A stretch of DNA of 64,000 bases from the human T2T-CHM13v2.0 reference genome, Homo sapiens. Made by a program: the position numbers and the translations under genes. The stretch is taken from NCBI GenBank assembly GCA_009914755.4, contig CP068257.2, positions 44,512,001 through 44,576,000 on the forward strand, read 5' to 3'. Each line of letters starts with the position of its first letter. Positions within the stretch are counted from its first letter, which is position 1. Below the pieces are notes generated by a model. It saw only the letters and a list, made by a program, of their open reading frames with translations, ran no database searches and was not told the origin of the DNA. Below are positions 1 through 64,000 of this stretch, piece after piece.

Positions 1-10
1 TGCTCTAAGG

Positions 11-300
11 TGAGCTCACCCGAGACACTGGGCCAGAGATCAGCCTATTCTGGGATGAGCTCATCCGAGTCACACTGGGCCAGGGCTCAGCCTATTCCAG
101 GATGAGCTCACCCGAGTCACACTGGACCAGGGCTCAGCCTATTCTAGGATGAGCTCACCAGAGTCACAGTGGACCAAGGCTCAGCCTGCTCTAGGATGAC
201 CTCACTGGAGTCACACTGGACCAGGACTCAGCCTATTCCAAGATAACCTCACCCAAGTCACACTGGACCAAGCTCACCCTGCTCCAGGATGATCTCACCT
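11..300. repeat. Tandem minisatellite, ~46-47 bp unit x ~6 (gagctcacccgagtcacactgggccagggctcagcctattccaggat)
   Basis: The periodicity is visible directly in the sequence. Confidence 0.85.
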
Positions 301-354
301 GAGCTCACTGCATCTGCAAGGACCCCATTTCCAAACAAGGTCACATCCAGAGGT

Positions 355-800
355 CTGGGGCTTAGGGTTAGGGGTTGGGGTTGGGGTTGGGGTTGGGGTT
401 GGGGGTAGGGGTCAGGAGTCAGGGTCAGATTTAGGGTCAGGGTCAGGGTCAGGGTCAGGGTCAGGTTTAGGGTCAGGGTCAGGTTTAGGGTCAGGGTCAG
501 GGTCAGGGTGAGGGTCAGGTTTAGGGTCAGGGTGAGGGTCAGGTTTAGGGTCAGGGTGAGGGTCAGGTTTAGGGTCAGGGTGAGGGTCAGGTTTAGGGTC
601 AGGGTGAGGGTGAGGGTCAGGTTTAGGGTGAGGGTCAGGTTTAGGGTCAGGGTCAGGGTCAGGGTCAGGGTGAGGGTCAGGGTGAGGGTCAGGTTTAGGG
701 TCAGGGTGAGGGTCAGGGTGAGGGTCAGGTTTAGGGTCAGGGTGAGGGTGAGGGTGAGGGTGAGGGTCAGGTTTAGGGTGAGGGTCAGGGTCAGGAGTCA
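355..800 (+). repeat. Interstitial telomere-like hexamer array made of variant repeats (TTAGGG, TTGGGG, TCAGGG, TGAGGG, TTTAGGG), G-rich on the + strand
   Basis: The sequence reads ttagggttaggggttggggttgggg... then (gggtca/gggtga/ggttta)n. The six-frame ORFs show DP/RV dipeptide periodicity. Unique sequence continues on both sides, so the array is internal rather than a chromosome end. Confidence 0.85.
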
Positions 801-1369
801 ACATGTGAAACTGGGGAAATGCAGTTCACTCTGGATACCCTGAAACTTTGTTGTCCTTTGAAAAGACTCACTCTTTTCTTCATACTCCACCGCTCTGTCA
901 TCTGACCACACAGCCTGCAGCTCCAGGGGAGTACGTCAGTTATTTTCTCTTCCTTTCCTCCTTTTCCCATCCCACAAAAAAACTACGCAAATGCCAGCAG
1001 GAGATGCAGAAGAGGCCCGCCTGTTTTGCTAAGCCCCTGCGCCCTGAGTGTCAGCCCTCAGATCTCTGTGCTCCAGGTGAACACCGCGGGTCCCGCAGGT
1101 GGAGGGAGGCAGAGGCCCCTGCAGGTGCACAGGCTCCACCCACAGGAGCTACACAGGAGCTGCCCAGGGCCTCTGCAGGGAGAGGGCGCTCCCCTCTCTC
1201 GTGCCAGCTCCCACGTGTGCAGCCTCGGACCCTGCAGGGCAGGAACGTCAGTCCCACTGGAAGGGACTTCCAGCTACCTACAGGCTCTACCCACAGCTCC
1301 ACCCAGCAACTGCCGCTCACCATTGGCCCTTCACCAATTACACCACACCAGCATCCCCTCACCAGCATC

Positions 1370-2000
1370 CCTCACAAATGTCCCCTCATGGTCCCAACAC
1401 CAATGTCCCCTCAAATGTCCCCTCATGGTCCCAACACCAATGTCCCCTCACAAATGTCTCCTCCCTCACGGTCCTAACATCAATGTCCCCTCACAAATGT
1501 CCCCTCATGGTCCTAACACCAATGTCCCCTCATGGTCCCAACACCAGTGTCCCCTCACAAATGTCCCCTTCATTGTCCCAACACCAATGTCCCCACACAA
1601 ATGTTCCCTCACGGTCCTAACACCAATGTCCCCTCACAATGTCCCCTCATGGTCCCAACACCAATGCCCCCTCACCGTCCCAACACCAATGTCCCCTCAC
1701 AAATGTCCCCTCACCATCCCCAACACCAATGTCCCCTCACCAATGTCCCCTCCCAGCCTTCCCTCCTGAGTCCCCTCCCCAGTCTCCCCTCCCAGACTCC
1801 CCTCCCAGCCTCCCCTCCCCAGCATTCCCTCCCAGCCTCCCCTCCCCAGCGTTCCCTCCCAGCCTCCCCTCCCAGCCTCCCCTCCCCAGCGTTCCCTCCC
1901 AGCCTCCCCTCCCCAGCCTCCCCTCCCCAGCGTTCCCTCCCAGCCTCCCCTCCCAGCATTCCCTCCCAGCATTCCCTCCCAGTCTCCCCTCCCCGGCACC
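1370..2000. repeat. Compound minisatellite block: ~39-bp units (caaatgtcccctcatggtcccaacaccaatgtcccctca) then ~20-bp C-rich units (cctcccctcccagc..)
   Basis: Visible tandem periodicity. The proline/serine-rich ORFs across it are artefacts. Confidence 0.8.
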
Positions 2001-3047
2001 CCCTCCCTGTCACCCCCTGCCGGCCGGATATGTAGGAACCTTTCATGCTGAGTGATGATGGCCCTGTACCCACACACACCTTGGGTGTTTTTTCTCCCTG
2101 TAGGATTCTTGTCATTTGTCTTGGATGATGACATCTTTTTTCATGAACAAGTATGTTCTATTTTCAGAATGGGAAATCTCTCCAATAAGGCATTTGAGTT
2201 TTCTGCTTCACTCAAGGACACAGTAATCTTCTTTTTAATATCCTGCAGTGCTGACTAACAAATACATTCATACATCATCTGTCACATGTAATAGTCCATC
2301 TAGAAGTAATTTGAGAGTATAGTGATTTGCTAAATTATTTTTTAATGGAGAACTTCTCTGGAGACAGGAGGCTGGCTGGGCAGGGAGCTGAGGCAGGGAG
2401 GAAAAGTCTCCCAGGAGCCACTGGTTGAAGGGTGGACGGGAACTGAGGACAGGGCCAGTACCGTGCTCTGTGGAACTGTCCAGACCTGCCGGGAGCTGCA
2501 CCTGGGAAGCGAGGCTATCCTTCCAGCGTCGAAGGTCCTGCTGTCCCTGGGGTTTCTGTCCCATGCACAGAACCAGGGCCCCTTTCCCTCAGACAAGGGG
2601 CCTCACAGCCCAGGGACCTGCACTGAACCCCAGGTCCTCTGAATACCTGTGACCCTGCCCACTGTGGGCTGCACTGGGTGTCTGGGGACCCTGGCGCTGA
2701 GGTCTGTCTCCTCACGCTGCAACCCCATTCCCTCCAACCCTGGCTCCCATGGGCCACTGACCATATGTCCTGCTCCTGCCCCAAGACCCGCAGCTCAGCT
2801 CTCAGCCCTGCCCCCAAAACCGCCAACACACAACACAGGTTTGGTGCCAAAACTTTACTGGAGGTCACATGGGACTAGGGGCCTTCTGTCCCTGCCAGCG
2901 CCTCCATTCCCAGGCGATGCCCCGCTGCCTGCCCACCTATCCTCCGGGCCCCACACGAACAAGCTGTGTCCCCACCGAGGTCACAGCTCTGCCCTCTGGG
3001 GATGGGCGAGGGAGGGGCCACAGAGCCCGGAGAGGCCTCCCGCACCG

Positions 3048-3134
3048 TCACTCCTGCCGGGTCTCCAAGCAGTCCAGCACCAGTGCAGCCTGGGTCTTGG
3101 CTTCCTGCAGGAGGCTGGAAACACGATGGTGGAT
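3048..3134 (-). CDS. FTCD: FTCD terminal coding exon (..[28 protein letters not shown]), stop codon 3048-3050
   Basis: ORF 3048..3233(-) ends with the FTCD C-terminus. Acceptor ctttccctgtgtccatcag|ATC lies immediately upstream. Phase is continuous with the previous exon. Confidence 0.88.
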
Positions 3135-3299
3135 CTGATGGACACAGGGAAAGAGGGGTCTGGTAGTTCCAGTCTTCAGCCCAGCTTGCTGGGCAGCAAC
3201 CTCCGACCCCCACTGCCCACGGCCAGTCGGCAATCACCCTGAGGCTGTGAATCCAGGCCCCCACGTGGGGTCCGGGCACCACACCTGCCTCCTGCTCAC

Positions 3300-3395
3300 C
3301 TGGTCCTTAAATGCCTCGTCTGTGATGTCCCTCAGGTTGATGAGCACGTTGAAATATGCGCCAAACACGCCCATCTCCAGGGCTTTGGCCGCCAC
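3300..3395 (-). CDS. FTCD: FTCD coding exon 13 ([32 protein letters not shown])
   Basis: ORF 3234..3923(-) contains this peptide. It is flanked by acceptor ccttgcag|GTG and donor CAG|gtgagc. Confidence 0.88.
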
Positions 3396-3949
3396 CTGCA
3401 AGGACCCCAGGGAGCCCCTACATGGATCAAGGCTGAGCAAACTGCCGGAAGGAGGGTCTCTGCCTGACGGGCTCTGGGACAGGCCGGACTTCGTCCTCCT
3501 CCTCACAAGGAGCCCAGCGCAGCCCCCGCTTTCGCCCCACAGAGGGCTAAGCCCCACCACTGAGCTTAGAAAACAAAACTTTCTCTTATCCAAGCAGGGC
3601 TCAGCCCCACAGGAGGCCTGGGAGCAGTCACACTGGAGGCTCTCCGCCACTCTAGGAACCAGGACCACAGTTCTAGAGACAGTCATCCCCTGGAGGGCCC
3701 CCGGAGGCAGCTTCAGGCTAACGGCCCGCCCACTGCCCAGGGACACTTCCCAGGGACTGAGGGGACACTTCTCTGGGACCAGATGCTGAAAAGAGGCGTC
3801 TTTCCTATAAAGAACCCGAAGACCATGAGGTCTTAGGGCAGCTGCAGAAAGTGCTGAGCCCATGAGAGAGACGCTCCTTCTCTGGGACCCTCTGCCCAGC
3901 TGTGGCCCGTCAGTGTGAGGCATCTACTTCCAAGAGCTGCCTTGTGTGC

Positions 3950-4255
3950 TTTCTCGTGTTTTGTTGTTTTTGACCCAGGGTCTTGCTCTGTCACCAAGGC
4001 TGGAGCGCAGTGGTGTGATCACAGCTCACTGCAGCCTTGACCTCCTGTGCTCAAGCAATTCTCCTGCCTCAGCCTCCCAAGTAGCTGGGACCACAGGCAC
4101 CACCGTGCCTGGCTCATATGTATCTATTGTACAGCCAGGGTCCCACTATGTTGCCCAGGCTGGTCTCGACCTCCTCTATTCAAGTGATCCTCCCGCCTCA
4201 GCCTCCCAAAGTGCTGGGACCACAGGCGAGAACCATTGTGCCTGGGCTGACATAG
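3950..4255 (-). mobile_element. Alu element (minus orientation, internally rearranged)
   Basis: Reverse-complement Alu hallmark ggctggagcgcagtggtg ... gcctcagcctcccaagtagctggga. Confidence 0.8.
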
Positions 4256-4564
4256 GTGTTTTCTAGAACAAGACAGTGGGGGTGATACAAGGGGTCTTGG
4301 GGGAGTATACACTTATACAGTGGTCAGGGTGGGCTCTGCAGACACATTTGGGTCTCCGTCTGTGGTGCCGCCGTGAGCGAGATCTTAGAAGGCAGCGGAC
4401 ACCCCGGCCCTGTTGGAGGAGGCCAAAGCCCCGGGAACTGCCCGTGAAGTGAGGTCTCCCTACCTGGCTCAGCCCAGCCAACCACCGTGCTCTCCAGCAA
4501 CTCAGCCCCAACAGCTGCTTCCTGCTTTGCGGCAGGAGGCCTGGGGTCCCCCGGGCCCCCCTAC

Positions 4565-4703
4565 CTGGAGGTCTGACCGGCAGGCCAGGTTCCCACACCG
4601 GGCCAGTTCCTGCAGCGCCGGCCACAGCGAGGCCACCGTCTCCGCCAGCGTCAGCGGCACAGAGACTGCCCGCCTCAGACCCTCCTGTAGGGCCGCCGTG
4701 CGC
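4565..4703 (-). CDS. FTCD: FTCD coding exon 12 (..[46 protein letters not shown])
   Basis: ORF 4502..4936(-). Acceptor cctttcag|G completes the Arg codon begun in exon 11. Donor CAG|gtaggg. Manual indexing suggests a possible 1-nt offset. Confidence 0.85.
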
Positions 4704-4936
4704 CTGAAAGGAGCAAGAGGAGAGCCTGAGCACAGCGGCACACACAGGCAGGCAGTGGACACACTGCACCCCAACAGGGCTGAGCAGGCTGCAGAAGCGG
4801 GCGATGGGAAGTCATTCCCAAACACCCAGCACGCCCAGGCCAACCACGCCCCGTCACAGCACCCAGGTACTCGGGATCCTGGCCACCAACTCCCCAGACA
4901 CAGAGGCCCACGGTGCGGCCGGCCCTCCAGGCTCAC

Positions 4937-4980
4937 CTGTCCTTTTCCTCAGGTGTGTTCTTGGGGAGCCTCATTGCTTC
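4937..4980 (-). CDS. FTCD: FTCD coding exon 11 ([14 protein letters not shown] + 2 nt of R)
   Basis: ORF 4933..5181(-) ends ...[17 protein letters not shown]. Acceptor tggcag|GAA; donor AG|gtgagc splits the Arg codon. Confidence 0.85.
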
Positions 4981-6189
4981 CTGCCATAAAGAGACAGAAC
5001 CACTGGGCGAGGGACCGTAGGGGGAGCAGCCATGCCCTCTGAGCTCCCACAAGGGGCTGTAGCAAGGAGCATGTCCCAGGCAGGGACCAGTTCTCTGGGA
5101 ACCAAGCTTCTGTTGGGCCAGTGGTTTATAGCCCTTAGCATCAGGCTTGGTGGAGGAGCAGGGTAGGGGGGGTCGGGGCACACAGCAGATGGTCAGAGAC
5201 CCGGGGATGTGAGAAGCAGGTAGTTCCCTCAGGGCCCTTATTCTCAGCTAAAGAGCCTGAGGGCCCAGGAGGTCCCCTGAGCCCTCAGAACCTGTAGGCA
5301 GGAGTGGCTCTGGGCCTGTGTCTCCAACACAAGCAGCTGCACCGCCCCCAAGCCTGGGCATAAGAGGCTCAGACTGTGCAGAAGGACCAAGAGCAAACCT
5401 CAAAGCCCCTCATGTCCCTGCCCCGGTCACAGGCACTGGCCTTTCCTAGGTGCTCATGTGTGTAGCTCACGGCGTCACCGTAAGGCACTCGGCTCCTCGG
5501 ACCCACCCCGTGTGGAAGAGCATAGCTGGGACCACACACCAACCTTCCAAGGACCCACTGGGAGCCCTACTCACACGGACTGTGGCCAGAGCCCTGGCCA
5601 AGGGGTTCTCAGTGGGGAATATGCTCACTTCATCTTGGAAGATTCAGCCAACTCTCCACCAGAAAGTCATCATCAACAGCCCCTACCCTCGACCATGGAT
5701 GAGAGCAAATGCTCCCTGGGCGCCAGCCAGATCTGGATCCTTTGACCATTCCGACAGCAGTGATCGAGGAACAGAAATGCCCAGTGTCTCCCTGACTGGC
5801 TGGGGCATCATCCAGACCAGGCCTCCTGGCTGCAGCCCCTCTCCCAGGCTGTCCTCTGCACAAGGGTCTGTAGCAGTTGCAGGCGGAGGCAGGACAGCCA
5901 TCCTCAAGCTGCGACTCGCGCTACGAACACTCTCTCACACCCAGGCCTTGCGGTGTCCATGGTCTCCCTGGGCAGATCTTGGCCAAGGGTGTGCTTTAGG
6001 TGGCCTCATCTGCGTCCGGCCGAGGCCTGCCCGCCCGGTCCGTTTTGTTTTCTGTGATTTATCGTGAGGCTTGGTTGTGTTGGTGATGGGGAAATACAGT
6101 TTTCTATTCCATCTGGAAATTACTTATGTATTTGGTGCAAGGTACAGATATCTCCTTATGTTTTTCAAAAGTCGACCTTTGCATTGCTC

Positions 6190-7365
6190 AGAGGGAGCAT
6201 AAACCAATCCAGCACTCCCCGTCCACCTTCACATTGCTCACAGGGAGTGTACACCAACCCAGCACTCCCCGTCCACCTTCACGTGCCTCACAGGGTGCGT
6301 AAACCAATGCAGCACTCCCCATCCACCTTCACATTGTTCACAGGGAATGTAAATCAACCCAGCCCTCCCCGTCCACCTTCGCATTGCTCAGAGGGAGTGT
6401 AAACCAACCCAGCACTCCCCCGTCCACCTTCACGTGGCTCACAGGGAGTGTAAACCAATCCAGCACTCCCCGTCCACCTTCACGTGGCTCACAGGGAGTG
6501 TAAACCAATCCAGCACTCCCCGTCCACCTTCGCGTGGCTCACAGGGAGTGTAAACCAACCCAGCACTCCTCGTCCACCTTCACATTGTTCGCAGGGAATG
6601 TAAATCAACCCAGCCCTCCCCGTCCACCTTCGCATTGCTCAGAGGGAGTGTAAACCAACCCAGCACTCCCCGTCCACCTTCACGTGGCTCACAGGGAGTG
6701 TAAACCAATCCAGCACTCCCCCGTCCACCTTCACGTGGCTCACAGGGAGTGTAAACCAACCCAGCACTCCTCGTCCACCTTCACGTGGCTCACAGGGAGT
6801 GTAAACCAATCCAGCACTCCCCGTCTGCCTTCACATTGCTCACAGGGAGCGTAAACCAACCCAGCACTCCTCGTCCACCTTCACATTGTTCGCAGGGAAT
6901 GTAAATCAACCCAGCCCTCCCCGTCCACCTTCGCATTGCTCAGAGGGAGTGTAAACCAACCCAGCACTCCCCGTCCACCTTCACGTGGCTCACAGGGAGT
7001 GTAAACCAATCCAGCACTCCCCGTCTGCCTTCACATTGCTCACAGGGAGCGTAAACCAACCCAGCACTCCCCGTCCACCTTCACGTGGCTCACAGGGAGC
7101 GTAAACCAATCCAGCACTCCCCGTCAGCCTTCACATTGCTCACAGGGAGCGTAAACCAATCCAGCACTCCCCGTCTGCCTTCACATTGCTCACAGGGAGC
7201 GTAAACCAATCCAGCACTCCCCGTCCACCTTCACGTGGCTCACAGGGAGTGTAAACCAATCCAGCACTCCCCGTCTGCCTTCACATTGCTCACAGGGAGC
7301 GTAAACCAATCCAGCACTCCCCGTCCACCTTCACGTGGCTCACAGGGAGCGTAAACCAATCCACT
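6190..7365. repeat. VNTR, 50-bp unit x ~23 (ccttcacattgctcacagggagcgtaaaccaatccagcactccccgtcca) in an FTCD intron
   Basis: Exact 50-nt spacing of the cgtccacctt motif across lines 6421-7361. Confidence 0.9.
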
Positions 7366-7561
7366 GATTTCGACCACTGATGCCTAGCACAGTCTCACTG
7401 TCCCCGCTCATGGTTCTCTAAACCACACGTCTTGTTTCCTTCCTGTCCCTTGATTACATTTTCATCTATGTACTTTTCCTACTTGTTTTTTAATTATTCA
7501 CCTTATTTTAAATTTCTAAACATAAAATTGTTCCTATGTTTTATATACATATGTTTACATT

Positions 7562-7860
7562 AGAGACAGGGTGTCGTTCTGTTGCCCAGGCTAGAGTGCA
7601 GTGGTGCAATCACGACTCACTGCAGCCTCAAACTCCTGGCCTCAAGCTACCCCCACTTAAGCCTCCTGAGTAGCTGGGACCACAGGTACCTGCTACCACG
7701 CCTGGCTTTATTTTTTTTTTTTCTTTTTGGGTGGGTAAATACAGGGTCTTGGTGTGTGGTCTAGGCTGGTTTCAAACACCTGAGCTCAAGGGATTTGCCC
7801 ACCTTGGTTTTCCAAAATGCTAGGATTACAGGTGTGAGCTATCATGCCTGGCCTATTTCT
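7562..7860 (-). mobile_element. Alu element (minus orientation)
   Basis: gagacagggtgtcgttctgttgcccaggctagagtgcagtggtgcaatc ... gattacaggtgtgagctatcatgcctggcc. Confidence 0.85.
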
Positions 7861-8539
7861 AATATTTATACTTAAATTCATGACTGTCTTCAAATGCCTG
7901 TCCGGGTCTAAAGTTCATCAACCCATTAAAGTATAGAAAAGATCATCTTGTTCTGGGGAGGCCATTTGAACTGTGATACAAGACCCAAAAAATATAAAGT
8001 CAGGATTGACACATTCCACGACATAAAGATTAAGAGTCATTGTCAGAAGCCCCACACGCAAAGTCCAAAGACGAACAACAAACGGGGAAAGCTGAGCCCA
8101 GAACAAGGCCTGCCTCCCCTATTAAAAAAAAAAAATACTAGAAGGCAGCGAAAGCCCCAAGAGAAACTAAGATAAAAGGAGTCAAAAAATATTCACCAGA
8201 TAACTTCCTGGAAAAGAAGTAAAAACCACTGCTAAATGTACGGAACATGCTTAACCTGCCCGGTAATGAGAAGCGCATCCCAGAAAGCAGGGTTCTGCAA
8301 GCAGGTGTTGGGTGCCCTGGGCCCCCCCGGGGAGGGGGGTGCTTCCCCCAGTGGAAAACCCAAGGGGCCAGGCTGGGAGCGGGCGGGGCTGTGTGCGAGG
8401 GGAAGGAAAGGCGGAGCTCTGAGGCAGCAAGAGAGGCGAGCACTGGGCGGGCTGTGGCGAAGGCGGGGTGAACCCCCGAAGGGCCTATCTACTGTAAAAA
8501 GTAAATAAATAAAACCTGAATTTTTAAAATGACTGGAAA

Positions 8540-9610
8540 CGGTGATCAGCGTCTACACCTCCCTGCAAACAGTGTGTCCGGAATTGGTTCCTTCTGATGT
8601 TCAGATACGTCCGGAGTTTCTTCCTTCTGGCGGGTTCGTGGTCTTGCCTGACTTCAGGAGTGAAGCCGGAGACCTTCTCAGTGAGCTCTTACAGGTGGCG
8701 CGTCGGGAGCTGTTTCTTCCTCCCGGTGAGGCCGCAGACCTTCACAGTGAGCCATAAGCTCTTACAGGTGGCGCGTCGGGAGCTGTTTCTTCCTCCCCGT
8801 GAGGCCGCCGACCTTCACAGTGAGCGTTAAGCTCTTACAGGTGGCGCGTCGGGAGCTGTTTCTTCCTCCCCGTGAGGCCGCCGACCTTCGCAGCGAGTGT
8901 TACAGCTCTTACAGGTGGCGCGTAGCACAGCTGTTAGCTCCTCCCGGTGGGTTGGTGGTCTCGCTGACTTGAGGAGTGAAGCTACACACCTTGGCAGTGA
9001 GTGTTACAGGTCGTAAAGGTAGCGAAGGCCCAAAGAGTAAGCAGCAGCAAGATTTAGTTCGAAGAGCAAAAGAACAAAGCCCCCACAGCTTGGAACAGAA
9101 CCCGCCACGGTTGGCGCTTGCTGGTTTCGGTGGCCAGCTTTTATGCCCTTATTTGGCCCCGCCCACATCCTGCTGATTGGTCCACTTTACAGAGTGCTGA
9201 TTGGTCCATTTTACAGAGTGCTGATTGGTCCGTTTTTAAAGAGTGCTGATTGGTGCGTTTACAAACCTTTAGCTAGACACAGAGCACTGACTGGTGCGTT
9301 TTTACAATACTTTAGCTAGACAGAGAAGTTCTCCAAGTTCCCACCCCAGTAGCTAGACACAGTGCTGACTGGTGTGTTTACAAACCTTTAGCTAGACAGA
9401 AAAGTTCTCCAAGTCCCCACCAGACCCAGAAGCCCAGCCAGCTTCACCTCTCCACAGGACCAGAACGGGACCCTCAGGCGACTCCCTCTGCAAATCCGGG
9501 ACTGTTTATCCGAGGCCCTCATCTTGGCTCCCTCTGTGCCTGTGTGTGGATTCCACGTGCATTTGGGGCCTGCCTTTCTCACCCAGCCTTGTAAGGTAGA
9601 CTTCCCAACT
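8540..9610 (+). mobile_element. LTR12-like (HERV9-type) solo LTR. It contains internal ~63-bp tandem repeats (8690-8900) and repeated CCAAT-box (gattggt) motifs (9170-9400)
   Basis: I recognise the tgattggtccattttacagagtgctgattggtgcgtttacaaacctttagctagacagaaaagttctccaagtcccc motif family and the gtgagtgttacagctcttacaggtggcgcgtc block. The family assignment is from memory. Confidence 0.6.
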
Positions 9611-10729
9611 TAGGGCTGGGGGTCTTGTGGCCCTCCCAGAAACACAGGCGCCCCCACCGCCCTGCTCCAGAGGCTGGGGCACATGTTTCTCTCTCCCTCC
9701 CTCCCACTCTGTCCCTCCCTGTCTCTCTCCCCACCTCCCTCTCTCCCCACTCCCCTCCCTCTCTCCCTACCCCCCCTCCCCATCTCCCTCTTGTGGGCGG
9801 CAAGCCAGCCAGGTGCCCAGGCAAGAGACCGAGGGCACGAGCTGTTTTAGTACAATAAAATATATAAAATAACAAGAGTTGTACTAGATATAGATCATAG
9901 ATATGATTATATATAATTATTAATCATTAGTTTGTAGCAATTACTCTTTAACATTATAATAATCTTTGCTCTGCAATCATAACCTAGGAAAAACCAGGCC
10001 ATACACAGATAGGAGTTGAAGGGGCACGCTAAAAAGTGACCAAAAAACGAGTGTGAGCTCTTTGTCAGGCCTGGGCAGGGCCACTAGAGGGCTCCTTGGT
10101 CTAGCGGTAAGGCCAGCGTCTGGGAAGGCGCCCGTTACCAAGCGGAGCATGGTCTATGGTAGTGTCAGTGCCAAAGAAAAGCATCCGCTACTTAGCAGAT
10201 CGGAAAAGGCAGTCTCCCTTTCTCCAGGGGAGTTTGAAGAAGACTCTGGTCCACCACCTCTTGTAAAGGGCCCACCCGCAGTTATCCCGAGGCCTAATCG
10301 TCTCCCTGTGATGCTGTGCTTTAGAGCTCATGCTCCTGTTTCACTTTTATGTTCCACTCTGTACACCTGGCTCCGCCCTCTAGATAACAGTAGCAAACTT
10401 AGTAAAAGTATTAGTCTTTAATCTTTCTAAAAAGAGGATTAAAAAAAATGATGTGAGCTGTCCTCTCTCTCTCTGCCTCAGCTACCTAACAGGGAAGGGG
10501 CCCCTGTGCGGTGGACATGTGACTCACGTGACCTTATCAATCATTAAAGATGACTCACACTCTTTACCCTGCCTCTTTTGCTTTGTATCCAATAAATAAC
10601 AGCGCAGCCAGGCATTCAGGGCCACTACCGGTCTCCGTGTCTTAGTGGTAGTGGTCCCCCGGGCCCAGCTGTCTTTTCTTCTCTTTGTCTTGTGTCTTTA
10701 TTTCTATAATCTCTCATCTCTACACACGG

Positions 10730-11900
10730 GGAGAAAAACCCACAGACCCTGTAGGGCTGGCCCCTACACCTCTCTCCCCTCTCTCCCTCTCTCTCCCTCC
10801 CTCTCTCTCCACCTACCTCTCTCCCCCCTCCCTCCCTCCCCTCTTTCCCCCTCTCCCTCTCTCCCCTCTCTCCCCCCTCTCCCCCCTCTCCCTCCCCTTT
10901 CCCCCCTCTCCCTCCCCTTTCCCCCCTCTCCCTCCCTCCCCTCTCTCCCCCCTCTCCCTCCCCTTTCCCCCCTCTCCCTCCCTCCCCTCTCTCCCCCCTC
11001 TCCCTCCCTCCCCTCTCTCCCCCCTCTCCCTCCCTCCCCTTCCCCCCTCTCCCTCCCTACCCTCTCTCCCCCCTCTCCCTCCCTCCCCTCACCCCCCTCC
11101 CTCCCCTCTCTTCCCTCTCCCCCTCTCTCTCCCTCCCTCTCCCTCCCCCTCCCTCCCTCTCCCTCTCTCCCCCCTCCCCCTCTCCCTCTTTCTCCTTCCC
11201 GCTCCCTCTCCCCTTTCTCCCTCTCTCTCCCTCCCCCTTTCTCCTTCCCGCTCCCTCTCTCCCCTTTCTCCCTCTCTCTCCCTCCCCCTCCCTCTCTCCC
11301 CTCTCTCCATCCTCCCCTCTCTTCCTCCCTGTCTCCCCCTCTCCCCCCCCTCCTTCTCTCCCCCCTCTCCCTCTCCCCCCTCCCTCTCTCCCCCTGCCCT
11401 CTCCCCCTCCCTCTCTCCCCCCTCCCCCTCTTCCCCTCCCTCTCTCCCCCTCCTTCTCCCTCTCTCCCCACCTCCTTCTCCCTCTCTCCCCCCCTTTCCC
11501 TCCCTCTCCCTCTCTCTCCCTCCCTCTCCCTCTCCCCCCTCCCCCCTCTCCCTCTCCCCCCTCCCTCTTTCCCCCCTTTCCTTCCTCCCCTCTCTCCCAC
11601 TCTCTGTCCCCCTCTCCCTGTCTCCCCCCTTTCCCTCCTCCCCTCTCCCTCCCTCTCTCCCCCTCTCCCTCTCTCCCCTTTTCCCCCTCCCTCTCTCCCC
11701 CCTCCTCCCTCTGTCTCCCTCCCTCTCTCCCTCCCTCTCCCTCTCTCTCTGTCTCTCCCCCTCCCTCTCTCCCCCTCTCCCTCTCCTCCCCCTCCCTCCC
11801 TCCCCATCCCTCCCTCCCTCTCTCTCTCCGCCATCTGCCTCTCTCCCCACTCTCCCTCTCTTCTCTCTCCCCTCCCTCTCTCTCTCTTTTCTGCCCTTCC
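10730..11900. repeat. ~1.2 kb polypyrimidine (CT-rich, cccctctctccc-type) low-complexity tract on the + strand
   Basis: Almost pure C/T over more than 1.1 kb. It generates the artefactual ORFs 10645-11986(+), 10764-12160(-) and 11089-11952(-). Confidence 0.9.
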
Positions 11901-12556
11901 CTCCTGTCCTCTCCTGGGCTGGAACTGCTTGGGAGCATCCTGACCTTGTCACTGCCCTTTCCCAGGCTCTCTGGCCCCTGCCCTAGGCTCTGAGCACCCA
12001 GCACCCATCTGTGGGCACATCCTGCCAGCTGATGCTCATGTTCCTGTCCCGTTTGGAGGGAGGTGGGGTCACTGCCTGCCTGAGTGGGTGTTATCTGAAG
12101 ATGGTGTTTCTGTCTTATGCTGTGGCTGAAACGGGTCGTCTCTGGCCTGCCTGAGAGCACTCATCACTGTGTTCCTGAGATTCTTGCAGGCCTCCTTTCC
12201 TGGAATTGCAGGCTTCTAAAGAAGGGCCCTGCCTTGCTCCAGGTCTGTGGGGTCCCCCAAGCCTGGGCTCCTGGCTCCCCTGCTGGGAGGGGCCTGTTCC
12301 CTTGTACCGGCTGCCATGGCCTGTGAATGTGGGGTCACCCTGGCCGAACCCTCAAACCCTGCTGGGCCCAAGCACTTGCCGGGGTGAGGGCGGTGCTGGT
12401 GGTCAAGGTCCAGACAGCGGCCAGTGGTGACGCCCTCAGGCCCCTCCTGGTCCCCAGCCCCTCCCCAGCCGGAGGCTGACCCGCTTCTCACTGGGGCCCC
12501 AGCTGGGGGTTCGCTGTTGGTGGGGCCCGGGGAGCCCTGCTGTGGCCGCCACTCAC

Positions 12557-12718
12557 CAGGTAGGCGGTGAAGGCCTCGGCGTCGGCATCCACCAGCGTGG
12601 TTAGCTTGGCCGAAGCCTCGCGGAAGGGCGGGATCAGGCGCCGCATCGTCGTGTCCAGGGACTGGAATTGGCGCCGCCCGTAGGTCATGAGGCCCACCAT
12701 GGAGCCCAGCGCCGCACC
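12557..12718 (-). CDS. FTCD: FTCD coding exon 10 ([54 protein letters not shown])
   Basis: Part of ORF 12488..13459(-). Acceptor ctctcgcag|GGT; donor CTG|gtgagt, checked directly in the sequence at 12551-12560. Confidence 0.88.
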
Positions 12719-12839
12719 CTGCGAGAGGGGTGGATGTGGGGGTCGCAGGGACCCCAGACGGCCCGGGACCGACCCCAGGAAGAGCCAGGGGCCCGGGTGA
12801 TCCCTGCGGGGGTCCCACCCGTGTGGCCCCCACGTCTCC

Positions 12840-13210
12840 ACCCAGGGCGGCCCCACCGCGCCCTCCCCACCCCGTGCCCTCCCCCCAACAGCGCCCTTCC
12901 CCCTCCCCGCCCTCCCCCCAACAGCGCCCTCCCCCCAACAACTGCGCCCTCCCCTTCCCCCTCCCCGCCCTCCCCCCAACAGCGCCCTCCCCCCAACAAC
13001 TGCGCCCTCCCCTTCCCCCTCCCCGCCCTCCCCCCAACAGCGCCTTCCCCCCACCCCGCGCTCCCCCCAACAGCGCCCTCCCCCCAACAGCGCCCTCCCC
13101 CCAACAGCGCCCTCCCCCCAACAACTGTGCCCTCCCCTTCCCCCTCCCCGCCCTCCCCCCAACAGCGCCGTTCCCCCTCCCCGCCCTCCCCCCAACAACT
13201 GCGCCTCCCC
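12840..13210. repeat. GC-rich minisatellite (~27-30 bp units: cgccctccccccaacagcgccctcccc..) within FTCD intron 9
   Basis: Visible tandem structure. It gives Pro-rich (+ strand) and Gly/Arg-rich (- strand) ORFs. Confidence 0.85.
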
Positions 13211-13231
13211 TGCCCCTCCCCCCGCGCTCAC

Positions 13232-13361
13232 CATGGCCGCAGCGGCCGCCGCCACCGAGCCGCCCCCGGGGGCCGCAGAGCGGGCACCCACCTCCCCCAC
13301 GAAGGCGCGCAGGGACTTGCTGCCCAGGCCTCGCTCAGGCCCGCGCTCAGGGACCAGGTAC
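13232..13361 (-). CDS. FTCD: FTCD coding exon 9 (..[43 protein letters not shown])
   Basis: Same ORF 12488..13459(-). Acceptor ccctgcag|G supplies the third nt of the Glu codon. Donor ATG|gtgagc. Confidence 0.85.
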
Positions 13362-13679
13362 CTGCAGGGTGGGCGCGGCTCAGCGGGTCTGGCCGGGGTT
13401 GGTGGGGGGAGCGCAGTCCTCCCGGGGCGGCCCCAGGCCCCACGCCCGTCTGCACCCACGGGGAGGTGACCACTCGGCTGAGAACCTGCGGGGACCCGGC
13501 CGGGGTCTCTGTGCCCCCCTCAGCCCCCAGACCCCGGCTTGGCGCAGGCCGAGTAGGCGCCCAAAGGGAGGCGCTGGGAGGACTCAGCCGGGTCTCCACG
13601 CAGGGACCCCAGCGCCCCGCAAGGCCCGAGAGGCAGAGCCCGGGAGGGGTGAGAAGAGGGCGGGAGGGCAGAGGCTCAC

Positions 13680-13741
13680 TCGATGATCCGCTCCTTAGGG
13701 CTGAAGGGGCACAGGGAGTCCAGGCCCAGCCGGCTCACCAC
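13680..13741 (-). CDS. FTCD: FTCD coding exon 8 (VVSRLGLDSLCPFSPKERII + 2 nt of E)
   Basis: ORF 13676..14083(-) ends ...FQVVSRLGLDSLCPFSPKERIIE*. Acceptor ttccag|GTG; donor GA|gtgagc (the in-frame TGA read by the ORF finder is the start of the intron). Confidence 0.85.
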
Positions 13742-15067
13742 CTGGAAAAGGGGCTTGGAGTGGAAACGGCCTCGGCGCGTCTCCACCACCAGGAAAGCCT
13801 CGGAACCCGCGGGTCCCACCCTTGCGGCAGCCGCCCCCTGCCCCGAGCACACAGGTGCTTTTGCGGGGAGCAGGGCAGGGGCGTGGCTGGCACCCCCCAC
13901 CTCTGCCCCGCCAGGAGCCCTGTGGGCCCCGCCCCAGCAGGCACCCCGTACAGGCTTCTGGAAACAGCCATCACCCTGAGTTGCCCTTGGGGAACCTGAG
14001 GCCCAGAGAAAGGAGTTGCCCCCTGGGGACCCCTCAGCAAACTGCTGCTCATGCTTCGCCGCCCCCCAGCACCACTGCCCCATCGCTGACGGGCGGGAAA
14101 GATTTTAATTCACCAAGTCTTCACATCTAACAAGTCCTCAAAAGCTGAGGAACAGCCCCAAGTCACCCACACATAAACTTGTATGCCACAAAAGTGAGTT
14201 TTACCTAAATTCAAAATAAAGTTGTGACAGTCCCATTTAAGATTAGAATTCATTCTGGGAAACCCATTCAGAACACGTTGGCTATGCGACCCCCACCCCA
14301 CCCCACAGAGACGGACAGCAGCCGGGCGGGGTGGAGAGTGCCTCCCCGTGGCATAGAACCAGCAAGCCACAAGGCAAAGCCTCCTTCCGCAGAAAACCCC
14401 AGGAAGATGCCGGGCATTTTAAAGGCCTGGCTAAGCTAGCAGACAGGACATCATTCGAAACCAGACACGACCAGAAAGACGAGTCCGGAAAGGCCTGCCA
14501 GCCTGGAGCTGGGTCTGCCCTGGGGGCAACTGCCCCTCTCTGGCAGCCCCTGATGAGTGGGGGAGGTCTGGGGCCTTCAGAGTGGGGTCCGACTGGAGAC
14601 CCCTGGAAGGTGACACCCCCAAGGATGAATTAGAAACAGCCACCCGCCAGAGGAAACAGTTGAGGTACTTCCCAGTCCCTGCCTTCCCTTTGGGTGAAGC
14701 AGGAAAAAAAAAAAAAATCTCCTGGGAATTCCTAATCACAAGCCACCCTGACAGGGCTGCAGGCCTCACCCGACACCGAATTCACTCTTGTGTGGTTCCA
14801 GAACTCCAAGCCAAAAACTCAGCTTCAGGGGGTCCTGTGAGGCAGTGTCCACAAGCGCCAGCACAAACCCTCCTTGGAGGAGAAAACTTTGAACCCAGGT
14901 GTCCAAGAATTACCATAGATAAAATTCCACAGAGCATGCACTGGCAATCAAAAATCACACAACACAAAGCAAAGCAGCCTCACCACAAGGAGGCAGCACG
15001 CAGCCACGGGCACAGCCAGACCTGTGCAGGCCGCAGGCATGGGGCCCTTCAGGTAAAGAAGACAAAA

Positions 15068-15378
15068 CCCCAGCCAGTCACGGTGGCTCACGCCTGTAAT
15101 CCCAGTGCTTTGGGAGGCTGAGGCGGACGGATCACGAGGTCAGGAGTTCAAGACCAGCCTGGCCAAGATGGTGAAACCCCGTCTCTACTAAAAAAAAAAA
15201 ATACAAAAATTAGCCAAGTGCGGTGGCACACGCCTGTAATCCCAGCTACTCGAGAGGCTGAGGCAGAGAACTGCTTCAATCCGGGAGGTGGAGGTTGCAG
15301 TGAGCCGAGATCACACCACTGCACTCCGGCCTGGGTGACAAAGTGAGACTCCATCTCAAAAAAAAAAAAAAAAAAAGA
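15068..15378 (+). mobile_element. Alu element (plus orientation, A-rich tail)
   Basis: ggccagtcacggtggctcacgcctgtaatcccag ... gactccatctcaaaaaaaaaaaaaaaa. Confidence 0.9.
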
Positions 15379-15756
15379 AGAAGACAAAACGCCACACTGG
15401 AAAGCAGACGGGGCCTCACACATAAGAAGACAAGGAAATGTGGAGAAGCGACAGCTGCTGCTTAGACAGAAAGGATGACGTTGGAATGCTGTCACTGGCT
15501 CCTAAAACTCTGGAATTTCAGTAATAAACAGGTATTTACCTACTCAATACTTTAAACACCTTCAAGTACTCCCCACAACGTATTAATTGCAAAAGGAAAA
15601 ATAGTAACATTGCAGTGAAGGGTCCAGGAGGAAGGGGGTCGCCTTGGCAAGTGACGGGTCCACGTCGGCACCCTGAGAAAATGAGCATCATGGGGAGTCG
15701 GCGTCTCTGAGGAGGACACAATACCATCTATGCTTTTCCTGCCAAAAATGCGTAAC

Positions 15757-16054
<298 letters not shown>

Positions 16055-17534
16055 TTAAAATAAAAATGCACAACTACATCTGGCCACAAGCAACATCAGA
16101 CTAGTCCCCACTGAGGCGCTTTTAAAAGTCTGTCCTTTGAAACTATGTCAAGGTCAATGAAGGACAAGGAAGACAGGAACAGTTGGAAGAAAGGAGAAAA
16201 GGTTGGCTCAGTGCTCTGTGTTACGTGAACTGGATCACGGATTGGAGGAGAAATCGCTATGATGGGAATCACTGGGACACTGAAGCAATTTGATTATGGC
16301 CTGAGGATTATTAGATACTAGGATTGTATCAGTGTTGAATTTCCTGATTTTGATAATTACACTGTGGTTATGTAAGAGAATGTCCCTGTTCTTAAGAAAC
16401 ACAGCCTTAATAAATTAGGGGTAAAAGAGTACAATGTCTTCAACCCAACTTTTAAATAGTCCGGAAAAAAATATAATATGATTATACACAAATAAATGGG
16501 GCAAAATGCAAGCACTTGGAAAATATGGGTGGGAGGCAGGAGTGGAGGGCCACCTGTATCTTCTCTGTAAGAAATTATACAAAATGTAAAGTCACAAAAA
16601 ATTTTGTTAACAGCCAAGAATACAACAGACAAGGCCACAAACGCACCAATGATTGAGGCTGGGTTTTGGAAAACCACTGTGAATCCAGAGGAAAGGAGTG
16701 GAAGAGAAAGTAAAGACGGAGGCAGAGAAGACATCAAAGCTGCTGCAGCATCACGGGGTCCTACAGCTAGAGAACTAAATAACTGGGTCAGCGATCTAAT
16801 AGAAGAAAATATGCCCGAGACTAAACAAGGACGGAATCCACAAGTCACGAGAGCTAAATCAGTAAAAACACAAACAGACAAAACGTCCCCAAAAAATCCA
16901 GTTAAGTGGATTGTGCTTATTGCGAAAAACACACCTAAAACAAAGTGACCTTGAGTGAAAGGACAGACCAAGGCGGACAGCGGCTCTGCAGTGACCTCGA
17001 GTGAAAGGACAGACCAAGGCGGACAGCGGCTCTGCAGACGCTGCCACACCCCAGCAGGACCTGAGGCCCCGGTGGAACCCAGACTCCAGAAGCCTTGAGG
17101 CCCAGGTGTCCACAAGACAAAAGGAATCACTTTCTGAAGGAGCCGCTCCGTGGATGGGGATCTAAGTCCCATAGCTAAAGGCACACACATCCATGAGCTG
17201 CCAGTTCCAGGGGTGCAGGACGCCCCGATGGAGGTGGTGAGAGGAGGCACAGGCCCCTCCACGGGAGCATGGCCGGCCCAGGAGGCAAGACCAAGCAGAA
17301 AGGGTGGGGTGTCCTCTCCGTGGAATTTGCACAGCTGAGCATATCATAGGTCACAAAAAAACCTCAATAAGGTGTCCAAAATAAAAAGTGAAATCTCATC
17401 TTCTGAACACAAGTCAATAAAATGAAGGGGGAGGAGGGGGAGGGAAGCTGCGCCCCAGGGCTGTGAGCTCCGCCACCGCCTCCCCACCCTCCCTGCACGC
17501 CCCTGTCCGACCCTTCCTCGGCAGCCCGGCCCAC

Positions 17535-17666
17535 CAGCCTGATCCGCTGCTCCTCCTCCAGGATGAAGAGGTTCTCCTTCTCGCAGTAGAAGGCGGCCGC
17601 ATCCAGCAGAGCCTTCAGGGGCACCAGGCCCACCAGCTGTGAGCCCACCACTGGGAGGCTCAGCTC
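17535..17666 (-). CDS. FTCD: FTCD coding exon 7 ([44 protein letters not shown])
   Basis: ORF 17364..17690(-). Acceptor ccctggcag|GAG. The donor CTG|gtgggc is a weak but GT-initial site. Confidence 0.82.
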
Positions 17667-17803
17667 CTGCCAAGGCACAGGCAGCGTCACCCCCTGGGGG
17701 CTGGCTGGAGAATGGCCCTGGCTGGAGGATGTGGGGCCCCCGCCCTGCCCACGGGACAGATCGGCTCGCCCCTCACAGCAGCAGCGGCTGCTCCCGGGCT
17801 CAC

Positions 17804-17941
17804 CTGTGCTTCTCGGCAGGTCTCCTCGTAGACCGTGTGCAGTGCCGTGACCTCAAAGTCCAGAAGATTGGTGGACACCTGAGCCAGGTTCTTCTCATCC
17901 AGGTACCAGCCAATGCCCTGAACTTTCTTCAGACGTCCTGG
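17804..17941 (-). CDS. FTCD: FTCD coding exon 6 ([46 protein letters not shown])
   Basis: ORF 17687..17947(-). Acceptor cctttgcag|CCA; donor CAG|gtgagc. Confidence 0.87.
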
Positions 17942-18974
17942 CTGCAAAGGAAGAGCGTTCCCCAGCCTGGACTAGGAAGCTCATCCTGCCTGGCCCTGCC
18001 AGTCTCTCCTGGCACTTGCATTCCCCAGCTGGACGGGGAGGAGCCTGTGCCTGGGTGGGTGCTGTGGTTCTCCTCCGTCCCTCACTGAGCTGGCCGGGGA
18101 GGGCCAGAGAAACTTCGCTTGCCACAGGGAAACGGAGGCCCCAAGGGTCAGACACCGGAGGCCCACCCCGGCAGGCCCCCGCCCAGCCTAGGCCCTGCCT
18201 TCCAGCCACGCTGTGTCCTAGATGTTGGGGGAATGCTGAGGGGTGGGGCCCCAGGCACCCCCATGCCGTTCTCCCATCCCATCTGCTCCGCTCCCGACAA
18301 GTCCCCTCAGCCCCGCACTTGTCGGGGTGACTGAGTCCACGTGGGGGGACTCTGACCTCTGCCCTTGGCCGGGGCCTAAAGCAGGACTTAGAGGTCCCTG
18401 TGCTTTTGTGCTGAGTCTGCAGGTCGGGAAGCCGGGTCCCAGGACCTTGGCTGTTTGTGGGACCGGGGTCTCTGAGTGGGGAACAGATGGGCAGGTGGTC
18501 CCCCCCGCTTTCTCCGGGTATCTATACCCGGAGTGACGCTCAGACCGGGTGACCACTGCTGTGCAGACGTGGAGGGAAAGGCCTGGGGGCACCTGAAGGT
18601 TTGTAGGGGTGTCGGGGCTCCCAAGGCATCTGGAGGGATATGGGGGGCCCCTGAGGGCACCTGGGACTCCGGAAGTCGCTGTTTCCCAGCAGTATGGAAA
18701 TGCTGCCACATGTTAACAAAGGGAAGTCCTGCCTCGTTCCCTGGAAAATCCCCAGGAGGCCAGAGCTCCCCAGCTTCACTCCGCCCCTGACCTGCCGACC
18801 TGCGCGGTCCCCGCACGGTGTGGACGCGGAGGCTGGGCCGGTCTGCAGGTGGGAGGCCGAACCCTGTCCGGCCGGTGCCCCATCCACCACCGACCTCCCC
18901 GCCTGAGGCTCTCAGCCTCTAACCCTTTCCCGAGGGGCTGGGTGGGGCTCCATGGGGTCAGTGAACGGGGTCAC

Positions 18975-19154
18975 CTGGTCCTTCCCGCGGCCCTGCTCCC
19001 GCAGGTTGAGCGCGATGCGGTGGGCTTGCTCCTTTGTGCCGAGCAGGTTGATGTTAAAAGCAATGAGGAACTTCCTCGCCCCCGTGGCCGTGGCCCCCCA
19101 ACTGGGGACAAAGGAGCTGGGACCAAAGTCGGGCGCCCAGTCGGCCTGCTGGAG
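18975..19154 (-). CDS. FTCD: FTCD coding exon 5 ([60 protein letters not shown])
   Basis: ORF 18912..19244(-). Acceptor ttgctcacag|CTC; donor CAG|gtgacc. Confidence 0.87.
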
Positions 19155-19308
19155 CTGTGAGCAAGTTCGCTCTGGGGTGAGACATCCCCCACGGGAGGGA
19201 ACAGCCCCCCGGGGTCCCGGGAAGGAGGGGCCCGGCCCAGCCACCCCAGCCAGGACAAAGGGGCAGGTCCACCTCCTTCCCAGGCCCGACCGCCCGGGGT
19301 GGGGGCAC

Positions 19309-19397
19309 CTTCTTAGGGAGGGCCTCGTACTCCCCGGCCCGGATGGCCGGCAGGGTCCGGCGACTGTCCATCCTGGCTGCCTCGCCGTACAGGTAAA
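19309..19397 (-). CDS. FTCD: FTCD coding exon 4 (..[29 protein letters not shown])
   Basis: ORF 19054..19371(-) begins [21 protein letters not shown]. The sequence immediately upstream reads ctgcag|TT TAC CTG TAC GGC GAG GCA GCC AGG. Donor AAG|gtgccc. Confidence 0.84.
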
Positions 19398-19799
19398 CTG
19401 CAGGAGAGCCCGGCGGTCAGGCCTGGACCGGCAGGGGGTCCAGGACTCAGTTCCTGGAGGACGCAGGTGGAGGGGCTCCCTCCAGCCTAACCCAGGAATG
19501 GGCCTCTACTGCACCCTCTCCTGGGGAGTGCCCGTTCTCCGCCTTGGATGGATGCGGGTGGTCCCAGTGGACCCTCAGTGTGGGCCAGCACCCCTGCCCA
19601 CCCCCTCCTCAGAGGGCCCTGAAAAGGCGAATTGCAGGGTTAGGATGGAACATGTGGGACATGCTAACGGCAGGACGTTCATGCTTCTGTTTTCTTTGTA
19701 TGATAAACAGAACCGCAAGCAACCACATAAATATAACGGCAGAGAAAAGGAAAAACTCGTGAACCCGCACACCAGTGTGACTGTGACGTGGGCCCTGCG

Positions 19800-19935
19800 T
19801 CGGGATTTCCTTCGGGGGGACTGGCATGACCGTGACGGGGGTTACGTGTGCCCTGCATGCCGGCGTGACCGTGACGGGGGTTACGTGTGCCCTGCACGCT
19901 GGCGTGACTGTGACCTACGTCCCTGCCTCGGGATT
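19800..19935. repeat. ~40-bp tandem triplication (gtgaccgtgacgggggttacgtgtgccctgca) in FTCD intron 3
   Basis: Direct repeat visible in the sequence. Confidence 0.8.
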
Positions 19936-20323
19936 TCTTTCCAGGAGCGCTGGGTTGGTGCAGCCTAGGGGTGGGTATGCACTTTGTCCCGTTTGTCTCT
20001 GTTTGTTTCATATCATTTTCTTGATTTAGTTAATTTCCCAAAGTGAAATTATTCTGCTCTAGAAGGCGTGGACTTTAAGGCTCTTGGTTTGCCTGTGCAG
20101 CTGCTCTGCGGTGTAGTCTGAGGAGGCCCCGGGCCTGCACGGCCGCAGGCGAGGCTGCGTTTATTTCGGTATTGAGGGAGCTGCGCTTCTGCATGTTGGC
20201 TTTTTGGAACACTCTGCCCTTGCAAGAGCAGTCAAGGGCAGGGAACTGGGGGATACAGAAGGAGCCAATAACCCACACCAATGAGACGGGAGCAGAGTGA
20301 GGGGGGCGGGGGGGCACGCTCAC

Positions 20324-20452
20324 CTGGCACGTCCAGCTCCTCTGCCAGCCTCTGGCCAAAGGCCTGGGCGCAGAGCACACACTCATCCACGCTGACGCCC
20401 CTCACGGGGATGAAGGGGCAGACGTCTAGGGCCCCCATGCGGGGGTGCTCTC
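20324..20452 (-). CDS. FTCD: FTCD coding exon 3 (..[42 protein letters not shown].)
   Basis: ORF 20232..20780(-). Acceptor tctgcag|GG GAG CAC; donor CCAG|gtgagc (phase 1). Confidence 0.86.
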
Positions 20453-21565
20453 CTGCAGAGAGACGGCGAGGCCGGGCAGGAGGCCAGGTGTGGGAGCGGG
20501 TGGGAGCTCCACGGGGTTCTCGGACCCTCTGTCCTCTCCGGCCTGGGCAGCCCCCAGTCCACACACCCAGCAAGCTGCTCACACTGACCCACGGGGAGGA
20601 GGCCGGCCCTGGGCGCTCCCAGCCCTGCCCCAGCGGCAGCACCAGCCCTCCCGGGACAACGGAAGTTCCCGCACCGTCCTCCCAGCCAGTGTGGGGGAGG
20701 TCCTTCAGCCCAGGAGCAGCAGCACCTGAGCGGGTGGTCTGGCATCTCTGGGATAAACCTGTCCCTCTCCTAACACTCACAAAAATAACTTTGAAAGGGG
20801 TGCAAAGCTCAGCTCTCAGGCAGCCCCGGCCAGGCCAAGAGGGGGCGCTCGAGGCTGGGTTCCGGCCACCCCAACCCCCTCCCCTGAAGCCGAGAATCCA
20901 CTCTGCGTTTCCAGAGCATTCTTCTCACTAGCTGAGTCCCTCGCTGTGGCTACACCAAGCCGTGGGTCGGCGCCCACCCCAGGGGACGCCAGCCTCCCCC
21001 GCCTTTGCCGCCACCGCCCAGGGCTGGCCACTTAGAGATAAGCTTCTCATCCGTCCACCCCTCAGGATCACTGTGGATCCCTGGCCTCTCATGAGCGGCC
21101 CACAGCCCAGCCCCTGGCCAGCGCCCGTGTGTCCACACACCTTTGGCCCTGCCTGCCCACCGAGGTGTTTGGCTTGTGGGCTGTTGACAGGTCAGCTTTC
21201 AGGCAGCCCTTCCCCCACCAGTGCCTGCTCCAAGACTGGCTCTCAGCCCCCTTGACGAGTGGGCAGGTGGACGGGGCCCACAAACCTTCCCCGGCGTGGC
21301 CCCCTCCCCCCACCCAGCCGTGAAGGTGGCCCGGTGCTGTGGGAGCGTGGCGACCTGGGGGTCCCCCAGAGCACAGCCCTGCAGGCAGGCTGGGGGCCAT
21401 GACCCCCACACTCCAGGGTCCTCCTAGGAGAGCCAGAGCCAGCCCCACTGGACCCCACGTTCCAAGCCTGGGCCCCGGGCCTACCCCCTCTCCCAGGACA
21501 CCAGGACAGGGCTCGGCCCTGACATTCTGAGACACGGCAGCCACAGGAGAGCCCAGAGACCTCAC

Positions 21566-21749
21566 CTTGGTGCCTGCTCATGTCGATAAGTCGGGAAGCT
21601 ACCCGGGCAGCGTTGAGGGCCCCCTCCACCACGCACTCCGGCGGCCCCACGAAGGTGTACACGGTGCGGTTGGTGGAAGGGCCTGCGTCCACATCCAGCA
21701 GCACGCAGCCCGGGGTCTGTGTGATGGCTCCAGAGATGGCGTCGATCAC
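21566..21749 (-). CDS. FTCD: FTCD coding exon 2 ([61 protein letters not shown] + 1 nt)
   Basis: ORF 21243..21773(-). Acceptor tgtcccag|GTG ATC GAC; donor CAAG|gtgagg. Confidence 0.86.
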
Positions 21750-22886
21750 CTGGGACACAGGCCCGGCCCCCACACCTCAGTCTCCCCGTTTGAAAGAAGG
21801 AAAAGGAGCTTGGAGGTGGCTGCACCCCGAGACACAAATGGGGGCTGAGGAGGCGGGCCAAGCCTTTGGGGGCTCTCCGACAAGCTGAGCTCCCACCGAA
21901 AGTGCCCGCACACAGCGGCCGCCCGGGAACCCTCACAGCAGCCACAGTCACTCCAGCCCAAGCACGGTCCCCACAAGGGGCTGCAGGTGGTGCCTCCAGG
22001 AGAGACTCACGGGCTCTGCTCCGACAGACAGATGCCAGAGACGTGGCCGGGGATCCAAGAAGGTGACCACAGGCGCAGGTCACAGAGGGGCCGGGACCCC
22101 CACCCCCGAGCAGGGGAGGGACAGATCACCAGCATGGGGGAGGGGCCTGAAGGGCCTAGAACCTTCCGGGTGGCAGGACTGCTGGGAGCAGGGGCTCAGC
22201 CCCAAATCTTGCCCTGTCCCAGGGCCTTGGTGCTGGCTGGAATCCCGGCATGACGAGGCCTCCCTGCACCCCTGCGGGTGACCCCTGTGGCCTGGTGCTG
22301 CCCTCTGGGAGGCCTTCCAGGTGGCCCTTAGGGCCTGCATTTGTTCCCGGAGGAGCCTGGACCTCAGGGCTGTGGAAGGCGAGAGGCCGGACCTGGGGGC
22401 CTGCTGCCCCCTCTGTGCCTACTTCGTTTTGGGTCCAGTGAGGATGGTGGCTGCAGGGTGGGGGCTCAGCAAGCTAACTCCAGTGGAGATGGAGAGGCGG
22501 CAGTGGGGACCATGCTGGGCCACCTCGTGTGACCTCACACAGCCCTTTCAGTCAGTGGCAGGAGCCCCATTTTCAGGGGGGAGCACCAAGGCCCTTTGAG
22601 GCCCAGAGATCTGCCCAACCCCCCACCGAAAGCACCCGAAAGGCCCCTGAAGCCACAGCCAAGCCTCAGCCCCCACAAGCACCAGTCGTGTTCCACCCAC
22701 CCCTGGGTCAGGCACTCCCCAGGGCCCTGAGCCACGGGATGTCCTTGGGGCCCACGGGCAGCGGCTCTGCCCATCCTGGGAAGACGACCCGGGACACCAA
22801 GCCCACCACCTCCTCCATGGCCTGGGCCTTAGCCACTCAAGCTGCCCCATCAGCCCTAGATGCTTGACCAGCTCCTCGGGCCTCAC

Positions 22887-22940
22887 CTCCTGGTTCTTCC
22901 CCTCCGAAAAGTTGGGGACGCATTCCACCAGCTGGGACAT
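22887..22940 (-). CDS. FTCD: FTCD first coding exon (MSQLVECVPNFSEGKNQE), ATG at 22938-22940
   Basis: ORF 22548..23168(-) residue 77 onward reads MSQLVECVPNFSEGKNQEV. Donor GAG|gtgagg. Total reconstructed CDS is 1623 nt, i.e. 541 aa. Confidence 0.85.
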
Positions 22941-23454
22941 GGCCAGCACCTTGATCCAGATGCTCCTCTCTGGGCAGATGGAAGGACAGGGCCAGTGCTC
23001 CGCAGCCGCCGCCAGGGCCTTTATACGCTCACCGGCAGCACCTCCCCACCGGCTTCTCATTAACCAGCAAGGCACAAGGAGCAGTGGGGCCAAGGTCCCT
23101 GTGCAGCCGCGGAGTGGGGTGCTGCAGAGCCACCCCGGGTGCTGTTGACCCAGAGGGGATGGCTCCACTCAGCCAGAGTGTGGGTTCCCGGAAAAGAAGC
23201 ACATGCCAGGGTGAAGGGGCATGTGCCGAGGACCCCCAGTAGCATCAGGCCAGCCTGGCTGGAATCCTGTCGTGACGAGGCCTCCCTGTGCCCCTGCGGG
23301 TGACCCTCGTGACCCTGTGCTGCCTTCTGGGAGGCCTTCCAGGCAGCCCGTGGGGCCTGCGTTTGTTCCTGGAGGAGCCTGGACCCCTGGGGCTGTGGAG
23401 GGCGAGAGGCCAGCATGAGGCCCTGGCTCGCAGCACCCAACTGAGGTCAGCTCA

Positions 23455-23800
23455 GCTCAGACAGGAGAGTGCAGGGGAGCACGCGTGTGAGAGTGAGTGA
23501 GGATACACGTGAGGGCAGGGCAGGGGAACACGTGAGAGTGCAGATACACGTGAGCACAAGGCAGGGGAGCACATGTGTGAGAGCGTGGATACATGTGAGC
23601 ACAGGACAGGGGAACACGTGTGAGAGTGAGCGAGGATACATGTGAGTGTGGGGTAGGGGAGCACACGTGTGAGAGTGCAGGTACACGTGAGCATGGGGCA
23701 GGGGAAGCAAGCATGTGAGAGTGAGTGCAGATACATGTGAGCGCAGGGCAGGGGAACACGCGTGTGAGAGTGCAGATACACACGAGACGGGCATGTGCGA
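23455..23800. repeat. Minisatellite, ~55-60 bp unit x ~6 (..ggcaggggaacacgtgtgagagtg..gatacatgtgagcac..), FTCD-SPATC1L intergenic
   Basis: Visible periodicity. Cys/His-rich ORFs 23447-23881(-) are artefacts. Confidence 0.8.
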
Positions 23801-23959
23801 TATGGGGGAAGGCAGCTGAGACCCCAGCTCTCTCCAGCTGCTGCTCCCCTGACTACAGGCTCCCCACGAAGTCAGCGGCACCAGGGCCGTGCTCAGAAGG
23901 GAGAACTCCTGTCTCCACGTTCAGCCGCTGCCCACTTGCAGTGCTTTTATCATTTTCTC

Positions 23960-24134
23960 TTTTTTTTTTTTTTGAGACAAAGTCTCACTCTGTCAGCCAG
24001 GCTGGAGTGCAGCGGCACAATCATGGCTTCCTGCAGCCTTGGTCCCCAGGCTCAAGAGGTCCTTTCACCTTAGCCTCCTGAGCATCTGGGCCACAGGCAC
24101 ACACCACTACACTGGCTAACTTTTCCATTTTTGG

Positions 24135-24135
<1 letters not shown>
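23960..24135 (-). mobile_element. Partial Alu (minus orientation)
   Basis: tttgagacaaagtctcactctgtcagccaggctggagtgcagcggcacaatc.. Confidence 0.75.
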
Positions 24136-24886
<751 letters not shown>

Positions 24887-27800
24887 CCACTTGAAGTTCT
24901 TAATGGAACCCCAACCATGTGGGCCTTAGGGACCCCACCTCCGTGGCTACTCAGGGGGACTGGGATGAGACAGGAGCCAGGTAAGCCCAGAAACCTTCAG
25001 AGGCTGGGAGCACACAGAGTTCCCCAGCCAGGGCTCCACGTCTGGAGGCTGGGAGTGGGGGATGGGGTCAGGGATCTGTGTCTGGAGGGAGACCAGGAGG
25101 GGAGGATGGGGTCAGAGCTCTGTGGAGCCTCAAGGGGAGGATGGAGTCAGGGATCCATGTCTGGAGGCCAGGAGGGGAGGATGGGGTCTGTTGAGGGCCG
25201 CACTGCATTCCCTCGAGAAACCATCTGCTGAAGGCCTGACCTCCAGCATGGCAGACTGGATTACCCCCAGCACCGCCGACTGGATTGGATGTGGAGATGG
25301 ACAGGGCGGTGAGAAGAGGGAGAGACACCAGGGATGCACTCAGAGAAAAGGCCAGGAGGACAAAGCAGGGAGGCGGCCGCCTGCAAGCCAAGCAGAGAGA
25401 CCTCAGACAAACAGAATCTGCAGACACTTTGATCTTGTACTCTGGGCCTTCAGGACTGTGATAGAATAAATTTCTGTGGTTTAAGCTGCTGGGTCTGCGG
25501 TACTTTGTGACGGCAGCCGCACACATCCAGGGTCCCGAGGTGCGGGGCACTGGAACATTCTGGCTGTGAGGGTTGCCCACACTGGGCTGGCACCTTCATC
25601 CTCGCACCACAGCAGAGTGACCAGAACCATACACTCGTGACCCAGGACGGTGCCAAGGCCAAGACCTGGCCCTGTCCTCCAGCCCAGCAAATCGCCTGTC
25701 AGGAGAGAGGGTTGGGGCGGGAGGCCCCGGCAGGAGCTGCATGCATTTCCTACCCAGCTACTGCTGGACCAGGGCTTGGCTACAGCTGAGAACACGAGGG
25801 GGAATGGGGCTGGTTGTGACGCCGGCGCTGGTTCTCAGGGGCAGCACTGAGACATTAGAAATGCTGGCAGGTGCTGTAAATAGCTCCTGAATCGGGGACC
25901 CTAAGGGACCCCACTTACAGGAGAAAGAATCTCAGCTATGCCCACACCAGGGTTTCCACCATCTCTCCCCAGTGACAGGCCCAGGGCTACTGATTCCAGG
26001 GCCAGGCAGGCCATACACTTTTCTAACCCAGAGTATGAGACAAACATAGTGGGCCCATAAGTAAATGACTGAATACGGAAGCTGTGTGCAGGAGAATCCG
26101 AGTTCACTTGGGCCGGTGCCCACCTCCGTCCCAGGAGGTGGAAATCATCCCCTAGAAGCTCACTGCCCTCCCGTCTACAGATGGAAGAGCTGGTGCCCAG
26201 GGCCCGGGTGCTGCCCCAGGAGACATGGCCACGCCAGCCACTTCAGGGCCACCCTCCTCACCCTGTTCCCATTTCTCCTCATTTTAATAGTACAGTAAGA
26301 AAAAGTGCAGGAATGGGCTTCACCCTCTCTGCACGGGAGCCCTCCAGAAAGTTCCACGTGCACCTGCAGCTTAGGGGCCTAGGGGGTGGCACTGCCAGGG
26401 TGGGGGTCTAGCTTCTGACCACAGGGCCCCCCCAGGCTAGCCCAGCACAGTGGACAACTTGGGCCCCACTATATGGACAGAGGGTGAGCCATGGGCACCG
26501 CCCCAGCCAAAGCCCCCAGGGGCCACTCCAAGCCAAGCCCAAGAGCCTGGAAGACACTAAGGCTGTTTGGGGGACCCATGGCCAGAGGCTGAGAACCCCA
26601 TTCTTCTAGAGACCCAGAGCACAGGGGCTGAATGCCACCTGCCCACCAGACTGTTCCTGTATAACTCATATGGTTTTTGTTTTCTGGTTTACAATGCTTT
26701 GACCTCTCGGGGGCCTTACTGGCTAGGTGGAGACTGCCCTCCCAGGACTGGCTAATTCCTAGAGACAGCAAAAGGTGCCTGCAAACAGAGCTCCCCTTTA
26801 AGGCACAAGCCAACCCACCTGGAGCCTGTAAACCCAACCACCCCTTATCTGACTCACTCACCAAACCCATGTTCCTCTGCCCTCAATCACCCTGGGGCAG
26901 GACGGTGGTCAACTAGACACCACCCCATAGCCCGGAGCCCAGGGAAATTAACCTGTCCAATCCTAAACTTGCTCCTTCGTGCCTACCCTCCCTGGCCTCT
27001 CTTCCCAGGGAAACCCCCACAGAGCCTCTGGCCATGCTCTCCCCTCTCGCCTTCTGCGTCCTGTTGCCACGGCGCCCCGCCCCGGGCGGCCCTGTGTGGC
27101 ACGGTACGTGCCCTCCTGTGGTTTAAGTAGCTGGGTCTGCAGTACTTTGTGACACACTCTCCTTTAAAGTCAGGGGTCCTGTGTCTGTATCCCACCACAC
27201 CCAACTGAAATAAATCCTGGTGCGTTTCATCACAGCCCTTCCTATCCCAGGCTTGCTGAAAGTATCCACTCGCTGGCACCGAGGGGAAGGGGGCATGGAC
27301 CACCTGGCCGAGACTGTGTGGCTGCAGCCCTAGGCCTGGGGCCCAAAGCTCCTGGCCCAGCCACAGAGCCAGCCCAGTGCCGGCGTGGCCACAGGCGACC
27401 CTCAAAGGTAAGGCCAGAAATCAGCACCCAGCCACAGAGCCAGCCCACTGCCGGTGTGGCCACAGGCCACCCTCAAAGGTAAGGCCAGAAATCAGCACCC
27501 AGCCAGAGCTTCTCAGGCCAGTGGGCCCCTCGTCTGCCGGGCATGAGGTTGGGCCCGCACCCCAGGATCCAGCCCATCTGCACCTGGGAGCTGAATGTTG
27601 TAGCTACCAGCCAGAGTGGGGTCCCCAGCAGTCTCCATCGAGCTCTGAACTGTTAATGTGTGACAGCCCTGCCATCCTCGCCACTATTGCTGAGACAGTG
27701 TGAGGACCAGGCTGAGCGTGCTGGCTTGTGCAGCATGAGCCAAGACTCCCCTGAGACACGGTAAATGCCCCTCGTTCCAGGGCACTTTGGAACTGGGTAT

Positions 27801-27924
27801 CTCCTCAGCCCCAAGGTCCCGCCAATTCACTGAGGGCCCGTCTTCTCGCTGTTCCGGCCTCCGGCAGGGAGATGACCCAGGGGGAGGGGAATTGATGGGT
27901 CAGCTCCCCAGCTCCCCGCTCCGG

Positions 27925-28200
27925 GATGGTGCAAGGTGCACCTGACATGGTCTCCGGGGCTCCCCTGTGCTCGTCCACCCCCAGCACCCCCATGGTCTCC
28001 GGGGCTCCCCGGCGCTCGCCCACCCCCGGCACCCCCACGGTCTCGGGGCTCCCCTGTCCTCGCCCACCCCCAACACTCCCACGGTCTCTGGGGCTCCCCG
28101 GCGCTCGCCCACCCCCGGCACCCCCATGGTCTCCGGGGCTCCCCTGTGCTCGCCCACCCCCAGCACCCCCACGGTCTCGGGGCTCCCCGGCGCTCTCCCG
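27925..28200. repeat. GC-rich minisatellite (~60-bp unit x ~4.5: ctccggggctcccctgtgctcgcccacccccagcacccccatggt..)
   Basis: Visible periodicity. ORFs 27926-28279(+) and 27936-28226(+) are artefacts. Confidence 0.8.
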
Positions 28201-28419
28201 CCTGCGTTGCCACTGCTCAGCCCTAAGGTCCGGGTTCACTGTAACGCGGCTGTTGCCCTTTCGAATTCTTCGCTTTTGAACAAGGGGCTGCGTTTCCATT
28301 TTGCCGGCAGGGGTGCGCAACCATCCGCCAGAACCAAGTCCTTGCCCCAGCTCGGCATTCGGGGAAACCCAAACTGGGACAGGACTCGCCGTCCCGGGCG
28401 GGAAAGCGGGTGGGCGTGG

Positions 28420-28860
28420 AGGCCCGGGGGAGGGGAAGGGGGGAGGGGGAAGGGGAAGGGGGAAGGGGGAGGGGGAGGTGGGAGGGGGAGGGGGAAGGGG
28501 GAGGGGGAAGCGGGAACGGGGGAGGGGGAAGCGGGAACGGGGGAGGGGGGAGGGGGAGGGGGAGGGGGGAGGGGGAGGGGGAGGGGGAGGGGAGGGGGAA
28601 GGGGGAGGGGGAAGCGGGAACGGGGGAGGGGAGATGGGGAGGGGGAGGGGGGAGGGGGAGGGGGAAGGGGGAGGGGGAAGCGGGAACGGGGGAGGGGAGA
28701 TGGGGAGGGGGAGGGGGGAGGGGGAGGGGGGAGGGGGAGGGGGAAGCGGGAACGGGGGAGGGGGAAGGGGGAGGGGGGAGGGGGAAGGGGGAGGGGGAAC
28801 GGGGGAGGGGATATGGGGAGGGGGAGGGGGAGGGGGAAGCGGGGAGAGGGGGCCCCTGCC
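28420..28860 (+). repeat. G-rich purine array ((GGGGGA)/(GGGGAA)/(GCGGGAAC)-type). The G-rich strand is +, i.e. the non-template strand relative to SPATC1L
   Basis: gggaggggaagggggagggggaaggggaagggggaagggggagggggaggtgggag.. runs for ~440 bp. Confidence 0.9.
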
Positions 28861-28984
28861 GGCTGCGGCTCCTTCCTGGCTTCCCTCCTTGAGCACCGAG
28901 CGGCGCTTCCTGCAGGCGGAGCAGCGGCCGAGGCGCCCTCCACGCCCTCAAAGAGCCAGAGGTAAAGGCAGACATGCAAACGGA

Positions 28985-28993
28985 TGATTTTAA
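28985..28993 (-). terminator. SPATC1L: Candidate SPATC1L poly(A) signal ATTAAA (plus-strand tttaat) ~200 nt downstream of the stop
   Basis: gatgattttaatgagg on the + strand. Inference only. Confidence 0.3.
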
Positions 28994-29193
28994 TGAGGGG
29001 TGAGAAGCACTCCGCAGGTGCGGGCAGCGGCGGGCTGCGGTCGGGGCCCAGCACCGGTGGGAGCGGGGCCTTCTCTGGCCTCGCGCGCGGGGGACGCGGC
29101 CCTTTCCCCTCCGGGGGGATGCGCAGGAGGCACCGCGGCCCCGGGTTGGAACAAACGCGTTTACTGCAGGCAAGGCGGCGGGCGCGGGGCGGC

Positions 29194-29520
29194 TCACCAG
29201 GCGAAGAGGGGCTTGCCGTCCTCCTTGGAGAGCTCGCACAGGCAGTTGAGCAGCAGCAGCGAGTCGCCCAGGAACTTGGGGGGCACCACGTCGATGACCA
29301 GCTTGCGCAGCGCGGCCGGGCTGTTGTGCAGGGGGTTGGCGCGCAGGTCGGGCCGCTGCTTCAGGATTCCGTAGGTGTTGATGAGGAACTCGCTGAACGC
29401 CGGGTGCACGTCGCGGCTGTAGCCCAGCTTCTCCAGGCGCGCGCTCAGGGCCAGGTAGCGCTGCGTCAGCTCGCGCAGCTTCCTCTCGTCCACGGAGCCG
29501 TCCAGAGACTTGGTGGAGGT
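29194..29520 (-). CDS. SPATC1L: SPATC1L terminal coding exon ([108 protein letters not shown])
   Basis: C-terminal 108 aa of ORF 29194..30312(-). Acceptor ccgcag|ACC. The stop codon occupies 29194-29196. Confidence 0.87.
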
Positions 29521-29730
29521 CTGCGGGCGCAGCGCATGGATGGGGGTGGGGGGCTCGGGGCCCTCGGACGGGGACTTCCAGGCCCAGGGCCGATCCCTGC
29601 CCCGCCCGCCTGGGTCCCCGGGGTCCCCTCCTGCGGACAGTGCCCGGCCAGGAGCCAAGATCTGGGGGCCGCACAGGGACGGACCGAGCGCCCCGCACCC
29701 TCCTGGCCGCGCCCTCCCCACGGGGCGCAC

Positions 29731-29882
29731 CTGCTTGATCTTCTCGGGGATGTTGGCCACCGTGAAGCCGTAGAGCCGCGTCACGCCCGGGAACACGTAG
29801 GCCAGGATGCGGCGGTCCAGCTGGAAGGCGATCTCGCCCACCACGCGCGTGTCCTTCTCGGCGCCCGCGAAGCTCTGGATCT
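29731..29882 (-). CDS. SPATC1L: SPATC1L coding exon 3 (.[51 protein letters not shown])
   Basis: Same ORF 29194..30312(-). Acceptor ccctcccccag|AG ATC CAG (phase 1, G from the previous exon). Donor CAG|gtgcgc. Confidence 0.85.
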
Positions 29883-30379
29883 CTGGGGGAGGGAAGGCCG
29901 GGGACAAGGTCAGGGGAGCGCGAGGATCCACTGCCCTCGAGGGTGCCCTCGGCCACGTGGGGGGCGGCTCCTCCACCCCCCTCCTCCCACCTGCCGCCAC
30001 CCCCCACTGTCTGGCAAATAGAATCTGAAAGAAAAGGAGCTTCTTAAAGTGCCAAAGGGCAAGCCAGCCTTCCCTTCCCCCTGTCCTCGGCTCCCTTCTG
30101 TCCCTTTGCGATGAGGTAAACCTTTTAATCTCGGGGGTGGGGACTGGTCCCCTGTCACGCGGGAGTCTGCCCCAGCGTCGGCCCCTGCGAGGACAGAGGA
30201 ACCCGGCCCTGGAGGTCTGAGTTGGGACGGGTCCCCTCCAGTGAGGACGCCCGTGGAACAGGGCCGGTCGGCTTGGCTGGGAGGAAGGGGGAGAGTTCTT
30301 CTGTCTTGGCAACCTCTGGGCATCAAAGGCTGCTTTAATGTTTATTCAATAAAACTGCTTCATTCTTTCCTACCTCTGA

Positions 30380-30745
<366 letters not shown>

Positions 30746-31787
30746 TAGGAGACTGCAATGCTCCCACAAAACCTGCTTCCGAACCCCCCTCCCCAGGACA
30801 GCCTCTGATGGCATCCGAGTCCGTAACAGCACATGACCTTGTCCATCTTTTTCCTGGAGGACGGGAAACAGTATCTCATTTGCATTTCACTAACGACTAG
30901 TGATTCGAGCATCTTTTCACGTGCTTATTGGCCATTTATATACTGTATCTTCTTTGGAGAAATATCTATTCAGGTCCTGTAGTGATTTTTCATTGGATTG
31001 TTTGTCTTCTTACTGTTGAATTGTCAGAGTTCTTAAATATTCTGCATACTAGTCCCATTTCAAACGCACAATTTACAAATGTTTTCTCCCATTCTCCGGG
31101 TTGGCTTTTCATTTTTTTGATACTGTCCTTTGAAGCACAAAAGTTTGTTTTTTTGTTTTGTTTTACTTTTGATGAAGTCCAATTTGTCTGTTTCTCTCTT
31201 TTGCTCATGCTTTTGATGTGATCTCTAAGAATCCATTGCCAAATCCAAGGTCACGAAGATTTACCCCTATGTCTTTTCTACAAGTTTTCTGGCCTCAGCT
31301 CTTTGAGACCTCTTAGGTCTTTGATCCATTTTGAGTTAATTTGTGTATGTGGTGTGGAGTAAGGCCCAGCCTCATTCCTTGGCATGTGGATACCTCTTTG
31401 TTCCAGCACCACGCGTTAGACAGTATTCAGTCCCTCCTGAATTGTCTTGGCACTCTTGTTGAAAACCATCTATGTACAGTTTTATTTCTGACCTTCCCAT
31501 TCCATTGCATTGATCTGTATGTCCATCGTTATGGCAGTACCACAGTCTTGTTAACTGTAAGTTTTATAGTCAATTTTGAAACTGGGAAGTATGAGTCCCT
31601 CAATGTTCTCCTTTTTCAAGATCGTTTTACTTATTCTGGTTCCTTACACTTCTATATGAATTTCAGTTTCTGCTTGTCAATTTCTGTAAAGAAGCCACTA
31701 GGATTCTGATTGGGATTGCATGAATCTGCAGATCCAATGTAATCCATATCAAAATTATTGATTTTTGAACAATATAAAGTCTTCTAA

Positions 31788-32135
<348 letters not shown>

Positions 32136-32334
32136 TTTATGTCTTCTTTCATTCCTTTCAGTGATGTTTGTAGTTTTCAGTGTATTTCTTTCCCAATCAC
32201 TTTTCAAGACTGCAGAAGAGGTATGTCAACACACTGCACAGAAGTGTGTTAGGGCCAATGAGGGGTGTGGAAGAGCAGGTGTAATCTCCTCCTTCTGTAT
32301 CAATGTATTTCTCTCATCAAGAATCAAGCTCTTG

Positions 32335-32691
<357 letters not shown>

Positions 32692-33289
32692 CTATAGAAG
32701 AGAAATGATTCTAGTATAGGTTCTAGAAATGATTTCTAGTCCAACCTGGGCTCTGTAAGATCCAGCCAAAAACCTGTTCTTCAAAGGAAAAAGGCCATAC
32801 ATTGATAAACCTCTAGCCAGACTTAGGGGAAAAAAGAAAGAAGACAAAAATTACCACTAGCAGAAATTAGAGATGCCACTACCACAGATTCTACAGACAT
32901 AAAAAGGATAATAAGGAAGTATTAGGAATGACTTTATGCCAATAAATTTGACAACCTAGATGAAATTGACCAATTCCTTAAAAGACACAAACTACCAAAG
33001 TTCACTCAAGAAGAAATAGATACTCTGAATAGCCTTATATCTGATAACCTTACAGGTCACATTTGACAGTTTAAAAGTAAACAGACTTCCAAACTGGCCT
33101 GCTTGGGAAGGTCTTATGATTAATGGTCCCTGAGTAAAGAATCTTATCATGATTTCCTCAGATTGCTGATGTGCTGATTAATGGACTGAAAAGATGCTGA
33201 TTTATTCCTGAATCATAAAGGTTTACTGACTGTCTTGCACAGAGATGTGTTGACCTGTATGTTGTCATCTGTAGCCAATGCTTGTAACC

Positions 33290-33570
33290 TCTGTGTTGTA
33301 CCCTCCAAAGAAAAGGACAACATGAGTATGAGGAGTCCTTTCTCTCCTCCTAGCCTCTCCTGTAGAAGCCTTCTGACTTAGATATGAGTATGAGTCCTTT
33401 CCCTCCTCTTAGCCTCTCCTATAGAAACCTTCTGACTAGAAAAGGACAACATGAGTATGAGGAGTCCTTTCCCTCCTCCTAGCCTCTCCTATAGAAGCCT
33501 TCTGACTTAGACATGAGTATGAGGAGTCCTTTCCCTCCTCCTAGCCTCTCCTATAGAAACCTTCTGACTT
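33290..33570. repeat. ~64-bp tandem repeat x ~4 (..gagtcctttccctcctcctagcctctcctatagaagccttctgacttaga..)
   Basis: Visible direct repeats. Confidence 0.8.
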
Positions 33571-33699
33571 AGATTCCAGAACACTCTCAACTTTGTTGGT
33601 GTGTTCCTCTGGGTTGATCCTCACATTTGGCTTCCAATAAACCTTTATCGAATTATTTGTCTCAACAGCCTTAATTTCAGTTGACATTATCAATAAAAT

Positions 33700-35950
<2,251 letters not shown>

Positions 35951-36129
35951 ATGGACAAAAGACTAGGACAGACACAGCCTTGGACCCCAGCCTCCCAGCC
36001 TGGCTCTCCTCCCTCCACTCTGTGTGACTGGATGGAGAAACGGCCCTGCCTGACCACCCAGTCATGCCCTCCCCACAGCTGCCAGCCTGCACTGGGGGCC
36101 CCCCCAGGTGCCCCCGCACCCGGCCATAC

Positions 36130-36480
36130 CATTGAGGTAGTAGCTCCTCCTGGTCCTGTCCCCGGTGGGCAGGCTGCTCTCCGAGAAACACACCTTCTTA
36201 GGCCGGACCATCTCCCTGGGCTCCAGCAGGGTCTTGTCCACCAGTGAGTCTTGCAAGGGGCTCAGGAGCGGGGACAGCTTCCTGTCGGTGCCTCGGTGGC
36301 TATGTGGCTCTGGGGGACTGAGGAAGGCCTTGAAGGGTGCCTGGGAGGGGGCTGCACAGCCCGGGGAGGTGTCGTCCTCGCTGGACAGGGGGGCATGTGA
36401 GCACAGCAGGTCCTCCAGGGAGGATGTCTGCAGTTGGGAGGGCGTGTCGGCAACACTCGTGAACCTTCCGAAATCTGGAA
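36130..36480 (-). CDS. SPATC1L: SPATC1L coding exon 2 (.[116 protein letters not shown].)
   Basis: I translated the minus strand 36480->36130 by hand. The end matches ORF 36062..36256(-). Acceptor cccgcctcag|TT CCA GAT; donor AATG|gtatgg. Confidence 0.85.
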
Positions 36481-36989
36481 CTGAGGCGGGGAGGAAAGGG
36501 ATGAGAAATCAGGCTGATGCTCCTAAAACATTCCTGGGAAGTATAAAGAACATGTTAACAACCCCTATGCACCCCACCCCAAGCTTCAACACCTGCCGGG
36601 GTTTCCCTGGCTTCAGAGCATCCTCCTTCCCCTCAGGCCTCAAGTGTAAAAGGAGGAGCTGGATGTGGTGAAGTGGCCACAGGTGCCCATCCTGCCCGTG
36701 GGAGCACTGCGTCTATGGGCACAGCAAGCGGGCAGGCCTCCGTGTGCCTCCTGCCTGCCTGTGTGCCCACACACACTGGAGAATGACTTTTATATGCTTA
36801 AGTTGTACATAAATGGTAGCACCCTACACATTTTATTCTGCAACTGAACTTTTTGCTGCTGCATTATCTCTTTGAGATTTATCCACCCTGAGCCATCTGG
36901 TAGCTACCTGGTTCATTTAACTGTTTCCTGGCAACTCTGTACACATGAGCACAAATACAGACACACACACTGAATTTTTAACCCTTGCC

Positions 36990-39900
36990 CTATTGATGGA
37001 CAGGGCTTGTTTCCATGTTTCCGTGCAAACACACAGCTGTAATCGGCCTCCCGGGAGGAGCCTTCTGCTCTGTGAGCATCCTCTGTGGATGGGGAGGAGC
37101 CTCCTGCTCTGTGAGCATCCTCTGTGGATGGGGAGGAGCCCCCTGCTCTGTGAGCATCCTCTGTGGATGGGGAGGAGCCTCCTGCTCTGTGTACATCCTC
37201 TGTGGATGGGGAGGAGCCCCCTGCTCTGTGAGCATCCTCTGTGGATGGGGAGGAGCCCCTGCTCTGTGAGCATCCTCTGTGGATGGGGAGGAGCCCCCTG
37301 CTCTGTGAGCATCCTCTGTGGATGGGGAGGAGCCTCCTGCTCTGTGTACATCCTCTGTGGATGGGGAGGAGCCCCCTGCTCTGTGAGCATCCTCTGTGGA
37401 TGGGGAGGAGCCCCTGCTCTCTGAGCATCCTCTGTGGATGGGGAGGAGCCCCCTGCTCTGTGAGCATCCTCTGTGGATGGGGAGGAGCCCCTGCTCTGTG
37501 AGCATCCTCTGTGGATGGGGAGGAGCCTCCTGCTCTGTGAACATCCTCTGTGGATGGGGAGGAGCCCCCTGCTCTGTGAGCATCCTCTGTGGATGGGGAG
37601 GAGCCCCTGCTCTGTGAGCATCCTCTGTGGATGGGGAGGAGCCTCTGCTCTGTGAGCATCCTCTGTGGATGGGGAGGAGCCTCCTGCTTTGTGAGCATCC
37701 TCTGTGGATGGGGAGGAGCCCCTGCTCTGTGAGCATCCTCTGTGGATGGGGAGGAGCCTCCTGCTCTGTGAGCATCCTCTGTGGATGGGGAGGAGCCCCC
37801 TGCTCTGTGAACATCCTCTGTGGATGGGGAGGAGCCCCCTACTCTGTGAACATCCTCTGTGGATGGGGAGGAGCCTCCTGCTCTGTGAGCATCCTCGTGG
37901 ATGGGGAGGAGCCCCCTGCTCTGTGAACATCCTCTGTGGATGGGGAGGAGCCTCCCTGCTCTGTGAGCATCCTCTGTGGATGGGGAGGAGCCTCCTGCTC
38001 TGTGAGCATCCTCTGTGGATGGGGAGGAGCCTCCCTGCTCTGTGAGCATCCTCTGTGGATGGGGAGGAGCCTCCTGCTCTGTGAGCATCCTCTGTGGTCC
38101 AGGAGGAGCCTCCTGCTCTGTGAACATCCTCTGTGGATGGGGAGGAGCCTCCCTGCTCTGTGAGCATCCTCTGTGGATGGGGAGGAGCCTCCTGCTCTGT
38201 GAGCATCCTCTGTGGTCCAGGAGGAGCCTCCTGCTCTGTGAACATCCTCTGTGGATGTGGAGGAGCCCCCTGCTCTGTGAGCATCCTCTGTGGATGGGGA
38301 GGAGCCCCCTGCTCTGTGAGCATCCTCTGTGGATGGGGAGGAGCCCCTGCTCTGTGAGCATCCTCTGTGGATGGGGAGGAGCCTCCTGCTCTGTGTACAT
38401 CCTCTGTGGATGGGGAGGAGCCCCCTGCTCTGTGAGCATCCTCTGTGGATGGGGAGGAGCCCCTGCTCTGTGAGCATCCTCTGTGGATGGGGAGGAGCCC
38501 CCTGCTCTGTGAGCATCCTCTGTGGATGGGGAGGAGCCCCTGCTCTGTGAGCATCCTCTGTGGATGGGGAGGAGCCTCCTGCTCTGTGAACATCCTCTGT
38601 GGATGGGGAGGAGCCCCCTGCTCTGTGAGCATCCTCTGTGGATGGGGAGGAGCCCCTGCTCTGTGAGCATCCTCTGTGGATGGGGAGGAGCCTCTGCTCT
38701 GTGAGCATCCTCTGTGGATGGGGAGGAGCCTCCTGCTCTGTGAGCATCCTCTGTGGATGGGGAGGAGCCCCTGCTCTGTGAGCATCCTCTGTGGATGGGG
38801 AGGAGCCTCCTGCTCTGTGAGCATCCTCTGTGGATGGGGAGGAGCCCCCTGCTCTGTGAACATCCTCTGTGGATGGGGAGGAGCCCCCTATTCTGTGAAC
38901 ATCCTCTGTGGATGGGGAGGAGCCTCCTGCTCTGTGAGCATCCTCGTGGATGGGGAGGAGCCCCCTGCTCTGTGAACATCCTCTGTGGATGGGGAGGAGC
39001 CTCCCTGCTCTGTGAGCATCCTCTGTGGATGGGGAGGAGCCTCCTGCTCTGTGAGCATCCTCTGTGGATGGGGAGGAGCCCCCTGCTCTGTGAACATCCT
39101 CTGTGGATGGGGAGGAGCCTCCTGCTCTGTGAGCATCCTCTGTGGATGGGGAGGAGCCTCCCTGCTCTGTGAGCATCCTCTGTGGATGGGGAGGAGCCTC
39201 CTGCTCTGTGAGCATCCTCTGTGGTCCAGGAGGAGCCTCCTGCTCTGTGAACATCCTCTGTGGATGGGGAGGAGCCTCCCTGCTCTGTGAGCATCCTCTG
39301 TGGATGGGGAGGAGCCTCCTGCTCTGTGAGCATCCTCTGTGGTCCAGGAGGAGCCTCCTTCTCTGTGAACATCCTCTGTGGATGTGGAGGAGCCCCCTGC
39401 TCTGTGAACATCCTCTGTGGATGGGGAGGAGCCTCCTGCTCTGTGAGCATCCTCTGTGGATGGGGAGGAGCCTCCTGCTCTGTGAGCATCCTCTGTGGTC
39501 CAGGAGGAGCCTCCTGCTCTGTGAACATCCTCTGTGGATGGGGAGGAGCCCCCTGCTCTGTGAACATCCTCTGTGGATGGGGAGGAGCCCCCTACTCTGT
39601 GAACATCCTCTGTGGATGGGGAGGAGCCTCCTGCTCTGTGAGCATCCTCTGTGGATGGGGAGGAGCCTCCCTGCTCTGTGAGCATCCTCTGTGGATGGGG
39701 AGGAGCCTCCCTGCTCTGTGAGCATCCTCTGTGGATGGGGAGGAGCCTCCCTGCTCTGTGAACATCCTCTGTGGATGGGGAGGAGCCTCCCTGCTCTGTG
39801 AACATCCTCTGTGGATAGGGAGGAGCCTCCTGCTCTGTGAGCATCCTCTGTGGTCCAGGAGGAGCCTCCTGCTCTGTGAACATCCTCTGTGGATGGGGAG

Positions 39901-40800
39901 GAGCTTCCCTGCTCTGTGAACATCCTCTGTGGATGGGGAGGAGCCTCCTGCTCTGTGAGCATCCTCTGTGGTCCAGGAGGAGCCTCCTGCTCTGTGAACA
40001 TCCTCTGTGGATGGGGAGGAGCCCCCTGCTCTGTGAACATCCTCTGTGGATGGGGAGGAGCCTCCTGCTCTGTGAGCATCCTCTGTGGATGGGGAGGAGC
40101 CCCCTACTCTGTGAACATCCTCTGTGGATGGGGAGGAGCCTCCTGCTCTGTGAGCATCCTCTGTGGATGGGGAGGAGCCTCCCTGCTCTGTGAGCATCCT
40201 CTGTGGATGGGGAGGAGCCTCCCTGCTCTGTGAACATCCTCTGTGGATGGGGAGGAGCCTCCCTGCTCTGTGAACATCCTCTGTGGATAGGGAGGAGCCT
40301 CCTGCTCTGTGAGCATCTTCTGTGGTCCAGGAGGAGCCTCCTGCTCTGTGAACATCCTCTGTGGATGGGGAGGAGCTTCCCTGCTCTGTGAACATCCTCT
40401 GTGGATGGGGAGGAGCCTCCCTGCTCTGTGAACATCCTCTGTGGATGGGGAGGAGCCTCCTGCTCTGTGAGCATCCTCTGTGGTCCAGGAGGAGCCTCCT
40501 GCTCTGTGAACATCCTCTGTGGATGGGGAGGAGCCCTCTGCTCTCTGAACATCCTCTGTGGATGGGGAGGAGCCTCCCTGCTCTGTGAGCATCCTCTGTG
40601 GATGGGGAGGAGCCTCCCTGCTCTGTGAACATCCTCTGTGGATGGGGAGGAGCCTCCTGCTCTGTGAACATCCTCTGTGGATGGGGAGGAGCTTCCCTGC
40701 TCTGTAAACATCCTCTGTGGATGGGGAGGAGCCTCCTGCTCTGTGAACATCCTTTGTGGATGGGGAGGAGCCTCCTGCTCTGTGAACATCCTCTGTGGTC
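36990..40800. repeat. Large VNTR: 39-bp unit (ctctgtgagcatcctctgtggatggggaggagcctcctg; 38- and 40-bp variants) x ~98 copies in SPATC1L intron 1
   Basis: About 3.8 kb of uninterrupted periodicity. 39 nt = 13 codons, which explains the very long periodic ORFs on both strands (e.g. 36913-39567(-), 884 aa, PPHPQRMLTEQEA repeats). Confidence 0.95.
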
Positions 40801-41744
40801 TGACGCTGGGCTCAGGTGTGTTCACTTTCTTTGCTTTCCACACCAAGGGGGAGGGTCCATGCCCACCAACACCTCCTGGCCCCACACCCTCATGAGGACT
40901 GAATATTCCCCAACCAGGCTGATGAGGTCATGTGGCATTTCCCCAATCCCTGGCCAAATTTAGCTTATCTATGCCTTTATGGCTTATGAAATTCTATTCT
41001 ACCTCCATGTCATGTGTATTCTCCTAGCAATAAAGCAAATACATATTAGAGAAAGTGTTCGGAGCCATATCAAAAAATTATACCTTAAAATGTGCCTACT
41101 GGAGCTTGCAGTGAGCCAAGATCGTGCCACTGCAATCCAGCCTGGGCGACAGAGCAAGAATCCATCTCAAAAAAAAAAAAAAAATGTGCCTACAAAGGAA
41201 CCAACTAATCTTCCCTCTGAAATGTTTTCCAAGGAAAAAAAGTTCGAAAGAAGCAAAGTCATCAGCGTGTGCCCGGCCTCCTGCCACGTGGGAGGCCTGG
41301 AGTCCTCAGGCTTCACAGACCCCCCACCCCAGACACTTTTCAAATTATAAAAGAATATTATGTACAATTATGTATTAATTAAAATTTCAATAAAAGGAGA
41401 TAGCCTGGAAAATTACTTTCAAGTGACTCAATAAGAAGTAGAAAACCTAAATGAACCAATACACAAAGAAGGAAAATCTAAAAGTTATGAAATGATTATT
41501 CCCCAGAGGGCTGCAGGCCTGGATGGTCTGTGGGTGAGTGTGCCAAGTTCCCAAACAAGTCATAATCCCGACATCATACAAATGAGGCTGGAACCGTAGA
41601 ACAGGTTAAAAGATGCTCAATTAGGTTTCAAAATTTGTCACAACTCTGATGTCAAATTCCTACAAAGATAACCCCCAGAAAAAAAAAAAAAAAAAAAAAA
41701 AAACCATGGCCAGGCCAAAAATAATTGCACAAAGTCTCATCCAA

Positions 41745-42075
41745 ACATGATCAAGAACACACAGCACGAGGCAGGAGTGTGCACAGAGCATGAGGCAGGA
41801 GTGCAGAGCATGAGGCGGGGGATGCACAGAGCATGAGGCGGGGGATGCACAGAGCATGAGGCCGGGGTATGCAAAGCACGAGGCGGGGGATGCACAGAGC
41901 GTGAGACGGGGGATGCACAGAGCGTGAGGCGGAGGATGCACAGAGCGTGAGGCGGGGGTTGTGCAGAGCACAAAGCGGGGAGGTGTGCAGAGCACAAGAT
42001 GGGGGTGGAGAGCATGAGGCAGGGGTGTGTGCAGAGCACGAGGCGGTGGGGTGGAGAGCAAGAGGCAGGGTGTGC
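41745..42075. repeat. Minisatellite, 23-24 bp unit x ~14 (gcacagagcatgaggcgggggat)
   Basis: Visible periodicity, preceded by a poly(A) run at 41675-41702. Confidence 0.85.
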
Positions 42076-43784
42076 AGAACCCAGTGGCTGTGCAGCGTAG
42101 CAAGATACCAGATACGGTCCCTGGCAAGAAGCTGAGTTACCTCCACTGGTACAGAGATAGGCTCACAAACACCGAACAAGATGAGCCATTTCTCAAATTT
42201 TCTGTTTTCCAAAAATAAGAACAGGAAGGACTCTTCCACAGCATCCAGCCTGTGCAAACCTCCCTCCTCTGGGCAGATGGGACCGTTGGTCCTTCCCACA
42301 GCTGGTCAGGAGGACCAGGATGCGGCCAAAACCCTCTCTCACCTTCCCTGGACGAGGCCCCATGAAAGTCAAGGCCAAGGCCCGAGTTCTGAGTAATAAG
42401 GACAAAGACAGAAATAAGAAGTTCATGTGGATTGGAAGGGCGGGATGGCCGGCCAGATGCAGCCAGATGATACAGCTCCCACGGAGGGCCTGAGATGACT
42501 GGTGAGCTTCTAACACATCTTCAGAGGGAAGGTGCTGAGGGCAGATGGAGGGAGCACACAGAAGCTGGGCTGAAGGTGAGAAAGCTGGGAACCTGCCTGG
42601 GACTACTGAGCACTGGTGCTCATTTTTGGACCCACAACAGCTCTGGGGAAATGGGGTAGTTAAACGGGCAAGGAGCAACCCACTGTTGCCATGGGCCTCT
42701 GGAACCCCAGCTGGGGGAGACCCCTCGCCCACCATGGACACTCTAGTTGGCAGGGAGAGCTGCTTAGAGAAGTGGTGGCGGCAGCAGCCAGCTGAAGCGG
42801 AACCCAGAGGGTCTGGTGCAGGAACACAGCCAGGGACGGCCGTCCCCCAGGCTTGATTTGCTCCCACAGGAGACTTTGGACCTAGGGGAACTGTCAGACC
42901 TGTTCTCTGCAGGGTGGTCTTACCCATCAGATGGGACTGGTCCAACCTGAGCACCCCTTCGTCTGCTGGCCTCTCCTGGGGCCCCAGCCTGGCCATGCCT
43001 GCTTGCAGGGCAGTCTTGGGTGCCCTGGGGGTCTTCACCATAGCTTCTGTGCCGGCAGACTGTGCCTGGCCAGTGGAGAGCTCCAGTGAGACAGCCCCGA
43101 CGGCCACACACCAGCCTGCCTGCTCCCTCCTCATATTGTAGCTTCCCCTGGGCCCAGGCAACTCCCCACATCACTCTGCTGATGTCTGCACAGGTGGGTT
43201 TTGATTTCCTTCCCCCACCAGCATGCAGGAGTCCAGTGGGCCTCCCCTTTCCCTACAGACTTCCATTGCAGATGAAGCCTTGGCAGACACAGAGCCAGCA
43301 AGCCCCATACCCACCAGAACCCTGCCTTTGACCTAACACTGAGCAGAGAACAGTGGATCCTCCCCCACCCTGAGCGATCACTCCTGCTTGCAGGGCACAG
43401 AAAAGGCACCTAGACCTGTGCCAACCAGCACCCCACCCATGCCTATAGTACCTCCAGAGTAACTGCACACAGTCTCCAACAGGAGCCCCCCATCCCCACC
43501 CCAGCTGCTTTGCCTCCACCACTGTGGTGAACCCCCACAGGAAGGCAGGCACTCTGCATCTGCCAGCCACTCTGCTGTAGCTGCAGTACCTCAGCCCCCC
43601 AGTGCAGTGGATTCCAAACCTCAAGGAGCCAGAGAACAAAGTCAGGGCCCAAAACAAGTCCCCCAGAGCTAGAGCATGCAGAGTCCAGGAGTTGGCAGCT
43701 GGGCACTGGCCCCTTAAATATTCCATAAATGAAGCCAGTTGGCTGAATCCACCTTATACCACAATCAAAACCTCAAGGTCATCA

Positions 43785-48340
<4,556 letters not shown>

Positions 48341-48351
48341 AATACATGGCC

Positions 48352-49140
<789 letters not shown>

Positions 49141-52100
49141 ACACCAAAAAAAGAAATCCAATGGAAATAACCTTAAATATAAAAATTCTTAAAACCTTTT
49201 TTGTGGTGCTATTTACCTCAAGGGGAAGAAAAACTTTAATTTCAAACTGAGGGAGAATTCATTACATTGTGGTTCATCCGAATCGGCAATATTGCAGGGC
49301 CATTTTAAAGTACACCTAACAACACAGGGACAATCTTCTGTCATGTCAGACGGAAGGAGTGACCAGGAGTTGCACATAGAGAATTCTCACCACTGTTGGA
49401 AATCATCTGACAATCCACCACCAACAACTAGGGAGCGAGTGGGCAATCTGGGGGGGCCTGGCTGTCCTCCAGGGGACACCTCTCCAGTGGAGACACGGCG
49501 AGTGGCATCGTGGCCGTGCTGGAGGGACCAGGACAATCCCGAGGGAGACGAGATGGGGCAGCTGGGAGGGGAGGCAGAGGACTGCTGCTCCCACTGGCCC
49601 TTCGCGTCACTCACTTGTAAACCTGGGTGAGAAGACCTGGAGACCTCGCTCCCCAGCTGACGGGGACAGATGAGCCCTCCTGTGACGTGGGAACGATGCC
49701 GGCGCAGTGCCCTCCTCCTCCATCAGTGGGGTGTAGGGACCGTTCAGAGAGCGTTTGACAGTGTCTGTTTCAACATTTCAAATGCACACAGCCTTTGACC
49801 CGAGGACCCAGGTGTGGGATCCCCTACACAAAGCCACAGGGCGCCTGCGCAGGCCACCCACGGCGGCGGCGTCCACGGTCGCAGAGAACTGGGAACAGTG
49901 CTGCCTGCCTGGGGCCCCCACAGAAGGAGCCCAGTGTTCAAGTGTGCCGGGGAGATCTGCAGATAAGGACTGGTGGGGAATGCCGCGAAATGGATCGTTA
50001 AGGGGGAAAAGTCAAGTTGCGGAACAGCACAATCCCGTGTAGGTGGACCAAAAAGATACACAGACAGACACACAGATCTCCACTAAAGTTCCAGAGAAAA
50101 CCCAAGAGAACGTTGATTGTGGCTGCCTTTGCGGAGGGGGCCGGAGGCGTGGCCTGAGGCTTAAACGTTGCACCCTCCATGGCGTTTATAAGTTTACCAT
50201 GAGCACGTGTTGTTGAATCCGTAAGAAAAGCAGGTTTTTACTCATCCTGTTTTGAACACAGATGCTAATGAAGTCTTGGCAACATGCAGACATTGCTGGT
50301 GGTGGTTCCTTTGTTTATAAACTTCTCCTTTTTTGCAGAAGCTCAGTGCTGGTCTTCCCAACCCCAGTTCTGCTGAGGGCTGGTCCTGAATGCAGCGTCC
50401 CACAGCCCCAGGTACATTCCCAAGCACATGCTGAGGCCCAGAGCATTAAGGGTGCACCACACGCTGCCACTCAAGTGGCAGAGTTTAGAGGGTGGTCTTG
50501 TCCAGGCCCCTCCCCGCTGCCAGCCCGGGCCACACTGAGCCTGCCCCACACCCTGTGGCGGGGGCTCCAAGGCCCTCTGTGGAAGGCCTGCTGGCCTCAG
50601 GTTGAGGCTCCTCCCAAGACCCGTGTCCAGCAAGACCTGGGTTTGCCAAGATGACCCAAGGGCAGGGGCAGCAGCCGTGGTCATGGAGACCCCGCCCGGA
50701 CTCAGCCCCTGACAAGGGTCCCTCTGGGGACTGCACAGCCTGGGCAAGGGTTGAGGGTCTGCCCCTCTCCTGCCAGGGGAGGCACCAGCACTCTGTCCAG
50801 CCCTGAGGTCCGGCCCAGGGTGATTCCTTCCTGAGGAGGAGGACAGCAACGCAGCCCGGGGCACGCAGCCTGCGGCGGTCCACACACGCCAAACAGATTA
50901 AGGGCCCTTTTGCAGCCACAGTGCCCGGGCCTCACAAGTGCTGTGAACGGGACCCTGCACGTGGCCCAGCACCGTAAGCGCAGGTCTGCCCAGCAAACGC
51001 CCTGTGGTGAGCGTGGGGCTCAGTGGCCGCTGATGGAGACGCAGAACCTGGGGCCTCGCACAGCATGGCCCCCAGGCGCCAGGTTCCCCAGCCACACTGT
51101 CCCCGCACATCCTGGCGAGGTGCTCTCCTCCCAGCTCCCTGCGAGGAGCCCCTGCCTGTCACCAGAGACCAAAGGTGTGGGGACGATGCCATGGATTCCC
51201 CTCTTTGCTTCCAGACACGCTCGCTCTCAGGCTTGTCCATGGAGCTCCGAGCAGGGCCTGGGGCCTGGCTGCGGAGAGTGCCTCCTGCACACTGCGCCTG
51301 CTCAGAGTGCACATCTGAGGGTGGTGGCCAGCGTTTGAGAAGGACTCAGGAAGCAACCTCCCCCACCCCCAGCACAGGTGCTGGAGCGGCCCCTTGGTGA
51401 GTGGCAGAGCTGGCCTCCCGGGCATGGCTCGTGCTCGCAGACAGCAGTGTTCACGGGCACTGGCGAGGCTGCCTGCTCCATCGTCCAGGACCAGGCAGGC
51501 TGACCACGTCCTTTCCGGGCCCGGCCCGGTGGGAAGCTGAGGTTGGCCGTGGGAATCCCAGGCAGTGCTGGGTCAGGGACTCTGTCCTCTGCCCACCATC
51601 CCAACAAAAAGTCAAGGGTACATCTGTCAGCCCCACCCCAAATCACATGCAGGAACGGGTAATGTTTTTCCCAAACCTTTTAGAATAAAGCCTACTACTT
51701 TGCAGAAAGTGACCAAACCCTATATATATACTTTTTTCAGTAAAAAGCCACAGAAGGTCGGAGTCAATGCTATGTGGTGAGTGGATCATGGCTCCACACT
51801 CCCAGCCCCGCAGGGACAGGCGCCCACTTGTCCCTACCTGCTCCCCTGGCCGGTGGCTCTGAGGCCTCCCCAGGGTGGGACCTTCCCACCATGGGGCTGG
51901 CCTGGCTCTGGCCGGGGACATGAGTGGATGGGACACAGCACTCATGGGACTCGTGTGGCTGGTCTGACACCCCCCTCGCCCCTGACCCAGGAGAAGAGAC
52001 ACATGCAGCAGAGCAAACTGCCAGCCAGGACCAGCCTGGAAGAGCTGCCTGGGGCCCTGGAGGCCCACAAGCCTGCGCGCCACCTGCTCTACCCCTATGG

Positions 52101-52366
52101 GGACACTTCCATGACTGCAGCTGACCAGTCCACCTGCCAGCGGTTGACCACTCCCACTTCGCCAGCGACCGAAGGGGAGGGGAGGGGCCTCACCTGAGGG
52201 CAACAGCAGAACCCACCACCTGGTCTTGCTTTACTCAGACCTGAGGGTGTGAAAGGTGCCCGTGACCTCCCGCATCAGGGAGCTGGCCGCCACCCTCGAC
52301 TCCCGGGGAGCAGGCGTCCCGCGACCCCCTCATCTACCAGGCCATCTGAGCTGGGCGGCGCCTCAC

Positions 52367-52559
52367 CTCCGCTCCCGGGGGAGCCGGCCTCAGGGTAGGC
52401 ATGCGCCCTGGGTGGGAGCAGGTCGTGGCCGCCGCCCTCCTGGCAGCTCTGGCTGAGCAGCCGCCGCAGCATCTGATTCTCCTTCAGGAGGCGCACCTGC
52501 TTCTTCAGGTCCGCGTTCTCGCTCAGGAGCCGGCTCATCAGCTCGCCGCCTTCAGCCAT
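52367..52559 (-). CDS. SPATC1L: SPATC1L first coding exon ([64 protein letters not shown] + 1 nt), ATG at 52557-52559
   Basis: ORF 52275..52559(-). Donor GGAG|gtgagg. The four exons sum to 1020 coding nt, i.e. 340 aa. A ctgcag acceptor about 30 nt upstream of the ATG suggests a further upstream non-coding exon. Confidence 0.85.
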
Positions 52560-53149
52560 GGCGGGTGCGTCCCTCCTTGTCCCTCACGGCTCCTGCAGCC
52601 CCATGGAGGTGGGAGCCCAGAGCCCGCAGGCACCACAGAAACAGCCCAGGCACGGAGTTCCGTAGCCACCACCGCCTTCCACGCCTTGTGATGTCACTGC
52701 CCTAGTGATGAGGTGCCCAGCACCCTGCCTGCCCCTGCGATGGCTCATGGCCCCGTTGAGGCAGTGAAGCTGGAGGCCCGTGGCGTGCACAGGCAGCCAC
52801 TCCCACATTATGACCAGGGCCCGAGAATGCCAAGGACATTAGGCAGCTACGGGATGTAGCGACTGTACTCCAAGAGGGGCGTCCAAGCCACTCCCCATTG
52901 AGCGGCCCAGCCAGGGTCGGGTGTCCACCCTGTGTGGTGTCCTCAAGCTGGGTGGGGACGCTGCCTTCACCCGAGTAACATGTGGGCTGCACTTCCCATA
53001 GGACCTGCCCAGGACACAGGGTTCCCAGTGCAGCTTCCTGTGGACCCTGGCACCCAGGGCAGCAACTGATGTGCAGGTGTTCATCAGGGTCCGTCCTTGG
53101 CACCCACACTTGAGGAGGGAGGGACTGGCAAGGGCAGTGGGAGGAGACC

Positions 53150-53750
53150 AGCATGTGGGGGAGACCAGCCTGGTGGGGAGACCAGCTTGTGGGGGAGACC
53201 AGTCTGCGGGGGAGACCAGCCTGGGGAGGAGACCAGCCTGCAGGGGAGACCAGCCTGCGGGGGAGACCAGCCTGGGCGGGGAGATCAGCCTGGGGGAGGA
53301 GACCAGCCTGGTGAGGAGACCAGCCTGGGGGAGGAGACCAGCCTTGTGGGGGAGACCAGCCTGCGGGGGAGACCAGCCTGGGCGGGGAGATCAGCCTGGG
53401 GGAGGAGACCAGCCTGGTGAGGAGACCAGCCTGGGGGAGGAGACCAGCTTGCGGGGGAGACCAGCCTGCGGGGGAGACCAGCCTGGGCGGGGAGATCAGC
53501 CTGGGGGAGGAGACCAGCCTGGTGAGGAGACCAGCCTGGGGGAGGAGACCAGCTTGCGGGGGAGACCAGCCTGCGGGGGAGACCAGCCTGGGCGGGGAGA
53601 TCAGCCTGGGGGAGGAGACCAGCCTGGTGAGGAGACCAGCCTGGGGGAGGAGACCAGCCTTGTGGGGGAGACCAGCCTGGGGGAGGAGACCAGTCTTGCG
53701 GGGGAGACCAGCCTAGGGTGGGGAGACCAGCCTGAGGCAGCCCCACGATG
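53150..53750. repeat. GC-rich minisatellite (~21-bp units: gggggagaccagcctg[cgg/ggg]) between SPATC1L and LSS
   Basis: Visible periodicity. ORFs 53071-53811(+) and 53285-53968(-) are artefacts. Confidence 0.85.
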
Positions 53751-54179
53751 GCCCCCACATGCTTTGGAGCACTGGGTGGCCCTGAGGGCTGGGCTGGAGG
53801 CCACCTACTGACCTCACTCCCTGATGAGAAGGGTCCAGCAGTGCATGTCCACCCCTCAGACCACGAGCGCCCGTGTCTAAGACACCAATTGTTCCTGACT
53901 GCACTGCTCCTGCCTGCACGTAACTGAGGACGCCCCCAACCCATGGCCACGGCCCCTCGGGCCGTCACACAGGGCTGCGGCTCATGGGGCCCTGCTAGAG
54001 CAGGCGTCTGTCCTCAGTCAGTGCGACCGACTTGAAACCCACCCTGACTCCCTGCTTCAATTACTTGGGAAAGTAAATCACCTCAGTGTTGTTTCTTGGC
54101 TCCGAGGGTCTTGTTTTATCAGCAGCCGGGATGCAACAGATGGGTCATCTCATCCTCATGGGAAGGGACGTACGGCAGA

Positions 54180-55060
54180 AAGCACAACCCAGTGGGCCGG
54201 CCACACCTCCAGCCCTGTGACGGGCACCCACCACCACCAACCCAGTGGGCCGGCCACACCTCCAGCCCTGTGACGGGCACCCACCACCACCAACCCAGTG
54301 GGCCGGCCACACCTCCAGCCCTGTGACGGGCACCCACCACCACCAACCCAGTGGGCCAGCCACACCTCCAGCCCTGTGACGGGCACCCACCACCACCAAC
54401 CCAGTGGGCCGGCCACACCTCCAGCCCTGTGATGGGCACCCACCACCACCAACCCAGTGGGCCGGCCACACCTCCAGCCCTGTGACGGGCACCCACCACC
54501 ACCAACCCAGTGGGCCGGCCACACCTCCAGCCCTGTGACGGGCACCCACCACCACCAACCCAGTGGGCCGGCCACACCTCCAGCCCTGTGATGGGTACTC
54601 AGGACCACCACCAACCCAGTGGGCCGGCCACACCTCCAGCCCTGTGACGGGCACCCACCACCACCAACCCAGTGGGCCGGCCACACCTCCAGCCCTGTGA
54701 CGGGCACTCAGGACCACCAACAACCCAGTGGGCCGGCCACACCTCCAGCCCTGTGATGGGTACTCAGGACCACCAACAACCCAGTGGGCCGGCCACACCT
54801 CCAGCCCTGTGACGGGCACCCACCACCACCAACCCAGTGGGCCGGCCACACCTCCAGCCCTGTGACGGGCACCCACCACCACCAACCCAGTGGGCCGGCC
54901 ACACCTCCAGCCCTGTGACGGGCACCCACCACCACCAACCCAGTGGGCCGGCCACACCTCCAGCCCTGTGATGGGCACCCACCACCACCACCATCCCAGT
55001 GGGCCGGCCACACCTCCAGCCCTGTGACGGGCACTCAGGACCACCAAGGGCACTCAGGTG
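54180..55060. repeat. Minisatellite, 53-bp unit x ~16 (agccctgtgacgggcacccaccaccaccaacccagtgggccggccacacctcc)
   Basis: 53-nt spacing. Three units = 159 nt = 53 codons gives the periodic ORFs 54145-55053(-) and others. Confidence 0.9.
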
Positions 55061-55799
55061 CAGATGCCCCTGGGAGAACACCACCTTCATTCAGCCCGGG
55101 CGGCCAGATTAGGGGAAGGTTGCTTCTAGGAGAGAAAGTCTTGAGTCAGGCTTTGTGGAGAAAGGAGGTTTCTACACCCCAAGCGTTCCTGACACAACCC
55201 AACCAGCCTGGTGTTGCACCACAGGGCTCACACCTCAGATCAAGACAACGGGGGCCCAGCCACAGCCCACTGACGAGGGCATGCAGGGCGTCCAGGATGC
55301 AGGGCAGAGAGAGAAGCGAGGGATGAGTCACGGATGCGCCCCCCGCTCTGAGCCCGACGGGGCCCTGAATGGCTTTTCCTGCCCTGGCTCCTCCCATCAT
55401 ATTTTAAATGCCGTCTTCCTCCCGCTCCAAGGAAACCTTCTCTTGACGTCAGGTACTCTCCAGCCACGGACCTATCAACATTCTGACAGTTTTCTGGTCT
55501 TGACACATTATCCTTTTAATATAGCGCTGGATTCAATTTATTAATATTTTAAGTATTTTTATGCTCACAGGGGAAGTCGATCTGAATCTCCTTTTCTTGT
55601 GATGTCTCGGTCTGGCTTTGGAACACTGGCCTTTTAAAATGAGCCGCAGAGATTCTGCGCCATTTTCTGGGTGTTCCTTCTTAAACGTCGGATAGAATTC
55701 ATCTGTGAAGCTATCTAGAACTAGATTTCTTCTGGAAAAGTTTTAAATTTCTAAATCAATTTCTTAAATAGATACAACGCTACTTATATTTTATATTTT

Positions 55800-57316
<1,517 letters not shown>

Positions 57317-57454
57317 TAGCCAGGATGGTCTTTATCTCCTGACCTTGTGATCCGCCCACCTCGGCCTCCCAAAGTGCTGGGATTACAGGCGTGAGCCACC
57401 GCGCCCGGCCCCTTCAGCCCATTTTTTAACCAGGTTGTTTTATTGTTGGGTTTG

Positions 57455-57840
57455 AAGAGCTCTTTTGGATACTGATCCTTTGTCTTTTTCAAATATATTC
57501 TCCCAGTCTCTGACTTGTCTTTTCATTTTCTTGACATTCTTTGCAGAGCAGAAAGTTTCAGTTTCATTAATTATTTTATTGAGACAGGGTCTCACTTTGT
57601 CACGCAAGTTAAGAGCACAGCCGCGCAACCACAGTTCACTGTAGCCTCGGCCTCCCAGGCTCAAGCAATCCTCCCACCTCAGTGTTCCGAGTAGCTGGGA
57701 CAACGGGCACGCACCACCACACCTGCCTAATCTTCTGACTGTTTTGTACAGATGGGGTTTCACTGTTATCCAGGCTGGTCTCCAACTCCTGAGCCCAAGT
57801 GACCCTCCCACCTTGGCCCCTCAAAGTGCTGGGACTACAG
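57455..57840 (-). mobile_element. Alu element (minus orientation) carrying unusual shared variants. Together with ~110 bp of L1M flank it is the inverted partner of 56118-56395
   Basis: The reverse complement is ~95% identical to 56118-56395, including the non-consensus Alu variants (cagtcagaagattaggcag, cggaacactgagg, gtgaactgtggttgcgcggctgtgctctaacttgcgtgac). Confidence 0.75.
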
Positions 57841-60589
57841 GCATGAGCCAGAAATGTATTATTTTAATGAAGCCCAACCTATTAATGTTTTCTTTCGAGG
57901 ATCATGCCTTTGGTGTCATATCTAAAGAGTTACTGCCAAACCCAAGGTCACCTAGATTTCCTCCTATGTGATGTTCTAGGGGTTTTATAGTTTTGTTTTA
58001 CATTTAGGTCTCTGATTGATCTTGAGTATGTCTAGATGTGAAGGGTATGTCAAGGTTCATTTTTTTTTTTTACAAATGGAGTTTGTTTCAGCATTTGTTG
58101 AAGGCTGTCCTTTCTCCATTGAACTGCCTTTGCTCCTTTGCCACTGATTTTCAATTCAGTTTAACTCCACTGTGGTGGGGGAGGATGCTGTGTGCGACTT
58201 CCGTCCTTGCTAACATACTGAGACTCACCTGGTGAGCCAGCTGTGGTCTACCTTAGCACATGGGCCACGAGCTCTTGCAAAGCCGTGTGCTTCAGCAGTG
58301 TTAGGTGAAGCATCCTCTAAAGACCGCTCGCTTGTGTTGGCTGATGTTCAAATCTCTGTCCTTACAGATCTCATGTCTGTCAGTTACAAAGTACGGAAAG
58401 CACCCGTTAAAATTCTGTTTTTATCTCATTCTCTTCAATTCTGCCATTTTGCTTCATGTATTTTGAAGCTGTTATTTAGTGCATATACATTTGGGGTTGT
58501 TATGTCTTGATAAATCGATCTTATCATTATTGTCTCTTTACTCATTTCTGGTACCGTTCCTTGTCCTACCGTCTATGTTGATATTAAAAATATCAAGAGT
58601 CTGAAACTTTACATCATAGTGAACAAAGAAAACCTAATATGATGCCAGGGAAAAGATTTCAGGATGTTCAAAATCTGTTCCTGATAAAAATAATCTGAAT
58701 TCAAAAATCTTTCATGACTGATTTTTAATCACACTGAGGCAAATATCCCCCTCAGACAGAGGCTGCACCGGTACAGCTGCCATCTCCTCTTGGTGGTGTC
58801 CTTTGTCAAGAGCATGTCAGGGTGATGAGTCATCTGGGACAGGTCACCCTCCCAGCACCGAGAAGCCGACGGGGGAGGAACAGACTCCTCTGCATTGTGA
58901 TCCAATTGTGAACAAAAAGTCCTCTTCATGGAACAGGAAAAATACACTCCCTCTAAACAATGGATTGAACACAGATGTGATTTCTAAAGAAGACTGAAGG
59001 CAGGGATACTGACACTGAAGTCCTGCCTGTGTAATAACACCGAAGAGGGCAGGGAATCGCTGCGTCCTGTGACTTGAAGGCCACTGTGAAGGAAAACAAT
59101 GCAGTGAAAGAAAGTTCCTCCTATGTGGACATTGTATCACGTTTATTTATCTTCCTGGATATGCTTATGGCCTTTAAAACATATTAAAATAGGCTATGCT
59201 ATTATCTCTTAAAATATCTGTTTTACCTCAGGTAACTGGAGACGCACCCTGCTACTCCTCACGTCACTCTTGTTCCCTAAACCAGGCTGGGCCTCCCACT
59301 CGCCCCACAGGCAGGTGACGTATGACAGCCAGAAACCCCAAATCTGCAGTTCTCCCCAGGATGAAACGAAACACAGTGTGACAGGCTTCTGATAAGGGAA
59401 TCAATGTCTGTTTATTAAGGCAGATGCTCATAAAAGTGACTTTCAGTAACATTTTCAGTATAAAAATGGATTTACATTTCATTTCTGGAAAACCGTTTTG
59501 TACAGTCTGACCATGGCTAGGAGTCCCAGGGACAGCAGCCTCTGCTCAGGGCAGACTCTGTGATTCACTGTCTGTCCTGCTGCTACCCCACGTGGGGGAG
59601 AACACGTGGGCTGAGAAAAAAAAACAGCATGTGCAAACCTGACAGATGTCAAGGGTCCCAACACAGTTCCTTCAGCGAAAATAAAGCCCAGTTTTAAGAT
59701 GTGCAGGGAAGTGTTGACACTGAACAGGCAGCTGACCAAGCCCTGCAGGGCTCTGAGCAGGCAGGCGAGTCCCAAGGAGAGTCAGTGACAGCACATGGGG
59801 CAAGGGAGCTGGACAGAAGACCCCAGAGGGTGCGGCACCTGGGTGAGAGCCCTGGACCGCACACCAAGGCAGAGGGGTGCCCCTGAAGGACTCTGGGCAG
59901 GCAATGACAGGATCTGAGGGTGTCCAGACGCAGATCTCCACTGCCTGAGGGAGAGTGATCAGCCAGGGGGAGAGGCCAGGGACTGCTACCTGCCCAGAAG
60001 GCGGCAGGGAGGGGAAGAGCAGATGAGGAGGTATAGGGTGTGCCCTGGGCAAGGCAGCAGGGGTAACGAAGCTCTCAGTGACTCCTCCCAGTAGCCAGGG
60101 GAGAGCAGTGACAGTCTCAGGTGGCCCTGAGCATGTGAGCTGCTCATCCACATCAGGCAAAGGCAAAGCCAGGACCTGAACTTCCCACCCCAAGCCCTAC
60201 ATCCATGCAAGCCAGACCAGACTGGGTCAGAGGCTAGAAGGGAGCTCACAGGATTGCCTGGGGAAGCCTCGGCCCAAAACCTGGCCCTCGCTCCAGCCCA
60301 GAGCACCCACCTGGGCATGAGACTGGCGGCAGCCGTAGGGGTGCCCTGGGTATATGCCGGGCTCCCAGGGTGCCATACCTGCCAGCCAGCCCAGGGAGTG
60401 GTGATGGGCTGGGCGCTGGCTGTCCCTGCACATAGCAGTGCCCCGCGGCAGTAACTACAACTGCTGCCTGCCCCTCACCCCTGGTTATGCTCGGCCTCCC
60501 CTGTGCATTTCTGTGTCCGTAAGTGTCCCCTGTGCATTTCTGTGTCCACAAGACTACTATAAACCCTGTAGACACCTCACAAACAGCAT

Positions 60590-60850
60590 TCCACGCAGGT
60601 GGGTTCATGTCCCAGGGGCATGGGGCTCCCTGCTGCACAGACTTGGGATGTTCCATGACAGACCCTGCATATGCAGGCGAGCTCACAACCCAGGGGTATG
60701 CGGCTCCATGACACCACCCCATACTCAGGCGAGCTCACGACCCAGGGGCATGAGGCTCCATGACACCACCCCATACGCAGGCAAGCTCACGACCCAGGGG
60801 CATGGGGCTCCCTGCTGCACGGCCTCAGGATGCTCCATGAGCAACCCCCG
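60590..60850. repeat. Short tandem repeat, ~58-bp unit x ~4 (ggctccatgacaccaccccatacgcaggcgagctcacgacccaggggcatga), downstream of the LSS stop (probable 3'UTR)
   Basis: Visible periodicity. Confidence 0.8.
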
Positions 60851-61365
60851 CACTGGGCTATTCACGGATGCACACTACCTGCCATTGTCACAGGGTTGCC
60901 CTCGTGTCCCTCAGCCCAGCAGACAAAAGGTGCAGGAGAAGCCTGCCCAGGGCCGACCCCAGCCCAGAGCCCACTCGACACTAAGGAATCACACAGGCAC
61001 AGCTGCTCCTCTCCCAAGAACTCAGCTATTGGTCAGAAAAAACCTCCTAGCCTCACTACCTTGAGGCCGTGCCCAGAGGTGGCAGAAGGCGCTGTGCCTC
61101 CTCAGGGGTCACGGCTCCTGTGCCCCCTTCCTCACCCAAGCCCGACAAGCTACTTTCAGAAATGAACCTACAGTAAAAATCAAGAGTCTAAGCCACCCAC
61201 CCTGTCCCCATCCCTGCCTCCAGCCTGGCCCCCAGATTCACATCTATGAGATAGAGGTTGAGGGGTTGGAGCCCAAGACAGGGTTATGGGAGGGCTCCCC
61301 AACCCGGCCAGGACCCCTTGGCCTCACTGGAACGCACAGACGGCACCCAGCAGGTAGGCATGTTC

Positions 61366-61497
<132 letters not shown>

Positions 61498-62142
61498 CTA
61501 AAAGAACACAGAGAAATAAACACAAAGGCTTCACCAGTCAGCTGAGGGCTAGTCCCTGAACTGGAGCCCTGGCTGTTGGCTTGGCTGGCTTGTGGGTGAG
61601 TCAGCCTGGAAAGGGCTAATTAAGCAAGAGCATAGGAAAGCAAGTAGTCCATCCCGCGTCAGTCATGGCACCATCAGCCCAGCTCAGACTCCCCGCCCTG
61701 CAGCAGACCCTAAGCCAGGGTCACCAGCCCCTCACAACCACATCAGCTTCCACCAACTCAGCCTCATCCCAGGGGAGGGCGGTTGGCCTCACATGACCTC
61801 ATGACACCCACACCACAGGGACTTCTGGCTCAGTGAGGGGCCACTAGGTCATCTGGAGTGGGAGGGTCTGTCCTGCAGCAAAAAGGCTTCCCGCCCACTG
61901 GCTTCTCCCATCCAGCTCCTCCCCCACCCAGAGCATCACTTGAAACAACAGCAAGATCTGGACTTTAGGACCCGACCACCTGCCACAGACCTGCCACCAA
62001 CTGTGGCATTCACTGGCAGAGGTGACGCCTCCCAAGTGTCCAAAGTACCCCAAAAAGGACACAGAGCAGGGGGACGTGGAAACAGCCATGCACGCTGGAG
62101 GTCAGTGCTGGGCCTTGTGCGCTCAGGTCCCTGGCGGCATAC

Positions 62143-62221
62143 CTGCGGCCAGTCGCCATTGGGGAGCTGTTTCTCAAGTAGACACCGGACTCCTCTCTCC
62201 TGGGCCTCGATGTCAGGATGC
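62143..62221 (-). CDS. LSS: LSS penultimate coding exon (.[26 protein letters not shown])
   Basis: ORF 61936..62259(-) contains [27 protein letters not shown]. Donor CAG|gtatgc; acceptor ccaccag|G. Confidence 0.75.
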
Positions 62222-62779
62222 CTGGTGGAAGAGAAGGCTGAAACACACCCAGCATGCATGCCCCCACAGCATCATCCTCACCCTCACACAGCCGAGCATA
62301 AGGGCAAACCCTGGAATGCTGCAGTGAGAATGGATGGGTCTAAACTGACGCCCACAGGCCCCGCCAGGTGCAGCCAGCGCCTCGGGCTCTTGCCACACCT
62401 TCTTCCTAGGCTCCCTGAGAAGCGGAGCCACAGCAATGACAGGCTGGGGACACAGGCCTCCTCAGGCCTGCCCTGGTGTTCCCCCCTGAAGAGGACGCCA
62501 AGCCTTGTTCCCACCTGGCCCACTGGTCCTCATGGGCCTCTGGAGACCCACAGGAGCTCACACTTGCTTGCTGGCCAGGATAAGACACCAAGAAGGATCC
62601 AGGGCTCAGCGGGCCCAGCTCAACTGTGGGTCCCTGACTGTCCTGCCCTCAGGGGTCCCCCAGACCCTGCTGCTCCTGCTCAAGCAGACCTGCCCTAGCT
62701 TTTAGGGTTTTAGGAAGATTCCCCAAATGGCCACAAACCTAATAGGGCAGCACAGACGGGATGTTGCGGGTGCATCTGT

Positions 62780-64000
62780 ATGTATGTGTGCACAGGTGCC
62801 TGTGCATGTGTACGTGTGCGCATAGACCTGTATGTACATCTGTCTCCATGTACGTATGTCTGTGTGTGGCACAGATGCGATACTGCGGGTGCATCTGCAT
62901 ATGTGTGCACAGGTGCCTGTGCATGTGTACATGTGTGCATAGACCTGTGTGTGCATCTGTCTCCATGTACGTATGTCTGTGTGTGGCACAGATGGGATAC
63001 TGCGGGTGCATCTGCATGTGTGTACACAGGTGCCTGTGCATGTGTACATGTGTGCATAGACCTGTGTGTACATCTGTCTCCATGTACGTATGTCTGTGTG
63101 TGGCACAGATGGGATACTGCGGGTGCATCTGCATATGTGTGCACAGGTGCCTGTGCATGTGTACATGTGTGCATAGACCTGTATGTGCATCTGTCTCCAT
63201 GTACGTATGTCTGTGTGTGGCACAGATGGGATACTGCGGGTGCATCTGCATGTGTGTACACAGGTGCCTGTGCATGTGTACATGTGTGCATAGACCTGTA
63301 TGTGCATCTGTCTCCATGTACGTATGTCTGTGTGTGGCACAGATGGGATACTGCGGGTGCATCTGCATGTGTGTACACAGGTGCCTGTGCATGCATACGT
63401 GTGTGCATAGACCTGTGTGTGCATCTGTCTTCATGTACCTATGTCTGTGTGTGGCACAGATGGGATGCTGTGGGTGTATCTGCATGTGTGTACATAGGTG
63501 CCTGTGCATGCGTATGTATGTGTGTGCACAGACCTGTGTGTGCATCTGTCTCCATGTACCTACGTCTGTGTGTGGCACAGATGGGATGCTGTGGGTGTAT
63601 CTGCATGTGTGTACACAGGTGCCTGTGCATGCGTATGTATGTGTGTGCACAGACCTGTGTGTGCATCTGTCTCCATGTACCTACGTCTGTGTGTGGCACA
63701 GATGGTATGCTGTGGGTGTATCTGCGTGTGTGTACACAGGTGCCTGTGCATGCGTATGTATGTGTGTGCACAGACCTGTGTGTGCATCTGTCTCCATGTA
63801 CCTACGTCTGTGTGTGGCACAGATGGGATCCTGTGGGTGCATCTGTACGTGTGTGTACACAGGTGCCTGTGCATGCGTATGTGTGTGCATAGACCTGTGT
63901 GTGCATCTGTCTCCATGTACCTATGTCTGTGTGTGGCACAGATGGGATGCTGTGGGTGTATCTGCATGTGTGTACACAGGTGCCTGTGCATGCGTATGTA
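62780..64000. repeat. Tandem array, ~117-bp unit x >=10 (..catctgtctccatgtacgtatgtctgtgtgtggcacagatgggatactgcgggtgcatctgcatgtgtgtacacaggtgcctgtgcatgtgtacatgtgtgcatagacctgtgtgtg..), running off the end of the window
   Basis: 116-117-nt spacing (39 codons) explains the periodic His/Thr/Cys-rich ORFs 62702-63991 on both strands. Confidence 0.9.

What the first reader, a model, noticed from the sequence alone, without database searches (positions are those of the whole stretch)
22236..23440. ~190-bp direct duplication bracketing FTCD exon 1 and its presumed promoter
Segment 22236-22430 (inside intron 1) and segment 23250-23440 (upstream of the start-codon exon) are ~88% identical direct repeats (ggaatcc..gtgacgaggcctccctg..ccctgcgggtgaccc..tgctgcc.tctgggaggccttccagg..gcctgc.tttgttcc.ggaggagcctggacc..gggctgtgga.ggcgagaggcc). 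The similar ORF pairs 22250-22441/23221-23418(+) and 22080-22340/23060-23440(-) show the same duplication. They flank ~1 kb containing the first coding exon and core promoter. That geometry can mediate recombinational loss or duplication of exon 1, or reflect a duplicated regulatory module (alternative promoter).
Basis: seen in the sequence. Interest (0 to 1): 0.5.

Follow-up and report, generated by a model that had tools for sequence, protein, structure and literature searches.

The report
Old 171-bp local duplication flanking FTCD exon 1
A 171-base piece of DNA from upstream of the human FTCD gene was copied about 1 kb away into the gene's first intron in the common ancestor of monkeys and apes, most likely as a by-product of DNA-break repair; it is real, but it is an ordinary kind of evolutionary scar and shows no sign of a function.

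Summary
The repeat is real. Window 22233-22403 (FTCD intron 1) and 23255-23425 (315-485 bp upstream of the ATG) are direct copies of 171 bp, 85% identical (146 of 172 columns, blastn E=2e-44). They are the only two copies in the 64 kb. They bracket the conserved core promoter and exon 1, but include neither.

Orthologous loci show both copies in chimpanzee, drill and squirrel monkey. Tarsier, slow loris, tree shrew and otter have only the upstream sequence. In tarsier and loris the intron site is a clean empty site inside a MIR element. In a tree of the units, monkey/ape copies A and B group together, apart from tarsier and loris, in 500 of 500 bootstraps. So the intron copy was made from the upstream sequence on the anthropoid stem.

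Size, distance, an interrupted transposable element as acceptor and the lack of a poly(A) tail or target-site duplication match the "repair-mediated duplications" of Pace et al. 2009.

I found no evidence of function:
- Divergence looks neutral.
- The longest exact match between the copies is 18 bp, which makes a poor recombination substrate.
- No promoter element was duplicated.

Verdict: an ordinary new member of a known kind, of low interest.

The parts
23255..23425 (-). Copy B, the donor (ancestral) unit, 171 bp, -315 to -485 from the FTCD ATG
   Evidence: Aligns as orthologous, non-inserted DNA in all 8 mammals compared. A single copy at this position in tarsier (about 70% identity) and weakly in slow loris and tree shrew. 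It carries the window's only perfect GGGTCAnnnGGGTCA motif, at 23301-23315.
22233..22403 (-). Copy A, the acceptor (derived) unit, 171 bp, inserted in FTCD intron 1
   Evidence: 85% identical to copy B. Present in Homo, Pan, Mandrillus and Saimiri. Absent, with a contiguous empty site, in Carlito and Nycticebus, and not detected in Tupaia or Lontra.
22404..22436 (-). 5' half of the interrupted MIR element, immediately upstream of copy A in gene orientation
   Evidence: Aligns to tarsier ...GGAAACTGAGGCACAGAAGGGTTAG. That tarsier sequence matches a MIR consensus written from memory (z=14.8; nhmmer E=5e-8).
22189..22232 (-). 3' half of the interrupted MIR element, immediately downstream of copy A in gene orientation
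   Evidence: CACCAAGGCCCTGGGACAGGGCAAGATTTGGGGCTGAGCCCCTG aligns to tarsier CACTAAAGTCCGCAGGACAGGATTCGGGGCTAAACTCCTG, which directly follows the 5' half in the empty site.
22884..22940 (-). FTCD exon 1 coding part (MSQLVECVPNFSEGKNQE), bracketed by the repeat but not duplicated
   Evidence: tblastn 100% over residues 1-19. Conserved in 8 mammals.
23018..23064 (-). FTCD core promoter: TATA box (23018-23025) and an HNF1-half-site-like GTTAATGAGAAGC (23052-23064). It lies between the copies and is not duplicated
   Evidence: Both blocks are conserved from human to otter in the upstream alignment. Calling them TATA and HNF1-like is my own motif reading.
21765..22883 (-). FTCD intron 1, about 1.1 kb in anthropoids and about 0.5-0.9 kb in the four non-anthropoids
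   Evidence: Exon 2 mapped in every locus. Intron alignment.
23467..23781 (.). 45-bp-period minisatellite about 40 bp distal to copy B. It is context (an unstable, break-prone neighbourhood), not part of the duplication
   Evidence: Tandem Repeats Finder and the repeat finder. Also present in Pan, Mandrillus and Saimiri.

Best explanation
Copy A is a roughly 45-65-million-year-old repair-mediated duplication. On my reading, a DNA double-strand break inside a MIR element in FTCD intron 1 was repaired in the anthropoid stem lineage by copying about 171 bp from a template 1 kb away on the same chromosome. The template was the sequence 315-485 bp upstream of the FTCD ATG, in the same orientation, and the copy was sealed into the break.

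The mechanism I infer is synthesis-dependent strand annealing or microhomology-mediated template switching.

Since then both copies have decayed independently and about neutrally to 85% identity. The pair brackets the promoter and exon 1 only because the donor and the break happened to lie on either side of them. It has no demonstrable present function.

Shown: the repeat itself, its polarity (B is the donor, A the copy), the clean insertion, the timing bracket and the absence of retroposition hallmarks.

Inferred: the break-repair mechanism and neutrality.
For: - **The repeat is real and has two copies.** 171 bp, 85% identical, E=2e-44, only two copies in the window.
- **Species distribution.** Both copies sit at orthologous positions in Pan, Mandrillus and Saimiri. 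Self-comparison of upstream region against intron 1 finds nothing in Carlito, Nycticebus, Tupaia or Lontra.
- **Clean insertion.** The intron 1 alignment shows an insertion that coincides with the repeat unit. Its flanks are contiguous in tarsier and loris. There are no assembly gaps (Ns) at that site in the non-anthropoid loci.
- **Copy B is not an insertion.** It aligns as resident DNA in all 8 species.
- **Polarity from the tree.** The split {anthropoid A + anthropoid B | tarsier, loris} appears in 500 of 500 bootstraps. A and B are equally distant from tarsier (67.1% and 68.0% identity) and from loris (63.2% and 62.2%).
- **Independent decay.** Of the 16 differences between the reconstructed ancestral copies, 8 are derived in A and 6 in B. 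There is no concerted evolution: Saimiri A against Saimiri B is 77.5%, while Homo A against Saimiri B is 82.4%.
- **Junctions.** No poly(A) tail and no target-site duplication. There is a 3-nt CAG overlap, 2-6 nt of target are missing, and the first about 15 nt match poorly (possible filler).
- **Acceptor is a MIR element**.
- **Fit to a described class.** Pace et al. 2009 (PMC2671141) report 824 human proximal repair-mediated duplications found as insertions interrupting transposable elements. The donor lies within 5 kb, with a peak near 1.2 kb. Mean length is 162 bp, none has a poly(A) tail, and 513 of 1,136 are shared by the primates they surveyed.
- **Near-neutral divergence.** Homo-Saimiri identity is 85.3% for A and 85.9% for B, against 75-84% in adjacent non-coding segments and about 78% locus-wide with gaps counted.
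Against: - The junctions are blurred by roughly 50 My of substitutions. Microhomology, deletion and filler cannot be assigned with certainty.
- Genome-wide copy number could not be checked because no human genome or Dfam library was available. The one metagenome scan returned nothing and is uninformative.
- The MIR consensus was written from memory.
- Both copies are slightly better conserved than their immediate flanks (85-86% against 75-83% for Homo-Saimiri). This could reflect mild constraint rather than better alignability.
- Only one tarsier, one strepsirrhine and four anthropoids were sampled.
- The locus is not in Table S1 of Pace et al. as held.
Confidence: 0.85

Rival explanations
1. 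Duplicated cis-regulatory module. Copy B would be a liver enhancer or upstream promoter element, for example a nuclear-receptor DR3 site (two GGGTCA half-sites 3 nt apart). Copy A would then give FTCD a second, intronic 'shadow' copy, or an alternative promoter.
For: - Copy B holds the window's only perfect GGGTCAnnnGGGTCA motif (23301-23315). It is kept in all four anthropoid B copies, whereas every A copy has lost one half-site.
- Both copies are a little more conserved than their immediate flanks.
- Pace et al. note that such duplications can copy transcription-factor binding sites.
Against: - The motif is not statistically unusual: 12 of 100 shuffles have at least one.
- A and B evolve at the same rate, close to or within the locus-wide non-coding range.
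- The conserved TATA and GTTAAT blocks are not in the unit.
- The unit is poorly conserved outside anthropoids: 67% to tarsier, and barely detectable in tree shrew and otter.
- None of the three predicted isoforms examined (human X3, chimpanzee X1, bonobo) has an alternative first exon.
- Copy A landed in a MIR relic.
Confidence: 0.08
2. Active recombination substrate. The two direct copies would mediate recurrent deletion or duplication of about 1 kb that removes or doubles the FTCD promoter and exon 1, producing null alleles for glutamate formiminotransferase deficiency.
For: - Direct orientation with the promoter and exon 1 in between.
- The region is minisatellite-rich.
- FTCD carries structural variants attributed to meiotic break hotspots (PMC7615360).
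Against: - The unit is only 171 bp at 85% identity, and the longest uninterrupted match is 18 bp. From established knowledge, homologous recombination in mammals needs hundreds of bp of near-perfect identity.
- The structure is intact with near-constant spacing in four anthropoid lineages.
- The 12 variants in the FTCD allelic spectrum of PMC5702579 are all point or small changes.
- The two structural variants listed in PMC7615360 are a 509-bp deletion and a 16.3-kb event elsewhere in the gene.
Confidence: 0.05
3. Two independent insertions of one interspersed repeat family (a transposable element), so that the similarity only reflects family membership.
For: - The slow loris orthologue of copy B resembles the MIR core (z=5.7), so part of the unit may descend from an ancient MIR.
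- The acceptor site is also a MIR.
Against: - Copy A shares the substitutions that copy B acquired after the tarsier split (500 of 500 bootstraps). A separate insertion would not.
- 85% identity is far above the 60-70% seen between old MIR copies.
- The human copies are not themselves recognisable as MIR (z=0.3 and 1.5).
- There are no other copies in 64 kb or in seven orthologous loci.
- There are no terminal inverted repeats, poly(A) tail or target-site duplication.
- From established knowledge, MIR activity ended long before anthropoids arose.
Confidence: 0.01
4. Remnant of a larger tandem duplication of about 1 kb (unit + promoter + exon 1 + part of the intron) whose second promoter and exon were later deleted.
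For: The copies are direct, and the 1022-bp spacing would equal the period of such a duplication.
Against: - In all four anthropoids the only similarity between the upstream region and intron 1 is the 171-bp unit.
- The sequences on both sides of copy A are contiguous MIR sequence in the tarsier empty site. The event therefore inserted just the unit.
Confidence: 0.02

Closest known systems
[quoted passage not shown]
   Same: - An insertion that interrupts a transposable element.
- A single donor on the same chromosome 1 kb away. Their distance peak is about 1.2 kb, and 66% of pairs lie within 3 kb.
- Length of 171 bp, against their mean of 162 bp and median of 147 bp.
- No poly(A) tail.
- Short microhomology and a small target deletion at the junctions.
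- An empty site in outgroup species.
- Donor-acceptor divergence that fits neutral decay.
- Acceptor in an intron, as for 295 of their 824 acceptors.
   Different: - It is not found in their Table S1 as held here. My guess is that the flanking MIR halves are too degraded in human to be annotated (z=2.1).
- It is older than the cases whose breakpoints they inspected, so the junction signatures are blurred.
- The donor is upstream promoter-flanking DNA, and the pair happens to bracket a promoter and first exon.
Microhomology-mediated template switching (FoSTeS/MMBIR) and short-range template switches in great apes (PMC7954356, seen in the list and not read)
   Same: A local templated copy inserted at a nearby site with little or no junction homology.
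   Different: From my own knowledge, short-range template switches are mostly tens of bp and often inverted. This one is 171 bp, direct and a simple insertion. The two mechanisms cannot be told apart here.
Low-copy repeats or segmental duplications that mediate non-allelic homologous recombination
   Same: Direct repeats flanking a functional segment (promoter and exon 1).
   Different: The unit is 171 bp at 85% identity with at most 18 bp of perfect match. By the usual definition (my own knowledge), segmental duplications are at least 1 kb at 90% identity or more, and recombination needs long perfect tracts.

Membership tests
Repair-mediated proximal duplication (Pace et al. 2009) | An insertion of at least 50 bp that interrupts an annotated transposable element (the acceptor lies inside a TE) | tested here: met
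   A 171-bp insert splits a MIR. The tarsier empty site matches a MIR consensus (z=14.8; nhmmer E=5e-8), and the human flanks align to its two halves. Caveat: the consensus was written from memory, and the human flanks alone are weak (z=2.1).
Repair-mediated proximal duplication (Pace et al. 2009) | The inserted sequence occurs at exactly one other place in the genome (the donor) | tested here: inconclusive
   Exactly two copies in the 64-kb window and two in each anthropoid locus. A genome-wide count was not possible. The metagenome scan gave 0 hits and is uninformative.
Repair-mediated proximal duplication (Pace et al. 2009) | Donor on the same chromosome, more than 50 bp and less than 5 kb from the acceptor | tested here: met
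   Start-to-start distance is 1022 bp, with an 851-bp gap. The distance is 994-1036 bp in the other anthropoids.
Repair-mediated proximal duplication (Pace et al. 2009) | No poly(A)/poly(T) tail or retroposition-type target-site duplication | tested here: met
   Junction sequences in four species show neither.
Repair-mediated proximal duplication (Pace et al. 2009) | Breakpoint signatures of imperfect break repair: microhomology of 2-9 nt, deletion of 1-15 nt, or filler DNA | tested here: inconclusive
   There is a 3-nt CAG overlap, 2-6 nt of target are missing relative to tarsier and loris, and the first about 15 nt of copy A match the donor poorly (6 of the 16 ancestral differences fall there). 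This is compatible with the signatures but blurred by age.
Repair-mediated proximal duplication (Pace et al. 2009) | Empty orthologous site in outgroup species, and a donor-acceptor divergence that fits the inferred age | tested here: met
   The site is empty in Carlito and Nycticebus, and no copy is found in Tupaia or Lontra. There are 16 differences in 166 sites between the reconstructed ancestors, then 8-12 changes per lineage.
Interspersed repeat (TE) family copies | Copies arise by independent insertions from a family source, so each relates to the family consensus rather than to its neighbour, and there are many genomic copies | tested here: not met
   Copy A nests with anthropoid copy B, with tarsier and loris B outside, in 500 of 500 bootstraps. 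There are no further copies in the window or in 7 loci. The human copies are not significantly MIR-like.
NAHR-competent low-copy repeat | Long, highly identical direct repeats (hundreds of bp of near-perfect identity) | tested here: not met
   171 bp at 85% identity. The longest exact matches are 18, 16, 16, 15 and 13 bp.
Duplicated or alternative promoter | The duplicate contains core promoter elements or a transcription start site, and a downstream alternative first exon exists | tested here: not met
   The unit spans -315 to -485 only, and the conserved TATA and GTTAAT blocks lie outside it. The three predicted isoforms I read share exon 1, and the one N-terminal extension is an in-frame read of the 5'UTR. 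Transcription start data were not available.

The most novel reading that the evidence does not exclude
The 171-bp unit is a functional, anthropoid-specific regulatory module. It would be partly MIR-derived and carry a DR3 nuclear-receptor site. Its break-repair copy in intron 1 would then have given FTCD a pair of elements flanking its promoter (a shadow enhancer or looping pair). Alternatively, or in addition, the pair would generate rare exon-1 deletion alleles that exon sequencing misses in formiminoglutamic aciduria.
Probability: 0.07. Interest if true: 0.35.

Novelty: new member of a known kind. Interest (0 to 1): 0.12.

Why it matters
It matters little beyond tidy annotation. It is a clean, datable example of a repair-mediated proximal duplication: donor, acceptor and empty site are all recovered, and the acceptor is a MIR element. 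The published catalogue seems to have missed it.

One practical point follows. Anyone designing primers, probes, guide RNAs or short-read variant calls around the FTCD promoter and exon 1 should know that 171 bp on each side are 85% alike.

It would matter more only if liver chromatin data showed both copies to be active, or if long-read cohorts showed deletions of about 1 kb between them.

Tried and rejected
- **Chance or low complexity.** Rejected (E=2e-44, and 0 of 100 shuffles matched).
- **Extension of the similarity beyond 171 bp.** None found in human or in three other anthropoids.
- **Larger tandem duplication.** Rejected by the clean empty site.
- **Independent transposable-element insertions.** Rejected by the tree.
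- **Gene conversion between two old MIR elements.** Rejected. Copy A is nested inside an intact MIR rather than replacing its homologous part, and the MIR core would be present twice.
- **Ongoing concerted evolution.** Not seen. Paralogues within a species are no closer than between species.
- **Retroposition.** No poly(A) tail or target-site duplication.
- **Known RNA family in 20000-26000.** None.
- **Metagenome scan for extra copies or human contigs.** 0 hits, uninformative.
- **MIR consensus against the human copies.** Not significant. nhmmer with that consensus found no hit at E<0.01 in the human window, so the probe is insensitive.
- **DR3 motif enrichment.** Not significant.
- **Failed locus look-ups.** Five of the 12 look-ups failed because only the longest isoform of a gene is indexed. 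Macaque and lemur loci were therefore not obtained.
- **Table S1 of Pace et al.** Searched for FTCD and for hg18-like coordinates, and not found. My hg18 coordinates are from memory, and the stored file may be truncated.
- **Literature on an FTCD exon-1 deletion.** Nothing found.

Full report
**1. The observation**

The window carries the human FTCD gene on the minus strand. A tblastn probe places the ATG at 22940, exon 1 coding sequence at 22940-22884, exon 2 at 21764-21561 and the stop near 3051.

Local alignment gives one direct-repeat pair, 22233-22403 and 23255-23425. Each copy is 171 bp, and 146 of 172 columns are identical (85%), with two single-base indels. blastn within the window gives E=2e-44 and no third copy; the next hit has E=0.027. 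A two-block pattern from the unit matches exactly twice, against zero matches in 100 shuffles.

Of the 24 substitutions between the copies, 19 are transitions, and 6 of those are in CpG context. That is the usual signature of neutral decay in mammalian DNA.

The ORF pairs it cites exist, but they are only mechanical ORFs that mirror the duplication.

**2. Anatomy**

In gene orientation the order is:
- a 45-bp-period minisatellite (23781-23467);
- copy B (23425-23255, which is -485 to -315 from the ATG);
- about 190 bp of poorly conserved DNA;
- the core promoter, with GTTAATGAGAAGC at 23064-23052 and the TATA box at 23025-23018, both conserved from human to otter;
- exon 1;
- 480 bp of intron;
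- copy A (22403-22233);
- the rest of intron 1.

The duplicated unit therefore contains neither the core promoter nor exon 1.

**3. Comparative evidence**

Using FTCD orthologues returned by the protein search, I fetched seven orthologous loci: Pan, Saimiri, Carlito, Tupaia, Lontra, Nycticebus and Mandrillus.

Both copies are present at the same positions in Pan, Mandrillus and Saimiri. Comparing each species' own upstream region with its own intron 1 finds the pair in the four anthropoids and nothing in tarsier, slow loris, tree shrew or otter. Tarsier has a single copy at the upstream position, about 70% identical to the human copies. Loris and tree shrew have weak matches there.

The intron 1 alignment shows a clean anthropoid insertion that coincides with the repeat unit. 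In tarsier and loris the flanking sequences are contiguous, and none of the non-anthropoid loci has assembly gaps in that region. The upstream alignment shows copy B as resident, orthologous DNA in all eight species. Intron 1 is about 1.06-1.12 kb in anthropoids and 0.5-0.9 kb in the others.

**4. Polarity and age**

In an alignment of the eight anthropoid units plus the tarsier and loris orthologues, A and B are equally distant from tarsier (67.1% and 68.0%) and from loris (63.2% and 62.2%). The split {all anthropoid A and B | tarsier, loris} occurs in 500 of 500 neighbour-joining bootstraps.

An independently inserted repeat copy would instead join the tree outside the primate B orthologues. 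Copy A therefore inherited the substitutions that copy B had acquired after the tarsier split, which means it was copied from B.

The parsimony ancestors of A and B at the platyrrhine-catarrhine node differ at 16 of 166 sites, with 8 derived in A and 6 in B. Each lineage then added 8-12 changes. I assume a platyrrhine-catarrhine split of about 43 My, a figure from my own knowledge. On that basis, and setting aside the poorly matching first 16 nt, the event falls at roughly 45-65 My, on the anthropoid stem.

Paralogues within a species are no more alike than paralogues between species, so there has been no later gene conversion.

**5. Junctions and target**

The tarsier empty site reads ...GGAAACTGAGGCACAGAAGGGTTAG^GCAAAC CACTAAAGTCCGCAGGACAGGATTCGGGGC.... 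This matches the core of a MIR SINE (z=14.8 against shuffles; nhmmer E=5e-8). The orthologous tree shrew intron gives E=1e-3. The MIR consensus was written from memory, so this is a lead confirmed only by those scores.

In anthropoids the 171-bp unit sits between ...GGCACAGAGGGGGCAG and CACCAAGGCCCTGGGACAGGGCAAGATTTGGGGC.... The junctions have these features:
- no poly(A) tail and no target-site duplication;
- a possible 3-nt CAG overlap;
- 2-6 nt of target missing;
- a first 15 nt or so that match the donor poorly, which may be filler.

The loris orthologue of the donor also looks MIR-like (z=5.7). The human copies do not (z=0.3 and 1.5).

**6. Mechanism**

These features are those of the repair-mediated duplications described by Pace et al. 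2009 (PMC2671141):
- They found 824 human cases, detected as insertions that split a transposable element.
- Each has a single donor within 5 kb, with a distance peak near 1.2 kb.
- Mean length is 162 bp, and none has a poly(A) tail.
- The breakpoints they inspected by hand (39 proximal cases) carry microhomology, small deletions or filler.
- Donor-acceptor divergence is roughly neutral.
- 513 of their 1,136 duplicons are shared by the primates they surveyed.

They attribute these events to synthesis-dependent strand annealing at a double-strand break. I adopt that mechanism as the most likely one. It is an inference, and microhomology-mediated template switching during replication would leave the same product.

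The FTCD case is not in their Table S1 as held. I suspect this is because the human MIR flanks are too decayed to be annotated (z=2.1).

**7. Function**

I found no evidence for one. Homo-Saimiri identity is 85.3% for A and 85.9% for B. That compares with 75-83% for adjacent intron and upstream DNA, 84% for the core promoter plus 5'UTR and 96.5% for exon 1. Locus-wide alignable identity, with gaps counted, is about 78% to Saimiri and 86.5% to Mandrillus. The copies are therefore at most marginally better conserved than their surroundings, and they are equal to each other.

Copy B carries the window's only perfect GGGTCAnnnGGGTCA. All four anthropoid B copies keep it, and all A copies have lost a half-site. 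However, 12 of 100 shuffles contain such a site, so this is only a hint.

Of the three predicted isoforms I read, none has an alternative first exon. The N-terminal extension of one database entry is an in-frame translation of the 5'UTR and TATA region. No Rfam family matches the region.

**8. Recombination risk**

The longest perfect match between the copies is 18 bp. The arrangement is intact, with near-constant spacing, in four lineages that separated tens of millions of years ago.

The FTCD deficiency allelic spectrum I could read contains only point and small changes (PMC5702579). The two FTCD structural variants listed by Hinch et al. (PMC7615360) are a 509-bp deletion and a 16.3-kb event elsewhere in the gene.

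Rare microhomology-mediated deletions cannot be excluded without population long-read data.

**9. Verdict**

The duplication is a real local event rather than a genome-wide repeat. The functional readings are not supported.

It is an ordinary, old, apparently neutral repair-mediated proximal duplication. That makes it a new member of a known kind.

Noticed in passing
window 23467-23781: A 45-bp-period (also 92/95-bp) minisatellite of GTGAGAGTG...ACACGTGAG units lies only about 40 bp from copy B. It is also present in chimpanzee, drill and squirrel monkey. It may mark a break-prone neighbourhood relevant to the origin of the duplication.
   Followed up: partly
window 23018-23064 (minus strand): The FTCD core promoter blocks GTTAATGAGAAGC (HNF1-half-site-like) and TATAAAGG are conserved in all 8 mammals aligned. 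They are the only strongly conserved upstream non-coding blocks.
   Followed up: partly
window 37053-40798: A very large, homogeneous tandem array with a 39-bp unit (higher-order 118 bp), about 96 copies at 93% identity.
   Followed up: no
window 6171-7363: A 50-bp-period array of about 24 copies at 88% identity, inside the FTCD gene body (intronic by position).
   Followed up: no
window 362-800: A telomere-like (TTAGGGTCAGGG)n / (GGGTCA)n array of about 440 bp, downstream of the FTCD 3' end.
   Followed up: no
window 54185-55047, 53139-53734, 62750-63996, 28426-28851, 27949-28199, 10770-11887: Further minisatellites and low-complexity arrays: 53-bp x16, 17/105-bp, 117-bp running to the window end, (GGGGGA)n, 45-bp x5.6, and a CT-rich kilobase. 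The whole window is unusually rich in tandem repeats.
   Followed up: no
window 56109-56387 and 57487-57761: An inverted pair of 280 bp at 95% identity, 1.1 kb apart. It contains an Alu part plus non-Alu A-rich sequence. It is much more similar than the other Alu pairs in the window, so it may be a younger local inverted duplication.
   Followed up: partly
L002 (Saimiri) 4590-4640, copy B: The squirrel monkey donor copy has an extra GGGGTCAC-containing 13-nt insertion, giving three GGGTCA half-sites. The otter orthologue has a run of GGAGGGTCAC-like repeats at the same place, so this motif seems prone to local expansion.
   Followed up: no
protein P0002 (human 'isoform X3', eukprot) and window 22941-23060: The 40-residue N-terminal extension of this database protein is an in-frame translation that starts inside the GTTAATGAG promoter block and runs through the TATA box. 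It is almost certainly an annotation artefact.
   Followed up: yes
PMC7615360 supplementary file 3: FTCD is listed among genes with predicted loss-of-function structural variants near meiotic hotspots: chr21:46138315-46138824 (deletion, 509 bp) and chr21:46136354-46152668 (16.3 kb), both hg38. Neither matches the interval bracketed by the repeat.
   Followed up: partly
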